A stretch of DNA of 64,000 nt from Bacteriovoracia bacterium (lineage in GTDB: Bacteria > Bdellovibrionota > Bacteriovoracia > Bacteriovoracales > Bacteriovoracaceae): the NCBI GenBank assembly GCA_046570105.1, contig JBKHVI010000002.1, positions 1 to 64,000 on the forward strand, given 5' to 3'. Below are positions 1-64,000 of the stretch, one piece after another. A model generated the notes under the pieces. That model saw nothing but the letters and a program-made list of their open reading frames with translations, was not told the DNA's origin and did not search any database. The position numbers and the translations under genes are program-made. Positions within the stretch are counted from its first letter, which is position 1, and each line of letters opens with the position of its first letter.

Positions 1-417
1 ATCGTGCAAGTGGCGGGACTTCACCCACGCTCATGTCAAAAAGGTCTGCGCAAAATCAGTCGCTACGAAGATTACAAACTGCATTTGAATTTTGTGAAAG
101 AATCATCTTACGATGATAAAAAACAAATCGTCCGCCTCTTACTTGAGCATATCGTTCTGCCCTATCCGATGGTGTTGAGTTTTAAAATTCCTCGTGTCAC
201 CACGACGGGTGAAACTCATTTGCAATTTGATCACGGAATTTTTGCTGGGCTTAAAGGCAAGATTCGAGTCGCGTCAGTTGGCAATCGCTGTCTCTATTTT
301 ATGCGCGCAGATTGGCATGGAAAAACCACCGGCCTCTCGCCAGTAATTGTGGAAACTTTTGCGCAAACACTGACTAAAATAGGTTTAGATCACCTCATTC
401 GTATCTCCTCGCTCTAA
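1..417 (+). CDS. Hypothetical protein, 5'-truncated by the window edge
   Basis: Frame is open from base 1 to TAA at 417; no recognisable motif. Confidence 0.6.
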   Translation: MVQVAGLHPRSCQKGLRKISRYEDYKLHLNFVKESSYDDKKQIVRLLLEHIVLPYPMVLSFKIPRVTTTGETHLQFDHGIFAGLKGKIRVASVGNRCLYFMRADWHGKTTGLSPVIVETFAQTLTKIGLDHLIRISSL

Positions 418-458
418 AAACCTTGGCCATATCCTGGGCCATCCTTTAGATTAAGGCC

Positions 459-902
459 GTGAAAGTTCTTCGAGTCCATGTCAAAGACACCTACCCATTA
501 CGTCATAAGATGCTGCGGCCTCACGGCACGCTTGCGGACTGTGTGTTCAAAGGTGATGACGATGAACTCACCTTTCATCTTGGTGCCTTCAAGGATGGCA
601 AACTGGTCAGTGTGGCCTCTTTTTATTTTGAAAACCAACCTCAATTTGAAAAAGAGCACCCTCATCAATACCGTTTGCGTGGCATGGCGACACTTCCTGA
701 GTTTCAAGGCCAAGGACTTAGTTCCGCACTTCTTAAAACGGCTTTCCCTCTTATAAAGCAAAATCAGTGCACGCTTTTGTGGTGCAACGCAAGACAGCCC
801 GCCGAAGGCTTTTACCAAAAAGTGGGCTTCCGTGCTCATGGTGATATTTTTGATTTGCCTTTAATCGGCCCGCATCGCTTGATGTCTATCGAAATCCGAT
901 AA
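459..902 (+). CDS. GNAT family N-acetyltransferase
   Basis: Acetyl-CoA motif A RLRGMATLPEFQGQGLS; WCNAR and FYQKVGF motifs. Confidence 0.9.
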   Translation: MKVLRVHVKDTYPLRHKMLRPHGTLADCVFKGDDDELTFHLGAFKDGKLVSVASFYFENQPQFEKEHPHQYRLRGMATLPEFQGQGLSSALLKTAFPLIKQNQCTLLWCNARQPAEGFYQKVGFRAHGDIFDLPLIGPHRLMSIEIR

Positions 903-1239
903 ATCGTTTACGAGCATTGGGGTGAAGACAGGTGCGCGGATAAAGCGCTTCATTGACCAATTTTTTTTGTACGCTCCAACACTCTTCACGACTCTCAAAA
1001 ACTTGCCCGGGGGCACAACCCAAAGTCCGTGCACCACTGGCGAGTTTATTTTTGCGCAGATCTTCACATTGCGCTTGTCCTAAATCATGGACACACACCC
1101 AATGACGATCGTCGCAGTCATAAATGAGATAAGATCCCGCTGTCCATTTGCCGGATAAGGTATCCTTACTGGGATCAATCTCTTGCGCCAAAAGATTATG
1201 GGAGACGCTCAAGAGAAGCGTTATCAAAAGCCATTTCAT
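886..1239 (-). CDS. Secreted Cys-rich hypothetical protein
   Basis: Signal peptide MKWLLITLLLSVSHNLLA; six Cys in 117 aa. Confidence 0.7.
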   Translation of the reverse strand: MKWLLITLLLSVSHNLLAQEIDPSKDTLSGKWTAGSYLIYDCDDRHWVCVHDLGQAQCEDLRKNKLASGARTLGCAPGQVFESREECWSVQKKLVNEALYPRTCLHPNARKRFIGFR

Positions 1240-1283
1240 AGGTTAACGTATCGGTAAGAATCTCCCGTTTTTGAGAGGAAGCC

Positions 1284-3044
1284 ATGGCCTACCTAATGCA
1301 CGACAAAATCCGTCACCAACTCAGCGCTTGGATGACCCCTATTTTGCAATCCTTAGGTGCTGAGAGTGCCAAAGTCGAAGATATCTATCCAGGTTTTGCC
1401 AATACTCCTGACGCCAAGATGGGTCAGCTCGCTTTTGCCCTTTTTCCTTGGGCCAAACTGACTAAAAAAAACCCGGCCCAACTCAGCAAAGATCTCGCTG
1501 CTGCTTTGGCGGCCTCAAGCGAGAGGCCCGCCTGGATTCAAGAGGCCCGCGCCATGGGTCCCTATGTGAATTTCTTTTTTGCCACCGGTCCCTTAGCGGC
1601 CGAGTTGGTGCCAGAAATTCTCTCAAAAGATTATTTCAAAAGAAAAATCTCCAGTGGCATGCCTAAAACCATGATTGAGTTTTCTCAGCCCAATACGCAT
1701 AAAGAAATGCACGTGGGCCATATGAGAAACTTATGTTTGGGGGATGCGCTGATTCGTCTGCATCGCTACTGCGGTTTTGATATTGTCGCTTCGACCTTTC
1801 CCGGTGACGTCGGCACCCACGTGGCCAAGTGTTTGTGGTATTTCAAAAATCATTGCCAAGAGACTCCTCCCAAAGAGCGCAAAGGGGCTTGGCTCGGGAC
1901 ACTTTATACTAAGGGCCATAACAAACTCGAAGACGAGCGTGGCACTGACAAAGAAGAGACTAATCGCAAACAACTCACCGAAATTCTCGCACAGCTAGAA
2001 AAGAAGCAAGGTGAGTACTATGACCTCTGGAAAGAAACGCGCCAGTGGTCAGTGGATCTGATGAATGAAGTCTATCAATGGGCCAATGTAAAATTTGATG
2101 CCTGGTACTGGGAATCAGAAGTTGATTCAGAGTCAGTTAAGCTCGTACGTGAATGGCAGAAGAAAGGTTTATTCGTAGAAGATGCCGGTGCCGTCGGTGC
2201 TGATCTGAAAGAATATGGCCTGGGTTTTTGTATGCTCTTAAAAACCGATGGTAATGGTCTCTATGCCACCAAGGATATTGAACTTGCTCGTCGTAAATTC
2301 CAAGAAAAAGGCATTGAGAAAAGTGTCTATGTGGTCGACCTTCGTCAGGCCCATCACTTTAAGCAAGTTTTTAAAGTTTTGGAGCTGATGGGTTTTGAGC
2401 ACGCCAAAGATTGCTTCCATCTTCAATATGATTTCGTTGAACTACCTGATGGAGCGATGAGTTCGCGCAAAGGAAATATTGTTCCCTTGCAATCATTGGT
2501 CGATAACATGGTTGAAAAGGTGAAGTCAGAATACCTCAATCGCTACCAAGGCGAATGGAGTGCTGAAGAGATTGAACAAACTGCTCAAGATGTCGCCCGT
2601 GGTGCTATCAAATACGGCATGACTCGGATTGATCCCACCAAAAAAATTGTCTTCGCTATGGAAGAATGGCTCAAGCTCGATGGTGAATCTGGCCCCTATT
2701 TGCAATACACCTTCGCTCGGATTCAAAGTCTCGTGAGAAAACTCGAGACCAGTGAAAAGGCTGATTATGCTCAACTCACGACGGCCTCCGAAGCTGAACT
2801 CATGAGACTCTTGCCACAGTTTAATGGGATTGTGGCGCAATCTTGTGAACAGTATCGCCCCAGCGTGCTCACCGCTTACCTCTATGATGTCGCCCGCGCA
2901 TTTAATAGTTTCTATGCTGAATGTCCTATGTCATCTGCCCCGACAGGTTTGAAAGAAGCGCGCTTAAGGTTGTCTCAAGCTTGCTCGATTGTGATTGAAG
3001 AGGGGCTAAAATTGCTCGGCATTCCAGCACCGTTTAAAATGTAA
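1284..3044 (+). CDS. argS: Arginine--tRNA ligase
   Basis: EFSQPNTHKEMHVGH (HIGH), MSSRKGN, GPYLQYTFARIQS, DALR-type C-terminus LGIPAPFKM. Confidence 0.97.
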   Translation: MAYLMHDKIRHQLSAWMTPILQSLGAESAKVEDIYPGFANTPDAKMGQLAFALFPWAKLTKKNPAQLSKDLAAALAASSERPAWIQEARAMGPYVNFFFATGPLAAELVPEILSKDYFKRKISSGMPKTMIEFSQPNTHKEMHVGHMRNLCLGDALIRLHRYCGFDIVASTFPGDVGTHVAKCLWYFKNHCQETPPKERKGAWLGTLYTKGHNKLEDERGTDKEETNRKQLTEILAQLEKKQGEYYDLWKETRQWSVDLMNEVYQWANVKFDAWYWESEVDSESVKLVREWQKKGLFVEDAGAVGADLKEYGLGFCMLLKTDGNGLYATKDIELARRKFQEKGIEKSVYVVDLRQAHHFKQVFKVLELMGFEHAKDCFHLQYDFVELPDGAMSSRKGNIVPLQSLVDNMVEKVKSEYLNRYQGEWSAEEIEQTAQDVARGAIKYGMTRIDPTKKIVFAMEEWLKLDGESGPYLQYTFARIQSLVRKLETSEKADYAQLTTASEAELMRLLPQFNGIVAQSCEQYRPSVLTAYLYDVARAFNSFYAECPMSSAPTGLKEARLRLSQACSIVIEEGLKLLGIPAPFKM

Positions 3045-3065
3045 AAATGATGATATTATGGTGGT

Positions 3066-3620
3066 ATGAAGCTCGTGTTTCATACCGCGCAAGACGGTAT
3101 CCAAAAATTTGAAGTGGAGAAAAACTCCGTTCTGATTGGACGCGGCTCGGGCTGTGATGTTCAAATAAAAGTCGAAGGCATTTCTCGACAGCACTGTCGG
3201 ATTGATATTGATCCTCGTGGAGAATTTCTCATCACCGACCTTGGTAGCACCAATGGTGTCTTGATCGACAATCAACGTATCCCTGCCAATAAGACTGTTC
3301 CCTACCTGGCCTTTCTTCCCTTAGCGATTGGTTCAGTACCGCATGTGACAATTGAGGCCGGTGACAATGTTCAAATCAGAACATTGGATCAAATCAAAAA
3401 TCCCAAAGAGGCCAAACCGCAACAATCAGCACCATTGGCAAAGCTTGAGTTAGAGGATCGCAACCACACGATGAGTCGCCTAACTCGTAGTGGTATTCGA
3501 ATGGCCCGTCCTAAAACGGCGTCCAAAGTCGCAACCACCGCCTCCAGTTCCCCGTGGCTGGTTCTCACTCTTGCAGTGGGATCCATCATCGGCGCGAGTT
3601 ATTACCTCTTTTTTAACTAG
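3066..3620 (+). CDS. FHA-domain protein with C-terminal membrane anchor
   Basis: IGRG, ISRQHC, DLGSTNG FHA signature; hydrophobic C-terminal helix. Confidence 0.9.
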   Translation: MKLVFHTAQDGIQKFEVEKNSVLIGRGSGCDVQIKVEGISRQHCRIDIDPRGEFLITDLGSTNGVLIDNQRIPANKTVPYLAFLPLAIGSVPHVTIEAGDNVQIRTLDQIKNPKEAKPQQSAPLAKLELEDRNHTMSRLTRSGIRMARPKTASKVATTASSSPWLVLTLAVGSIIGASYYLFFN

Positions 3621-3733
3621 ACAAACCCACTAAAAACTAATTATTTCAAGGCATTAAAAATAAGTGCTTTTTGGTCTGTTTTCCTTTAATCTGAATGGAA
3701 AATACGGCTGTTTTAGCCTTAATTAGGATGCCA

Positions 3734-4186
3734 ATGATTAAACTCAATCGCAAAGTTGAATATAGCTTGATGGTATTGAAGTTCATGAGTGAGCGCACGC
3801 CCACGGAACTCACCTCAGCTCGCGAAGTGTGTGATCGCTATAAAGCGCCCTTTGATACGATTGCTAAAGTCATGCAGCAGCTTAATTTGGCGGGAATTCT
3901 TGTTTCCGTGAAAGGTGTTAAGGGCGGCTACTATCTAAATTTTGATCTCTCAAAACTCAGTGTCTTGGCCTTGGTTGAATTAATCGAAGGCAAAAGCTTT
4001 ACTGTTGATTGTCATGATGGCCCTTGTGAACTCTTGAGTACTTGCAATATCTCGGCCCCCATTCGACGTTTAAATGATTACGTCACATCCATTTTCACCA
4101 CACTTTCTGTGCGTGAGTTGCTCGAAGATAATGCCCCCTCGCTTAAGCTCGCTCCTCAGTGTCCGAGCTTTAAGGAGCACGCATGA
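3734..4186 (+). CDS. Rrf2 family transcriptional regulator (IscR/SufR-like)
   Basis: [11 protein letters not shown] wing motif and three Cys ([13 protein letters not shown]); heads the suf operon; start uncertain (3695, 3728 or 3734). Confidence 0.9.
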
Positions 4187-5613
4187 AACCGATTGATCAA
4201 CTCAACGATGACTACAAATACGGTTTCGTCACAGATATCGAGTCAGAAGATTTCCCTAAAGGCGTTAACGAAGAGATCGTGCGTCTATTGTCTGCTAAAA
4301 AAAATGAACCAGAGTGGTTGTTAGAATTTCGCCTGAAAGGTTTACGTCAGTGGCAGAAAATGGAACATCCGACATGGCAATACTGCCAAGTCCCTCCCAT
4401 TGATTTTCAAGCGGTCACTTATTACGCCAAACCAAAAACTAAAAAATCAGTCGCGGGCCTGGATGAAGTTGACCCTGAGCTCTTAGAAACTTTTGAGAAA
4501 CTTGGCATTCCTCTTACCGAACAAAAACGCCTGATGGGTGTCGCGGTAGACGCGGTTTTTGATTCAGTTTCAGTGGGCACCACTCACCAAGAAGATTTAG
4601 AAAAAGTTGGTGTTATTTTCTGCTCGATCTCAGAAGCCGTGCAGAAGTATCCCGACTTGGTCAAAAAATATTTGGGCACCGTCGTTCCGGCGGCCGATAA
4701 TTTTTATGCTGCTCTCAATTGCGCTGTCTTCACTGACGGCTCGTTTGTCTACATCCCACCGGGTGTAACTTGTCCGTTGGATCTCTCAACTTATTTTAGA
4801 ATTAATGCCAAAGAGTCGGGCCAGTTTGAACGCACGTTGATCATTGCCGACAAAGGGTCTTACGTAAATTATCTTGAAGGTTGCACCGCCCCTCAGCGCG
4901 ACGAGAATCAATTGCACGCAGCAATTGTGGAGCTGATCACGCTCGATGATGCTGAAATCAAATATTCAACAGTTCAGAATTGGTATGCAGGTGATAAGCA
5001 AGGTAAAGGCGGAATTTACAATTTCGTCACCAAGCGCGGCCACTGTGTGGGGAAAAATTCTAAAATTTCTTGGACACAAGTCGAGGCAGGCTCAGCGATT
5101 ACTTGGAAATACCCCAGCTGTGTCCTCTTGGGTGAAAACTCTGTCGGACAATTTTATTCCGTCGCACTCACCAATCACTACATGCAGGCCGACACTGGCA
5201 CCAAGATGATTCATGTGGGGAAAAATACCCGCTCGACGATTATCTCGAAAGGGATCTCAGCGGAGAAATCAAACAACGTCTATCGTGGGCTCGTCAAGAT
5301 CATGCCGAGTGCGACAGGAGCACGTAACTACTCTCAGTGTGATTCGATGTTAATTGGCGATCAGTGTGGCGCCCACACCTTCCCGACCATCGATGTAAAA
5401 AATGATACGGCGGTGGTTGAACATGAGGCCACCACTTCGAAAATCAGTGCCGATCAAATTTTCTACTTGCGCTCAAGGGGTTACACCCAAGAGAAGGCGG
5501 TCAGCCTAATTGTGAATGGATTTTGCAAAGATGTCTTTAAAACTCTTCCACTGGAATTTTCCGTGGAAGCCGTGAAACTTATCGAGATGAAACTCGAAAA
5601 CAGCGTAGGTTAG
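4183..5613 (+). CDS. sufB: Fe-S cluster assembly protein SufB
   Basis: [43 protein letters not shown]. Confidence 0.98.
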
Positions 5614-5615
5614 TT

Positions 5616-6389
5616 ATGTTAGAGATTAAAGATTTAAGTGCCACCGTTGAAGGAACCACCATTCTTCAAGGGATTAACCTTGCCGTTAAGGCAGGAGAGA
5701 TTCATGCCATTATGGGCCCCAATGGCTCAGGCAAAAGTACTCTTTCAAAAGTCATTGCTGGCCACCCTTCTTATACGGTCACGGGCGGCTCTGTGAATTA
5801 CTTGGTGAATCGTAAACCGATTGATCTGTTGGAACTTGCTCCTGATGAGCGCGCCAAAGAAGGAATCTTTTTAGGTTTTCAATATCCGGTAGAAATTCCG
5901 GGTGTTTCTAACAAAGATTTCTTACGTGAATCATTTAATGAAGTCTGTTCTCATCAAGGCATTGATAAGCTGGATGATGCCGCTTTTAAAAAACTGGTTG
6001 ATGAAAAGTTGAAACTTTTAGAAATGAATGAACTCTTCCTCGAGCGAGATGTGAACGCGGGCTTCTCCGGTGGCGAGAAGAAGAAAAATGAAATCTTGCA
6101 AATGGCGCTCTTGAATCCGCGTCTCGCTCTGTTAGATGAAACAGACTCAGGGCTAGATATCGATGCTTTGAGAATTGTTGCTCGTGGAGTGAATGCCATC
6201 AAATCTCGCTTCAACGCGATTGTTTTGGTGACTCACTATCAGCGCTTACTTGATCTCATCGTTCCTGATTATGTCCATGTGCTTTATAAAGGCCGCATTA
6301 TTAAATCCGGTGATAAGTCACTCGCCCTTGAGTTAGAAAAGAAAGGCTATGATTGGCTGATCGCTGAAGCCGAAGGAAAAATTTCATGA
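5616..6389 (+). CDS. sufC: Fe-S cluster assembly ATPase SufC
   Basis: GPNGSGKST, FQYPVEIPG, FSGGEKK, LDETDSGLDIDA, THYQRLL. Confidence 0.98.
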   Translation: MLEIKDLSATVEGTTILQGINLAVKAGEIHAIMGPNGSGKSTLSKVIAGHPSYTVTGGSVNYLVNRKPIDLLELAPDERAKEGIFLGFQYPVEIPGVSNKDFLRESFNEVCSHQGIDKLDDAAFKKLVDEKLKLLEMNELFLERDVNAGFSGGEKKKNEILQMALLNPRLALLDETDSGLDIDALRIVARGVNAIKSRFNAIVLVTHYQRLLDLIVPDYVHVLYKGRIIKSGDKSLALELEKKGYDWLIAEAEGKIS

Positions 6390-7444
6390 AGCTCGAAGGC
6401 TTCACACAAGATGGTTTGATAGAGCTTCCCGGGTCTAGTGAGGCGTGGAAGTATTCTTCATTGCCAAAATTTTTACCTGATACCTTAAAAGCTGCTACTC
6501 CTGTGGCCAGTAATAATGCGCATATTGTTTTAAGCGGTAGCACCGTTGTGACTCACTCACTTCCGGCAGGCGTTGAGAAAGTCGCTGCTCCCAAAAAAAC
6601 AGGCCTAGATACTTGGGGCCAGCTCCCACAAATGGGCGCCGCTCTTCATCTCAAAATCACCCAAGACCAAACACTCGAAGTTCTGGTAGCGCGCGATGGC
6701 CATGCTATGGAAGCAACACTCGCCTACTTGAATCTAGAAATTGCTCCTGCGGTTAAAGTGAAACTCATTCAACGTATACAAGGCTCAAAAGCAGGAGTTA
6801 CCAGTCAGCGTACAGAAATTAATTTGCACGCGGACGCCCAAATTGATCATGCCATCATCCTCACGGAAGGGGCCGAAGCCCTGCACGTGTCTCAATTTGA
6901 AAGCCATCTCGCTGAACGAGCTCTTCTTAAGCAAACTTTTCTGGTGCAAGGTGGACAACAAATTCGCCTCGAAGTAAAAGCGACACTCGGTGGGGTTGAG
7001 GGCCATGCTGATTTGGCGAGTCTGACTAAACTTAAAGGCAAATCACAGGTTGATGTGCAATCAAGTCTAGTTCATACCGCTCCCCACACGACGGCCAAAC
7101 AATTAGCGAAAAATCTGTTAGATGATGAATCTAAGGCGATCTTCACTGGTCGTGTGCACATTGCTCAACATGCGCAAAAAGTCGCCGCTGAACAAATGAG
7201 TCGAAGCCTTCTTCTATCCAAGAAGGCCTATGCCATCAGTCAGCCTCAGCTGGAAATTTTTGCTGACGATGTGAAATGTGCCCACGGCTCGACCACTGGT
7301 CAGATTGGTGAAGAAGCTAGCTTTTATTTACTCTCTCGCGGTATTCCGGCAGAACGCGTCCAGCATCTTTTGACTCATGCCTTTGTGCAGGAAGTTCTAC
7401 AAAACAGTCAGTGGCGAGAAGTGCTGACGAAGGAGCTCTTATGA
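6386..7444 (+). CDS. sufD: Fe-S cluster assembly protein SufD
   Basis: EAWKYS, PQLEIFADDVKCAHG, FYLLSRGI; lies between sufC and sufS. Confidence 0.93.
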   Translation: MKLEGFTQDGLIELPGSSEAWKYSSLPKFLPDTLKAATPVASNNAHIVLSGSTVVTHSLPAGVEKVAAPKKTGLDTWGQLPQMGAALHLKITQDQTLEVLVARDGHAMEATLAYLNLEIAPAVKVKLIQRIQGSKAGVTSQRTEINLHADAQIDHAIILTEGAEALHVSQFESHLAERALLKQTFLVQGGQQIRLEVKATLGGVEGHADLASLTKLKGKSQVDVQSSLVHTAPHTTAKQLAKNLLDDESKAIFTGRVHIAQHAQKVAAEQMSRSLLLSKKAYAISQPQLEIFADDVKCAHGSTTGQIGEEASFYLLSRGIPAERVQHLLTHAFVQEVLQNSQWREVLTKELL

Positions 7445-8652
7445 GCTTTAACTGGCAAGCGCACTTCCCGATGCTTCAGGCCTCCATGAACGGCAAACGT
7501 CTCGCCTATCTTGATTCGGCAGCGACGGCCTTAAAGCCCGTCAAAGTGGCCCAAGTGATGACGGATTATCTCACCAAACACACTTCCAATGTTCATCGTG
7601 GCATTTATCGTTTGAGTGAAGAGAACACCAATGCTTATGAAGTGGTGCGCGATCAGGTTAAAGATTTTATTCATGCCAATGCTCGCGAAGAAATCATATT
7701 TACCCGCGGAACGACTGAGGCCATAAATCTCGTCGCTCAATCTTGGGGGCGGCAAAATATTGGCCCAGGGGATGAAATCATTCTCACTCTCCTCGAACAT
7801 CACTCCAATATTGTCCCGTGGCAGATGCTGGCGGAAGAAAAAGGTGCCATCATTAAAGTGGTGCCGCTCACTGAAGATGGCCAACTTGATTTAGTAGCAG
7901 CAGAGAAGCTCTTCTCAAAACGCACCAAAATTTTAGCGATGACGATGATCTCCAACACCTTGGGAGTCATCACTCCAGTAGATAAAATGATCGCTTTGGC
8001 ACGCAGTTTTGGTGCCCATGTTTTACTTGATGCTGCCCAGGCGGCACCTCACCAAATGATTGACGTGCAGGCCCTGAAGGCCGACTTCTTGGCGTTTTCT
8101 GCCCATAAAGTTTTTGGCCCTAATGGTGTGGGAGTATTATGGGCACGCCAAGAACTGCTAGAAGCGATGACCCCCTGGCAAGGCGGCGGCAATATGATTG
8201 CTACAGTGAGTTTTGAGAAAACGACCTGGAATAAACTTCCTGAAAAATTCGAAGCCGGCACACCTGTGATTGCTGAGGTTTTGGGTTTTGGTGCGGCCTT
8301 GGAATTTGTTTCTCTTGTTGGTTGGAGTGAGATTCACGCCAAAGACGTTGAACTTAATTTGGCCGCCACACGCGCTCTCAGCGCCATTCAAGGCCTGAAA
8401 ATATTTGCCAAAGATGCTCCCAAAATCGCCACTTTTGGCTTTATGGTGGAAGGTCTCCACCCACAAGATCTGGGCAGCGTACTTGATAAAGAAGGTGTCG
8501 CCATTCGCACTGGCCATCACTGCACTCAACCGCTTTTAAAATCGTTTGGGCAAAGCGCTCTCGCACGCGCATCATTTGGTCCCTACAACACTACTGAAGA
8601 TATCCAACAATTAGTCGCCGGCATTGAAAAGGCCCGCCGACTCTTCCTTTGA
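7441..8652 (+). CDS. sufS: Cysteine desulfurase SufS
   Basis: YLDSAATALKP, FSAHK (PLP Lys), RTGHHC; ATG at 7441 overlaps the sufD stop (ATGA). Confidence 0.97.
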   Translation: MSFNWQAHFPMLQASMNGKRLAYLDSAATALKPVKVAQVMTDYLTKHTSNVHRGIYRLSEENTNAYEVVRDQVKDFIHANAREEIIFTRGTTEAINLVAQSWGRQNIGPGDEIILTLLEHHSNIVPWQMLAEEKGAIIKVVPLTEDGQLDLVAAEKLFSKRTKILAMTMISNTLGVITPVDKMIALARSFGAHVLLDAAQAAPHQMIDVQALKADFLAFSAHKVFGPNGVGVLWARQELLEAMTPWQGGGNMIATVSFEKTTWNKLPEKFEAGTPVIAEVLGFGAALEFVSLVGWSEIHAKDVELNLAATRALSAIQGLKIFAKDAPKIATFGFMVEGLHPQDLGSVLDKEGVAIRTGHHCTQPLLKSFGQSALARASFGPYNTTEDIQQLVAGIEKARRLFL

Positions 8653-8659
8653 GGAAACT

Positions 8660-9217
8660 ATGAGCACGCCAGAGGTTTTTGTCGAACCCACACCTAACCC
8701 GAATGCTTTAAAATTCATCGTTGATCGCGATGTCATTAAGGCCGGCAAGGCCACTTTCAAATCAATGATCGATTGTGAAAATATCCCACTGGCCCAGTCT
8801 CTTTTTGATCTACGTGGAGTCGATCAAATTCACTTTTTCCAAAACGTCATCACTGTTTCAAAATTCAGTTTTGAAGATTGGGATGTGCTAGAACCCACCA
8901 TCAAAACAAATATTGAAAATATGCTCGCCGACCATGACCCAAATATTACCATTCGTGATCCAGAGCAAGAGCGACGTGCAGCTCTTTCACCTGAGATCCG
9001 CCAGATTGAAGAGATTCTTGATCGCACTATTCGTCCGGGGTTACAAGGTGATGGTGGTGACGTCTTGATTCAAGATTTCAAAGACAATATGGTTTTGGTG
9101 AAATACCAAGGTGCTTGCGGAACATGCCCAAGTTCTTCCGCCGGCACTCTCGAAGCGATTCGCTCCATTTTGAGGGAGAATTTTCATCCCGACGTGGAAG
9201 TGTACGTTCAGAACTAA
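8660..9217 (+). CDS. Nfu-type Fe-S carrier (Nfu_N + NifU-C domains)
   Basis: EPTPNPNALKF; IRPGLQGDGGD; GACGTCPSS CxxC; GAGG RBS before 8660. Confidence 0.92.
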   Translation: MSTPEVFVEPTPNPNALKFIVDRDVIKAGKATFKSMIDCENIPLAQSLFDLRGVDQIHFFQNVITVSKFSFEDWDVLEPTIKTNIENMLADHDPNITIRDPEQERRAALSPEIRQIEEILDRTIRPGLQGDGGDVLIQDFKDNMVLVKYQGACGTCPSSSAGTLEAIRSILRENFHPDVEVYVQN

Positions 9218-9927
9218 TCTTTGTACCAACACCGTGGTCGATCTTTATCTAACGCTGCTGCCACGATGGTGTCGAGGCGGCATTGCTCATTGGGATAGAA
9301 TTGATTGGTGCTCAAAACAACCCCAAGATCACGTTTGGCCAAGCTAGGTATTTTGCCGCCTATCCATGGTGCACTCACTCGAAAAAACACCTCTCCCCCA
9401 GTGATCACTTGGGCACAGATTTCTTCATCTCGACAAAGCTTTAAGGCGATTGAGTCTATCTCCACATCCGCAAAAAGCTGAGGATCATGCATCAGCCACT
9501 CTTTCATACATACACGAGCGCCCCAATAATCAGACTGGCCTTCAAGTGAGGCCCACTCTGCGTGCTTCTGTTGTTTGGGATGACCGCCATAGTAATGCCC
9601 CAACTCATGACATAAAACAAAAGCAAGTCCGAGTTCATTCATCCCCGGCAAGCGCGCAATGGCCCCGGCGAGATGAATCGTAAATAAATTATTGTCCAAC
9701 TGACTGCCGGCCATAAAATAAGGCATCGACCAATCAAACTTGGGATTGATATAGGGACCAGTTGCAGGAGTATGGCGTACCCAGCTATGAATAATAAAAC
9801 TATTGGTGACCGCTTGCATACGCTCTTCAGTCAAGAGACCTGAGCGGGGATCACCTGGGGGAAAATGAAAAACATCTCCCCCCCAAGCATTGAGTGAAAT
9901 CAATACTGCTATAAATTTAATCAACAT
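9214..9927 (-). CDS. Secreted HExxH zinc metalloprotease-like protein (M48/zincin-like)
   Basis: Signal peptide; VLCHELGHYYGG followed by EGQSDYWG. Confidence 0.7.
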   Translation of the reverse strand: MLIKFIAVLISLNAWGGDVFHFPPGDPRSGLLTEERMQAVTNSFIIHSWVRHTPATGPYINPKFDWSMPYFMAGSQLDNNLFTIHLAGAIARLPGMNELGLAFVLCHELGHYYGGHPKQQKHAEWASLEGQSDYWGARVCMKEWLMHDPQLFADVEIDSIALKLCRDEEICAQVITGGEVFFRVSAPWIGGKIPSLAKRDLGVVLSTNQFYPNEQCRLDTIVAAALDKDRPRCWYKD

Positions 9928-10213
9928 AGACTACGTTACACGATCCCTTACGGAGCTCAACAGTCGTGAAGCTTGAATTGCCATCGATCACAACTTGAAC
10001 GTAATGGATGATATTGCTACCAGCATCTTTTGAAGAAAAACTTCTGATCATGGGAACAAAATCAAATCCACTTAAATACTCTGCATGGAGATCGAAAACG
10101 ATACCCTCTGCTTCCGCTTTACATTCTTTAGAGACAGGGTTGCGAGCAAAAGCCGAAGACGTAATAAGTGTACAGGCCAACAGCAAAAGAAATGATTTCA
10201 TTTCAAACCTCAT
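9917..10213 (-). CDS. Small secreted hypothetical protein
   Basis: Signal peptide MKSFLLLLACTLITSSAFA; overlaps the start of the HExxH gene. Confidence 0.65.
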   Translation of the reverse strand: MRFEMKSFLLLLACTLITSSAFARNPVSKECKAEAEGIVFDLHAEYLSGFDFVPMIRSFSSKDAGSNIIHYVQVVIDGNSSFTTVELRKGSCNVVYVD

Positions 10214-10378
10214 TGAGAGTTAGATTTATATGTCCTCAAGAGCATAAAGCTTCCCCAAAAAAAGAGGGTAAGGTGTGAACATTTAACAAGGGTGTCGATC
10301 TTTTAGACACTTCCCCCACGACAAATCACGGGGCTAGACTGTTCAATCGTGGCCCTTTCCTTGCAGATTACCCCTCAT

Positions 10379-11884
10379 ATGCAGACTCTCCTGTACACGC
10401 TTCTTTGTGTCCTTATATCAATCCCTGCCTGGGGTGAAGAAATCCGTGTGCGTTTAACGGTGCAAACTGTTGATAGCAGCACCAAAGTCCAGGCCTATCA
10501 TTATACCAATCATTGGGGCCGTCGTGAGATTCGCTTAGAAGCTGATACTTTGCCACGCTTTGGGAAGGTTAACCCTATTCTAGGTTATGGCCGCGATACC
10601 GATGATGACGGCAATATTGATACTTGGTTCATGCTAGATGGTGACAAGGGCATGGTTCGCTACCATTTAAAATCATCTATGCCTTGGGCCCACGACGCCG
10701 TAGAGAGACAACTATTTAAACTTTATAAATCCAGCGCCGGTGCCCATTTTGCTGCCGCTTATGGAGCTGTCTTTGGTTTTCTCATGATGTCTATCTCCCA
10801 TGGTTTTGCTTCAGAAAAAGAGCTCTGGCGCGAGATTATGGATCTGGAAGAATTCGGATTGCGACTAGATCGCTCGATGAAAAGTGGTGAACTGACACGT
10901 GAGCAATGGCGTGAAGCTGCCGCTTTGTTAGGAGATGGTTACAGTGACACTATCGCCCGTTTTGAAAAAGCGACGGGTGGTGATTATTGGAAACTCGTCG
11001 CAGCTGATATGGCCTTGTGGGCGAGCGGTGGAATTATCGTTAAAGGTATAATGAAAGTCGCCAAATTTGTCGGTCGACCTATTTCAACAACCTCTGTGGG
11101 CCAGTCGACAATTCGCGCCGTCAAAAAATTAATGGGTGGAATAACTGATAGAGCGCGCGCAGAGATGACTCGTTTTCGTCTCGCTGCAGGTGTGCCATTT
11201 AATGCTCTTGCTGCTGGGATGTTTAAGCAAAATTTCCCACGTACCATGCGTGCATTGATGGCAAAGAATTTATTTATGCGCAAAATGGTTCCTATGGTGG
11301 TTCGTCCGGCCTTAGCCCTAAAAAAAGCAGCACGGGAATGGAAGTATATTGCTTTCATGGCAGGCATCCAGATCACGACTGAGTCTTTTGCTCACTCCAG
11401 TGAAGTGATGAGTTCAAGTCCCACTCAATTTGCCAAAAACGTTTTAACTCATCCAGAGATCATGCAAAATGTGACCTACATGACAACGGATGCCTATCTA
11501 ATGACGGCGGCAAGCTTGGCGATTCGACCCAAAGGCATTCGGTACGCCACTTGTGGTTTTATTGCTCTAGGTAACTCCGGTATTACCAATTTTGTGATCA
11601 AAGGTGAGACTGATTACAAACGTGTCGCCCTTGATACTGGCTGGGAGGCCATCATTGGCAATGCGCAAGTTCAAATGGATCTCAAGGCCCTTTCTCATTT
11701 TGAAATGGCGGCGCAAAAAGCTAAAAACCCAAAACTGAAACTCTTAGGTTGGGCGATCGTCTTAGTTGATCAAACGGCAGGTTTTCTTGGTTACTCTTAT
11801 GCCACTCGAGCGATACAACCAGATGAAGCGGAGAAAAATAAAACTCCCGACATCCAACTTGTTCCCGTGTTAGCTGAACATTAA
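10379..11884 (+). CDS. Large secreted/membrane hypothetical protein with a DxDxDG calcium-binding-like loop
   Basis: Signal peptide from ATG 10379; DTDDDGNID; several hydrophobic or amphipathic helices. Confidence 0.7.
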   Translation: MQTLLYTLLCVLISIPAWGEEIRVRLTVQTVDSSTKVQAYHYTNHWGRREIRLEADTLPRFGKVNPILGYGRDTDDDGNIDTWFMLDGDKGMVRYHLKSSMPWAHDAVERQLFKLYKSSAGAHFAAAYGAVFGFLMMSISHGFASEKELWREIMDLEEFGLRLDRSMKSGELTREQWREAAALLGDGYSDTIARFEKATGGDYWKLVAADMALWASGGIIVKGIMKVAKFVGRPISTTSVGQSTIRAVKKLMGGITDRARAEMTRFRLAAGVPFNALAAGMFKQNFPRTMRALMAKNLFMRKMVPMVVRPALALKKAAREWKYIAFMAGIQITTESFAHSSEVMSSSPTQFAKNVLTHPEIMQNVTYMTTDAYLMTAASLAIRPKGIRYATCGFIALGNSGITNFVIKGETDYKRVALDTGWEAIIGNAQVQMDLKALSHFEMAAQKAKNPKLKLLGWAIVLVDQTAGFLGYSYATRAIQPDEAEKNKTPDIQLVPVLAEH

Positions 11885-12768
11885 ACCCAATTCTGCGGAC
11901 GATAATAGTTCAGCATCTTCTCATGTGCTGAGCCCTTGGCCGGAGCATATTGGTAAGTGAACTTACAGCGTGCTGGGAGCGAAATTAAAATTGAGTCCAC
12001 TCGTCCATTTGTTTTCAGCCCAAACAATGTGCCGCGGTCGTGCAGCAGATTAAACTCCACATAGCGGCCACGACGATGCAGTTGAAACTCTTCATCCTCT
12101 GGTGTGAAAGCTTCGAGTTGTCGCTTCACTACAAGCGGAAAATAACTTTCAATAAAATGTTCTGAAAGATCTTTGACCATCGAAAAGTCGGTTTCTAAGT
12201 GGCCGGTATTGTATCCATCAAAGAAAAGTCCACCGATACCGCGCATCTCACCACCACGATGAGCATTTACAAAATACTCGTCACACTCTTTTTTCATCCA
12301 CGAGTAATTCTCACCACTGGCCTTTTTCCAGACGCCATGGAAGTAACGAAAATCCTCTTCATGGGGATAGAACGGTGTGAGATCGGCGCCGCCGCCAAAC
12401 CAAGTCTTTTGGCCTTGCTGAATCATGCGAAAATTTGCATGAACGGTAGGTACACGTGGATTTGTCGGATGAATAATTAAGGAAATACCCGCGGCCCACA
12501 TGGTGTCACCATCGCCGGGAAGCTTAGCTGCAAAATTGGGGTCAATTTTCCCAAAGACACAGGACGTATTCACCCCGGCATTTTCAAAGAGCTGACCTTG
12601 GAAAGCGCGTGTTCGGCCACCACCGCCCGGGGCACCGGCATGATCTACTCGCTCCCACTGATCTTCATTAATTTTCAGAGTGGGATCAAGCGTCAACATT
12701 TGTTGAGTAATCTTATCCTGCAACTGACGGACGTGGTTATGAAAAACTTCTTTCAATGATTCACTCAT
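11881..12768 (-). CDS. hemF: Oxygen-dependent coproporphyrinogen III oxidase
   Basis: HPTNPRVPTVHANFR, WFGGGADLTP, RRGRYVEFNL, DRGTLFGL; GGAG RBS before 12768. Confidence 0.97.
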   Translation of the reverse strand: MSESLKEVFHNHVRQLQDKITQQMLTLDPTLKINEDQWERVDHAGAPGGGGRTRAFQGQLFENAGVNTSCVFGKIDPNFAAKLPGDGDTMWAAGISLIIHPTNPRVPTVHANFRMIQQGQKTWFGGGADLTPFYPHEEDFRYFHGVWKKASGENYSWMKKECDEYFVNAHRGGEMRGIGGLFFDGYNTGHLETDFSMVKDLSEHFIESYFPLVVKRQLEAFTPEDEEFQLHRRGRYVEFNLLHDRGTLFGLKTNGRVDSILISLPARCKFTYQYAPAKGSAHEKMLNYYRPQNWV

Positions 12769-12848
12769 AATTTTCTCCAAAGACGTGCATGAATCAAAAA
12801 TTACCCTAAAATAGAGAGAACGTTAAATGATTTAGGACAGGACAAAAC

Positions 12849-15086
12849 ATGAGTTTTCTCAAACGCATCGGCAGCTTCTTTTCAAGATGGGGTGATCTCT
12901 CCGGCCCTATTCTGATCTTTTTGGCCTGTGCCGGACTGATGATTCTCGCTGGTTTGAGTCGTACTCTTGGTGAGCAAGGCCAGTTGGGAAAAATCATAAC
13001 TTTCCCACAATTCTTTGAAAATAAATTCTATGACCTACGTATTTCTTCGCAGTTAAGTGAGAAATGGGTTGATCCCGATATCACCATCGTGACAATTGAT
13101 GACAAAACTCTCTCCAAGATTGGCACCTGGCCGATACCGCGAAAAAATCATGCCCTCCTAATGCGCCGACTTCAACATTTTGGCGCCAAAGTAGTCGCTC
13201 TTGATATTCTGTTTCCTGAAAATTCTCAGGATCTCGCCCAAGATGATGACTTCGCTCTCTCCATCAAGGAGTTTCGCGACAATGGGGGTGAAGTTGTTTT
13301 GGGTTACTCGCTCACAAATCTTGATCCTGAACATGTCTCCGCTGAAGATGGCGGAGATGCTCTCGAGAAAACTCCAGACTTTGTTTACTTGCAATCTGGC
13401 AATGCTCAGCTCAATCAACCCACCAAACCTTTTTGGGTGTCACGCTACACCTTCCCGATTAAAAGTCTCGCCGACACTGAAGCACTCATGGGCCATATTG
13501 GTAATAGCGAAGACTTCGATGGTGTCTTCCGACACTATCGCATTATTGCTAACTTGATTGATGAGCAACGTGAGTCAGTCTATGTCGCTTCCATGGGGCT
13601 CGCCAGTGCGGAAGCTTTCTCAGGCGAGAAGGCGAAAGTTTTTACCAGCTCAACTGGCCAAGCGTTGATTAGTTTTAAAGGTAAAGATATTCCGCTGGAT
13701 GAGTTAGGTGAAATTAAAGTGCGCTACTCCGCCCGTCGTGAAAACTATCCGGAAATTAGTTATTACGATGTCATCACGGCGCCAGATGATAGTCCAAAGG
13801 CAAAAAAACTTTTAAATGGTCGCATGATTATGGTGGGCTCAGTCGCTGAGGGTGCCCACGATCTTCGAAACTCGCCCATCGATCCTAAAATGGCGGGGAT
13901 GTACGCTCATACCAATGTGACTCACATGCTTTTACATGGCTTCACTTATGAATCCTCAGAATTCTCTCTCAGAATTTCTATTTTGATGATGTTCTTAGGT
14001 TTCATTGTGCTCGTGGTGCTGCAGCGTCGTGGCAATGCCCTGCTTGATATCGGCACTCTTATTCTGGTTTCCACTTCTGTGATTATGCTTGATAGTCGAG
14101 TGTTTCTTCCCAAGGGTTATGAGCTACGACTCTTTTATTGTTTGTTGTGTTTTTTCAGCACTTATTCTTGGAGTACTTTTGTTAACTTCTGGCGAGCGGC
14201 CAAAGAGAAGAAACAAATCAAAGGCACCTTTGCTCGCTACGTCTCGCCAGCGATTGTGAATGAGATGTTGAATAATCCAGAGAAGCTCAAAGTCGGTGGT
14301 GAGAAGCGCGATATCACTTGTCTCTTTTCAGACGTGCGAGACTTCACCAGTATCTCTGAAAAATTAACCGCGACAGAACTCTCCGGTGCTCTTAACCAGT
14401 ACATGGGCACCATGACGGACTTGGTGTTTGAAACCAAAGGCACACTCGATAAATATATTGGTGACGCCATTGTCGCCTTCTGGGGAGCACCACTTGATCT
14501 GCCTGATCATCCCACTTATGCCGTTGAAGGTGCCGTGAAAATGATGGAAGCTCTTCCTGCCATTAATGAAGATTTCAAGTCCCGTGGCCTTCCGGAATTT
14601 AAAGTCGGAATTGGCCTTAACTCCGGTGAATGTTCAGTCGGTAACATGGGTTCAAATAAAATTTTCTCCTACACTGCACTGGGAGATAATATGAACCTCG
14701 GTGCTCGACTTGAGGGCCTGTGTAAATACTATGGCGCCCATATTCTAATTTCTGAATACACCCACGCGCGCTTGCCGCCTGGACGCTTTAACTCACGGCC
14801 TTTGGATAAAGTAAAAGTGAAAGGTAAAACCACTCCAGTGCAAATCTTTGAAGTCATCCATGGAGTCCATCCCCTCGCCAAAGACACGGAAGCTTTTAGT
14901 TTTTATAATGAGGCCTATAGCGCCTTTTCTCAGAAGGATTTTGCCAAGTCTCGCACACTCTTAGAGGGAATTTTGTTGGCACATCCTGACGATAAACCCA
15001 CCGCACGTCTCTTGAAATTATCCGAGAAGTGGCTCAACGAACCAGTGCCAGAAGATTTTGATGTGACGACCATGACTGAAAAATGA
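12849..15086 (+). CDS. CHASE2-domain class III adenylate cyclase
   Basis: CHASE2 (VTIDDKT, WPIPR, DFDGVFR), three TM helices, FSDVRDFT, DKYIGDA, YTALGDNMNLGARLE (Lys/Thr pattern favours ATP). Confidence 0.93.
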   Translation: MSFLKRIGSFFSRWGDLSGPILIFLACAGLMILAGLSRTLGEQGQLGKIITFPQFFENKFYDLRISSQLSEKWVDPDITIVTIDDKTLSKIGTWPIPRKNHALLMRRLQHFGAKVVALDILFPENSQDLAQDDDFALSIKEFRDNGGEVVLGYSLTNLDPEHVSAEDGGDALEKTPDFVYLQSGNAQLNQPTKPFWVSRYTFPIKSLADTEALMGHIGNSEDFDGVFRHYRIIANLIDEQRESVYVASMGLASAEAFSGEKAKVFTSSTGQALISFKGKDIPLDELGEIKVRYSARRENYPEISYYDVITAPDDSPKAKKLLNGRMIMVGSVAEGAHDLRNSPIDPKMAGMYAHTNVTHMLLHGFTYESSEFSLRISILMMFLGFIVLVVLQRRGNALLDIGTLILVSTSVIMLDSRVFLPKGYELRLFYCLLCFFSTYSWSTFVNFWRAAKEKKQIKGTFARYVSPAIVNEMLNNPEKLKVGGEKRDITCLFSDVRDFTSISEKLTATELSGALNQYMGTMTDLVFETKGTLDKYIGDAIVAFWGAPLDLPDHPTYAVEGAVKMMEALPAINEDFKSRGLPEFKVGIGLNSGECSVGNMGSNKIFSYTALGDNMNLGARLEGLCKYYGAHILISEYTHARLPPGRFNSRPLDKVKVKGKTTPVQIFEVIHGVHPLAKDTEAFSFYNEAYSAFSQKDFAKSRTLLEGILLAHPDDKPTARLLKLSEKWLNEPVPEDFDVTTMTEK

Positions 15087-16610
15087 TCAGTTGGTGTTTT
15101 GTTTGAGATCCTCGGCAAAGCAATAATGATTCCACACTGTGCGCTTATGCAGTGGTGAGTGCTGATAATCAAGGCCTATCACATGATGATAGACATTGAT
15201 GCTGAGTTTGCGCAGCCTTGGACGACGACCACCGTCTTTCTCATGACGATTCCACATACGACACCAGGCACCAGCATAGTGCTTGGCGATTTTATCATTG
15301 TCCGACATATTCATAAAAAATTTGCGCCAGTGCTCATCTCGCACACTACGAGGGAATGAGTGCTGTTTAGAGCTTAAAATATCTCTCTCTCCAGTAATCA
15401 ATTCAATCGTGGCACCATTTTCTAGTTCGGCGGGAATCTCCATCCAAAGATTTTCTTGCTTGGGAAACGGCGCGAACATATTCCACTCTTGGTAAATATG
15501 CAGCCAGCGGCCCACTCCGATCCAGAAATCACTGGTGTATTTGAGCGGCGGTTTCAGGGTCGAGAGATTCCAACAGAAAATGGCAGCAAAGATAAAAGCA
15601 CCACCGAACTGAGAGAGGAGAGCGATCTTTTTGCCAGGAGCAACTTGGCCCTGCACCTGAGGAATACCTGCAAAAAAGGCCATGAAGGCGCGAAGCTTGG
15701 CCTCAATTTGAGGAAAGCGCAGAAGAAACTTATCCCACGCCTCACTGGGGATAAAGGCCGCCCACATTCCTAAGCAGTAAAAGGGAAAGAGCCCGATGCT
15801 CATAGTGAGAATAATTCCAATGTGCAGTCCCCAAAAACTCAAGACCGTGGCGAGACGTAACCCACACCATACTCTTCGTGGGATCAGCCAACCAAAGGCC
15901 AGACACAAGGGACCCAGCCACTCGAGCATGATGGTGCCAAAGGTGGCGAACTTCAAGAAGGTCGGAAATTGTCGAATGTATCTGCCGATATCAGTTGAGA
16001 AAATATCTAAGTGACTGGAGTAATAAATAGCTGTGAAATCTTGGCGCCAGATGGGTGATGTTTTTAAAATGTAGCTCACGAAATAAATCACGAAGGCCTG
16101 CAAAAACCAGGTCAGCACCCAGGTGCCAGCGACTTTTCGTGGGGCCCGCTCGCCATGGCCTTGGCGCCATTGATCGATCGACCACATCTCACCCCAGGGA
16201 ATAAAAACAGCAATAAACATCAGGGCACGAATGACATCATCACCACCGTTATTCACATACCAGTTACGATTGTGCAGAGAGATAGTGAGAAAAGCGGTTA
16301 ATAGAGTCGTCAGTCGCGTGCGCCAGCCAAGCGCCATGGCGAGTGCACTCAAGGCGTGAAGTCCCAGGATAAAAACGGCAAAGCCCCATGAGCCACTCAT
16401 CAGATGAATCGAATAACTCCAGGGGTAAACGAAGGTAGAAATAAAAACATCGCGAGGCATTGCTCCAATATCACTGTAATGCCATTCGGCAGATCCCATT
16501 CGCCAAAGCATATCGACAAAAATGGCAAGCCCTAGGGCCATCCTTGTCATGGCAAGAGAGCGAGTGTCTAAGGAGAACCAATCGGTGAGGCGTTGTATGA
16601 GTTTTTGCAT
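15087..16610 (-). CDS. HTTM-domain membrane protein
   Basis: LDTRSLAMTR, ALGWRTR, SLHNRN..NGGD, QEWNMFAP; about 10 TM helices; start 16610 or 16634. Confidence 0.8.
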   Translation of the reverse strand: MQKLIQRLTDWFSLDTRSLAMTRMALGLAIFVDMLWRMGSAEWHYSDIGAMPRDVFISTFVYPWSYSIHLMSGSWGFAVFILGLHALSALAMALGWRTRLTTLLTAFLTISLHNRNWYVNNGGDDVIRALMFIAVFIPWGEMWSIDQWRQGHGERAPRKVAGTWVLTWFLQAFVIYFVSYILKTSPIWRQDFTAIYYSSHLDIFSTDIGRYIRQFPTFLKFATFGTIMLEWLGPLCLAFGWLIPRRVWCGLRLATVLSFWGLHIGIILTMSIGLFPFYCLGMWAAFIPSEAWDKFLLRFPQIEAKLRAFMAFFAGIPQVQGQVAPGKKIALLSQFGGAFIFAAIFCWNLSTLKPPLKYTSDFWIGVGRWLHIYQEWNMFAPFPKQENLWMEIPAELENGATIELITGERDILSSKQHSFPRSVRDEHWRKFFMNMSDNDKIAKHYAGAWCRMWNRHEKDGGRRPRLRKLSINVYHHVIGLDYQHSPLHKRTVWNHYCFAEDLKQNTN

Positions 16611-16701
16611 ATGTTCTATTGTAAATGAAACCATGACTTTTTTAAGTCTTTAGTCTAGCCTTCCGCTACTGATTCTCATCAATTTATTGCGGAGCAACAC
16701 C

Positions 16702-18132
16702 ATGCTCTTTAGAGTGCATGAAGATATAACCTCTGATTACGATGTTACGGTCATAGGGGCAGGCCTGGCGGGCATGACGGCGGCCAATATTTTGGGCCGC
16801 TTGGGCCTTAAAGTTCTTTTGCTCGAGGCCCACAACAAACTCGGCGGCTTTGCCACCTGGTTCTACCGTGATTCACGGCAACATGTTTTTGATATTAGTC
16901 TCCACGGCTTTCCTGCTGGCATGATCAAAACCTGTCGCAAGTACTGGTCCAAAGAAATTGCCGATAGCATCGTCCAACTCAAAGATGTGCGCTTTCATAA
17001 TCCGCAATTCTCAGTGCAAACCGAATTCACGAAAGAAGACTTTACTCAAAAACTCGTTGAACATTTTGGGCTCTCCCTTGAAACCGTTAATGCATTTTTC
17101 GCTCATTTGGCACAGATGAATTTCTATGATCAAAACCAAATGACCAACGGTGAGTTGTTCGAAAAATTTTTCCCAGGTCGTAACGACGTCACTCGCTTTT
17201 TGATGGAGCCGATCACTTACGCCAATGGCTCCACGCTTGATGATCCTGCTATTACTTACGGCATCGTCTTTTCCAATTTCATGTCGAAGGGTGTTTATAC
17301 ATTTAAAGGCGGCACTGACGTCTTGATTGCTAAGATGAAAGATGAGTTATTGAAAAATAACGTCGACATAAAACTTCAGGCCAAAGTTGAGAAGATCGTC
17401 ATTGAGAATGGCAAAGTTTCCGGCATTATTCACCGTGGGAAAAAAGTTAAGTCCCGTTCGGTCCTCTCTAACGGCAATATTCTCTCAACCGTTATGAATA
17501 TGGTTGGCCCTGAATACTTCAGTGAAAGTTTTGTAGAAAAAACTAAAGCGGTAAGACTCAATACCTCGAGCTGCCAAGTTTATATGGGCTTTAAAAAAGG
17601 CACTGTATTACCTGCGATGGGTGATTTGGTATTCACTAGTCTCTACCCGACTTATGAGCCTGAACGTCTCGTCGATCTCAAAGTCTCTTCTCGTACATTC
17701 TCAGTTTATTATCCTCATGAAACGCGCCCGCAAGACCCCGAGGCGCGCCCAGCGATCGTGTCTTCCACCAACTGCCGTTATGAGCATTGGAAAAACTTAT
17801 CACCTGAAGAGTATAAAAAAGAAAAAGCTTTTATGATCGAAGAAACGCTTAAAGGTCTGGAGGTGTATTATCCCGATCTGCGTGATAATCTCGAAACTGT
17901 GGAAGCTGCCACACCACTCACAGTTGAGCGCTACACCCTTCATCGCCAAGGCAGCTCTTTTGGAACAAAGTTTGAAGGCCTTGATGTCAGTATGAATCTA
18001 CACAAAGAATTACCCGGTCTCTTTCACGCCGGCTCAGTCGGCATCATTATGTCAGGCTGGTTAGGCGCAGCTAACTATGGTGTGATTCAGGCCAACGAAG
18101 TCGCTTCATATCTCGCAAAGGAATCGCTATGA
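16702..18132 (+). CDS. CrtI/phytoene-desaturase-like FAD oxidoreductase (paralogue A)
   Basis: VIGAGLAG...LEAHNKLGG FAD-binding motif; AATPLTVERYT; coupled to fab genes, with no crt genes in the window. Confidence 0.88.
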   Translation: MLFRVHEDITSDYDVTVIGAGLAGMTAANILGRLGLKVLLLEAHNKLGGFATWFYRDSRQHVFDISLHGFPAGMIKTCRKYWSKEIADSIVQLKDVRFHNPQFSVQTEFTKEDFTQKLVEHFGLSLETVNAFFAHLAQMNFYDQNQMTNGELFEKFFPGRNDVTRFLMEPITYANGSTLDDPAITYGIVFSNFMSKGVYTFKGGTDVLIAKMKDELLKNNVDIKLQAKVEKIVIENGKVSGIIHRGKKVKSRSVLSNGNILSTVMNMVGPEYFSESFVEKTKAVRLNTSSCQVYMGFKKGTVLPAMGDLVFTSLYPTYEPERLVDLKVSSRTFSVYYPHETRPQDPEARPAIVSSTNCRYEHWKNLSPEEYKKEKAFMIEETLKGLEVYYPDLRDNLETVEAATPLTVERYTLHRQGSSFGTKFEGLDVSMNLHKELPGLFHAGSVGIIMSGWLGAANYGVIQANEVASYLAKESL

Positions 18133-18866
18133 ATTTTACAGGTCAGCACGTCATCGTTACTGGTGGGACTCGTGGTATCGGAGCTGGGATTGCCGAAGCT
18201 TTCTTAAAAGCGGGTGCTCACGTGGTTTCAACTTATACTGGTAACACCGAAGCCGCCGAAAAATTCAAAGAGCGTTTAAAAGAATATGGCGATCGCATTT
18301 CTATCGCACGCTTTGATGTCGCGGATGAAAAAGCCATTGAAACATTTTTTGCTGAGCTTAAATTTCCTTCGGTGGAAATTTTGGTGAATAACTCTGGTAT
18401 CCGTCGTGACTCAATTATTGCCTCACTCAAAGAAGAAGATTGGGACCGCGTCATCGACACCAACCTTAAGGGCACATACCTCATGACCAAACATGCTGTG
18501 CTCGCCATGATGAAAAATCGCTATGGCCGCATCGTGAATATGAGCTCTATCGGTGGCAAACTGGGTCTTCCTGGACAGGCGAATTACGCCGCCTCCAAGG
18601 CCGGCCAGATTGCTTTGTCGCTGGTGACAGCGAAAGAAGTCGCGAAACGCAACATCACCATCAATAACATCTGCCCTGGCTTCATCGAGACAGAACTGAT
18701 TGCTGATCTGCCAGAGGAACAAGTCAAAGAATACAAGGCCCAAGTGCCGATGCGCCGTTTTGGCAAAGTCGAAGAAGTCGCTCATGCGGTGCTCTTCTTA
18801 GCTTCGAAAGAAGCGAGCTACATCACTGGTGCCACACTTGATATCGCTGGAGGCCTCAATGGCTAA
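18129..18866 (+). CDS. fabG: 3-oxoacyl-ACP reductase
   Basis: TGGTRGIG, NNSGI, GQANYAASK, PGFIET. Confidence 0.93.
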   Translation: MNFTGQHVIVTGGTRGIGAGIAEAFLKAGAHVVSTYTGNTEAAEKFKERLKEYGDRISIARFDVADEKAIETFFAELKFPSVEILVNNSGIRRDSIIASLKEEDWDRVIDTNLKGTYLMTKHAVLAMMKNRYGRIVNMSSIGGKLGLPGQANYAASKAGQIALSLVTAKEVAKRNITINNICPGFIETELIADLPEEQVKEYKAQVPMRRFGKVEEVAHAVLFLASKEASYITGATLDIAGGLNG

Positions 18867-19284
18867 TTTAGAAAAACTCCTCGCCCACATCCCTCAACGT
18901 CCGCCCTTCCTTTTACTCGATGGCATTGTCGATGAAACAGAAGGCCGAGTGACGACCTTTAAACAGCTGACAGGAAATGAGGATTGGTTCAAAGGACACT
19001 TTCCTGGAAATCCCGTCATGCCGGGAGTGCTCATGTGTGAAGCGGTTTTCCAAACCGGTGCTTATTTGATGGCCCGACGAGGAGAATCCAGCGAGGCCGG
19101 CAAAACGGCGGTGGTGACTCGTATTCAAGGGGCCAAATTTAAAAATATGGCAAAACCTGGTGATAAATTAATGATCACCGTGGACTTTATCGAAATGCTC
19201 GCCAATGCCGCTTTCATGAAAGGCAAAGTGGTGGTGGATGATAAAACTATTATGACCATTGAATTTGCCGCAGCGATTGTTTGA
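18859..19284 (+). CDS. fabZ: 3-hydroxyacyl-ACP dehydratase
   Basis: PQRPPFLLLD; FKGHFPGNPVMPGVLMCE (His/Glu dyad); GGAGG RBS. Confidence 0.92.
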   Translation: MANLEKLLAHIPQRPPFLLLDGIVDETEGRVTTFKQLTGNEDWFKGHFPGNPVMPGVLMCEAVFQTGAYLMARRGESSEAGKTAVVTRIQGAKFKNMAKPGDKLMITVDFIEMLANAAFMKGKVVVDDKTIMTIEFAAAIV

Positions 19285-19290
19285 GGTTCT

Positions 19291-20085
19291 ATGAGTTTTT
19301 TAGCACTAGAGAATAAAACTTTTTTGATTGCCGGTGTCGCTAATAAAAAAAGCGTTGCCTACTTTTCGGCTAAAACTCTTATTGAGGAAGGGGCACGTTG
19401 CATCTTCTCAGTGCAAAAAGAAGAACAGATCACACAAGTGAATAAACTTTTCCCCGGTGCACCAGTAGTTATTTGTGATGTGAGTAGCGAGGAGCAACTG
19501 AATGCTCTCCCCCATGCCATCCATCAGCACGCCGATCACATCGATGGAGTCTTGCACTCGCTGGCCTTTGCTAATTTTTCTGAAGGCCTCGTCGACTTTC
19601 ACCACACCAAACGCCATGACTATCTGGAGGCCGCTCAGATCTCGTGTTTTTCATTAGTGGAAATGTGCCGGGTGCTCAATCCCATGTTCACCAGTAACGC
19701 TAGCGTGGTCACCATTTCGATTTCCAACACTCGGGCCACCTCATATGGCTATTTGGGTCCGATTAAGGCCATGCTTGATGCCACTGTTCCCTATTTGGCC
19801 AAATCACTTTCTAAAGATTCTAAAATTCGTGTGAATGCTGTGGGTGCAGGACCTTTGAAGACATCGGCCTCGGCAGGTATTCCCAACTATATTGATAACT
19901 ATCTTTTTGCTGAGGCCCTCACACTAAGAAAGACGGCGCTTGAAACTCAAGAAGTCGCCAATACCGTCGCCTTTTTACTTTCGCCACGATCTTCTGGGAT
20001 CAATGCCACCACGGTTTTAGTGGACGCCGGCATGAGTTGTAATGGATTTGACCAAGAAGTGGTTAAGCGCTTCAATCGTGAATAA
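19291..20085 (+). CDS. fabI: Enoyl-ACP reductase (FabI-like)
   Basis: GVANKKSVA, HSLAFA, Y-x6-K (YGYLGPIK), RVNAVGAGPLKT. Confidence 0.9.
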   Translation: MSFLALENKTFLIAGVANKKSVAYFSAKTLIEEGARCIFSVQKEEQITQVNKLFPGAPVVICDVSSEEQLNALPHAIHQHADHIDGVLHSLAFANFSEGLVDFHHTKRHDYLEAAQISCFSLVEMCRVLNPMFTSNASVVTISISNTRATSYGYLGPIKAMLDATVPYLAKSLSKDSKIRVNAVGAGPLKTSASAGIPNYIDNYLFAEALTLRKTALETQEVANTVAFLLSPRSSGINATTVLVDAGMSCNGFDQEVVKRFNRE

Positions 20086-20692
20086 AACATCTAAAAATTT
20101 CGAAGACTTAGACCTTAATCACTTCCGATTCGCAAGTGTGATTAGCCTGCCAGAAAACTATGAAGTCTACGACTTCACTAAAGGCTATGACCCCAAACGC
20201 TCGATGCTTTCTGAATACGGCATTGGCCGCTACAACGAAGTTCGCCAAGGCATGTACACCACCGAACTCTTTGCCGGAAACCGCAATATCCATATGGGCA
20301 TCGACATCGCCGCTCCTGTTGGAACACCTATCACGAGTTTTTTCGAAGGTGAAATATTTATGTTCGCCTACAATGCTGCTGCCGGAGACTACGGACATAC
20401 CCTAATCACCAAACATGTCCTTGATGGCTGCGAACTCTACGCGCTCTATGGCCACCTCAATGAGGCCTCAACAAAAAATAAAACCGTAGGCCAACAGATC
20501 TCAACGGGTGAAGTGATCGCATGGGTGGGTGATAAGCATGAGAATGGCGGCTGGAATCCTCATTTGCATTTTCAATTATGTCTGGAAAAACCCATGGTGT
20601 GCGATATGCCTGGTGCCGTATCAAAGGATAATCTTGCCGCCGCTCTGAAAATCTATCCGGATCCTCAACGAGTCTTGGGTAAACTCTATTAA
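20078..20692 (+). CDS. M23 family peptidase-like protein without a signal peptide
   Basis: HMGID, YALYGHL, PHLHFQ; probable GTG start overlaps the fabI stop (alternative start 20042). Confidence 0.85.
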   Translation: MNKTSKNFEDLDLNHFRFASVISLPENYEVYDFTKGYDPKRSMLSEYGIGRYNEVRQGMYTTELFAGNRNIHMGIDIAAPVGTPITSFFEGEIFMFAYNAAAGDYGHTLITKHVLDGCELYALYGHLNEASTKNKTVGQQISTGEVIAWVGDKHENGGWNPHLHFQLCLEKPMVCDMPGAVSKDNLAAALKIYPDPQRVLGKLY

Positions 20693-22137
20693 AGCTTAAA
20701 GTCACGACAGGGATTTGCTCCAGTCGCGGTCGAGCGTTTATAAAGCATGTCATAAACCTTTCTTTGGGCCAAACCAACTTCCACTGCTAAGACATGTGTT
20801 TCTTGCTGGCGCATAGGATATTTCTTCCAGAAATCTTGAATTTCTGCCAACTCAGGATATTGTTCTAAAAGCTGACTTCGTCTTTTTTTAGCATTCTCAA
20901 TATTGGCGGCAGTAGCAGCTGCTTGGGCGGCATCTTGGCCTTTGAGTTTTGTGGACTGGCCCTTAAAGTAATCCTGCATTCGATCGAATTCTAGAGTAGC
21001 TAATTGTGCTCCATTATATTTGACACAACTTTGCTCACGCTTAATTTTCTTCAGAGGATTGGCCTTAATTTCAGTACAAAACTCAGTCTCTTTAAGGGCC
21101 ACATCAAAGCGCGCCTTTCTCATGTCAGCACGCAACTTTGCCAGATAATCATAGTAATTCACGACTCCAGCATGAAACTCACGTAATGTTCGTTCGGACT
21201 CTCCCCCATCAGCAACTTTTAATAAGTTTTCAACTTCGCGAATGAGAGCGGCTAAATGATTTTCAGGAGCGCAATGGTTAGTGTCTTTAATTTCTCTCTC
21301 TAAAAAAGCTGTCTGCTTATCAGAATTTGGATTGTAATAATATAAGTAAGGACTAATCGCCTCATACAAGCGAGATTGTACATCACCACCTTGCGGAGAT
21401 GAGATCATCGGAAAGCCAAAGTCTGCGTAGTTCACTCTTGCCTCAAGAAAGACTTCTTCTAAATTTCTGCCAGGAGCTAAAGCAGCATTAAAGCGGCCAG
21501 CGAAATTTGCAATCCCACCGCCATAAGCATAGTGCTCAGGACCGGTACTGGAGATGACACATGTTCCAGGATACTGTTTGGCCAAATTAAGTGTATTACC
21601 AGAGTGACAAGACAAATCAATCACGGCCAACTTAACACCTTTCTGTTGGGCCAGTTCCGCAATTTTCTTTAATTTATCGAGAGAAACGACAGAAGTTCCC
21701 ACATTATTGTAATTCGAAAGTGCCCCTTCAGCAGTGGCAATCTGATGGGTCATCTCCAATACCGGATTACGTGTGGCCCCATGGGTGTTGATATGAACCA
21801 TTAATTGATCACCAGATTTCAACTCACCACTCAGTAGCTTTTTTTCATAGGCATCAAGTAGTTTATTGTAATTGGCGGTGGTAAAAGTCTGTCCGACAGG
21901 ATTATAAGTCCCAAAATATTGGCCCGCAATTTTTTCTGTTTCACTGTGGCCGCCATTAAAGACTAGACTCGTTTCCCAATGGGGTGCTTTTTTCTTAAAA
22001 TCACCGACTAAACTTAAATCAAGATCAAACATTGTTTTAGGTGCATTACGAGGCTCTCCCCCACCACCTAAAATAAGCATATGGTTCTTCGCCCAAACAT
22101 TTGAACATATAAGAAACACGAGAAAAAACCATTTCAT
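20689..22137 (-). CDS. Secreted protein with a caspase-like (clan CD) His-Cys dyad
   Basis: Signal peptide MKWFFLVFLICSNVWA; VHINTHG and VIDLSCHSG. Confidence 0.65.
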   Translation of the reverse strand: MKWFFLVFLICSNVWAKNHMLILGGGGEPRNAPKTMFDLDLSLVGDFKKKAPHWETSLVFNGGHSETEKIAGQYFGTYNPVGQTFTTANYNKLLDAYEKKLLSGELKSGDQLMVHINTHGATRNPVLEMTHQIATAEGALSNYNNVGTSVVSLDKLKKIAELAQQKGVKLAVIDLSCHSGNTLNLAKQYPGTCVISSTGPEHYAYGGGIANFAGRFNAALAPGRNLEEVFLEARVNYADFGFPMISSPQGGDVQSRLYEAISPYLYYYNPNSDKQTAFLEREIKDTNHCAPENHLAALIREVENLLKVADGGESERTLREFHAGVVNYYDYLAKLRADMRKARFDVALKETEFCTEIKANPLKKIKREQSCVKYNGAQLATLEFDRMQDYFKGQSTKLKGQDAAQAAATAANIENAKKRRSQLLEQYPELAEIQDFWKKYPMRQQETHVLAVEVGLAQRKVYDMLYKRSTATGANPCRDFKL

Positions 22138-22466
22138 AAACACGCTTCTTCTTTTTTTAGGCGTAGAAATGAATTCTGAACGGGATTGAGAGGATTTGGT
22201 AGAGCATAATCAAGCTTGATGAAATCGACTGCATCACCTTCACGAGGCTCAATCATTTTACTAATTCTTAATTCACCTTGAACCATTAAATCCACATAAG
22301 GTGCGAGCTTCATCTGTTCACTCATCGCTGGATAAAGAATGAATTGCGACAAACTTTTTTCGTTCAAAACGACTTGCATTTGATCCTCCACGATACGTGG
22401 AGTTCCTTTAAATTCATAAGTGCCACATTGAGCGAAAGCGAGAGTCGAGAAAAATAACCAAAGCAT
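22134..22466 (-). CDS. Small secreted hypothetical protein
   Basis: Short signal peptide; translationally coupled to both neighbours. Confidence 0.65.
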   Translation of the reverse strand: MLWLFFSTLAFAQCGTYEFKGTPRIVEDQMQVVLNEKSLSQFILYPAMSEQMKLAPYVDLMVQGELRISKMIEPREGDAVDFIKLDYALPNPLNPVQNSFLRLKKEEACL

Positions 22467-24253
22467 TAGTAAGCTACCTTTAATACTTCATCGAGTGTCG
22501 TAACGCCTTCAATGATTTTGCGAGCACCATTCACTCGCAATGGCGTGAACAGGCCACGGGTCTTTTCTTTTAATTCTGTTATTTCTACTTTCGGATGAAT
22601 AACTCTTTTAATCTTATCGTTGAACTTCACCAATTCATAGACACACAAACGACCTAGGTAGCCGGTATGTTTGCATTCATCACAACCACGTGCCTCAAAA
22701 ATTTTCTCTGGCATAGGAAGTTCTTCCCCATCAAGCAAAGTCTCCCACTTACTTTCATCTGTTGGGACTTCTGCTTTGCAGTGAGAACATAACTTTCTAA
22801 CCAATCGTTGCGCCAGAATTCCAGATAATGATGAGTTGATAAGAAATGTCGGAAGGCCTAAGTCAATCAGTCGCTGTATGGTGGCCAGCGCACCATTGGT
22901 ATGAAGCGTACTAAAGACCAAGTGGCCAGTAAGTGAACTTTGAATCGCCATTTCACCAGTAGCAAGATCACGAATCTCGCCCACCATAATCACATCGGGA
23001 TCTTGTCGCAAGAAAGCACGAATACATTCCGCAAAATTAAGGCCGATTTGAGGATTTACTTGCACTTGGTTAAAGGTATCTACTTCCATCTCAATCGGAT
23101 CTTCCGCAGTACAAACGTTCACATCTGGTGTCGCGACAATACTAAGAGTCGTATAAAGCGTTGTTGTTTTACCTGAACCTGTTGGACCGGTCACAAGAAT
23201 GAGGCCTTGTGGTTCATGGATCATGGTTTGCCAAGTGAAAAGGTCATCAGGTAAAAAACCAATGAACGAGAGATCTTGTCCTTGGACTTGCTTATCAAAA
23301 ATACGAATAACCAGTTTTTCACCAAAGGCAGTGGGAAGTGTTGATAAGCGCATCTCAACACTTTTGCCGCTATCCATTTGACGCTTCAAACCGCCGTCAA
23401 GAGGCTTGCGTTTTTCATCAAGCTTCATATCTCCCAGGATTTTGAAGCGGGAGACAATCATCATAAGAATTTCATGATCTAAGCGATAAACTGTGCGCAG
23501 CTCTCCATCTACACGGAAGCGCACGAGACCCAGACCTTTTTTAGGTTCAATATGAATATCTGAGGCACGCTCCATAACGGCATAATTAATCAGCCAATCA
23601 ACAATACGGGCAACAGAGCTATCTTGTGGGCCGGTATTCTTCGCGCGTGAAGTTTCAACCAGCTTATCAAGCTCGTTGATTTTCCCCTGGCGCATAAGCT
23701 TGATTTTTTCGTCGCCCGACTTTCCTTGCTCACGTGAAACACTCTTGAGTGCTTTTTGCACCACAAAGACTTCATTCAATAAATGACGAATTTGCGCTGG
23801 TGTCGATAATTTGAGTTGAATTTTTCGCTTGGTTTGAGCTGCTACTTCATCAATCCAATCGGTCACTAATGGCTCACTGGTGGCAATCACTACATGAGTC
23901 GGAGTCACCTCTACGGGGACAATTCCTAAGCGTTCGGCATAGGGGCCAGGGATTAGAAACGAGATTGAATCTAAATTGATGTTGAGTGAATCAAGCCGCA
24001 AATAAGTAAGATCAAAAGATTTCGCCACTGTTTGTGCCAGTTCATCATAGGAAAGTTTTTTACCTACAATTCTACGATCAGCTAACGAAATTCCCTGCAA
24101 AAGCTGGAGAGGGTGTTCTTTAGAAGAGGCCCATTGTTTTTGGATTAACTCCAGTTGGCCTTGAGTAATAAGGCCTGCATCGAGCAGAGGCTTGAGCACA
24201 TCAAGCTGGCCTAGTCTTTGTTCAGCAAAATGTGTTTTTCTTAAAGTGGTCAT
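22466..24253 (-). CDS. GspE/PilB family secretion or pilus ATPase
   Basis: ASDIHIEP, GPTGSGKTT, EDPIE, LRQDPDVIMVGEIRD, STLHTN, CSHC/CDEC zinc motif. Confidence 0.95.
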   Translation of the reverse strand: MTTLRKTHFAEQRLGQLDVLKPLLDAGLITQGQLELIQKQWASSKEHPLQLLQGISLADRRIVGKKLSYDELAQTVAKSFDLTYLRLDSLNINLDSISFLIPGPYAERLGIVPVEVTPTHVVIATSEPLVTDWIDEVAAQTKRKIQLKLSTPAQIRHLLNEVFVVQKALKSVSREQGKSGDEKIKLMRQGKINELDKLVETSRAKNTGPQDSSVARIVDWLINYAVMERASDIHIEPKKGLGLVRFRVDGELRTVYRLDHEILMMIVSRFKILGDMKLDEKRKPLDGGLKRQMDSGKSVEMRLSTLPTAFGEKLVIRIFDKQVQGQDLSFIGFLPDDLFTWQTMIHEPQGLILVTGPTGSGKTTTLYTTLSIVATPDVNVCTAEDPIEMEVDTFNQVQVNPQIGLNFAECIRAFLRQDPDVIMVGEIRDLATGEMAIQSSLTGHLVFSTLHTNGALATIQRLIDLGLPTFLINSSLSGILAQRLVRKLCSHCKAEVPTDESKWETLLDGEELPMPEKIFEARGCDECKHTGYLGRLCVYELVKFNDKIKRVIHPKVEITELKEKTRGLFTPLRVNGARKIIEGVTTLDEVLKVAY

Positions 24254-24343
24254 ACTGAGTTCTCCCCAGAAGACTTATCGGCTTGTGATAAAAAATGTTT
24301 TCCTCTCAGGTACACTTTTCTGCGATTATGATAGAATTTTTTT

Positions 24344-25342
24344 ATGAAAGTCTCAGATATCCTCGCTGGGCTCTCCCGAGATGAGCTGCAATCTGTACTC
24401 GCGAAGTCGGATGTTCGTGGTTTACTCACGCTAGGGATCAATTACTTGCTCATATTGGGGTGTTTCACTCTGGTTTATCGCTATCCGACGATGTTCTGGT
24501 CTTGGTTATTGGCGACTATTATTTTAGGCAATCGCCTTCTAGGCCTTGCGATTCTGATGCATGATTGTGCTCACGGCTCACTTTTTAAATCTCCCAAACT
24601 GAATAAAGTTTTTGGAAAGTGGCTGTGTGCTGCTCCTGTGATGGCAGATTTGGATCGTTATAGAACCTATCATCTTGAACATCATCGCACCGCCGGCTCC
24701 AGTGAAGATCCGGATCGTTCTAACTACCAAGGCTATCCTGTTACTGCAGGGAGTATGGTGAGGAAATTATCTCGTGATTTGATAGGCCTGACAGGTGCCA
24801 AGATTTTTCTGCTCGTACTAAAAATGAATGCCGGTACGGTTAAATACCAGCTCTCTTACGATGCTAATAAAAAATCTGCCGGCATTCCTCTCTCACAACA
24901 AATCGCTAATATTTTTCGTGGCCTTTATCCCACCTTGCTTATTCACACCACACTCTTCTTATGCTGTTGGCTGATTGGGCGCCCATCCCATTATCTTCTT
25001 TGGTGGCTCGCCTGGATGACTTGGTACATGGTGTTTAGTCGAATTCGTAATGCCGCCGAACATGGCGCAACGATTGACATCAATGATCTAGACCCCTTAA
25101 AAAATACCCGCACAACTCTGGCAAACTTTCTGGAGCGTCTGACTGTCGCTCCCAATTATGTGAACTACCATTTAGAGCATCACCTACTCGCAACAGTGCC
25201 ACCCCATAAGCTAAAGGCCTTCCATCGTCTCTTAATGAAAAAAGATGTGCTCCAACATTCCAAAATTGCGAGTGGCTATTTAGAAGTTATGTCTGACTTG
25301 GTGGCGACGGCACCAAGAGATGGCGATAAGTCTCACGTCTAG
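24344..25342 (+). CDS. Membrane fatty acid desaturase family protein
   Basis: His boxes HDCAH, HLEHH and HLEHH; TM helices. Confidence 0.9.
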   Translation: MKVSDILAGLSRDELQSVLAKSDVRGLLTLGINYLLILGCFTLVYRYPTMFWSWLLATIILGNRLLGLAILMHDCAHGSLFKSPKLNKVFGKWLCAAPVMADLDRYRTYHLEHHRTAGSSEDPDRSNYQGYPVTAGSMVRKLSRDLIGLTGAKIFLLVLKMNAGTVKYQLSYDANKKSAGIPLSQQIANIFRGLYPTLLIHTTLFLCCWLIGRPSHYLLWWLAWMTWYMVFSRIRNAAEHGATIDINDLDPLKNTRTTLANFLERLTVAPNYVNYHLEHHLLATVPPHKLKAFHRLLMKKDVLQHSKIASGYLEVMSDLVATAPRDGDKSHV

Positions 25343-26318
25343 AAAATAAACGAGACAATCCTTCATCTATGCTGATCTGGGGATTAAACCCTAACTCACG
25401 TTCTGCTTTGGCATGTGAGAACCAGTGATCAGTTCCCATATTGAGTGCCACAAAACGAGTGACAGGTGGCTCAGGTGAATAAATACCGGCAATTTTCCAG
25501 AGATTTTCAAATATATTTCCCATGAAAGTTGCCATGCCCAGACTGATATTCTGATCTGGTAATGGTGCCTCGGCATGTCTTAGGACTTTTTCAATGAAAT
25601 CCCACAATCTTACTGGGCCCTGGCCTAAAAAATAAGTTTGTCCATTCACAACCGAACCCGGCGCGAGTTTTTCAAGTGCTAGCACATGGGCCCGTGCTGC
25701 TTCTTCCACGTAAATCACATCGACTTGGTTCTCACCTGAGCCGACAATTTTTAATTTTCCTAAACGTGCTTGATTCACTACGCGAGGAATGAGGTTCTGA
25801 TCCCCTGGCCCCCAAATGAGATGAGGACGAAGTGCGACGGTAAAAAACTCAGAGCTATTAGCGGCCAAAACGATCTTCTCAGCAGCAGCTTTGGTACGAG
25901 GATAATGCGCCAAATGTTTTTCAGGATAAGGCAGAGATTCGTCGGCGCCTTGATGGCCACCACGGCCAAAGACACTACTAGGAGAGCTGGTATAGACAAA
26001 CTTCTTCACACCAAATTTTTTAGCGATCTCCAGCAAGTTTTGGGTTCCCTGGATATTAATACGATCAAATACTTCTCGCTTCCCCCACATACCAACTAAT
26101 GAAGCCACATGTAAGATGGCATCAAAGCCCTGAGAGAGAGCATGTTCTACGTCAGCAGCGTGAGTAATATCACCACGAATAGTCGGCACACCCATTTCTT
26201 CTAGATGTTCGTAGTTATGACGAGAAAAATTAGTAACAAGGTAGGTTGGATTTTTAAGTAACTCTTTAATAATCCATGTGCCTAAAAAGCCCCCACCACC
26301 TGTAACGAGAATTTTCAT
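25287..26318 (-). CDS. oleD: 2-alkyl-3-oxoalkanoate reductase OleD (3-beta-HSD-type SDR)
   Basis: TGGGGFLG, YTSSPS, YPRTK, LRPHLIWGPGD; last gene of the oleABCD run. Confidence 0.9.
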   Translation of the reverse strand: MKILVTGGGGFLGTWIIKELLKNPTYLVTNFSRHNYEHLEEMGVPTIRGDITHAADVEHALSQGFDAILHVASLVGMWGKREVFDRINIQGTQNLLEIAKKFGVKKFVYTSSPSSVFGRGGHQGADESLPYPEKHLAHYPRTKAAAEKIVLAANSSEFFTVALRPHLIWGPGDQNLIPRVVNQARLGKLKIVGSGENQVDVIYVEEAARAHVLALEKLAPGSVVNGQTYFLGQGPVRLWDFIEKVLRHAEAPLPDQNISLGMATFMGNIFENLWKIAGIYSPEPPVTRFVALNMGTDHWFSHAKAERELGFNPQISIDEGLSRLFSRRETYRHLLVPSPPSQT

Positions 26319-27898
26319 TGATGTGCCTCTTGGATCTGACGACCTAGTGCCTCGCGATCAATTTTTATATTGTGACGAACATCCACAGGAAAATCTTTAT
26401 GAACAAAAAAATCCTGTATCTCTTTAGCATACTCTGATTGCTGACCTAGTGCCTTGAGCTCAGCTTTGATTTTATTTTCATCGGTGGGTACTTTAAGTTC
26501 CACTACAATTGAAGGTCGCTTCTTATAGTGCACTAAAGCACTTCGCAAAACTAAAGGATGCTGATTAAAAATGGCTTCCACTTGAATGGGGTAAAAACCA
26601 TTCACCACATGATTCTTGCGTCCACAAAACCATATACGGCCTTCGGCATCTTTATAACCCACATCACCCATACAATGTGCAAGGCCCTGTGGTGTTGCAA
26701 TTTTCGCCAAAAGAGTTGCCTCCTCTCTTTCAAAATATCCCGGTGTAACAGTCGAACCTCTGACAACAATTTCACCAATCTCACCCGTCGCAAGTTCGAT
26801 GATTTCACTCTTTGGAATATCCGAAGCCTTAATGATGAAAACTTCATTGGTTAGAGAAGGCCTACCAATACAAACTCCCGCACCTTTTTTGGTTTTCTCC
26901 CAGGTTTCACTCAAAATTTCTCTTCCGCTAATACAACTCACTGGCAGACATTCTGTCGCACCATAAGGAGTATAAGTCGTTCCATCGGTGAGTATCGGCG
27001 CCCACATCTCATGAATCTCTCCCCGCACCGGTGCTCCAAACATCACAACATATTTTAATTTTGGCAGAGTAATTTTTTGCTCACGACAAAAGCGTCCTAC
27101 TCTCTCCCAAATGGCGGGAGAGCCGGCAGCAAAACTGATATTCTGTTCAAGTAAGGTCCGCACCAATTTCGCCGGATCACAATGAGCAGGCCTTGTCGGA
27201 TCCATATCAGGAATCACACTGGTCATTCCCATCGCAAGCGTAAATAGTGCGAACAAAGGAAAACCCGGCATATCGATTTCATTTTCATTGAGTGAAAATA
27301 AATCTCTCAACATCTCCGTCTGCGCTCGCAAAATGCCATGAGTCGTAACGACACCTTTAGGAGTGCCAGTGCCACCGGAAGTAAAAAGAATGGCGGCAGG
27401 ATCGGTGTCTTTGGCATCGTAGAGGGAAATATCAGCTGGGTAAGCATCAAGCTTATTAAATAAATGGGGTGCCAATAAAATATTTTTCTCAGTCGAGAAG
27501 GCCCATTTAACTGAAGAGAATGTCGGAATAAAAATACGACGTAACAAATGAACGAGATTAACTCCGATCAATCCGACCGGGCGTACTTCTTTAATTGCTC
27601 GCAATAGATTCTTACGTCCCATACCTGGATCAATCAAAACCGGCACGGCCCCAAGCTTAAAAAGCGCAAAGGTAATGACGGAAAAGTCGAGACTGGGACG
27701 AACAAACAATAAAACACGATCGCCCACTTTAACTCCCTTGCGTGAAAGTCTTGCGGCAATTTGTTGAGAACGTCGCTCAAACTGAGCAAAAGTATAAAAC
27801 GGATAAGTATTGCCTTGTCCCCCTGCCACTGTCATGACGACAGATTTTTTCTCGGGATAGCGCTCAGCTTGTTCTTGAATGAGGCGGGCGATATTCAC
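26315..27898 (-). CDS. oleC: Olefin beta-lactone synthetase OleC (AMP-forming)
   Basis: LIDPGMG, ILFTSGGTGTPKG, FPLFALF, PYGATECLPV, FPVDVRHNIKI. Confidence 0.92.
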   Translation of the reverse strand: MNIARLIQEQAERYPEKKSVVMTVAGGQGNTYPFYTFAQFERRSQQIAARLSRKGVKVGDRVLLFVRPSLDFSVITFALFKLGAVPVLIDPGMGRKNLLRAIKEVRPVGLIGVNLVHLLRRIFIPTFSSVKWAFSTEKNILLAPHLFNKLDAYPADISLYDAKDTDPAAILFTSGGTGTPKGVVTTHGILRAQTEMLRDLFSLNENEIDMPGFPLFALFTLAMGMTSVIPDMDPTRPAHCDPAKLVRTLLEQNISFAAGSPAIWERVGRFCREQKITLPKLKYVVMFGAPVRGEIHEMWAPILTDGTTYTPYGATECLPVSCISGREILSETWEKTKKGAGVCIGRPSLTNEVFIIKASDIPKSEIIELATGEIGEIVVRGSTVTPGYFEREEATLLAKIATPQGLAHCMGDVGYKDAEGRIWFCGRKNHVVNGFYPIQVEAIFNQHPLVLRSALVHYKKRPSIVVELKVPTDENKIKAELKALGQQSEYAKEIQDFFVHKDFPVDVRHNIKIDREALGRQIQEAHQ

Positions 27899-28755
27899 CG
27901 GGTTCTCCCAATGAAATTCACCATGCTTTCAATCGCCTTCTTCGGCGCATCTTCTAAAACATAGTGGCCAGCATCGGCAATCCAATGGGCCTCAGCATCG
28001 GGATAAATCGAGAGCCATTTTTCAAAGAAGCCACGATTAAAGCAGAAATCTTTTCCGCCCCAAACAATCAATTTTGGCACGGTGACTTTAGGCAAATCAT
28101 TTTCAATTTTCTGGAGCGTCTTCCATGATGGATGTTTGTTATCGAGAGGAATGTCTTGCACGAAGCGCGACACCGCCACACGATTTTTCCAAGAGTCATA
28201 GGGCGCGAGGTACGCCTTCTTCACTTCAGAACTCAAGCCGCGCTTGGAGGCCATAAAAGTAGCAGGCCATGCAAAACCGTTGAGGCCGCGCACCAAAAAT
28301 TCACCAAAGCGCCCGGCCTTACAAATGGCGATACGCTTAGGAATGTCTTCACTTAAAAACGCCGCAGTATTAAGTACGATCACTCGTTTAATCAAATGTG
28401 GATGACGTGTAGCAAATCCCATCCCAATCGCACCACCCCAATCATGCACGACGAGTGTAATATCTTTAAGCTGCAAAAAGCTCACGAGTTTTTCAAGATT
28501 CTGAATATGATTTTCTAAGGTGTAAGAGTAATCCTGGGGTTTATCAGAAAAGCCACAGCCCATATGATCAGGAACCACACAGCGAAAATGTCCACTGAAG
28601 GCCTTGATGAGGTGGCGATAATAAAATGACCAAGTGGGATTACCGTGCACCATAAGCATCGCCGGCCCTGTGCCCTCATCAACATAATTTAAGTTCAATC
28701 CTTCGAGACCCAAAAAATGATGGCGCCAAGGATAGAGTTCGGTTGAAACTTTCAT
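27895..28755 (-). CDS. oleB: Beta-lactone decarboxylase OleB (haloalkane dehalogenase fold)
   Basis: HGNPTWSFYYR, VHDWGG, WGGKDFCF, AGHYVLED. Confidence 0.92.
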   Translation of the reverse strand: MKVSTELYPWRHHFLGLEGLNLNYVDEGTGPAMLMVHGNPTWSFYYRHLIKAFSGHFRCVVPDHMGCGFSDKPQDYSYTLENHIQNLEKLVSFLQLKDITLVVHDWGGAIGMGFATRHPHLIKRVIVLNTAAFLSEDIPKRIAICKAGRFGEFLVRGLNGFAWPATFMASKRGLSSEVKKAYLAPYDSWKNRVAVSRFVQDIPLDNKHPSWKTLQKIENDLPKVTVPKLIVWGGKDFCFNRGFFEKWLSIYPDAEAHWIADAGHYVLEDAPKKAIESMVNFIGRTR

Positions 28756-29768
28756 GTCATCTCCATAGCGAGCATTGTTGAAACGAGCCCTGATCCGATT
28801 CCCGTCAAGGCGACCTTATCGCCTGCTTTAAGTACACCTGCCTCATGAGCTTTTGAGAAAGTCAGAGGAAGGGCCGCCGAACCGGTGTTACCAAATTGAT
28901 CAAAAGTGACATAATCAGGAATATTTGTGGCGGCGAGTGCTTCGAGAAAACCACGCCGATGAGTGGAACCGACTTGATGAGGAATGATTTTATTTGCTCG
29001 TGGAAACTCTAAGAGATACTGCTGCCAAGTTTTTTGTGCCAAGGCCACACCACGCTTCATCAATTCTTCTGAATCTGTTTCCATGACGAGCTCTTCCAGA
29101 TTCCCTGAACCCTGACAAAGTTCCACGGCACTGGAATCAGTCAAACTCACGCCACCTAAAATCTTAGGCGCGCTTACCGCGAGACTCTCATGCGTTAAAA
29201 GCCAAGCAACCCCAGCAGAACCAATCGTCAAAGAGGCGATATATTTTTTAATCGACTGACGAGTAATCGTCAGATCATCTTTTAAAATTTCTAACGTGCG
29301 CAAAAGCAGAGGTCCAGAATTCTCCCCTGAAACAATCAAGGCCGCTTTAATAACTCCCGCTTCAATCATTTGTGAGGCCATGAGAGTGGCAGTCACTACT
29401 CCTAAACAAGCATTGGAGAGATCAAACAACTGACATTGAGGTGAGAGTTTTAAATTTTTATGAACCACACTGGCGGTGGCCGGTTCTAAAAAATCCCGGC
29501 AGACAGAGGCATGAATTAAAAGACCAATCTCAGAGCGCGGGAATGTTCCAAGTGCTTTTTCTGACGCCATGGTAGCAATCTCAGAAGGACGAGTGCCTCG
29601 AGGCCAGTACCCCCTGCGATTAATTCCCGTTTGTAATTCCAGGCGACCTTCGGGCAATTTCAAGCGCTCATAGGTGGCACCCAAGTGTTTTTCAATTTCA
29701 GTGCTAGTCAAAAAATGACTAGGTTCTTGGTAAGCATGGGAATGTAAACGCACACTTTGAAACTTCAT
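28752..29768 (-). CDS. oleA: Acyl-CoA:acyl-CoA alkyltransferase OleA (KAS III fold)
   Basis: DFLEPATA (catalytic Glu), SNACLG (Cys), PHQVG (His), GNTGSA, GIGSGL. Confidence 0.92.
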   Translation of the reverse strand: MKFQSVRLHSHAYQEPSHFLTSTEIEKHLGATYERLKLPEGRLELQTGINRRGYWPRGTRPSEIATMASEKALGTFPRSEIGLLIHASVCRDFLEPATASVVHKNLKLSPQCQLFDLSNACLGVVTATLMASQMIEAGVIKAALIVSGENSGPLLLRTLEILKDDLTITRQSIKKYIASLTIGSAGVAWLLTHESLAVSAPKILGGVSLTDSSAVELCQGSGNLEELVMETDSEELMKRGVALAQKTWQQYLLEFPRANKIIPHQVGSTHRRGFLEALAATNIPDYVTFDQFGNTGSAALPLTFSKAHEAGVLKAGDKVALTGIGSGLVSTMLAMEMT

Positions 29769-31162
29769 GTCGCCTCTCCCATGAGTCCGTGGAGATTGGC
29801 CATAGAAATACCAGAGAGCATGGCACCGACAATCCCTAAGAAGCCTTGATCAGTTCCGATAATAAAAAGATTATCCACTGGTGTGCGGCCATCGCGGGTT
29901 TTATCAATGGAGCCATAAACTGTGCCATCAAGATGCCAGGTATAGCGCTCGATGGTGGTAGGAGAAAACACATCGGTAAAACGTAACTCACCATTAAATT
30001 GAGGATAGAGCTTTTTCAATAGATCACGCGCGCTCTGGGCGACTTCTGCTTTCTTTGCTTCATAAGGTGTGCGCTCAAGCTCACGCCACTGAGAATAATT
30101 CGCCATATAAGTGATGCGAAGAGTGCCTTCGCCTTGGCGGTTCGCTATTTCGTAATTATCTGGCAAACACACCACCGCTGATTGAGCATCAAAGTAATTC
30201 TCAGCAGGACGATACTTGTATTGATTTGCGTTGTTGTAGAAAACAATGGTCTCGGGTGTTTCGATCTTACGATCAAACACAAAAATGCTCTCGAGAAAGG
30301 TCATCTTCCCCACACGAGGTTTGACCGCAAAAAGATTATCCTCCAGGCGCAGAACTGTTTCAGGCAGACCCATGCTAGAGAAAATTTTAGGCGCCATCAG
30401 TTCTTCGCCACTATCGAGCTTTACGCCAATCGCTTTTGACCCATCAGTTAGGATTTTTCCAACTGATGCTTTAAAGCGCAGCTCTCCGCCACACTCGAGA
30501 TATTTATCGACTAAAAGTTTAATGATACGACGGACGCCCCCTTCGGGACGAGCAAAGCCTTCAAAGTAAAGTGACTTGAACATAATCACAAACTGCGCGA
30601 AATCCATATCTTCTTCCCACGCCGATCCATAGATCAGCAACGGGCACAGAATCATCTCGAGAAGCATTGGATCAGTGATGATCTCAGCCAATCGCGCGCG
30701 GGTTGATTGATAACCAAGTGACAGATCAAGTTCATTGAACTCACGAACGATGTTCACAAGTTTTGCAAATTCATCTTTTTGATGCGGAAACTGATCAGCG
30801 ACTTCGCTACTCAACAACTCAAAGTCGTTTGAGAATTTCAATTGATGATCAGGAAAATGAATCACTGAATGTGTCTGGGGATGAAGTTTAAAATCATCCC
30901 ATGAGAGACGCAGTTGTTTGAGAAGTTTAGAGAAGGGTTTGCCCTTCTCACCTTTTTTAATGAAATTGGTGAGGGCATGGAGTCCCACATCAAATTGGCG
31001 AATACCGCCCTCTTCAAAATTTCGTCTTTGGTAATAAGAGTTGAGTCCACCGGGAATGCTGTGCTTTTCAAGCACAACAACGCGCTTACCAAACATGGCA
31101 AGACGAATCCCGGCGGCCAAACCTGACATGCCGGCCCCGATGATAATCGCATCATGGGCCAT
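29765..31162 (-). CDS. CrtI/phytoene-desaturase-like FAD oxidoreductase (paralogue B)
   Basis: IIGAGMSG...LEKHSIPGG; FSPTTIERYT; lies between ACP and oleA, with an ATGA overlap. Confidence 0.88.
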   Translation of the reverse strand: MAHDAIIIGAGMSGLAAGIRLAMFGKRVVVLEKHSIPGGLNSYYQRRNFEEGGIRQFDVGLHALTNFIKKGEKGKPFSKLLKQLRLSWDDFKLHPQTHSVIHFPDHQLKFSNDFELLSSEVADQFPHQKDEFAKLVNIVREFNELDLSLGYQSTRARLAEIITDPMLLEMILCPLLIYGSAWEEDMDFAQFVIMFKSLYFEGFARPEGGVRRIIKLLVDKYLECGGELRFKASVGKILTDGSKAIGVKLDSGEELMAPKIFSSMGLPETVLRLEDNLFAVKPRVGKMTFLESIFVFDRKIETPETIVFYNNANQYKYRPAENYFDAQSAVVCLPDNYEIANRQGEGTLRITYMANYSQWRELERTPYEAKKAEVAQSARDLLKKLYPQFNGELRFTDVFSPTTIERYTWHLDGTVYGSIDKTRDGRTPVDNLFIIGTDQGFLGIVGAMLSGISMANLHGLMGEAT

Positions 31163-31167
31163 GTCAG

Positions 31168-31413
31168 TTACTGCATCTTAGGTGTGAGGTAGCTCACGCA
31201 AGAGGCCATGGTGGCAAGCTTCGGATAGTCTTCAGCTGGCACTTCAACCTTGTGGCGCTTACGAAGTTCCATGACGATATCCAAAAAGTCCATTGAATCG
31301 AGATCGATTTGCTCGCGCAATGAAACTTCGTCTTTGATTCCTGCCAAATCTTCATCTGGAGCGATGTCGCTGATGATATCGAGAACAACTTGGCGTACTT
31401 CATCTGTAGTCAT
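31168..31413 (-). CDS. acpP: Acyl carrier protein
   Basis: Acidic 81-aa protein; LDSMDFLDIVMEL phosphopantetheine Ser; AAGGAG RBS. Confidence 0.93.
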   Translation of the reverse strand: MTTDEVRQVVLDIISDIAPDEDLAGIKDEVSLREQIDLDSMDFLDIVMELRKRHKVEVPAEDYPKLATMASCVSYLTPKMQ

Positions 31414-31423
31414 GAACTTCTCC

Positions 31424-32659
31424 TTAAACGTCAAACTTCTTAACAATTAAAGCTGAATTGATACCCAACATCCCAAATGAGTTGTTGAGAATAGTTTTTA
31501 CTTCTTTTTTGATTGGCGTGTGCAGCACTAATCCCGGAATTTCACAGGCCGGATCAAGCTCTTGCACATTGATACCTGGGTGAACTTGGCCATCCCAAAG
31601 CGATGGAATATTACCTGCGAGTTCAAGCGATCCAGCGGCACCCATCGAGTGGCCGATGTGCCCCTTGGTGAAATTCACCGATGTCTTATTTGATTCTGAA
31701 AACGCCACACGTACTGCTTCTGATTCAGAAATATCACCGGCGCCTGTGCCTGTGGCATGCATATTTAAAATATCAATATCGGCCGGCTTCATTCCGGCAC
31801 GACGAAGAGCTAAGTGCATGCACTGCACTTGGCGCTCAGGATTGGGATTCACAAAATCAGAGGCATCAGAATTGACCGCCCAACCAGCGATCTCAGCAAC
31901 AATATGAGCTCCACGTTTTTGCGCATCTTCTAAGCGCTCAAGCACATAAATGCAGCCACCTTCTGAGATGGCAATACCCGTGCGAGACTTGCAAAGTGGA
32001 CGTGATGATTTGGTGGGATCTTCATGATTAGCAAGCGCACCTTGAGCAGCAAAAGCGGCGTAGATACCAAAGGTCTGCGGTGATTCGGAAACACCTCCGC
32101 AAAGAGCGACATCAACTTCACCTAAAATGAGTTGTTGAGCACCGGCGATGATGCCGACGTTGCCACCAGCGCAAGCTGCACCCAAAGTATAATGCGGTCC
32201 TGTGATGCCCATATTGAGCGTTACTTCACCGGCAGGATTATTGGCAACCGTGCGAGGATTGTGGTGTGGTGACCACAACTTCCAGTCGAGATTATTTTGG
32301 TGCATCTCGAAGATTTCATTTTCAGTTTCCACGTTGCCGTGTTCAGTGATGCCTAAGAAAACACCGACGCGAGATTTATCAACATTTTCCCAATCAAGTT
32401 TGGCGGAAGCTTTCGCTTCATTCGCACACCAAATAGAAATACTTCCGGCGCGCGTACCACGACGACGCATTTTTTTATTTTGATATTTGAATTCATCAAA
32501 TTCACAGAGGCCCGCCACTTGTGAACCCATGTAACGAATCTCTGTGTGTTTTAGTCCAGAGACTCCGTTCAACAAGGCTTCTCGAAAACTCTCCAAAGAA
32601 TTACCATTCGGTGCTGTGAGCCCAATCCCTGTGATAACGATTCTTTGCTGCTGTGCCAT
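31424..32659 (-). CDS. fabF: Beta-ketoacyl-ACP synthase (FabF/FabB-like, divergent)
   Basis: IVITGIG, AACAGG (Cys), NMHATGT (His), KGHIGHSMGAAG (His), NNSFGMLG. Confidence 0.92.
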   Translation of the reverse strand: MAQQQRIVITGIGLTAPNGNSLESFREALLNGVSGLKHTEIRYMGSQVAGLCEFDEFKYQNKKMRRRGTRAGSISIWCANEAKASAKLDWENVDKSRVGVFLGITEHGNVETENEIFEMHQNNLDWKLWSPHHNPRTVANNPAGEVTLNMGITGPHYTLGAACAGGNVGIIAGAQQLILGEVDVALCGGVSESPQTFGIYAAFAAQGALANHEDPTKSSRPLCKSRTGIAISEGGCIYVLERLEDAQKRGAHIVAEIAGWAVNSDASDFVNPNPERQVQCMHLALRRAGMKPADIDILNMHATGTGAGDISESEAVRVAFSESNKTSVNFTKGHIGHSMGAAGSLELAGNIPSLWDGQVHPGINVQELDPACEIPGLVLHTPIKKEVKTILNNSFGMLGINSALIVKKFDV

Positions 32660-32747
32660 ATTTTTCCCTTAGTAAGCGAGGAAAATTATTACCTTGCAGC
32701 GGAAAAGACGTCTAGTTAACAATTATGCTGAGCTTAGGGAAATGACA

Positions 32748-32778
32748 TTGCACACAATCGATTTCTCCCTGGTATAGT
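32748..32778 (+). promoter_or_regulatory. Candidate sigma70 promoter of the histone gene
   Basis: TTGCAC (32748-32753), 19-nt spacer, extended -10 TG-G-TATAGT (32770-32778). Confidence 0.4.
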
Positions 32779-32818
32779 GAGCGCTTATTTAAACGATTTA
32801 GTGAACGGGAGAGACCCC

Positions 32819-33217
32819 ATGGAAAACCTTATCGTCATTTCGAAAGTTAAAAAGTTCATCAAAGAGAAGGCAGATTTCAATACTTCTGCTGGCTTCTTTG
32901 AACCATTGAACGAGGATGTGGTGAAAAGCTGTCGTGACGCTGTGGCGCATGCACAAAAGCTTGGCCGCAAAACTGTTATGGGCAAGGACTTCAACCTCTA
33001 CGTAGAGGGCAAAGAAAATGAAGAAGCTCTGGTAGTCACGAGCAAAGTTAAAAAACTCATCAAGGACGAAGCAGGGCTTTCAACCTCTTCTCAGGCGATC
33101 GAGCAATTAACAGTACGAGTTCAGACTATTTGTATGAAAGCGATTGAAAACGCGAAAGCCGATCGCCGTAAAACAGTTATGGACCGTGATTTCACAGCTC
33201 CAACGACTTTGACCTAA
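32819..33217 (+). CDS. Bacterial histone: tandem doublet of two Bd0055/HBb-like folds
   Basis: Two internal repeats, LIVISKVKKFIKE..NTS..RKTVMGKDF and LVVTSKVKKLIKD..STS..RKTVMDRDF; GGAGAG RBS before ATG 32819. Confidence 0.9.
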   Translation: MENLIVISKVKKFIKEKADFNTSAGFFEPLNEDVVKSCRDAVAHAQKLGRKTVMGKDFNLYVEGKENEEALVVTSKVKKLIKDEAGLSTSSQAIEQLTVRVQTICMKAIENAKADRRKTVMDRDFTAPTTLT

Positions 33218-33220
33218 ATT

Positions 33221-34609
33221 TCATTCGGGGAGAGCTTCGGTTCTCCCCGCTCTGATCGCACTCATCAACAAAAAGCTCAAGAGACACACAATCACCGTCA
33301 CAATGACGGGCGCTTCCCATTCAAAGACAAAATGACCTAAGAACCAGGTGATAAGGCTTGAGCCCATCGCCACCACCGCCGTGAGTTCATCACCTAATTT
33401 TGAGAAGAGCGCAAAACTCACCATCACTAAAATAGTGGGTCCGCCGAGACTTGAAGCGGTTTCCACTAACTCGGTGACTGAGTCCGAACTAAAAGCGATG
33501 AGATAAGCGGCAATTCCGCTGATAAACACTCCGGTGCGTGCCATGAAGACGCGTTTTTCATCATTAAGTTTCGGATAGCGAGGAAAAATTAAATTATGAG
33601 TCGCTAAGGCCGAAATCGCCAAAAGAGTTGAATCCACCGTGGAGAGAATCGCTGACACCAGGGCCCCTACGAAAACAATATAAAGAAAAAAGCCTAAATG
33701 TTTTTTCGCCAACAAAGGCATGATGGTGTCTGAATCGGCCAGTTCAGGATGATAGACATGGCCCAAGAGACCAATCCCTACCGGCATGAGCCCCACTAAG
33801 AGATAAATAATTCCTGCCCGCCAAGATGAATGAAACGCCACATGACCTGAGCGCGAGGCCGACATGCGCGAAACTAATTCCTGACTCATCAGAGAGCCTA
33901 AGAGTGGAATGAGCCACATCTCCCATCTGGCCGCCCAACTCATCTCTTTACTCATGGAAAAAAAATCCAGACTCTTGGGTTTAATTTGTGCGGCGGCCGG
34001 GGCGACGCCCCCCATATCCATCACCATCGCCCAAAATAAAACGATCAATCCCACAATCAAGGCCGAGCCTTGAATCAGATCGGTATAGGCATCAGCGAGA
34101 AGACCACCTGAGATGGTATAGGTAATCACCACCAGTGCAGCTATGGTCACAGCAACAACCACTCCGTAATCAGTGGTGGCATGAATGATTTGTCCGAAGG
34201 CGCGGATTTGAGCGCCCGCCCACACCAGACTCGACGGAATCATAATGAGAGCGCCTAAGATTTCAGCACGAGCGCCAAAACGGGTGCGAAAGAGATCGGG
34301 AATGGTGGTGATTTTTTTATTCCACAGAATTCGCGCGAAAATAAAACCCATCAAAAAAATGCAAAGGGCATAACCAAAGGGATCAGCATGAGTGCCGCTG
34401 ATTCCCTCACGATAAACTTTGCCCGAAGTACCAATACAGGTTTCAGCTCCAAACCAAGTAGCAAAAATCGAGAAAGTCGCGAGGAATGGCCCCAGAGAGC
34501 GGCCTGCAAGGAAGTAGTCGGTATCGTTTTTAATACGCTTAGAAACGATATGCCCCAAAATAAGCATGCCTAATACGTAAATACTAATGCCGACCAGTTC
34601 CCAATTCAT
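33221..34609 (-). CDS. Sodium:solute symporter family protein
   Basis: DYFLAGRSLG, ATWFGAE, YTISGGLLADAYTD, SAILSTVDS; about 13 TM helices. Confidence 0.93.
   Translation of the reverse strand: MNWELVGISIYVLGMLILGHIVSKRIKNDTDYFLAGRSLGPFLATFSIFATWFGAETCIGTSGKVYREGISGTHADPFGYALCIFLMGFIFARILWNKKITTIPDLFRTRFGARAEILGALIMIPSSLVWAGAQIRAFGQIIHATTDYGVVVAVTIAALVVITYTISGGLLADAYTDLIQGSALIVGLIVLFWAMVMDMGGVAPAAAQIKPKSLDFFSMSKEMSWAARWEMWLIPLLGSLMSQELVSRMSASRSGHVAFHSSWRAGIIYLLVGLMPVGIGLLGHVYHPELADSDTIMPLLAKKHLGFFLYIVFVGALVSAILSTVDSTLLAISALATHNLIFPRYPKLNDEKRVFMARTGVFISGIAAYLIAFSSDSVTELVETASSLGGPTILVMVSFALFSKLGDELTAVVAMGSSLITWFLGHFVFEWEAPVIVTVIVCLLSFLLMSAIRAGRTEALPE
33226..33249 (+). terminator. GC-rich hairpin with a cUUCGg tetraloop just after the histone stop (terminator or 3' stabiliser)
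   Basis: CGGGGAGAGC-TTCG-GTTCTCCCCG: 10-bp stem with one G-U pair; no U-tract. Confidence 0.55.
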
Positions 34610-34657
34610 GAACCTATCGCATCAATTTCTTAATCTCTTGTAAACTAAAAACTCATT

Positions 34658-35182
34658 TCATTTCTGTTTGATCCAAATGAGCCCTCGAAATTGGCCCAAC
34701 TTAAAACCAATTGCTTGGTCTGTTGGATAAAGCTCAGAGATTTTAGTCTTGAGCTCACCAGCAAGCACTTCACCATGACAAGTTAGACATTGCGGGCCGA
34801 CATAAAGTGGCTCGAGATAGGCTTTTTTACCATTGGAGAAAATGTGGATTTGCGCTTTACTCGGATTCTTCGCATTAGATTTTTGAAACTCGCTTAAATA
34901 AGGTGCCATCCAATCCTGAGTCTTGTTTTCTAAATTGCGAATTTTATGAGAACTACGACCGAATTCATATTTACTCACATCTGCACCGGCCGCCTCTTTC
35001 GCAATCGGCTTTACCTGCAAATGACAAAATGAGACTGCAGCGACTGCCCCCTCACTAGACATTTTCTTAGTTAATTGAGTCACAAGATTCATTTTTAAAC
35101 GTTTAGCCAGTGACTTTGCCTCTGTTTCAAATTCAGCGGCATTCACTGAAAACGAGAACAAAACTAAAACGATAAACCTCAT
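34658..35182 (-). CDS. Periplasmic c-type cytochrome, DUF3365/Tll0287-like
   Basis: Signal peptide; CLTCHG; YPTDQAIGFKLGQFRG. Confidence 0.85.
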   Translation of the reverse strand: MRFIVLVLFSFSVNAAEFETEAKSLAKRLKMNLVTQLTKKMSSEGAVAAVSFCHLQVKPIAKEAAGADVSKYEFGRSSHKIRNLENKTQDWMAPYLSEFQKSNAKNPSKAQIHIFSNGKKAYLEPLYVGPQCLTCHGEVLAGELKTKISELYPTDQAIGFKLGQFRGLIWIKQK

Positions 35183-35373
35183 ATGCTTCCTTTCTCTAGA
35201 ACTTCTAGGTCAGTTTATAGTCTACAAGATTGTTTTATCATGTAAAAAGCATGTTTATTTTCTCAATGGCAGTCCTTCCCTGCCATGATCCAACTCAGCT
35301 TTGTTAGGCTTTGGTCAAGATTTCATTTCCCACCTGCTGAAATAAGTTAGCTTTGTGATAATTTTCTCGGCAT

Positions 35374-35928
35374 ATGCGCCTCATTCAAATCTTGCTTCTT
35401 GTCTGCCTTACCAGCACTGTTTTCGCTAAAGACGAAATCTGGTTACGTACCACTGCCACATTTAAATACAAAAAAATTCGCTTTCGTCCTGAGCAACAAC
35501 ACCGCATGACAGTGGATGGAAAGCTGAAGAGTAACGTTTATCGACTCTCCATGGTCAAAAAATTAAAACCTGTCAGATTGATTGGTGCTATCGGTTCATT
35601 TAATCGTTATAAAAAAGATCCTGAGACTCGCTTGAGCTTTGGTCTCTCCCAAAAATACCATCGCCTGGTTTATGAACAACGTTTTATCGAAGACGAAACT
35701 AAGTCCCGCATGCGCTATCGCACGCGCGTAAAGCTGATTAAGCATATTGCCGTTTATCAGGAAGTTTTTTACGAGCCCAAGCTCGATCAGCTTAATGAAT
35801 GGCGCTTAGGCGCTACCATCAGTAAAAACTTTGGTGATATCGAAGGTCTTTTTCGCCTCAGTGTCATCATGGAGTCAGAAAAAGAGCCCACCGATGTGCT
35901 GCTCTTTGGCCTAAATTATAAGCTATAG
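35374..35928 (+). CDS. Putative outer-membrane beta-barrel (DUF2490-like)
   Basis: Signal peptide; EQRF and RMRYR motifs; alternating residue pattern ending in GLNYKL. Confidence 0.6.
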   Translation: MRLIQILLLVCLTSTVFAKDEIWLRTTATFKYKKIRFRPEQQHRMTVDGKLKSNVYRLSMVKKLKPVRLIGAIGSFNRYKKDPETRLSFGLSQKYHRLVYEQRFIEDETKSRMRYRTRVKLIKHIAVYQEVFYEPKLDQLNEWRLGATISKNFGDIEGLFRLSVIMESEKEPTDVLLFGLNYKL

Positions 35929-35953
35929 AAAAAATCTCTGATAGACTCTAAGT

Positions 35954-36295
35954 ATGTCTCAAAACAAGTGGCAGTTCGAATTTTTACCAAAAGATAAAGT
36001 GCCCTCTCTTTCTTCAGCTTATGGGCTTCTTTTTTTATTTGGGCCATTGGGTTTTCATCATTTCTATTTAGATAGAAAGAAAAATGGTTATTGGCTTCTC
36101 ATTTTAACAGCTATTCAACTTGTTATGCTTCTTACCCCCTTATTCCCATTTCTGGTAAAATATGGCGTCACTGAAAGATTCTATTACGGCATTTGCCTTA
36201 TGCTTGCTTTGGCCATCGGCTGTATATTAATTTGGGATATCTTCACTTTGCCTTCGGAAATTCGAAAACGAAACGGTATTAATTCTCTTTGGTAA
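35954..36295 (+). CDS. TM2-domain membrane protein
   Basis: AYGLLFLFGPLGFHHFYL; WDIFTLP. Confidence 0.85.
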   Translation: MSQNKWQFEFLPKDKVPSLSSAYGLLFLFGPLGFHHFYLDRKKNGYWLLILTAIQLVMLLTPLFPFLVKYGVTERFYYGICLMLALAIGCILIWDIFTLPSEIRKRNGINSLW

Positions 36296-36489
36296 ACCTC
36301 TTGCTCTTCTCATTCTTATCCCCTCTGTGACATATGCCCATTTCATTTCAAAACAATTTATCTGTTTGAATTAGGCACATATCCAAAGTTGAGAGTATCA
36401 GAGCTAATTTGTTTCAATTCAGACAAACACACTTATCCCAAATCAGTAATCCTATATTGTCTAAGCTAGTCCGTGATAGCGACCATCTG

Positions 36490-37131
36490 ATGAATAAACA
36501 AACTGAACTCAATATCTTTAAAGGCCAGCGCGGAGGACGCCGTCCCGGTGCAGGCAGAAAACGCAAACATTCACGCGGAGTAGCACATCGAGTACGTGAA
36601 AGGGTGCTTCAAAGGCATGCACTTCATGTGAACTTCAAATACAAGACTTTGATTCGTCATAAACGTGGGCTTCAAATTTTGAAAAGGGCCATTATGAATG
36701 CTCGCGAGAAGGGCCTCAAGATAGTTCATTTCTCGATGCAGACAAATCACATCCATTTGATCCTAGAGGCACAAGACAACGCCGCACTCACTCGTGGTAT
36801 GCGATCCTTGACTGTGACTTTTGCTAAGGGAATGGGAAGAGGACGTATTCAAGTGGCACGTTATCATTTACATGTTTTGAAGCATTTAAGAGAAGCACGT
36901 AATGCACTTCATTATGTTCTATTTAATGAGCAGAAACATAGAGGCCTGAAAAAGGCATATATCAATGAGTACTGCTCTCTAGGAGACATTAAAGACCTAA
37001 AAAAGCTAGCACATGATGCGAAGATGCTAATTTATCAAACCGGAATCAAGGCTGGCATCAATCTCGATAGGCCAAAGTGCTGGCTTCTAACTACTCTCCT
37101 ACCGCCAACCCCTCGCCACGTGGATCACTGA
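36490..37131 (+). mobile_element. RAYT-like Y1 HUH tyrosine transposase (IS200-related)
   Basis: GGRRPGAGRK N-terminus; HFSMQTNHIHLILE (HUH); RYHLHVL...YVLFN (catalytic Tyr); start at ATG 36490. Confidence 0.8.
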
Positions 37132-38815
37132 CGCCCACCCACTGTTTACCCACACGCTGAATGGCCTGAATTTGGCAGCCCAAGACTGGATTAGTGACAG
37201 CATGACCTTTTTGTCGAAGCGCCAAAAGAGTGGCATCTGGCAATGAAGGATTTTCTACACGAAGCTCTTCTGGCTGCCACTGATGATGGATACGAGTCGC
37301 GGCGACAGCTTCATACAATGGCAAACGAAACTCTAAAACATTCAACATGGTTTGAGCGACACAAGAAATAATTCGTGTGCCTGAAGGAGTACCCAGCGCC
37401 AAGAAGGGTTTACCATCTTTTAAAACCAGTGTCGGACTCATGCTTGAGAGTGGACGCTTTTTTGGAGCAACGAGATTTTTATCGCCACCGATGGCGCCAA
37501 ATAAATTCGATGCTCCAACGGCCTGGGCGAAATCATCCATTTCATTATTCAAAACAATCCCTGTCCCGCGCGCCACCATGCCAGAGCCAAACCAACCATT
37601 GATCGTTTGAGTTGAAACCACAATGTTTTCATCGCGATCGGCCAGAGAGAAGTGAGTCGTTTCAGTTGGACCATCGGGGATTTTCTTTAGAGGGAAAGTG
37701 CTAGAAGGAAGCGCTTTCTCGCCAAAATATTTTTGCATATGCGCGGCATACGCCTTTGAGCTTAATTTTTTTGAAGGAATAGGATTGAAATCCGGATCCC
37801 CCATATATTTCGCACGATCAGCAAAACTGATTTGCATGGCCGTGGCAATTCGATGGATCGATTCAGGATGCTGAGGTCCCCATTGGACTAAGTTTTGTTT
37901 TTCTAAAAGATTGAGGATCTGCACCACATGTGTGCCACCGGAGCTTGGAGGTGGCATAGAGATGATCTCGTAGTTGTGATATTTGCCACGTACCGCTTGG
38001 CGCTCTTTACTGCGATAGCTCTTTAAATCTTCTAAGGAAATAATGCCCCCGCGAGAGCGTACTGTTTGCACAATACTTTTGGCCACTGTTCCTTCGTAAA
38101 ATCCTTTAGGTCCTTCTTTGGCAATTTTGCGAAGTGTTTTTGCCAGATCAGTTTGTTTCAAAAGCTGGCCTTGATAAGGAACAGAGCCGTCTTTTTGAAA
38201 GAAAATTTCTTTCGCATCGAGATCGGCTTTAAGTTGCGGAGATTCTTCTTTAATCGCAGCAATCAAATGCGGATAAACCGGCAGACCTTCTTCGGCCAAA
38301 CGAATCGCTGGCTGCAGCGTTTTGTCCCACGAGAGTTTTCCGAAACGTTTATGAATATCCCAAAGGCCACGGACAAGACCAGGCACAGCGACAGCATGAG
38401 GACCATAAATTGATTTATCGGGATTGGGAGTGCCATCTTTGTTTAAGTACATTTTGCTGTGACTACGCAGTGGTGCGACTTCGCGAAAATCAAACACATG
38501 AGATTTGCCGGTTTTTTTCTCATAAAAAATCAGAAAACCACCGCCGCCAATTCCCGTTGATTGAGGACGTTCAACTGAAATGGCAAATGAGACGGCCACG
38601 GCCGCATCAATAATATTTCCACCTTGGCGAAACATTTCAAAACCGGCCGACGATGAGACCGTGCCTTGAGAAGTGATCATAAAGCCTTGAGACGTGGCCT
38701 CATGCTGACTGCGCTTGTGTCCAGGAAGGAGCGAAGCTGTCCGAAGTGTTTCGTGATGAGTGCCTGAGCAGGCGACTAAAATAAGACTCAAGAGCAATAG
38801 TTTAAACTTATGCAC
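37091..38815 (-). CDS. ggt: Gamma-glutamyltransferase (lipoprotein)
   Basis: Lipobox LVAC; GIGGGGF, PPPSSGG, ETTHFS (Thr nucleophile), NNEMDDF, PLSSMSP, SDPRGEG. Confidence 0.96.
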   Translation of the reverse strand: MHKFKLLLLSLILVACSGTHHETLRTASLLPGHKRSQHEATSQGFMITSQGTVSSSAGFEMFRQGGNIIDAAVAVSFAISVERPQSTGIGGGGFLIFYEKKTGKSHVFDFREVAPLRSHSKMYLNKDGTPNPDKSIYGPHAVAVPGLVRGLWDIHKRFGKLSWDKTLQPAIRLAEEGLPVYPHLIAAIKEESPQLKADLDAKEIFFQKDGSVPYQGQLLKQTDLAKTLRKIAKEGPKGFYEGTVAKSIVQTVRSRGGIISLEDLKSYRSKERQAVRGKYHNYEIISMPPPSSGGTHVVQILNLLEKQNLVQWGPQHPESIHRIATAMQISFADRAKYMGDPDFNPIPSKKLSSKAYAAHMQKYFGEKALPSSTFPLKKIPDGPTETTHFSLADRDENIVVSTQTINGWFGSGMVARGTGIVLNNEMDDFAQAVGASNLFGAIGGDKNLVAPKKRPLSSMSPTLVLKDGKPFLALGTPSGTRIISCVAQTMLNVLEFRLPLYEAVAATRIHHQWQPEELRVENPSLPDATLLALRQKGHAVTNPVLGCQIQAIQRVGKQWVGVSDPRGEGLAVGE

Positions 38816-38882
38816 GACAACTCCTTCCCATGTTAGAATGAAAGCGTTTCATGTTTGGCATGATTTTGTCTAGGAGCGGCGA

Positions 38883-39134
38883 ATGGAACTGCAAGCAGAG
38901 TGGCAAATTGAAGCCACCAGTTTAAAGCGTGATTACAAATTTAAAAATTTTCGTGAAGCCTTGGCCTTTACTAATGCTATCGGGGCAGTCGCCGAAAATC
39001 ACAAACATCATCCGGATATCGAATTGGGCTGGGGATATGTGCGCTTAAAAATTACCACCCACGACAAGGGCAATCAACTCAGTGAAAAAGATTATAAGTT
39101 GGCAAAGGCGATTGATCAGCTCTCACTTGCCTAA
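38883..39134 (+). CDS. phhB: Pterin-4-alpha-carbinolamine dehydratase
   Basis: FKNFREA, HHPDI, TTHD. Confidence 0.92.
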   Translation: MELQAEWQIEATSLKRDYKFKNFREALAFTNAIGAVAENHKHHPDIELGWGYVRLKITTHDKGNQLSEKDYKLAKAIDQLSLA

Positions 39135-39596
39135 CAACTCTAGGCGCACTTGCTTTAAAAATTCTTGCTGTTCAAGCGAGCGACCTAAGAGATAGCTCTC
39201 TGCCGGATCTACCAAAAAAGCTTGCAGGGCCTGCCGGCCCAATAACATTCGAAATTTCATGTCCCGCCGGTTCGCCAAGGTGACTTCAGTCGAATAAATT
39301 TTATCTGCAATCTTGAGATCCACATGAATCACAAAGCGTTCAAGCGATTCACCATTTGAGCTTTTTACTCGGCGACGATCCACCATAGGGGCACTGACTT
39401 CATGGCCCAAAGCAAGTGATCGCTGAACTGGCATCAACAGGAAGCGCACAAAAGGCTGACCTTTCAGCAAGTAAGGCTCGGCATCTAAAGCATGTAAGCT
39501 AGAGGTGCGCGCTCCTGTATCGATTTTTGCTTTGATCGCCGGAATTCCCCATTGAGGAAGTCCCACCCATTCACGCCATCCGAGAGTTAATTTCAT
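39123..39596 (-). CDS. RimK-associated retropepsin-like protease (ATP-dependent zinc protease family)
   Basis: LGWREW, AKIDTGARTSSLHA, VKSSNG, MLLGR. Confidence 0.88.
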   Translation of the reverse strand: MKLTLGWREWVGLPQWGIPAIKAKIDTGARTSSLHALDAEPYLLKGQPFVRFLLMPVQRSLALGHEVSAPMVDRRRVKSSNGESLERFVIHVDLKIADKIYSTEVTLANRRDMKFRMLLGRQALQAFLVDPAESYLLGRSLEQQEFLKQVRLELLGK

Positions 39597-39732
39597 ATTT
39601 TGATTATAGGACCACTTCAAGAATCTCTGCTAGGAAAAAGCCGCAATAGTTGATAAAAACTTGCGCTCTTTTGTAGGCTTGTTACAATAAAAATCAAACA
39701 GGATGTTTTACGTTTAAGACATGAGGTCTCCT

Positions 39733-41385
39733 ATGAAATTTGCACTCCCACTCATACTACTCATTTCAGCTTGCGCCCAAATGAAAGGCCATGTGACTAA
39801 AGGTTCTTCAAAAGAGGCCAAGGTTCAAATGGATAGTGCGGATGTGGTGTGGAGTGATCTTGAAAAATTAGAAGATGATGATACCGAAACGCACGCTTTG
39901 GTTGATACCGTAGCTTCAAATGATCAAATCAGTGCTGCTGTTGGCGGTGATCCTGATCAAGCAGAGGAAGTGGAAGAATCTAGAAGTCAGCGTCCCTTCT
40001 TGAAAAAAATTAAAACCAAGCGTGTGAAGTTCTGGGTCAATTATTTTACTGAGAAACAACGCGATCGTTTTCAGCGCTTTCTTAACAACGGCATGATGTA
40101 TCGCCCGATTATTGAAAAAATCTTGGATGAAGAAGGTCTTCCACGCGAATTATTCTTTGTCGGTTTGATTGAGTCTGGTTACTACCTGGGCGCCCACTCT
40201 CATGCTTCAGCAGTAGGTCCTTGGCAGTTTATTCGTGGAACTGCTCATCGTTATGGCCTTGTGATGAATAGAGATCTTGATGAGCGTCGTGATATTTTTA
40301 AGGCCACACAAGCTGCTGCTCAGTACTTCAAAGACCTGAATAATATCTTCTCATCTTGGGAACTAGCACTTGCTGCTTACAACTCTGGCGAATACGGCAT
40401 GATCCGTCGAATCACCAAATACAAGACACGTGATTATTATCAACTCTCGCGCAACAAACAGATTCCAGCTGAAACTATTAACTATGTTCCAAAAGTTTTA
40501 GCGGCGATGTATGTGGTAGAAAACGCCGCGAAATACGGCTTTAAACTTCCCCAAGAGAATGCCCGTTTCTGGCAGAAAACAAAAACGATTACGGCCCCTA
40601 AAGGCACAAATCTTTCAACATTAAGTAAACGCCTCGGTCTATCATCGACGTTGCTAGTAAAACTAAATCCTGAATTGCGCAGCAAGCGTACACCACGCAC
40701 TTTCCCTGGAAGTTATCAATTACGTATTCCAGCAGACAAACACACCGCCTGGATGGAAACTTTGGTGGCAGAAGAGCCACAAGTCTCTCCCCGCGTGAAA
40801 GAATTAGAAGTTCTACGTGATCGCGTATTAAACCCTGAGCGCCATGTGGCGGCCGTTGCTAAAGTAGCACCGAAAAAGATGGCCCCTCGTGTTCATCGAG
40901 TGAAGCGCGGTGAAACACTTTCCTTAATCGCTGCTCGTAATAATATGACTCTCAAACAGATCGCTCTTATGAATGATATGACGGTTAAGAGCAAAATTCG
41001 TATCGGCCAAATCATTAAGCTTCACAAAGATGATGAAGTGAAAGTCAGAACAGCTGCTAGCAAACGAGTGGTAAAGGTACAAACGAAGCCTCTCGTTTAT
41101 AAATTACAGCGCGGTGAAACACTCACTGACGTCGCACGATGGTTTAATACTTCTGTGGATGCCCTCAAATCAGCGAATAACATTACGAAAGGCCGCCAAC
41201 TTCATGTTGGCCATAAAGTAAAAATCCCCGCCACTCGTCGTGGAACCTATACTGTGCGCCCAGGCGACTACCTCATAAAAATTGCTCAGAAGTTTGGCCT
41301 GAACCAAACTGCTTTAATGAAACTCAACAACCTCAAACGCCAAAGCCTCTATGCCGGCCAGCGTCTGGTGGTTAATCTCGAATAA
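39733..41385 (+). CDS. mltD: MltD-like lytic transglycosylase with LysM repeats (lipoprotein)
   Basis: Lipobox ISAC; IESG, AVGPWQF, LAAYNSG, ETINYVPK; C-terminal LysM repeats. Confidence 0.92.
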   Translation: MKFALPLILLISACAQMKGHVTKGSSKEAKVQMDSADVVWSDLEKLEDDDTETHALVDTVASNDQISAAVGGDPDQAEEVEESRSQRPFLKKIKTKRVKFWVNYFTEKQRDRFQRFLNNGMMYRPIIEKILDEEGLPRELFFVGLIESGYYLGAHSHASAVGPWQFIRGTAHRYGLVMNRDLDERRDIFKATQAAAQYFKDLNNIFSSWELALAAYNSGEYGMIRRITKYKTRDYYQLSRNKQIPAETINYVPKVLAAMYVVENAAKYGFKLPQENARFWQKTKTITAPKGTNLSTLSKRLGLSSTLLVKLNPELRSKRTPRTFPGSYQLRIPADKHTAWMETLVAEEPQVSPRVKELEVLRDRVLNPERHVAAVAKVAPKKMAPRVHRVKRGETLSLIAARNNMTLKQIALMNDMTVKSKIRIGQIIKLHKDDEVKVRTAASKRVVKVQTKPLVYKLQRGETLTDVARWFNTSVDALKSANNITKGRQLHVGHKVKIPATRRGTYTVRPGDYLIKIAQKFGLNQTALMKLNNLKRQSLYAGQRLVVNLE

Positions 41386-42427
41386 ATTCTGGTTCAAAAA
41401 GCTTGAAGACAGCTTTAAGTGGTAAGTGGTCTGACACCTCTGGATGAGGTGTCGTAACCACTTCGGCCCGTATTAGCGGACGATTGGGAGCATGGTAGAT
41501 ATAATCGAGACGTCGATCGGGACGCACACTTGGAAAAGTAAACCAGGTTTCTTCTCTCTGAAGATAGGCGACCGGCGCAACCACTTCTGTTAAAGGCAAA
41601 TCTTCTAAAATTTTATAAGTTTGATCACCTTCGTAAACATCTTTGGGATTACTAAACCCCGAACGCTTCATGGCACCAGCGGGCAGCATATTAAAATCCC
41701 CGCCGATGAAATCTACTGGATGCTTCTTCGTAAAGCGCACTAACTCTCTGGCCTGCTCTTCTTTGGCCGCTTGATCAAAAGCTTCTAAATGCAAATTGAT
41801 TAGTTTTACTTCACGATCAATTAATTTAAGTGTGACCACTTGAAAATAACGGTGCAGATAAAAAAGATTATACCACCAAGCTTGCGAGGTGGGCTTGGCC
41901 AGTAAGTGAACTTCATTTTTTACAATCGGCCAGCGCGACAAAATCGCTCCGCCAGAATTCATACGCCCAAAATGATGAGTTATAGGCGTGAAAGGAAATG
42001 GAATATAATTAGCACGCCAAGACTCAGCTCGGGCCCAGTAGCTATATCCACTCAATCTTGCAAGTTCAGCTAATTGATCCACGTTATGAGAGCGAGAAGA
42101 ATCAAAGTCTATTTCCTGGAGCAAAACCAAATCGGCTTCAGAGGCCTTTATGGTTTCTGCAATTTTGCCAATTGAAGCCTGAAAACTAGCGAGTTCTTTT
42201 GGAGCATATCCATCCGAGCCTTCTGATCCCATTCCAAAACCATACGAGATATTCCAGGTCAAAATACTAAAAGTAGAAGGCCTGACTTCGGGCGTGTTCA
42301 CATTCTCACTCACTCCCATGGGAGCTTCCTGTGTTTTAGCGCCAATTTCCCATGGATATGAGGCCCAAAAGAAGAACAAAACAAACGGCGCTATTACGCT
42401 GGCACAAATCATCCATGTCATTTTCAT
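41372..42427 (-). CDS. Endonuclease/exonuclease/phosphatase family protein with N-terminal anchor
   Basis: TWNI, LQEID, NLHLEA, GGDFN, RLDYI, SDHLP. Confidence 0.9.
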   Translation of the reverse strand: MKMTWMICASVIAPFVLFFFWASYPWEIGAKTQEAPMGVSENVNTPEVRPSTFSILTWNISYGFGMGSEGSDGYAPKELASFQASIGKIAETIKASEADLVLLQEIDFDSSRSHNVDQLAELARLSGYSYWARAESWRANYIPFPFTPITHHFGRMNSGGAILSRWPIVKNEVHLLAKPTSQAWWYNLFYLHRYFQVVTLKLIDREVKLINLHLEAFDQAAKEEQARELVRFTKKHPVDFIGGDFNMLPAGAMKRSGFSNPKDVYEGDQTYKILEDLPLTEVVAPVAYLQREETWFTFPSVRPDRRLDYIYHAPNRPLIRAEVVTTPHPEVSDHLPLKAVFKLFEPEFIRD

Positions 42428-43695
42428 CTCTGTTTTACTCCCGCCAAGAAGACTTGTTCCACAGAACCTGGGAAAGTCACCCCGACAAAGGGATTGTGCT
42501 TCACTTTTGTTTTTAACATTTCTGTCGTTATTTTAATCGGTCGCTTAAGGTTGAGTACAGTCACATTACCTACAAAACCTCTGCTACAGAATCCAAATCC
42601 ATGGCCATAATTTTTAAAGCGCGGCGACCATTCACCAAAACCTTTGAGGAATTGATTGGCAAAACGGCCTGGATTCTCGGCGCACATCAAAGCAATCCGC
42701 TGAGGAGTAAAGCCTTTCTCCTGCAACAGCCACGTAACAAATGCGCCGTAGCTATCAAGGCCCGTGAGCCCGGAAGTTCCTTTCGCTTTTTCTTCGGCAG
42801 TATGTGGGGCATGGTCGGTTGCTAAAAAATCTATATCTCCTACTCGGGCCGCTGCCAGCATGGCATCACGGTCACTCATTTCACGAATAGGAGGATTCAT
42901 CTGAAAAAGGACTTTATCTTTAAGCTGCAATTGGTCTTGTGAAAAATACAAGTGCTGTGGTGTGACTTCACAGCTCACAGTTACGCCCCGTTTTTTAGCT
43001 TCACGAATGAGTGGTAACCCATCACCGGCGCTATAGTGGCAGAGCTTTCCCTGGAGCTTGAACTTTTCAATTAAACGCAAGGCCGTCGCTGTCGCCATCA
43101 CTTCGCATTGTGAAGGTCTGCGCAGATGATGATGGGCCCCGGCCTGATGCCGTTTTAATTCCACCGGATCTTCGCAATGAAAACTGACGTGCTGGCCTGA
43201 GTAGCGCGAGAGCGCGACTTCTAATTGCTGATCATTTTCAAAGAATAACTCGCCTATAGATGGCCCCATATAGACTTTGTAAGGAACCATCTTTTGCAAT
43301 GGCGTAGTTTCAGGACCTATGCCGGCATAAAGCAAAATGGAAATTGGTGCTTTATCGGTTAAGGACATTTTCGCGCGATAAGACGCTTCATCAATGGGTG
43401 GCACGGGATTGTTTGGCATATCGGCCACATGAGTGACGCCGCCATTAAGGGCCGCAGCCGTTGCAGTTAAAAAATCTTCTTTATGCAGATGTTGCCCAGA
43501 AATATCTTCGCGGGCATGAATGTGAATATCTCCCATTCCGGCAAAGGCGAGGCATTCATCCGAAAAGTATTCTACTTGATTTTGTGGAACTCCAAGATCA
43601 CCAAAGTCACTGATGAGGCCAGTCTGAGGGTCAATGGCCATTTGGGCGCGATTGATTTTTTCCGAGGTGGCAAAGACGGCATCAATGATCTTCAT
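42424..43695 (-). CDS. pyrC: Dihydroorotase / cyclic amidohydrolase
   Basis: DIHIHAR, GGVTHVADMPN, FHCED, CEVTPQHL, MNPPIR, ATDHAPH. Confidence 0.8.
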   Translation of the reverse strand: MKIIDAVFATSEKINRAQMAIDPQTGLISDFGDLGVPQNQVEYFSDECLAFAGMGDIHIHAREDISGQHLHKEDFLTATAAALNGGVTHVADMPNNPVPPIDEASYRAKMSLTDKAPISILLYAGIGPETTPLQKMVPYKVYMGPSIGELFFENDQQLEVALSRYSGQHVSFHCEDPVELKRHQAGAHHHLRRPSQCEVMATATALRLIEKFKLQGKLCHYSAGDGLPLIREAKKRGVTVSCEVTPQHLYFSQDQLQLKDKVLFQMNPPIREMSDRDAMLAAARVGDIDFLATDHAPHTAEEKAKGTSGLTGLDSYGAFVTWLLQEKGFTPQRIALMCAENPGRFANQFLKGFGEWSPRFKNYGHGFGFCSRGFVGNVTVLNLKRPIKITTEMLKTKVKHNPFVGVTFPGSVEQVFLAGVKQR

Positions 43696-44450
43696 TGTGC
43701 CGACCGCTGCACAGTTGTAGGACTTCCTTGCGCCGTTGGCATAGTGGTGATCTCATCGATACACACATGGCGTGGTTGCTCCAACATAAACATCATTTGC
43801 CGAGCGACATCAGCTCCGGTTAAAGGTTGCATACCCTGGTAAACATTTTGCGCTTGTTGTTCATCACCTTTGAAGCGTACAACGGAAAACTCTGTCTCTA
43901 CCATTCCCGGAGAGATCTGCATTACGCGCACATTTTGTCCGCAGGTTTCTTCACGTAGCACTTTGGTAAAGGCCCAGACGGCATGTTTGGCGGCACAGTA
44001 GACCGCGCCTCCCGGATAAGTCAGATGGCCCGCGATACTACAAACATTGAGCACGTCTCCTCTTTTACGAGCGAGCATGCCCGGGATGAGTGCATGGGTT
44101 AAATGGAATAAGGCCTTCACATTAACATCCATCATAACATCCCAATCGTGGACACTTGATTTGGCAACGGGATCGCGACCCAGAGCAAGGCCTGCGTTAT
44201 TGATCAAGATATCAAAGTCCAGTCCCCACGTCGTTTTCAAAGTCGCAATGAATTGAGCATCAGTCACATCGTGGACAAGATAATTCGCACCTAAGCGCTC
44301 AGCAATACTTTTTAATTTATCGCCACGACGGGCCACTAAAAATAACTCTGCTCCAGCATGGGCCAATAATTCAGCACAGGCGAGTCCAATTCCTGAAGTG
44401 GCTCCGGTGAGTAAAACTTTTTGAGATTTTAAAGGAGATTGCATGCCCAA
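43692..44450 (-). CDS. SDR oxidoreductase (YdfG-like)
   Basis: TGATSGIG, NNAGLALG, YCAAK, PGMVETEFS. Confidence 0.92.
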   Translation of the reverse strand: MGMQSPLKSQKVLLTGATSGIGLACAELLAHAGAELFLVARRGDKLKSIAERLGANYLVHDVTDAQFIATLKTTWGLDFDILINNAGLALGRDPVAKSSVHDWDVMMDVNVKALFHLTHALIPGMLARKRGDVLNVCSIAGHLTYPGGAVYCAAKHAVWAFTKVLREETCGQNVRVMQISPGMVETEFSVVRFKGDEQQAQNVYQGMQPLTGADVARQMMFMLEQPRHVCIDEITTMPTAQGSPTTVQRSAQ

Positions 44451-44475
44451 AGTTTAGCGGGCCCAAGACAATTGT

Positions 44476-46530
44476 TCAATGACCTAGAATATTCAACGAC
44501 CAAGAGTTTAACACTCCCGTGTCGCCAGAGCGGGCATCAACCATTTTAATCGTCCAGACACCATTGGCATTTTCACCATAGAAGGCATGTGTCGTGAGAA
44601 CCACGTTAAGATTTGCATCTGCTATGCCACCATTGACTGGCAGCAACAATGCATTATTAATATTCAGCAAAATACTCTTTGTTCCACTCGGTGAGGTCAA
44701 TTCCACCCCCACTTGGCCAGAACGTGCATGAGTCACACTCACTCTGACCTGAACACTTTCCACAATTTTACCGTTTCCTAAGTCGAGATCGATCTGGTCA
44801 CTGACTCCTGTACTACTATTGTCGGGAATTGCTAGCGCCAGTCCATTGCGAGCATGCGAGGGGAGAGAAAAGTCAGGATTCGATTCAAACCAGGCCGGGA
44901 GCAAGCTATAACCACTGGCCGCCATCGCTACCGCTGCCTGGGCATTCACACGTCCAAAGCCATACCAGTTATGAAAATCGTATCCAGCGGCATTAGTAAC
45001 CCACCCTTGCTCGTAGACATGTCCTGCTAAATTTAGGGCAGCAATATAATGGGAGCTATTTGCTGCTGTGGCGTGAACTTTATCTGCTGTGACCGCCAGA
45101 ATATGTTTCACATCACGCCAGGTGAGATTAGAGTTCGCCGATAACAACAAAGCGACAACACCGGCGACGTTGGGTGCCGCCGAAGAAGTTCCATTCATCA
45201 TCGAGGTATAATTACAGCTAGGGTTAAACATTTGGAAAATGGCTTCCGTGCTGGAAAAGCGTTCAAACAAATTAAAATCATACATGCCCGTTGAAGATGA
45301 GTAGCCTTGAGAGCAGGTCATTAAATCAGTTGTAACGATAGCCGGATCTTCATCTCCGTCTTCCCCACCGGGAGCGCTTACCCACACATTACTACCAGCA
45401 TTAGAATAACTGGCAGCAAAGCCATCAGCATTCGTCGCACCAGCTAAAATAATAAAAGGCGAATTATTCTCTTCAGGGATATTGGCATTTTGGGGAGCAA
45501 AAACATTTCCGACTCCTGGCACGTTGCCAGAGAAACCAAAATATTCGTTGCCTGCTGATTTAACAAAAATTTGTCCTTTGCCACTTCTACCATTGGTCAC
45601 ACGATCGCGTAGATGAGCGATGTACATGGCATTGTCGATAACATCCATATTGATGCCAGTTCCATAACTATAATTGAAAATATCAAAGTCCCCACTCGCT
45701 TGACTGAGCAACATGCTGGTGGTTTGCATGGAATCGAGAAACTGGAAACCAGCGAGACGCGCTTGGGGAGCAACACCGGTCACACCGATATTGTTCCAAC
45801 CTACTGCTGCGATAATTCCACTAACGGCCGTTCCATGGGCCTCACCGACTGGATTGGGGTTAGCGAGATAGTTGTTTTCATCATCGCCCGTATCATAATT
45901 GCGATGTTCACCTGATAATAAATTTGAGCTTAAATCTTCGTGACTGATCTCTACTCCCGTATCAGAAACAGCTATGCGAACATTCTGTCCAAGATATCCC
46001 AATCGCCACGCAGCTGGCACACGCATATCTTCGTCATCATCTCCGGCATCATTGCCAGAGAAAAAACTTCCGCCATCATTTTCCAGATACCACTGGTAAG
46101 GCCGCAAGAGATCACCACGAACTTGTAACGTGAAACGCGCGACAAAACTTTGCGATGCTTTGGTGGCACGAACTTCAAAATTAGAATAAGTTTTATTTGT
46201 TTCGTTGGGCACACCCGACAACACCACAGACCCACTCACAATCGTTGCATTCAGCCAAGCTGGTGCTGGATTGGAGAAACTGATATTCCATCCACCACCT
46301 GTCAGTCCACTGAGAACTGAGTGAGAATAATTTAGGCCCATAAAGGCATATTGGACAGATGTTGATGATGAAGGAAAATCCCAGCCAGGTGAACTCGTGC
46401 CAGGAATATTGGAACCAGCGCCACCGCCAGTACCACCACTCGATCCACCACCTCCAGCAGAGGGAGTGGTCTGCTCCGCCGGATTGCATCCAGCGAGTAA
46501 CAGTACGAGAATGAAAAAAGTGATTCTCAA
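44476..46530 (-). CDS. Kexin/furin-like S8 serine protease with P-domain (lipoprotein)
   Basis: Lipobox LLAGC after probable TTG 46530 (ORF open to 46596); Gly-rich linker; SDTG, AHGT, SAGN, NGTSSAAP; C-terminal P-domain. Confidence 0.92.
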   Translation of the reverse strand: MRITFFILVLLLAGCNPAEQTTPSAGGGGSSGGTGGGAGSNIPGTSSPGWDFPSSSTSVQYAFMGLNYSHSVLSGLTGGGWNISFSNPAPAWLNATIVSGSVVLSGVPNETNKTYSNFEVRATKASQSFVARFTLQVRGDLLRPYQWYLENDGGSFFSGNDAGDDDEDMRVPAAWRLGYLGQNVRIAVSDTGVEISHEDLSSNLLSGEHRNYDTGDDENNYLANPNPVGEAHGTAVSGIIAAVGWNNIGVTGVAPQARLAGFQFLDSMQTTSMLLSQASGDFDIFNYSYGTGINMDVIDNAMYIAHLRDRVTNGRSGKGQIFVKSAGNEYFGFSGNVPGVGNVFAPQNANIPEENNSPFIILAGATNADGFAASYSNAGSNVWVSAPGGEDGDEDPAIVTTDLMTCSQGYSSSTGMYDFNLFERFSSTEAIFQMFNPSCNYTSMMNGTSSAAPNVAGVVALLLSANSNLTWRDVKHILAVTADKVHATAANSSHYIAALNLAGHVYEQGWVTNAAGYDFHNWYGFGRVNAQAAVAMAASGYSLLPAWFESNPDFSLPSHARNGLALAIPDNSSTGVSDQIDLDLGNGKIVESVQVRVSVTHARSGQVGVELTSPSGTKSILLNINNALLLPVNGGIADANLNVVLTTHAFYGENANGVWTIKMVDARSGDTGVLNSWSLNILGH

Positions 46531-46582
46531 GACAACTTCTCCCTCTCTAATTATCGACTGATTGAGAGTGAAAACTAAGGAA

Positions 46583-47254
46583 TTATTGTTGGACATTTGG
46601 AGAGACTAGAATCTCCCATTCTAAGTGCTTGAAGAGGCCTGTGGCCTTAAGACAACTCATTGATTCTTCGAGCTCATCCTGACTATGAACTTTAAGCAGA
46701 TAGCTCTTAATGGAGGGGAAAGATTCGACCATTTCCACCGGACATTGACTCAAAAATTGGCCAGCAGACTCTAAACTGGCCCCACCCATGGCCTTAATGA
46801 CACCGGTGAAAATTCCTTTCACTCCGTTATCTGTGCGCTCAACGAGAGGGAAACTCACCATATTTGCTGGAAGCTCCGAGCTCGCCACAATCACAAAGCC
46901 GGGTCTTTGACTGATCACTGGAACACCTGGCGGAAGTGCACTTTTCTTCACGGCAACAGCACCTTCAAGCCATTTCCATTCCACTTCATTTTGTACAATC
47001 GGCGTTTTTTCATTCACAAATGCGACTTCTCTGGGCAATTGAATCATTGCCTCTCTGCCACTTTTTCTTTCCACAGGAATGCCCGGTAAGACCCTTTGAG
47101 CGGCCGGTTGGCGCAACGGTGGAGTGTGACTAGCGACAAGAATGGGTGAATGAATATTATCGTTATTTGTCGTGACGTGCGTATTATCTGATGATTTCCA
47201 CCAGGCAACCACAGCGACCAGAATAACAATTGTAATGAGAGCTATGCGCTTCAT
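46583..47254 (-). CDS. Membrane-anchored periplasmic protein; candidate external chaperone of the S8 protease
   Basis: N-terminal TM helix; C-terminal alpha/beta domain starting GVKGIFTGVIKA; directly upstream of the S8 gene. Confidence 0.55.
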   Translation of the reverse strand: MKRIALITIVILVAVVAWWKSSDNTHVTTNNDNIHSPILVASHTPPLRQPAAQRVLPGIPVERKSGREAMIQLPREVAFVNEKTPIVQNEVEWKWLEGAVAVKKSALPPGVPVISQRPGFVIVASSELPANMVSFPLVERTDNGVKGIFTGVIKAMGGASLESAGQFLSQCPVEMVESFPSIKSYLLKVHSQDELEESMSCLKATGLFKHLEWEILVSPNVQQ

Positions 47255-47288
47255 AGAACCCCTATCGGAATTCTAGCATGCCTTTTAA

Positions 47289-48257
47289 CTAAGCATTCTT
47301 GTCAGGCAATTTGTTCCAGCGAATGCGACGGATCCCACGAGAAATCAACTCACATAAAGGCATCACCGACACAAAAAAAACATCAAACCATAATGGATGC
47401 TGCATAAAAAAATCTGATTGGGTTGCGGCGAGGCCTAGCAGGATGACAGACATGAGGTAGAGCTGGCCCATAAAACGACACCAATGAAGTCTCGACATTG
47501 CTCTAATGAGAGATAAGGACTCGAGCCTTGTTTGAATTGGTTTCAGAAAAGATAACCTTAGCAAAAACAAATAGGGCCAGAAATTCGCCCAGAAGACCCA
47601 AGGCTTTTGGTAAAGAGCAAAACGATAATAATTGGGGCCGATGGGAGTATGAAAATAAGCTCCTAAGAATGGAAGCGATAATATTGTACAAAAAATCCAC
47701 AAGCCCCACTCCCCTTTTTTTAACTTTTCCAGGCCAGTGTCATTTAGGCTCACAAGCCGTCCTGCCGTGAAAGCAAGGCTTGCTAGAAAAAACCAAGGGA
47801 TGAGAGGCCAGATATCAGGTTGCGGGAAAGTGAAAAGCTCAGCTGGTATCCAAAGCATAAAAAAAGAAAATAGAAGAAAGGTAAAACGCTGCCGAACAAA
47901 ACTCATGAGAATAAGCAGTAGATTTGAGGCGGCGATAAATAAGTAGATATCCCACTCAAACTTTTGCCCTTCAGACATAAAGATGAGTGTGAGCACAAGT
48001 TGGCCAAGCAAAGCAAAAAGTGAAATTTTGAACAACGAATGATTGTTTTTGTTTTTTAATCCAAATAAAAAATAGATGAGAAAAACCAGCACTTGTCCAC
48101 TGATGACATTACAACGAGCAAAGAGCAAAAACGCATTATAGATTACTGATGGGATGGGATGAATATCAGTATAAAAGATAAATTCATTGGCATGTAAGAC
48201 CAAAATTGAAATCAGTGCCACTAATTTAACCAGATTAATTCCATGAATCGTTGTCAT
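47289..48257 (-). CDS. Polytopic membrane protein (possibly acyltransferase/DUF1624-like)
   Basis: About 10 TM helices; IHGINLVKLVALISILVLH and WPLIPW motifs. Confidence 0.6.
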   Translation of the reverse strand: MTTIHGINLVKLVALISILVLHANEFIFYTDIHPIPSVIYNAFLLFARCNVISGQVLVFLIYFLFGLKNKNNHSLFKISLFALLGQLVLTLIFMSEGQKFEWDIYLFIAASNLLLILMSFVRQRFTFLLFSFFMLWIPAELFTFPQPDIWPLIPWFFLASLAFTAGRLVSLNDTGLEKLKKGEWGLWIFCTILSLPFLGAYFHTPIGPNYYRFALYQKPWVFWANFWPYLFLLRLSFLKPIQTRLESLSLIRAMSRLHWCRFMGQLYLMSVILLGLAATQSDFFMQHPLWFDVFFVSVMPLCELISRGIRRIRWNKLPDKNA

Positions 48258-48934
48258 GGATAGTACACCGTCAGCTCATTTTTCTTATTGGTGGAGTACT
48301 TATCAAAGGGTAGTAAGAGTTCTTGGCCGTGGGTATTAAGGTAGTGGTGATAGTTTTGGGGTACACGACTTAAATGTGTCAATTTCACATGGTAAAATAC
48401 TTCCACCAAAACACCATTACGATAAGTTTTTATGGTTTCACCTGAAAACTCTTGAAAGGGCTGAGGCCACAGTGCCTCTCCTGTTGGAGAAACATTTGAT
48501 GTGATGACGGCCGGATCTTTTTGGCAATGATGAAGAAAATCATCAGTCCTTTTCTCAATTAAACACCATTCCCCCATTGAGTCCCACTGAATAAACCAGA
48601 TATTTTTTAACTCACTCTCCCCTCTTAAATCCGCATGTAGATAGAGACGTACCGAATAGAAAGGTTGCCCGTCTTTAATCTTCATCCCAACCAGAAATTG
48701 ATCCAAATTAGTCTCTGCCACTTTCCAATGATCCAATTTTTTAAGAGCGCGCTCAATTAAAGAGCGGTGACTGTCGGTGTGTTTAAATAGATCACTCTTG
48801 AAATGTCGCTCATGCCACTTAAGATAATCGGCCACAATATTTTGCATATAGGCCCTATTGACGGGCATATTTAGGTGCGCTGGAGTAAGAGCAAAAGCAT
48901 TGATACATAACAAAAGCCCAAATAATGCTTTCAT
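48254..48934 (-). CDS. Secreted hypothetical protein
   Basis: Signal peptide MKALFGLLLCINAFA; ATGA-coupled to both neighbours. Confidence 0.7.
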   Translation of the reverse strand: MKALFGLLLCINAFALTPAHLNMPVNRAYMQNIVADYLKWHERHFKSDLFKHTDSHRSLIERALKKLDHWKVAETNLDQFLVGMKIKDGQPFYSVRLYLHADLRGESELKNIWFIQWDSMGEWCLIEKRTDDFLHHCQKDPAVITSNVSPTGEALWPQPFQEFSGETIKTYRNGVLVEVFYHVKLTHLSRVPQNYHHYLNTHGQELLLPFDKYSTNKKNELTVYYP

Positions 48935-50496
48935 AAAACTCTAGGCCTTAGCATTGAATTAACTTCACCTCGAGAAAAATCAACCTTCTTAAGAATAGGC
49001 ACTAGATTTAACTTCGTTTGAAGACTGATGTTTTGCAATTTAGCATAATCAAATTCCAGTTGAGACTTATCTGCTGCATAGGCGACAAATGAGGCATGAG
49101 GCCCAAAAACAAGCGGGTTTTTGAAATCAACAGAATCCAACGTTTTTAGAATTGTCTGTCCCTCAATTGCCATACCCCCTTTCTCATCTTGCAATATCGG
49201 CAGATCGAGCATCAATAGGCCATCGCTCTTAAGGGCACGTTTTGCTAGTGCATAAAACTCATGGGAATACAGCTTGGCAAGATCAACCGAATTAGGAAAA
49301 GGAAAATCAATCAAGACTAAATCAAATTCTTGATGGTTGTTTTTTAAAAAATGGATGGCATCATCAACAATAATTTCCACGCGTGGGTCATGGCTCGAAA
49401 GTACCCCCTGGTTAAGACTTTTCATGATGGGATGAGTGGCCGACCACTCGATCATTTTCCCATCCAACTCTACCATGGTTATTTTCTCAAAAGCTCGCGA
49501 CTTCCACTCTTTCAACAAAAGACCATCCCCCGCCCCAAGGATAAGAATTGATTTGATCTCATTTTTAAAATTCAACGCTGCTTCCACCATCGTTTGGTGG
49601 TAGACATCGACAGTGGTGAGATCAAATTGCGGCTTACGATTCAAATAAACAGTCGCATTTCCAGGGAGTGAGAGCTGTAAATCAGGTGGTTCAATCAAAA
49701 GATCAATCGTTTGATAAGGAGTTCTGACTCTTTCTAGAACCGCGTGCTGATCTAAAAAGCGCATTAAATTTTGCCAAGAATCCCAAGAAGTAAGTCGAGC
49801 TCTCGTCGACAGGTAGCTACTTCTAATGAGCAGCCCTTCAATTCGTGACTGAGAATAATTGAGTAGAATCAAAGGAAAAATAACCAGCAGCGATAGATAG
49901 AACTGACCGCGTTTTTTTAAAACTAAGTTAAGCGCCATCAGTCCTAGTAATTGCAATAAAACGACAAGACTTACTTGATGCCACAAAGGCCAACTCATTA
50001 CTTCACCAAGCAGTAACAGACTTAAGGCCATCAGTGGGCCTAGGTAATTGATCATGACTAAGACTTCCTCATTAATCTTATGAGGAAGCTTGAGAATAAG
50101 AGGAAATTGCGAGCCGCCCAACGCTCCCATCAAAAGCGCTAACACAGAAGTTAATACCAACATAAATCGCAAGGACACAAGATTGTCGAGAACCACTTCA
50201 AAAGGCATTGCATGAGAAAAGAGAAAGACACTACTTAAAAAAATGAGGGGCATTGTTGCGATGAGAAGAAGACTTAAAAATTCTAGGCCCCATAACCATT
50301 TCAAGCGACTGCTTTCATGAACCCGATCGGCCCAGCTGCTCCCAATTCCAAGCCCTAAGAGATAAGGCCCCATGGTAAAACTTTGCGAATAAATATCTTC
50401 GCCGGTGTATTCTGTGGCAAGGCCCGCAAGGATCATCGCTGCGGCCATGGTAGCAAATGAATTGGTGAGAGTAATAAAAGAATAGAGAGCTCTCAC
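48931..50496 (-). CDS. Membrane-bound spermidine-synthase-like SAM-dependent transferase
   Basis: N-terminal TM domain; RTPYQTI, LILGAGDG, MVELD, DDA, LIDFPFP, KLYSHEFY. Confidence 0.82.
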   Translation of the reverse strand: MRALYSFITLTNSFATMAAAMILAGLATEYTGEDIYSQSFTMGPYLLGLGIGSSWADRVHESSRLKWLWGLEFLSLLLIATMPLIFLSSVFLFSHAMPFEVVLDNLVSLRFMLVLTSVLALLMGALGGSQFPLILKLPHKINEEVLVMINYLGPLMALSLLLLGEVMSWPLWHQVSLVVLLQLLGLMALNLVLKKRGQFYLSLLVIFPLILLNYSQSRIEGLLIRSSYLSTRARLTSWDSWQNLMRFLDQHAVLERVRTPYQTIDLLIEPPDLQLSLPGNATVYLNRKPQFDLTTVDVYHQTMVEAALNFKNEIKSILILGAGDGLLLKEWKSRAFEKITMVELDGKMIEWSATHPIMKSLNQGVLSSHDPRVEIIVDDAIHFLKNNHQEFDLVLIDFPFPNSVDLAKLYSHEFYALAKRALKSDGLLMLDLPILQDEKGGMAIEGQTILKTLDSVDFKNPLVFGPHASFVAYAADKSQLEFDYAKLQNISLQTKLNLVPILKKVDFSRGEVNSMLRPRVL

Positions 50497-51146
50497 TTCG
50501 CCCCCAGATATAACGTCACCAAAAAGCTCTGGAGTCTGTCTTGTTGCTGATAACTCAACATCACCAGGATTCCTACGGCTGCCGAAAGCGCCAACCGAAT
50601 TTTAGCATTTGAAGGCATGATGACTGTCAATGTCGCTAAATTAAGTGTCGCAACCAATACTGTACTTGCGCCTACTCCTAGCTCTGGCAAAAGATAATAA
50701 GGAAACAGTAGTGCCGCGGCTAACATTCCTAAATAATCAAACGCCAAAATTTTGCCATGCTTTTGTGGAAGAAGGGAGAACAAGCAAAGCAGCTCAAAAC
50801 CAGAAGCAAAACCAATTAAAAACACCAAAACATAACTGATACCCGCGGCCAAGGCAGTGGAGAGAGAGGCGAAAAGTCCGGTGATAACAAATGGCCCTAA
50901 TCCACCTAAGAGCGTGAGAGCAACCTCGACACAAACAAAAATTTTTTCAACTGAATACTGTCTTTTTAAGCGCCCAAAGCTTAATGAACCAAATCCAAGT
51001 GCGGTGGTAAAAAGAGCAAAAATGATAAAATATTGCTGTTTTGTTCCACCTAAATTGACGGAGAGAATCTGTCCTAAGGCCAGTTCGTAATAAAAACTAC
51101 AGAACGCCAGAACGAGACTAAGGGCATAGACCAAACCACCTCTCAC
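50493..51146 (-). CDS. Stand-alone TM domain homologous to the N-terminus of membrane SpeE-like proteins
   Basis: FCSFYYEL, ALGFGS, GFEL, AFDYLG...LLPELG. Confidence 0.75.
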   Translation of the reverse strand: MRGGLVYALSLVLAFCSFYYELALGQILSVNLGGTKQQYFIIFALFTTALGFGSLSFGRLKRQYSVEKIFVCVEVALTLLGGLGPFVITGLFASLSTALAAGISYVLVFLIGFASGFELLCLFSLLPQKHGKILAFDYLGMLAAALLFPYYLLPELGVGASTVLVATLNLATLTVIMPSNAKIRLALSAAVGILVMLSYQQQDRLQSFLVTLYLGAK

Positions 51147-51883
51147 TAGGGCACCGTTTTAGTTTTATTCATCAAATCATCTAAAGCGCCTTCATTTTGA
51201 TGAAACACAGCTGCAGGGGCACTCATCAGAAAGAGATATGAACCTTTTTTATCTTTACGTTCGACATAGGCGGCATAAAGCTCCGAGGTCCCCACTTGTC
51301 CGGCCGGGATGATAGTGAATGTTCCAAGTCCTGAATCACTGGGTGCATCGATTTTTTTTATGTCACTTTCATTGATAGTTAAGGTGCGATTGCCTAACAT
51401 CGGAATTGAATCTTTTAATTCGTTGAGATAACCCACAACTTCGTTTGTCGTTGCAGTTTTATTGGCCGCGATGATGGCAAATTGTTTTTGCTCTAAGCTC
51501 GAGACTCCATACACCCCTGTAGCAAAATCATCTAAATCCATTTTTTCAAAATGCATATTATCCGGCAACTTCATCTGTAGCTTAATTTGCTTAAGAAACT
51601 CACCTTGTAAGGTTTTTTGCTCCTCGGCGACTTGCTGCTTAATTTCTTCATTGGAAACAGTCTTCTCGGCTTCGACATCATCTGAAATTTCTTCTGATGC
51701 ACTATATTTCGATTCTTGTGGATTTTCTTTCGCTACTGGGTCTGGTTTTCGGTCACGTTTTTGACGGATTTTTACCGACGTTGTCATTTCAGGTAACGAG
51801 TCGACATCCCGCGCCTGGTAGAAGATGACCCCAATGACAAGTGCCAATAAAATGAGTCCATATTTATATTTCTCTAAGCTCAT
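51146..51883 (-). CDS. Membrane-anchored hypothetical protein
   Basis: N-terminal TM helix, acidic linker; GAGG RBS before ATG 51883. Confidence 0.7.
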   Translation of the reverse strand: MSLEKYKYGLILLALVIGVIFYQARDVDSLPEMTTSVKIRQKRDRKPDPVAKENPQESKYSASEEISDDVEAEKTVSNEEIKQQVAEEQKTLQGEFLKQIKLQMKLPDNMHFEKMDLDDFATGVYGVSSLEQKQFAIIAANKTATTNEVVGYLNELKDSIPMLGNRTLTINESDIKKIDAPSDSGLGTFTIIPAGQVGTSELYAAYVERKDKKGSYLFLMSAPAAVFHQNEGALDDLMNKTKTVP

Positions 51884-51958
51884 AGACGCCTCAATCTTTT
51901 GTCTTTTGCTATAGTGCTTATTTAGTTTAAGATGAATAAAACAGATGGGAAACGTTAA

Positions 51959-52789
51959 ATGATAGCAAACAAGCTCTCTCACAAAACGGCCGGTTTTAGC
52001 TTAATGGAAGTCATGGTTTCAGTCGCACTGGTAGGTGGATTGGCCTTAGGCTTAGTTAAGTTTATGGGTAATATGAGTGATGTTCAGCAACGCTCATCGA
52101 ATGCCATTACCCGGGATCAATTTGCCAACAACATGGGGCAATATATCTACACCCCCATGGGCTGTGAGGATCTCAAAGGTCAGCGCTTTAATTCATCAGA
52201 CAAGGCCATCAACCTCACTCGCTGGAAGGTTTTCGGCCTGGCCAGTATTGCAACTGGTACAAAACTTAAAGGCTTCGATATCGCCAAGCTCGAGGGCGAA
52301 CAGGACTTAAGTCCTACGCTTCCAAGAGTGACAATTGGTGGGCAGACACTTATCAAAACAATTTTAAAAGTAAATTTACTACTCTCCACAGAGGGTAAAA
52401 CAAAAAAATTCTTCTTCAATATACCAGTCCTCTCTGATACCGGAGGAACTGTGCGATTCTGTAATGCCGATCAAAGCTTGCGAGAGACATGTGTGCTGAT
52501 GAAAGGAACATACAATGAGGCCACCGGTGCCTGCGATGTTGACAAGACCTGTCAGTTTAAAGGCACCTATATTACTCTGAGCTGCTCACCATCAAATTAT
52601 GGCTGCAGTATGAGTGAGGGCGCGGCCAAGCCCAATGAATACACCACGGGATTTTCCTGTCCTGTGCCTTCGATCGCTCACAACACTTCCAACAAGTCTT
52701 GGAATCATTCCGCTTCCTGTGGCAAGAAATGTTCCGTGACCATTCAAAACACGATGAATTGGTACACCTGCTTGGTGTGCCCTCCTTGA
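51959..52789 (+). CDS. Type IV pilin-like (prepilin N-methylation) protein, Cys-rich
   Basis: KTAG|FSLMEVMVSVAL class III signal with Glu5; 12 Cys. Confidence 0.88.
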   Translation: MIANKLSHKTAGFSLMEVMVSVALVGGLALGLVKFMGNMSDVQQRSSNAITRDQFANNMGQYIYTPMGCEDLKGQRFNSSDKAINLTRWKVFGLASIATGTKLKGFDIAKLEGEQDLSPTLPRVTIGGQTLIKTILKVNLLLSTEGKTKKFFFNIPVLSDTGGTVRFCNADQSLRETCVLMKGTYNEATGACDVDKTCQFKGTYITLSCSPSNYGCSMSEGAAKPNEYTTGFSCPVPSIAHNTSNKSWNHSASCGKKCSVTIQNTMNWYTCLVCPP

Positions 52790-52791
52790 AT

Positions 52792-53547
52792 ATGAACTCG
52801 CAAAGAGGAAGCGTCATTCTCATGGTGCTCTTTGGCTTCACCGCCTTGATGGCAATGGCTTACTATCTGTTTCAAATAAATACGGATAATGAAAAAAACA
52901 CCATCGCGACTCAAAGAGTTTATTCCTATAAGGCATTACAAAAAGCAGTTCAAAATTATCTCGACGATCCTCAACTTTGCACTGCTGCACTCAATAACTT
53001 ACAGGTAAATTCGGCATTCACGACTCCACTCTCAGTTCAATTCACTATGCCTTACATAGGTGGCAACGCCGAACTCAAAGCGGGTTGGCGATCTCCTAAC
53101 GGCACTAAACTCAAAGACATAACCTTATCGATGGATGGGATCGTTCGAAATAAAGTTCGACGCGATGGAAATTTTCCACATCTCATGGCGGCTTCAGGCA
53201 CTCTCACACTATGGGCCGACCATGCAGGCGTGAATATGAAGCGCGCTGATCATGAGTCCTATAAAATTAAATTGATGTTTTATCTCTGGCCCTCTGGCAG
53301 CAATCTAGAAGTACGAGGGTGCTTTGGTGCCAATACACCGGCAGCATTTTGTACTTCCGCAGGTGGGACTTATAATCTCTTCACCGGCACTTTGCTTGAT
53401 CGTATGTGCGAGCCTGATCTCTACTGTTTTGCTTCAAAAATGGGAATTACCAACCAATCAGCACTCTGCCTTCCACCCTACAATGCTGTTCCAGTTGCAC
53501 CAGGTCTATTTGTTTGCCAGTGGTGCAATAGCTCGCCTACGCCATAG
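52792..53547 (+). CDS. PilX/GspK-type minor pilin-like protein, Cys-rich
   Basis: MNSQRG|SVILMVLFGF (non-Glu at position 5); 8 Cys; starts 2 nt after the upstream pilin stop. Confidence 0.7.
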   Translation: MNSQRGSVILMVLFGFTALMAMAYYLFQINTDNEKNTIATQRVYSYKALQKAVQNYLDDPQLCTAALNNLQVNSAFTTPLSVQFTMPYIGGNAELKAGWRSPNGTKLKDITLSMDGIVRNKVRRDGNFPHLMAASGTLTLWADHAGVNMKRADHESYKIKLMFYLWPSGSNLEVRGCFGANTPAAFCTSAGGTYNLFTGTLLDRMCEPDLYCFASKMGITNQSALCLPPYNAVPVAPGLFVCQWCNSSPTP

Positions 53548-54468
53548 AAAGGCATCTAAAATATAATGCGATAACAGTGGCGTCAGATACGCACCAATCA
53601 TAAGTGCAGCGAACATCTCGCTACCATGAGATATGTATAGATCCATATTTTCTTCAAAGCTTGATTCCACGGTACCAAAAACAAGTGCTGTCATGAAAAT
53701 CAAAATCGACGCTTTCTTTATCGTCATTCGACTCGATCGTGTCATGTGCTGGGCCATTACCGCGAGATAAGCAACACCGTGAATAAGCAACAGAGGAAAA
53801 AGCACTTGCACCAAACTGCTACCCACTAAAAAACTATATCCGTAAGTGAGACAAATTAAAGCGAGATACAAAATACGATTCGGCTCCTTAATTCTTTTTC
53901 GCCAAAGGTAAATTTCATGAATAAATATAAAAATGATAATGACGAGATAACTTATCAGGGCCCATTGAAAGTATTGGGGATTCGTGAACATCAACAAATC
54001 GGCGGTACTGTAATAACTCAAATTCAAATCACGAAAATGAAAAGCAATAAAAGGAACTATCGCGAGCACATACACTTTAAGCGAACTCATCAGACTGTAG
54101 CGTTGATTCAAGCGCTCATACCAACGTGAGAATCCATACACTTGACGAATATGGTGAAAGACAGTCAGATAAACCACTCCACTCCATAATGCTTGTCTTA
54201 GTCCATAATAATAAGCTGAGCTGATAACAGCAAAGACCGCCAACAAAATAACAGGATAGAGATAAGACGCTAACGCCTTGTCGCCCCAGCGCCAAAATGT
54301 TGTATAGACATGCCCTGAATCGATGAGTGCTGTTGCGATAAAGGCATATAGTAATGAAGTCTCACTCCAACTTGGAGCAAGGATGACGATTATAATAGAC
54401 ATCAAAGAAGGGAAATAAAAAAAACTAAAATCTCTTTTGAGTGAACCTAAAATCCAAGCAGCAGGCAC
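53506..54468 (-). CDS. Polytopic membrane protein with four His motifs
   Basis: About 9 TM helices; DSGHVY, FHHIRQ, IHGVAY, SHYILD. Confidence 0.7.
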   Translation of the reverse strand: MPAAWILGSLKRDFSFFYFPSLMSIIIVILAPSWSETSLLYAFIATALIDSGHVYTTFWRWGDKALASYLYPVILLAVFAVISSAYYYGLRQALWSGVVYLTVFHHIRQVYGFSRWYERLNQRYSLMSSLKVYVLAIVPFIAFHFRDLNLSYYSTADLLMFTNPQYFQWALISYLVIIIFIFIHEIYLWRKRIKEPNRILYLALICLTYGYSFLVGSSLVQVLFPLLLIHGVAYLAVMAQHMTRSSRMTIKKASILIFMTALVFGTVESSFEENMDLYISHGSEMFAALMIGAYLTPLLSHYILDAFLWRRRAIAPLANK

Positions 54469-54469
54469 G

Positions 54470-55279
54470 CTATTGTGTCTTTTGTTTCAAAAATTTCAAC
54501 CCACTCATCACTGCATCTTGGGCAAATAAAAAGGCGGTTGGATGACCCCATGTTTTCACTAAGTGCAATTCGTTATCCACATTGTGAGCGCGCAGAAGAT
54601 TTTGCATGTGACTAGATTGGACGGCTTCTACTAAACGGTCGCTTTCAGCATGATACATGTACATCGCAGGTGCCCATGGCCCCACGTGCGTAGTAGGAGA
54701 TGCCTCTTTATACTCTGCCAAACGTTGATCGCGATAACCATCGAGCAGATGTGTGATAATGGGAGAGAACGGATACCATGACAAATCAAACGGAGCTCCA
54801 CCCGCAACAATGGCCTTGAGCTGAGGAGAATTGAGCTTTTTCCCTTCTAAGAGTGCCCATTGAGTCACCATGTGGGCCCCGGCCGAATAACCCCAGCCCG
54901 CCAAATTATCGGGATCGACTTTAAACTTGTCACTTTGAGATTTGAAGTACTGCACGGCCGCTGCCACATCTTCAATTTGGGCAGGATAACGGTGCTTAGG
55001 AGCAAATCGATAGGAGATATTCATCACCACAAAGCCGTGACTCGCCAAGAGTTCACTGAGCTTTGTCATATCCTCGCGTGATCGCCCGCCCCAAGAACCA
55101 CCATGAACCATTAAGACGCCGGGATAAATTTTATCATCGGCCGGCCGAATGATATCGGCAGACAAAATTTCTTGGGCATGCTCAGCGTATTGAACTGTTG
55201 TTGAGGTATATGAATGGGGCCCCAGATTGGACCCCATTCCTAGAATAAATAACCAATGAAGAATTCCAACTCCACTCAT
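54470..55279 (-). CDS. Alpha/beta hydrolase (HSL/BD-FAE-like esterase)
   Basis: HGGSW, GYSAG (nucleophile), SDRLV, WGH. Confidence 0.9.
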   Translation of the reverse strand: MSGVGILHWLFILGMGSNLGPHSYTSTTVQYAEHAQEILSADIIRPADDKIYPGVLMVHGGSWGGRSREDMTKLSELLASHGFVVMNISYRFAPKHRYPAQIEDVAAAVQYFKSQSDKFKVDPDNLAGWGYSAGAHMVTQWALLEGKKLNSPQLKAIVAGGAPFDLSWYPFSPIITHLLDGYRDQRLAEYKEASPTTHVGPWAPAMYMYHAESDRLVEAVQSSHMQNLLRAHNVDNELHLVKTWGHPTAFLFAQDAVMSGLKFLKQKTQ

Positions 55280-57963
55280 GCGTTGAGTTTACGAAGCACG
55301 TAATGAAGGATTCCGGAATTCTTATAATACTCAAGTTCATTCGCAGTATCGATACGTGACTGGAATTGTGTTTTCACGACTTCCCCATTAGCACGTTTGA
55401 TCTCTGCTTGAATTTGTGCTTTAGGACCCATATTCGAAATCCCTGTCAGCGTCACCGTTTCAGTACCATCAAGATTAAGGGCCTTGCGATTTTCACCATT
55501 GGTGAAAACCAAGGGGATAACACCCATACCAATCAAGTTTGAGCGATGAATACGTTCAAAACTCTCAGCAATAACTGCTTTGATGCCCAACAGACGAGTT
55601 CCTTTGGCGGCCCAGTCGCGGCTTGAACCAGTACCATATTCTTTACCCGCAAAGATCACGAGCGGAGTGCCCGTTTTTTTGTACTCTTGAGCCGCTTCAT
55701 AAATCGTTGTCTCAGCTCCGGTAGTCACAAGCGTAGTGACGCCTCCTTCTTTGCCAGACTTCACCATTTCGTTTTTCAAACGAATATTTGCAAACGTTCC
55801 ACGAGTCATCACTTCATCATGGCCACGACGAGCACCGTATTGGTTAAAGTCGGCCGGCTTCACTCCGCGCTCAACTAAGTATTTACCGGCCGGAGTTTCT
55901 GGCTTGAAAGATCCTGCCGGAGAAATGTGATCGGTCGTGATCGAATCACCTAACAGTCCCAATACTCTTGCACCAATGATGTCGGTAATTGGCGCTGGAT
56001 TTTTTGTCATGCCCACGAAGTAAGGTGGATTATTAATATAAGTTGATTCTTTATCCCAAGCGAATGTTTCTCCTTCAGGAGCATTGATCTTCTGCCAATG
56101 CACATCGCCTTTAAAGACATCAGAGTAACGAGACTTAAACATGGCAGGAGTAATCGCCTTGCTCATCGCCTCTTGAACTTCGGCAGAAGTCGGCCAGATG
56201 TCTTTCAAGAATACATCTTTACCGTTTTTGTCTTTACCGATGGGGTCTTTGGTCAAATTGAGTTTAGTGTTACCGGCAATCGCGTAGGCGACAACTAGCG
56301 GAGGTGATGCCAAATAGTTGGCCTTGGTATCAGGAGATACACGGCCTTCAAAGTTTCTGTTTCCAGAAATCACTGATGAAGCACAGATGTTGCCATCTTT
56401 AATCGCCTTAGAGAACTGCGGCTTCAATGGACCTGAGTTACCGATACAGCTGGTACAGCCATAGCCCACCAAACTAAAGCCCACTTGATCAAGCTCACTC
56501 TGTAGGCCAGAAGCTTCTAAATAGTCTGTGACGACTTGTGAGCCCGGAGCAAGAGAAGTCTTAACCCATGGCTTGGCCTTTAAACCCAAAGCATTGGCCT
56601 TCTTTGCAACGAGACCCGCTCCAATCATGACTGATGGGTTTGAAGTATTGGTACAAGAAGTAATAGCAGCGATCATGACATCGCCATGAGTGATGGTGAA
56701 TGACTCACCCTCAATGGTCTGTTTTTTATTAATCTCGTCAGCATTCACTTTGAAATCAGCGACAGCTGCTTTCATGAAACCATCAGCGATATCGGTCAGA
56801 GCAACGCGATCTTGTGGACGCTTAGGACCTGCTAGACTTGGCACAACAGAAGAGAGATCAAGTTCGAGAGAGTCAGTAAAGATTGGATCTTTCGAATCGT
56901 TTCTCCAGAAGCCCTGTTCTTTTGCATAGGCTTCAACTAACTGAACGCGGGCCTCATCACGGCCTGTAAAGCGCAAGAACTCGATGGTTTTTTCATCTAC
57001 TGGGAAGAAACCGCAAGTGGCGCCATACTCAGGTGCCATATTGGCAATAGTCGCTCGATCGGCCAATGTCAGATCTTTCAAACCCGGCCCGTAGAATTCT
57101 ACAAACTTATCAACCACACCTTTTTTACGAAGCATGTTGGTGACAGTCAGAACAACATCCGTCGCCGTCACACCCTCTTTGGCTTTTCCTGTCAGCTTAA
57201 AACCTACCACCTCAGGAATGAGCATCGTGACCGCTTGGCCCAACATCGCCGCTTCAGCTTCGATACCACCGACACCCCAACCAAGAACAGAAAGTCCGTT
57301 CACCATGGTGGTGTGAGAGTCAGTTCCTACACAAGTATCGCAGTAAGCGATCTCACGGCCGTCTTCTGTTTTTGTCCAAACAGTTTGAGCGATATATTCT
57401 AAGTTCACTTGGTGACAGATACCTGTACCAGGAGGCACCACACGGAAATTTTTGAAACTCTTTTGGCCCCATTTCAAAAACTTATAGCGCTCGCCATTAC
57501 GCTCATACTCGAGCGCTTTATTTTGTTCGAATGATTCCTTGGTGGCGTAATGATCCACAATAAGAGAGTGGTCGATGACCAGATCTACTGGGACAAGTGG
57601 ATTAATCTTTTGTGGATTTCCGCCCACAATTTTCATGGCATCTCGCATGGCCGCCAAATCGACCACTGCTGGAACTCCCGTAAAGTCTTGCATCAAAACG
57701 CGAGCAGGATAGTAATTAATTTCGCGGGTCGATTTTTTGTCTTTGGTCCATTGGCCCATGGCCTTGATGTCATCAGCAAAAACCGTAAAGTCATCTTCAT
57801 TGCGCAACAGATTTTCCATCAACACTTTGAGCGAGAAAGGAAGATTCTCCACATCACCGACACCGGCCGCTTGGGCCGCTTTAAGCGAGAAGTAATCATA
57901 GCTTTTTCCGCCAACAGTTAATGTCTTGCGGGTCTTAAACGTATCTTTACGAGTTTGTGACAA
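55276..57963 (-). CDS. acnA: Aconitate hydratase A
   Basis: LMQDFTGVP, GTDSHTT, AITSCTNTSNP, GCTSCIGNSG, TTDHISPAG, GSSRDWAAKG; probable TTG start 57963 with GAGG RBS. Confidence 0.98.
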   Translation of the reverse strand: MSQTRKDTFKTRKTLTVGGKSYDYFSLKAAQAAGVGDVENLPFSLKVLMENLLRNEDDFTVFADDIKAMGQWTKDKKSTREINYYPARVLMQDFTGVPAVVDLAAMRDAMKIVGGNPQKINPLVPVDLVIDHSLIVDHYATKESFEQNKALEYERNGERYKFLKWGQKSFKNFRVVPPGTGICHQVNLEYIAQTVWTKTEDGREIAYCDTCVGTDSHTTMVNGLSVLGWGVGGIEAEAAMLGQAVTMLIPEVVGFKLTGKAKEGVTATDVVLTVTNMLRKKGVVDKFVEFYGPGLKDLTLADRATIANMAPEYGATCGFFPVDEKTIEFLRFTGRDEARVQLVEAYAKEQGFWRNDSKDPIFTDSLELDLSSVVPSLAGPKRPQDRVALTDIADGFMKAAVADFKVNADEINKKQTIEGESFTITHGDVMIAAITSCTNTSNPSVMIGAGLVAKKANALGLKAKPWVKTSLAPGSQVVTDYLEASGLQSELDQVGFSLVGYGCTSCIGNSGPLKPQFSKAIKDGNICASSVISGNRNFEGRVSPDTKANYLASPPLVVAYAIAGNTKLNLTKDPIGKDKNGKDVFLKDIWPTSAEVQEAMSKAITPAMFKSRYSDVFKGDVHWQKINAPEGETFAWDKESTYINNPPYFVGMTKNPAPITDIIGARVLGLLGDSITTDHISPAGSFKPETPAGKYLVERGVKPADFNQYGARRGHDEVMTRGTFANIRLKNEMVKSGKEGGVTTLVTTGAETTIYEAAQEYKKTGTPLVIFAGKEYGTGSSRDWAAKGTRLLGIKAVIAESFERIHRSNLIGMGVIPLVFTNGENRKALNLDGTETVTLTGISNMGPKAQIQAEIKRANGEVVKTQFQSRIDTANELEYYKNSGILHYVLRKLNA

Positions 57964-58057
57964 GAGTGGCCTCACTTGATAGATTTTCAGAGGAGATTCT
58001 ATCACTTTCCCACTGAACTCTCAAAGAGATACTCATTATGGCGAGATGCAGAAGAGA

Positions 58058-58609
58058 CTAGCGTACGTAGGCAAATTCGTATTTTGGAAAGAAGTTCTCT
58101 GGGGGGGTCCATAGCCCCGCAGCGGACTTCAACTCAGAGAGAAATTGGATCGTTCTACTGGACTTAAACAAGATTAACTCTCTCAGATCTATTTTAGTCA
58201 CACTATCAAAAGTTATTTCGCCATTGGTCACATTGACCCAACAAATAAAAATGGTCCCGACTCCCACTGAACCTAACATACCATCTGGATCATTCTTTAC
58301 AGTCGCTAATAAGGTCGCGTACTCGTCTCTTTTATCGCTGGAAAACCGAGCGGCTAGCTCATTAAATTCGGAATTATTTTTGTCTTTTCGTAAAAGGATA
58401 TAGCCCTTACTTCCGACAATAAAAATCCCTTCGCCGATACCTGGGGCCCAAGGTAGGCCTCGGCAAGCGGCGGCCGTCTCGCGGGTGCCGCAAAGAGATG
58501 TTTGAGCAAAACCGTCCCTTACTGCTTGTGCATCGAAATCCTCAAGTACTTCCCCACGAGCAGTTAAGCTTAGTGAAAAGACCAAAAGGGCAATGAAATT
58601 CATTCTCAT
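58058..58609 (-). CDS. Secreted hypothetical protein
   Basis: Signal peptide; no recognisable motif. Confidence 0.6.
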   Translation of the reverse strand: MRMNFIALLVFSLSLTARGEVLEDFDAQAVRDGFAQTSLCGTRETAAACRGLPWAPGIGEGIFIVGSKGYILLRKDKNNSEFNELAARFSSDKRDEYATLLATVKNDPDGMLGSVGVGTIFICWVNVTNGEITFDSVTKIDLRELILFKSSRTIQFLSELKSAAGLWTPPENFFPKYEFAYVR

Positions 58610-58685
58610 AATCTCATTATATGTTTAGCACTCAATAAAGAAAAGATGATTCAATTTTCTTCTAATAATTTCCGATATTGGAGGA

Positions 58686-59123
58686 ATGGAAAAACAAACA
58701 CAGCTAACACATGAAAAGCATCTTAACCATCTCGTCAGAGTAGTCCCCCTGCTCTGTCTTGCCTACGGTATGCAAAGCTATATGATGATGAGTTTTGCCA
58801 AAGGTGGCCCGACAGGAACTTTAGTTCTGCTACTAGGACTCTCACTTGCTATGAGCGTGATGGCCTTGGTGACTTATGACAATCATTATGTCGTAAAGTG
58901 GCAGGAAGATTTGTTCTTTGTTAAGACACCCTGGTCTTGGAAAACTCAGCAGTTTAATCGTCAAGACATTCAGTCCATCGAGGTTATTGGTGAGGTTGAT
59001 GAATTTCAAACTGTGATCGTAAAACTACAAAACAAAAAACGTCTCACATTTTATTTTGTCGATAATGGCCATGATTTCAAAAAATCAATGGAGTCCCAGC
59101 AGGAGCTCTCTCGTGCTGCTTAA
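58686..59123 (+). CDS. Two-TM protein with a C-terminal soluble (possibly PH-like) domain
   Basis: GGAGG RBS; two hydrophobic helices followed by a beta-rich tail. Confidence 0.65.
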   Translation: MEKQTQLTHEKHLNHLVRVVPLLCLAYGMQSYMMMSFAKGGPTGTLVLLLGLSLAMSVMALVTYDNHYVVKWQEDLFFVKTPWSWKTQQFNRQDIQSIEVIGEVDEFQTVIVKLQNKKRLTFYFVDNGHDFKKSMESQQELSRAA

Positions 59124-59751
59124 ATTTTTGTTTATTTTTGCTTTGTCGATCAATGCCTTTGCGGAAGGCAAAATTACTTTCTTAAAGGGAAAAGTGACTG
59201 CGCTCACTCTTAAGCAAGGTGTCCATCACAGTAAGCCACTTAAAAAGAATGATCGGATTAAAGCTGGTCATTCCTATCTGACTCATGATCTCTCGCAGGC
59301 CGTAATCAAAATGGAAGATGGAACATGGTTACGCTTAGGTAGTGACACAAAATTTGAAATCAGCGAGAAAAAAGAACACTTCGTTGTCACCATCTTAACT
59401 GGCACTGCTCGTGTGCTTTTTGCGCCGTCATTACAAAAAAAATCAAAATTCAAACGCCTGGTTTTGCAAACACCTGATGCGCATATCGAGACAGCCGAAG
59501 GTAAATTCACCCTCACCTACATGCCTCTATTCCAACACACTTCTGTTTACGTGGAAAAAGGACTTGTGCAACTTTCATCATTGAGTGATCGTATTTTACA
59601 GGTTCCAGAAACCATCCATACTGGCGAATACGCGGAACTGGTAAAAAACGAGGCAAGACCGCGCACCAGTCGCCCCATGAGCGAGCGTGAGCAGACCATG
59701 CTTAAGACCCTGATGTTTTCGCAGCTTAAAGACTCAAAGAACAGTCTCTAA
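59113..59751 (+). CDS. Secreted FecR-domain protein
   Basis: Probable GTG start after AGGAG; signal peptide; MEDGTWLRLGSDT and LQTPDAHI..G.F FecR-like motifs. Confidence 0.8.
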   Translation: MLLKFLFIFALSINAFAEGKITFLKGKVTALTLKQGVHHSKPLKKNDRIKAGHSYLTHDLSQAVIKMEDGTWLRLGSDTKFEISEKKEHFVVTILTGTARVLFAPSLQKKSKFKRLVLQTPDAHIETAEGKFTLTYMPLFQHTSVYVEKGLVQLSSLSDRILQVPETIHTGEYAELVKNEARPRTSRPMSEREQTMLKTLMFSQLKDSKNSL

Positions 59752-59916
59752 ACTGAAATTTATCAGTAAAGTCCGAAGCTCACAATTATCGCTCGTTGCA
59801 ACGTTCTTTTTGAGGACGCCTAGATATATCGGCGTTTGTGTCACTATCATCCTGGCAGAAGTCCCATTTTAAAATCAAACCTATGCGCCAGGATGAGACT
59901 GATAAATTTCAATTTA
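59749..59916. repeat. Nested inverted-repeat element filling the intergenic space (MITE or structured RNA candidate)
   Basis: 19-bp terminal IR with 1 mismatch (59749-59767 / 59898-59916); perfect internal 10-bp IR (59847-59856 / 59887-59896). Confidence 0.6.
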
Positions 59917-59917
59917 T

Positions 59918-61327
59918 CTAAAAATTCAGAGCTCTATTCTCTGTTGCCGCCAGACAAGCTTCTTTAATGGCCTCTGCATAAGTCGGATGCGCATGAGACA
60001 TACGTCCTATGTCTTCCGCACTGGCACGATACTCCATCGCTACCACGGCTTCTGCGATTAAGTCTGCACAACGCGGACCAATCATATGAATGCCCAGGAT
60101 CTCATCGCTGGTTTTATCTGCCAACACTTTTACAAAGCCATCTTTTTCGTCACTGGCGCGCGCGCGACCTAGGGCCATCATGGGAAATTTACCCACTTTG
60201 TAAGCAATATTTTTTGCTTTAAGTTCTTGTTCTGTATGACCAACTCCGGCGACTTCCGGCCAGGTATAAACCACGCCAGGGATTAAGTTATAGTTGATAT
60301 GCGGTTTTTGTCCGGCCAAAATTTCGGCGAGATAAACACCTTCTTCTTCAGCTTTATGTGCCAACATGGCACCACGTACCACATCTCCGATCGCATAAAT
60401 TCCTTGAACGGGAGTCGCTAAATGGTCATCCACCGGAATGCGACCACGCTCATCCTCCTTAAGCCCTGCACTTTCTAAATTCAAATTATCAGTGAAAGGA
60501 CGACGGCCAACTGCGACCAAGACGTAATCACCTTCTAAAGTAATTTCTGCTCCACCCTCTTTGGCTTTTGCTTTCACTATGACTTTGTCTTTTTGACGAT
60601 CAACGCTCGTGACACCATGACCTAAGTGAAATTCAACACCATCGCGCTTTAAAACTTTTTGTAATTCTTTGCCAAGATCAGCATCCATCGCCGCGATGAT
60701 GCGGTCAGCGTATTCCACGACTGACACTTTAGCTCCCAGACGTTTAAAGACTGAACCCATTTCAAGGCCAATCACGCCTCCCCCGATCACGATCATGTGC
60801 TTGGGAACTTCTTGCAGTTTAAGAGCTTCAGTAGAAGTGATGATGCGTTCTTTATCAATCTTCACACCTGGAAGACTTGAGGGCTTTGAGCCAGTCGCTA
60901 TGACAATTTTATTTCCGGTAATCTGTTTTTCACCATCTGATCCGGCGATTTTGACTGTGTTTTTGTTCACAAACGAGCCATGGCCATAATACACAGTGAT
61001 TTTATTTTTTTTCATGAGTCCCGCCACACCGACGGTAATCGCCTTCACCACTTTCTGGACTCGATCGGCCATTTTAGAAACATCGAGGGCAACTTTACCC
61101 ACACCAATACCGTGACTTTCAAAGCTATGAGTGGCTTCGTGAAATTTTTCTGATGAATCTAGCCAGGCCTTGGAGGGAATACAGCCCACATTTAAGCAAG
61201 TGCCGCCCAAAGTGGTGTAGCGCTCGATAATCGCCACTTTCATACCTAGTTGGGCACAACGAATGGCACAGATATATCCACCTGGACCCGAGCCAATAAC
61301 AACAACATCAAAATTTTCCAAGCTCAT
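59918..61327 (-). CDS. lpdA: Dihydrolipoyl dehydrogenase (E3)
   Basis: GSGPGG, GGTCLNVGCIPSK, GGGVIGLE, HAHPTYAE. Confidence 0.98.
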   Translation of the reverse strand: MSLENFDVVVIGSGPGGYICAIRCAQLGMKVAIIERYTTLGGTCLNVGCIPSKAWLDSSEKFHEATHSFESHGIGVGKVALDVSKMADRVQKVVKAITVGVAGLMKKNKITVYYGHGSFVNKNTVKIAGSDGEKQITGNKIVIATGSKPSSLPGVKIDKERIITSTEALKLQEVPKHMIVIGGGVIGLEMGSVFKRLGAKVSVVEYADRIIAAMDADLGKELQKVLKRDGVEFHLGHGVTSVDRQKDKVIVKAKAKEGGAEITLEGDYVLVAVGRRPFTDNLNLESAGLKEDERGRIPVDDHLATPVQGIYAIGDVVRGAMLAHKAEEEGVYLAEILAGQKPHINYNLIPGVVYTWPEVAGVGHTEQELKAKNIAYKVGKFPMMALGRARASDEKDGFVKVLADKTSDEILGIHMIGPRCADLIAEAVVAMEYRASAEDIGRMSHAHPTYAEAIKEACLAATENRALNF

Positions 61328-61332
61328 TCTCC

Positions 61333-62532
61333 CTAGACATCCAGCAACAAGCGCGCCGGATCTTCGATCATTTCTTTAACTGTTTTTAGAAAGCTCACAG
61401 ACTCACGGCCATCGACAATTCTATGATCATAAGAGAGCGCAAGGTACATAATCGGACGGATCACCACTTGGCCATTCACTGCCACGGGACGCTCCACGAT
61501 GTTATGCATACCCAGAATCGCCGATTGCGGAATATTTATAATCGGTGTCGAGAGCATAGAACCAAACACACCACCGTTAGTGATCGTGAATGTGCCGCCT
61601 TGCATTTCATCAATACCGAGTTTCCCATCACGGGCACGTCCGGCGAGTTCAATAATTTTCAATTCAATTTGCGCCAAACTCATCGCCTCAGCATTACGAA
61701 CGACCGGCACCACCAGTCCACGAGGAGTTGAAACCGCCACACCGATATCAGCGTAGTTGTGATAAACGATTTCAGTGCCATCAATCATGGCGTTTACGGC
61801 AGGATAATTTTTTATCGCTTGGCAGACAGCTTTGGTGAAAAGCGACATGAACCCCAGGCCCACACCGTGTTTGTCTTTAAAGGCGTCTTTATATTTTTTT
61901 CGCAAATCCATGATCGCGGACATGTCGACTTCATTAAAAGTTGTCAGCATGGCAGTGGTATTTTTAGCTTCTACCAAACGTTTCGCAATCGTTTTGCGCA
62001 GATTGCTCATCTTCTCGCGTTTGATATCGCGACCGAAACTTCCCTGAATGGTTTCTTTCACTAATTGCGCCATGGCATTGTCTTTAGGAGCAGAAGCCTG
62101 GGCAGTGAGTGCATCACCTTTGGTGATACGGCCATCTTTACCAGAGCCGGCGACAGCAGCAGGATCGACACCTTTCTCAGCGAGGATTTTTGCAGCAGCA
62201 GGAGATGGATAATTTTTATCACCACCTGTAGGAGCAGAAGGTGCTGATGGTTTTTCCGCAACTGGTGCCGGAGTAGCCGTTGCTGATGAGCTTGCAGCGG
62301 CGGTCTCGTCGACTTGCGCGACTTTCGCACCAATCTTAACGGTCTCCCCTTCTTTAACGAGGATTTTTAATTTACCGGCCTTTGGAGCGGCGACTTCCAG
62401 TGTGGCCTTATCCGATTCAATTGAAAGAATCGCTTCATCCATTTTTACAATATCGCCGTCTTTTTTGAGCCAAGCGGCAATCGTTACTTCAGCAATCGAT
62501 TCACCCACAGCAGGAACTACTACATCAATCAT
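61333..62532 (-). CDS. sucB: 2-oxoglutarate dehydrogenase E2 (dihydrolipoyl succinyltransferase)
   Basis: Lipoyl domain [32 protein letters not shown]. Confidence 0.98.
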
Positions 62533-62544
62533 AATTGCTTCCTC

Positions 62545-63999
62545 TTAAACCGACTCAACTTTGCCAGCGGCAAAAGTCAGGTCCATTAATTTTTGTTGCT
62601 CTTGAGCATGCACGCTCGCATAGCCTGTCGCAGGACTGGCCGATGATTTGCGGGCAAGAAGTTTGAAGTCATTGAATTGTTCATAACGACGCAAGAAAGT
62701 AAACGCGCCCATGTTCTTAGGCTCTTCTTGCACCCATACTTTTTCAGCATGAGCATATTTTTTGATGAGAGCGAGGCTTTGCTCTTCTGGCATAGGATAA
62801 AGTTGCTCAAGACGCACAATCGCCACATCTTTACGGTTATCTTTTTTCTGGCGGGCCTTAAGATCGTAATACACTTTACCTGTACACATCACCAAGCGAG
62901 TGACCTCTTTGGCGCTGACATCAGCATCATCAATAATTTCTTGAAAATTCCCGTCCGTAAAATCTTTCATCGAAGAGACACAATCAGGATGGCGCAGCAG
63001 TGACTTTGGCGAGAAGATAATCAACGGTTTTCTGAATTCCCATTTCACCTGGCGGCGAAGAGCATGGAAAATATTTGCTGGTGTCGTAAGATTCGCCACC
63101 ACCATATTCCACTCGGCCGCTAATTGTAAAAAGCGCTCCGGGCGTGCGTTGGAGTGCTCAGGGCCTTGTCCCTCATAACCATGAGGCAACAAAAGAGTCA
63201 CACCTGATTGGCGCTGCCACTTCGACTCTCCAGAACATATGAATTGATCAATAATGGTTTGCGCACCATTGGCAAAATCACCAAACTGCGCTTCCCAAAT
63301 ATTCAGACTCGATGGCGCTCCTAAGGAGTAACCATACTCGAAACCTAATACCGCATATTCTGAAAGCAGAGAGTTGTAGATGCGGTACTTGCCTTGCTTA
63401 GGAGCAAAGTTTTGCAAAAAGACATGACGTGAATTGGAATCCTCATCCACCACTCCCGCATGACGATGCGAGAACGTTCCGCGGATACAATCTTGACCTG
63501 ACATCCGTACGTTCACACCTTCTAAAAGCAGAGACCCATAGGCCATATGCTCGGCCATCGCCCAATCCAGCTGATTGTCAGCAAAACGTTTTTTGCGCTC
63601 TTCGATGAGTTTTAAAATTTTATCGATCGGTTTAAAACCAGCTGGCAAAGTGGTAATGCCTGCGAGCGTTTTCTCGAGGGCCTCTTTGGTGACTGCCGTT
63701 TTTGGTGAGTAATCAAAGTCTTTGGGAGTTGAACGACGGAACGCTTTCCACTCTTCTTCAGGTTTTTGATAAAGATAGGGCAATGGCTTTTGTTTCACTT
63801 GATTGAAGCGATCCTGGAGAAGATTTTTAAACTCTTCTTCCATCTGTACCGCCAACTGCGCTTCAATCTGGCGGCCTTCAATCAACTTATCTTTGTAGAC
63901 TTCGCGTGGATTGGCATGTTTGCCGATAAGTTTATACAACGAAGGCTGTGTGAATTTTGGTTCGTCTGATTCATTGTGACCGTGTTTACGATAACAAAC
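62545..63999 (-). CDS. sucA: 2-oxoglutarate dehydrogenase E1, 5'-truncated by the window edge
   Basis: CYRKHGHNESDEP, RGTFSHRH, WEAQFGDF, LPHGYEGQGPEHS, WVQEEPKNMG; frame is open to the window end. Confidence 0.98.
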   Translation of the reverse strand, partial: VCYRKHGHNESDEPKFTQPSLYKLIGKHANPREVYKDKLIEGRQIEAQLAVQMEEEFKNLLQDRFNQVKQKPLPYLYQKPEEEWKAFRRSTPKDFDYSPKTAVTKEALEKTLAGITTLPAGFKPIDKILKLIEERKKRFADNQLDWAMAEHMAYGSLLLEGVNVRMSGQDCIRGTFSHRHAGVVDEDSNSRHVFLQNFAPKQGKYRIYNSLLSEYAVLGFEYGYSLGAPSSLNIWEAQFGDFANGAQTIIDQFICSGESKWQRQSGVTLLLPHGYEGQGPEHSNARPERFLQLAAEWNMVVANLTTPANIFHALRRQVKWEFRKPLIIFSPKSLLRHPDCVSSMKDFTDGNFQEIIDDADVSAKEVTRLVMCTGKVYYDLKARQKKDNRKDVAIVRLEQLYPMPEEQSLALIKKYAHAEKVWVQEEPKNMGAFTFLRRYEQFNDFKLLARKSSASPATGYASVHAQEQQKLMDLTFAAGKVESV

Positions 64000-64000
64000 C

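Follow-up and report, generated by a model that had tools for sequence, protein, structure and literature searches.

An eleven-gene locus in the analysed window (64,000 nt of a Bacteriovoracia bacterium contig) encodes what is probably a dissociated acyl synthase of type II that serves the Ole pathway specifically and acts as a stand-in for the Pfa polyunsaturated fatty acid (PUFA) synthase. The gene set is independent of the housekeeping FAS, tied to oleA and complementary to PfaA in its occurrence, and judged from its gene content and conservation the locus is a good candidate for a second route to polyunsaturated chains that does without the known large synthase. The origin of C31 polyene hydrocarbons in pfa-less bacteria has been a standing question since 2009, and the locus is a compact eleven-gene parts list in a family with cultured members.

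Organization of the locus

The sequence-only reading had placed two tightly coupled arms at 16702-20085 (+) and 32659-25287 (-), and the coordinates, families and short junctions of the eleven ORFs, which lie in two arms on opposite strands, were confirmed. Arm 1, on the forward strand, consists of flavoprotein A (16702..18132, 476 aa), a FabG-like ketoreductase (18129..18866), a FabZ-like dehydratase of a module-specific subtype (18859..19284) and a divergent FabI-like enoyl reductase (19291..20085), joined by a 4-nt overlap, an 8-nt overlap (taking the fabZ ATG at 18859; the ORF opens upstream at GTG 18829) and a 6-nt gap. Arm 2, on the reverse strand, runs from a module-specific FabF-type ketosynthase (31424..32659) through a dedicated acyl carrier protein (31168..31413), flavoprotein B (29765..31162, 465 aa), the head-to-head condensing enzyme OleA (28752..29768), the OleB-like alpha/beta hydrolase or beta-lactone decarboxylase (27895..28755) and the OleC-like beta-lactone synthetase (26315..27898) to the OleD-like reductase (25287..26318), with a 10-nt gap, a 5-nt gap and then four 4-nt overlaps. 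Promoter and terminator scans of the locus gave chance-level results. A recent transfer into this genome was rejected, as the GC content of the cluster (0.42-0.48) is near that of the genome (0.446) and OleA groups with Bacteriovoracaceae members in a quick tree; the Pfa-linked OleA forms a long branch in that tree, and since its placement is unsure no order of events was drawn.

The arms lie 5.2 kb apart with unrelated genes between them (20042..25342: an M23 peptidase, two ORFs without a family, a PilB/GspE-type ATPase and a membrane desaturase, assigned with Pfam). The desaturase ORF (24344-25342, +) and oleD converge and share 56 nt at their 3' ends, so the adjacency noticed earlier stands; membership of the desaturase in the system does not and was rejected, as a desaturase is found beside the module in 0/60 genome loci and 0/80 metagenome loci and a close ortholog occurs in 1/60 other Bacteriovoracaceae genomes. 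The desaturase next to oleD was inserted locally, and the whole insert lies outside the system. Across 27 related loci the gap between oleD and fabI ranges from 0 to 5368 nt and is at most 70 nt in 11 of them, and in one relative (G113/L084) all eleven genes are on one strand. Judged from gene order, the two arms form a single unit, their split is a Bacteriovoracaceae-level rearrangement, and the two-armed layout was therefore dropped as a feature of the system.

Private FAS-II enzymes and ole genes

A second, dedicated FAS-II set had been proposed, and the housekeeping cluster was looked for and found apart, as fabH-fabD-fabG-acpP-fabF on contig C16, with fabH, fabD and fabF all over cut-off. 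A housekeeping role for the window's fab genes was rejected on the basis of this separate cluster and of the window FabF, which scores 286 bits to TIGR03150 (cut-off 494) compared to 600 for the C16 copy. KS, ACP, KR, DH and ER are each present in one copy and, as claimed, with catalytic residues found in all. FabF keeps its Cys-His-His, and module FabF ORFs share a TEHG motif (90/90) and a Met after S(F/S)G (87/90). The ACP (PF00550) has its Ser in DSM and is 62-68% identical to Verrucomicrobiota module ACPs compared to 28% to the genome's own AcpP; similarly, FabI keeps Tyr/Lys, stays under cut-off in FabI models (at most 178 bits) and is 50-55% identical to Verrucomicrobiota module copies versus 29-33% to its own paralogs. 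FabG has Ser/Tyr/Lys and exceeds the NF009466 cut-off (248.5 bits, cut-off 222), while FabZ has His/Glu, narrowly exceeds that of NF000582 (115.3, cut-off 113) and matches the best-scoring PDB chains about as well as it does E. coli-type FabZ (82 and 80 bits). The motif E-x-x-F-Q is found in 104/104 module FabZ ORFs, the Phe being unusual and replaced by Ala in the genome's own paralogs. Glu-type FabZ can itself isomerise, as in Enterococcus FabN, which, like the unusual Phe, weighs against the reading favoured here.

In the module the pockets of KS, DH and ER each carry changes, which would also suit the making of some other special chain for OleA (a conjugated polyene, or a chain trimmed in RetSat-like fashion, e.g. 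by 1,4-reduction of 2,4-dienoyl-ACP), the end product then being not C31:9 but a different olefin, a ketone or a beta-lactone. Some family members are annotated as all-trans-retinol 13,14-reductase, and in about ten metagenome loci only oleA precedes fabF and oleBCD is missing from its neighbourhood, both in keeping with such a product. It is nevertheless improbable: no chain-length factor of the polyene type II PKS kind is present, and the complementarity with Pfa described below, combined with C31 polyenes in a pfa-less organism holding such genes, points to the same slot as Pfa.

Homologs of oleA, oleB, oleC and oleD are present together in ABCD order. OleA matches NF006720 (358 bits, cut-off 285), with its catalytic Glu/Cys/His/Asn conserved in 24/24 aligned sequences, and OleB, which sits between oleA and oleC, has haloalkane dehalogenase-family matches. 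OleC matches NF006754 best (558 bits, cut-off 478), followed by the lineage-specific Xanthomonas and Shewanella OleC models (460 bits, cut-off 900, and 413 bits, cut-off 850), and the best matches of OleD are the equally lineage-specific OleD models of the same two groups (NF042422/NF042423, 336 and 302 bits, cut-off 580 each). A screen found activity for an OleA from Halobacteriovorax marinus (PMC7064751), and OleA accepts acyl-ACP from a partner synthase (PMC6463001). That the module feeds OleA is very likely from its gene associations.

Distribution and linkage to oleA

The module is present in 31/32 and 45/60 Bacteriovoracaceae genomes in two counts, which does away with the idea that it is unexpected in predatory Bdellovibrionota. 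Its two arms co-occur and form one operon elsewhere, with an order conserved across phyla, most commonly fabF-ACP-B-A-fabG-fabZ-fabI and often with a PPTase; a PPTase-like gene follows fabI in 15/46 metagenome loci, and fabG or fabZ follows A in 65 of the 75 with room. One locus (L117) lacks B inside the cluster.

Among 161 Bdellovibrionota genomes, oleA was found in all 34 holders of A (a count leaving out six weak matches, E >1e-17, as non-orthologs), and none of the 34 had a PfaA match at E<=1e-100. OleA needs neither A nor PfaA, since 8 of the 42 Bdellovibrionota genomes with oleA showed neither. Among 151 Verrucomicrobiota genomes, the 31 holders of A are also the 31 holders of B, and 30 of these have oleA (the exception is G237), although A and oleA lie within 10 kb in only 11/30 and A and B in only 6/31; G210 has A and B plus a weak PfaA-model match. 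The sole Verrucomicrobiota genome with oleA and without A and B (G235) has pfaA-pfaBC directly upstream of its oleA, so that the swap of Pfa for the module rests on one genome. The earlier proposal of a link between the FAS module and Ole thus holds across two phyla, with oleA in 64/65 A-holders, kin genomes among these counts not being independent.

Chance grouping of housekeeping fab, carotenoid and oleABCD genes might be supposed from the separation of the arms here by unrelated genes, but is refuted by the separate housekeeping cluster, the lack of a detected phytoene synthase, the conserved order across phyla and the gene fusions described below. The grouping is more than chance as oleA directly follows B in 53/55 loci with room. 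A role in making unsaturated fatty acids for the membrane without oxygen, in place of FabA/FabB and with only a secondary link to ole, would be in line with the lack of any FabA over cut-off in the genome and of a nearby ole gene in 6/21 wide metagenome loci. It is very unlikely given the near-constant oleA of A-holders, the missing module in 120/151 Verrucomicrobiota and the lack of a recurring acyltransferase or thioesterase beside the module.

Flavoproteins A and B

Flavoproteins A and B (both PF01593) are 21% identical to each other with full-length homology, and both retain the GxGxxG and C-terminal FAD motifs, which together with their fold places them in the CrtI-fold flavoprotein superfamily (CrtI/CrtISO/RetSat). 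The predicted structure of A (pLDDT 86.8) best matches the gamma-carotenoid desaturase 4rep (Z 30.0, rmsd 3.4, 433 aligned), as does that of B (pLDDT 90.8, TM 0.74); the nearest solved folds, 4rep and the CrtI structure 4dgk, are carotenoid desaturases and not isomerases. The best NCBIfam matches of A are far under cut-off, and neither protein reaches that of the phytoene desaturase model TIGR02734 (A 67.6 and B 55 bits, cut-off 238) or of the carotenoid isomerase model TIGR02730 (A 93.9 and B 115.4 bits, cut-off 587). A carotenoid pathway was rejected as no phytoene synthase (PF00494) was found in the assembly, which is 88% complete and bounds all absences reported for it (the control search was positive in 8/14). 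No PfaA was found in the assembly either, the PfaA model matching only single fab genes, and contig C2 has no radical SAM gene versus 27 matches in the genome, bearing out the claim that no pfa, crtB or radical SAM gene is in the window.

Natural fusions of A with FabZ (P0122) and of B with A (P0274) are each known from a single record, and longer forms of B gave one match among 7879 candidates searched. Complex prediction for A with B scored 0.00 in both runs, which speaks neither for nor against a pair. A search of plasmids gave no match to A, a representatives search for the flavoproteins returned mostly fragments with no member named as anammox or Desulfotalea, and no characterised enzyme was named among their atlas look-alikes. 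Several look-alike clusters are commonest in Planctomycetota, which serves as a lead only.

The same pathway and product would result if A and B were flavin desaturases, oxidising acyl-ACP that is saturated or has a single double bond and passing the electrons to an outside acceptor, e.g. quinone, and FabZ or others set the geometry. The fold and profile matches to 4rep and 4dgk agree with this, desaturation was put forward by Rattray et al. in 2009 (PMC2649909, in the text available), and FabX, in the available portion of its report, is a flavoprotein both dehydrogenating and isomerising acyl-ACP (PMC8626469). This remains unlikely, however, as CrtI-type enzymes extend conjugation beside existing double bonds (a limit conceded in the available text of PMC2649909), the neighbourhoods of the module in 80 metagenome loci show no recurring partner for electron transfer, and the A-FabZ fusion suits a hand-over within the cycle. 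In-cycle isomerisation by A and B, rather than desaturation or reduction, is a plausible assignment, though held at somewhat under even chances.

Proposed mechanism

In the proposed route, FabF, FabG, FabZ and FabI would lengthen an acyl chain carried by the private ACP, and in some rounds the trans-2-enoyl-ACP of FabZ would bypass FabI and pass to A or B, which would set a cis double bond without oxygen. One flavoprotein would carry out the 2-trans to 3-cis shift and the other the 2-trans to 2-cis change, both being steps done by FabA-type domains in Pfa synthases, the chemistry of which requires both 2,2- and 2,3-isomerisation (PMC4882568; PMC9702510). A polyunsaturated product is somewhat favoured by the comparative evidence; it would most likely be a methylene-interrupted C16 polyenoyl-ACP, e.g. 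16:4n-3, which OleA would join head-to-head and OleD, OleC and OleB would finish to a C31 polyene hydrocarbon of the C31:8/C31:9 type. Producers of C31:9 probably include Opitutaceae TAV2 and Planctomyces maris. The C31:9-producing planctomycetes Gemmata obscuriglobus and Planctomyces limnophilus carry pfa-like clusters (PMC3098273), and C31:9 in planctomycetes is therefore not by itself a pointer to the module.

More tentatively, the locus may represent a third PUFA route, a fully dissociated type II synthase in which A and B, possibly paired, take turns at 2-trans to 3-cis and 2-trans to 2-cis isomerisation. The route would then occur widely in Bacteriovoracaceae and Verrucomicrobiota, probably also in Planctomycetota, and would offer a first way into the related flavoproteins found in ladderane clusters of anammox bacteria. 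Such a route would stand beside desaturase/elongase systems and Pfa, with discrete enzymes that lend themselves better than a megasynthase to study and engineering, and would matter for where the lipid marker C31:9 comes from; cis bonds set by flavoproteins on acyl-ACP would be new chemistry for the CrtI fold.

Comparison with known systems

The locus shares with the OleABCD pathway of Xanthomonas and Shewanella the ABCD order, the OleA catalytic residues and the best NCBIfam matches to OleC and OleD models, but its OleC and OleD score under those groups' cut-offs and it adds its own KS, ACP, KR, DH and ER and two flavoproteins. The Pfa PUFA synthase linked to ole in Shewanella, Photobacterium and Geobacter bemidjiensis occupies the same slot beside oleA (as in L077) and has the same basic kit of KS, ACP, KR, DH and ER, often with a PPTase and sometimes a MAT. 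In contrast to the multidomain type I Pfa proteins, such as that of L077, with tandem ACPs, KS-CLF and FabA-type DH, the module has discrete proteins with one ACP and one KS, no CLF and no FabA-type domains, has FabI in place of PfaD, and adds two flavoproteins absent from Pfa. Compared to CrtI, CrtD, CrtISO and RetSat, with which they have fold and FAD motifs in common, A and B are 14-18% identical to solved members, miss every family cut-off widely and stand in a fab context, in a genome without a detected phytoene synthase.

According to the available text of PMC2649909, Desulfotalea psychrophila makes C31:8/C31:9 without a PKS-type synthase and, being pfa-less, has phytoene-dehydrogenase-like PF01593 genes in FAS-II clusters (DP1860, DP2405 and DP2406, two with adjacent locus tags), for which Rattray et al. 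(2009) proposed an anaerobic PUFA route. The core proposal has thus been in print since 2009; the Ole link is absent from that text, which names no OleA connection and treats such loci mixed with radical-SAM clusters. The anammox ladderane-candidate cluster (amxACP, amxFabZ, a FabF heterodimer, the PDH-like kuste3607 and a B12 radical SAM) likewise combines a CrtI-like flavoprotein with a neighbouring ACP, FabZ and FabF of its own, and kuste3336/3607 are without CrtI activity (PMC4790861). The present locus differs in its one intact FabF with no degenerate second copy, in having no radical SAM on C2, and in its two flavoproteins and ole genes; the proposed isomerisation, if true, would bear on the flavoproteins of the ladderane clusters as well.

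Organization of the locus

The window carries eleven ORFs, at the positions assigned to them in the sequence-only reading: an arm on the plus strand encodes flavoprotein A (16702-18132), FabG, FabZ and FabI, and an arm on the minus strand encodes FabF, ACP, flavoprotein B (29765-31162), OleA, OleB, OleC and OleD. Genes within the arms overlap by 4-8 nt or lie 5-10 nt apart, and the catalytic residues described earlier as intact were found in every enzyme checked. Judged by its gene set, the locus belongs to the Ole pathway, and it is a real, conserved, putative acyl-supply module of that pathway. Its FabZ has E-x-x-F-Q in 104/104 ORFs, with Ala there in the paralogs of the same genome and in the PDB chains shown; its FabF, near-duplicates included, has TEHG in 90/90 ORFs and Met after S(F/S)G in 87/90, where Phe is the usual residue. 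These altered positions presumably line the acyl pockets.

The desaturase noted as abutting oleD does not belong to the system. This PF00487 membrane desaturase-family gene (24344-25342, plus strand), which extends 56 nt into the end of oleD, is patchy across the family. It occurs in 0/60 genome loci and 0/80 metagenome loci, and 1 of 60 other family genomes has a close ortholog; this distribution marks it as an insertion.

Divergent from fabF lies a gene for a two-repeat bacterial histone-fold protein (32819-33217, plus strand; E 1.7e-14 to PDB 8cmp/8fvx), matched in 43 of 60 genome loci at 60-91% identity, which is probably a neighbour of the module in the family Bacteriovoracaceae only. Three window ORFs of 484-515 aa (20689-22143 and 15087-16634, minus strand; 10349-11884, plus strand) have no Pfam or NCBIfam match; that at 15087-16634 resembles a multi-pass membrane protein.

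A second FAS-II set

The module is not the housekeeping FAS, as the genome (3.0 Mb, 88% complete) holds a separate, classic fabH-fabD-fabG-acpP-fabF cluster on contig C16. Against a TIGR03150 cut-off of 494 bits, the FabF of that cluster reaches 600 and the window FabF 286. The latter is 61-64% identical to Verrucomicrobiota copies versus 32% to its housekeeping paralog, and the window ACP 62-68% versus 28%. A Pfa synthase was rejected since the PfaA model matched only discrete fab genes in the genome, and carotenoid genes since A and B fall far below all carotenoid family cut-offs in profile searches and no phytoene synthase was found in the genome. No radical SAM gene lies on the window contig. 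A ladderane cluster was likewise rejected. No FabA in the genome exceeds the cut-off.

The genome has a third FAS-II-like cluster (contig C3, 36274-50857), comprising fabI, three SDRs, a fabZ-like gene, a short degenerate KS adjoining an intact FabF and a Tes/TrsS-like radical SAM gene; a second radical SAM gene, of the B12 type, lies 3 kb away. The cluster is reminiscent of radical-SAM lipid clusters in anammox bacteria and deltaproteobacteria.

Gene order in relatives

Among the 60 genome loci found with B, oleA directly follows B in 53 of the 55 with room, both exceptions being Verrucomicrobiota. The oleD-fabI gap is 0-5368 nt in the 27 loci reaching both genes and at most 70 nt in 11. Contiguity of the arms is seen elsewhere: genome G113 (L084) has all eleven genes on a single strand, two loci of another family (L075, L076) have fabF-ACP-B-A-fabG-fabZ-fabI divergent from oleABCD, and six Verrucomicrobiota loci join fab, flavoprotein and ole genes as fabF-ACP-B-(insert)-A-fabZ-fabI-oleA-oleB. 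By this gene order, the two arms are one unit. In the metagenome set (the best 80 of 574 loci), B directly precedes A in 46 loci and in 40 of 57 with room. Of the 75 loci with room after A, the next gene is fabG in 54 and fabZ in 11, and an ole gene is visible in 15 of 21 wide loci. One neighbour family recurs in 18 of the metagenome loci, and 4/4 scanned members are phosphopantetheinyl transferases (PPTases). Among 46 loci with room after fabI, a member of this family is the next gene in 15; a FabD-like gene follows in 3.

In three Bdellovibrionota families, the gene immediately upstream of the module fabF encodes a 205-215 aa winged-helix protein with MarR/TrmB/ArsR-like matches (L084:6116-6754, L075:9268-9915, L076:8066-8680, L083:12059-12700). 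This candidate regulator is missing at that spot in the window. Two loci (L104:3054-8463, L105:3034-8408) have a tandem duplication, oleA-fabF-ACP-oleA-fabF, ahead of the two flavoprotein genes; oleBCD is not visible in them, and they may make two chain types. A variant (L117:8455-16914) has A alone between ACP and fabG, then oleABC.

Distribution and association with oleA

A is matched in 40 of 161 Bdellovibrionota genomes, 34 of which hold orthologs (E below 1e-160; six weak matches dropped): the window's own genome, 31 of 32 in its family and 2 in another family. All 34 have oleA and lack a PfaA-model match at E<=1e-100. Such a match occurs in two Bdellovibrionota genomes, and these have neither A nor oleA. 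B occurs in 45 of 60 family genomes, drawn across genera. Eight further Bdellovibrionota genomes have oleA without A; among four examined, the module fabF-ACP stands at the end of a contig in one (G146) and is missing from the other three. Six small genomes of family f6 (among them G010, L082:75-4595) have oleABCD without the module or PfaA.

Among 151 Verrucomicrobiota genomes, the phylum of the Opitutales record G001, A and B occur in the same 31 and oleA in 31, with 30 in common; these co-occurrence figures are raw counts without a p-value, and kin genomes are not independent. A and oleA lie within 10 kb in only 11/30 and A and B in only 6/31, and in G219 a single contig carries the three pieces at distances of 0.5-1.3 Mb. 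Linkage alone therefore does not account for the co-retention of A, B and oleA. The sole oleA genome without A and B, G235, has a PfaA that exceeds the cut-off, and its pfaA and pfaBC genes sit immediately upstream of oleA. In G237, A and B are present and a genome search did not find oleA; G210 has A and B plus a weak PfaA-model match.

Flavoproteins A and B

A and B share 21% identity, with homology across the whole length. Their predicted models are confident (pLDDT 86.8 and 90.8), and the best fold match of both is the carotenoid desaturase 4rep (A: Z 30.0, rmsd 3.4, 433 aligned; B: TM 0.74). Single records show B fused to A (P0274, 988 aa, 2 contigs; 40% and 56% identity, respectively) and A fused to a FabZ 49% identical to that of the window (P0122, 625 aa, 1 contig). 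Enzymes that use flavin to isomerise with no net redox change are known, among them CrtISO and the fatty acid isomerase of P. acnes; 2b9w ranks 41 among the fold matches of the A model. FabX is a flavoprotein dehydrogenase/isomerase acting on acyl-ACP (PMC8626469). Instead of a cis-setting role, A and B may have a desaturase or reductase role.

Comparison with known systems

According to the accessible text of Rattray et al. 2009 (PMC2649909), Desulfotalea psychrophila contains C31:8 and C31:9 with no PKS-type synthase and has three PF01593 genes (DP1860, DP2405, DP2406) in FAS-II clusters; an anaerobic PUFA route was proposed there, and that text does not mention head-to-head condensation. 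In other papers, the anammox homologs kuste3336/3607 are described as without CrtI activity (PMC4790861) and carry no assigned function (PMC10139942; PMC13459092; bioRxiv 10.64898/2026.05.19.726425), C31:9 is common in Planctomycetes (PMC6995999, PMC7397252), at least two of which have pfa-like clusters (PMC3098273), ole genes are known in Verrucomicrobia, Planctomycetes and Deltaproteobacteria (PMC7158056, PMC10176705), and a screen detected activity of the OleA from H. marinus (PMC7064751). A literature search, with most subscription journals outside its coverage, found no publication describing the module with ole genes or testing it.

The C31:9 of Shewanella and Photobacterium arises when OleA condenses a 16:4n-3 chain drawn from the Pfa synthase ACPs (PMC6463001), and in Pfa synthases each trans-2-enoyl intermediate is reduced, or isomerised to 2-cis or 3-cis by FabA-type domains (PMC4882568, PMC9702510). 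By our derivation, 16:4n-3 from acetyl would require rounds of reduce, 3-cis, 2-cis, reduce, 3-cis, 2-cis, reduce, a pattern that would account for the retention of both flavoproteins and FabI: A and B would perform the two cis-setting steps, A receiving the FabZ product directly, and one isomerisation could be done by the unusual FabZ itself. The module has the same kit as Pfa, namely KS, ACP, KR, DH, ER and often a PPTase, but lacks FabA-type domains, carries two flavoproteins absent from Pfa, and fills the spot beside oleA that Pfa occupies in G235; from these points we infer the cis-setting role of A and B, and the module probably works like a Pfa synthase.
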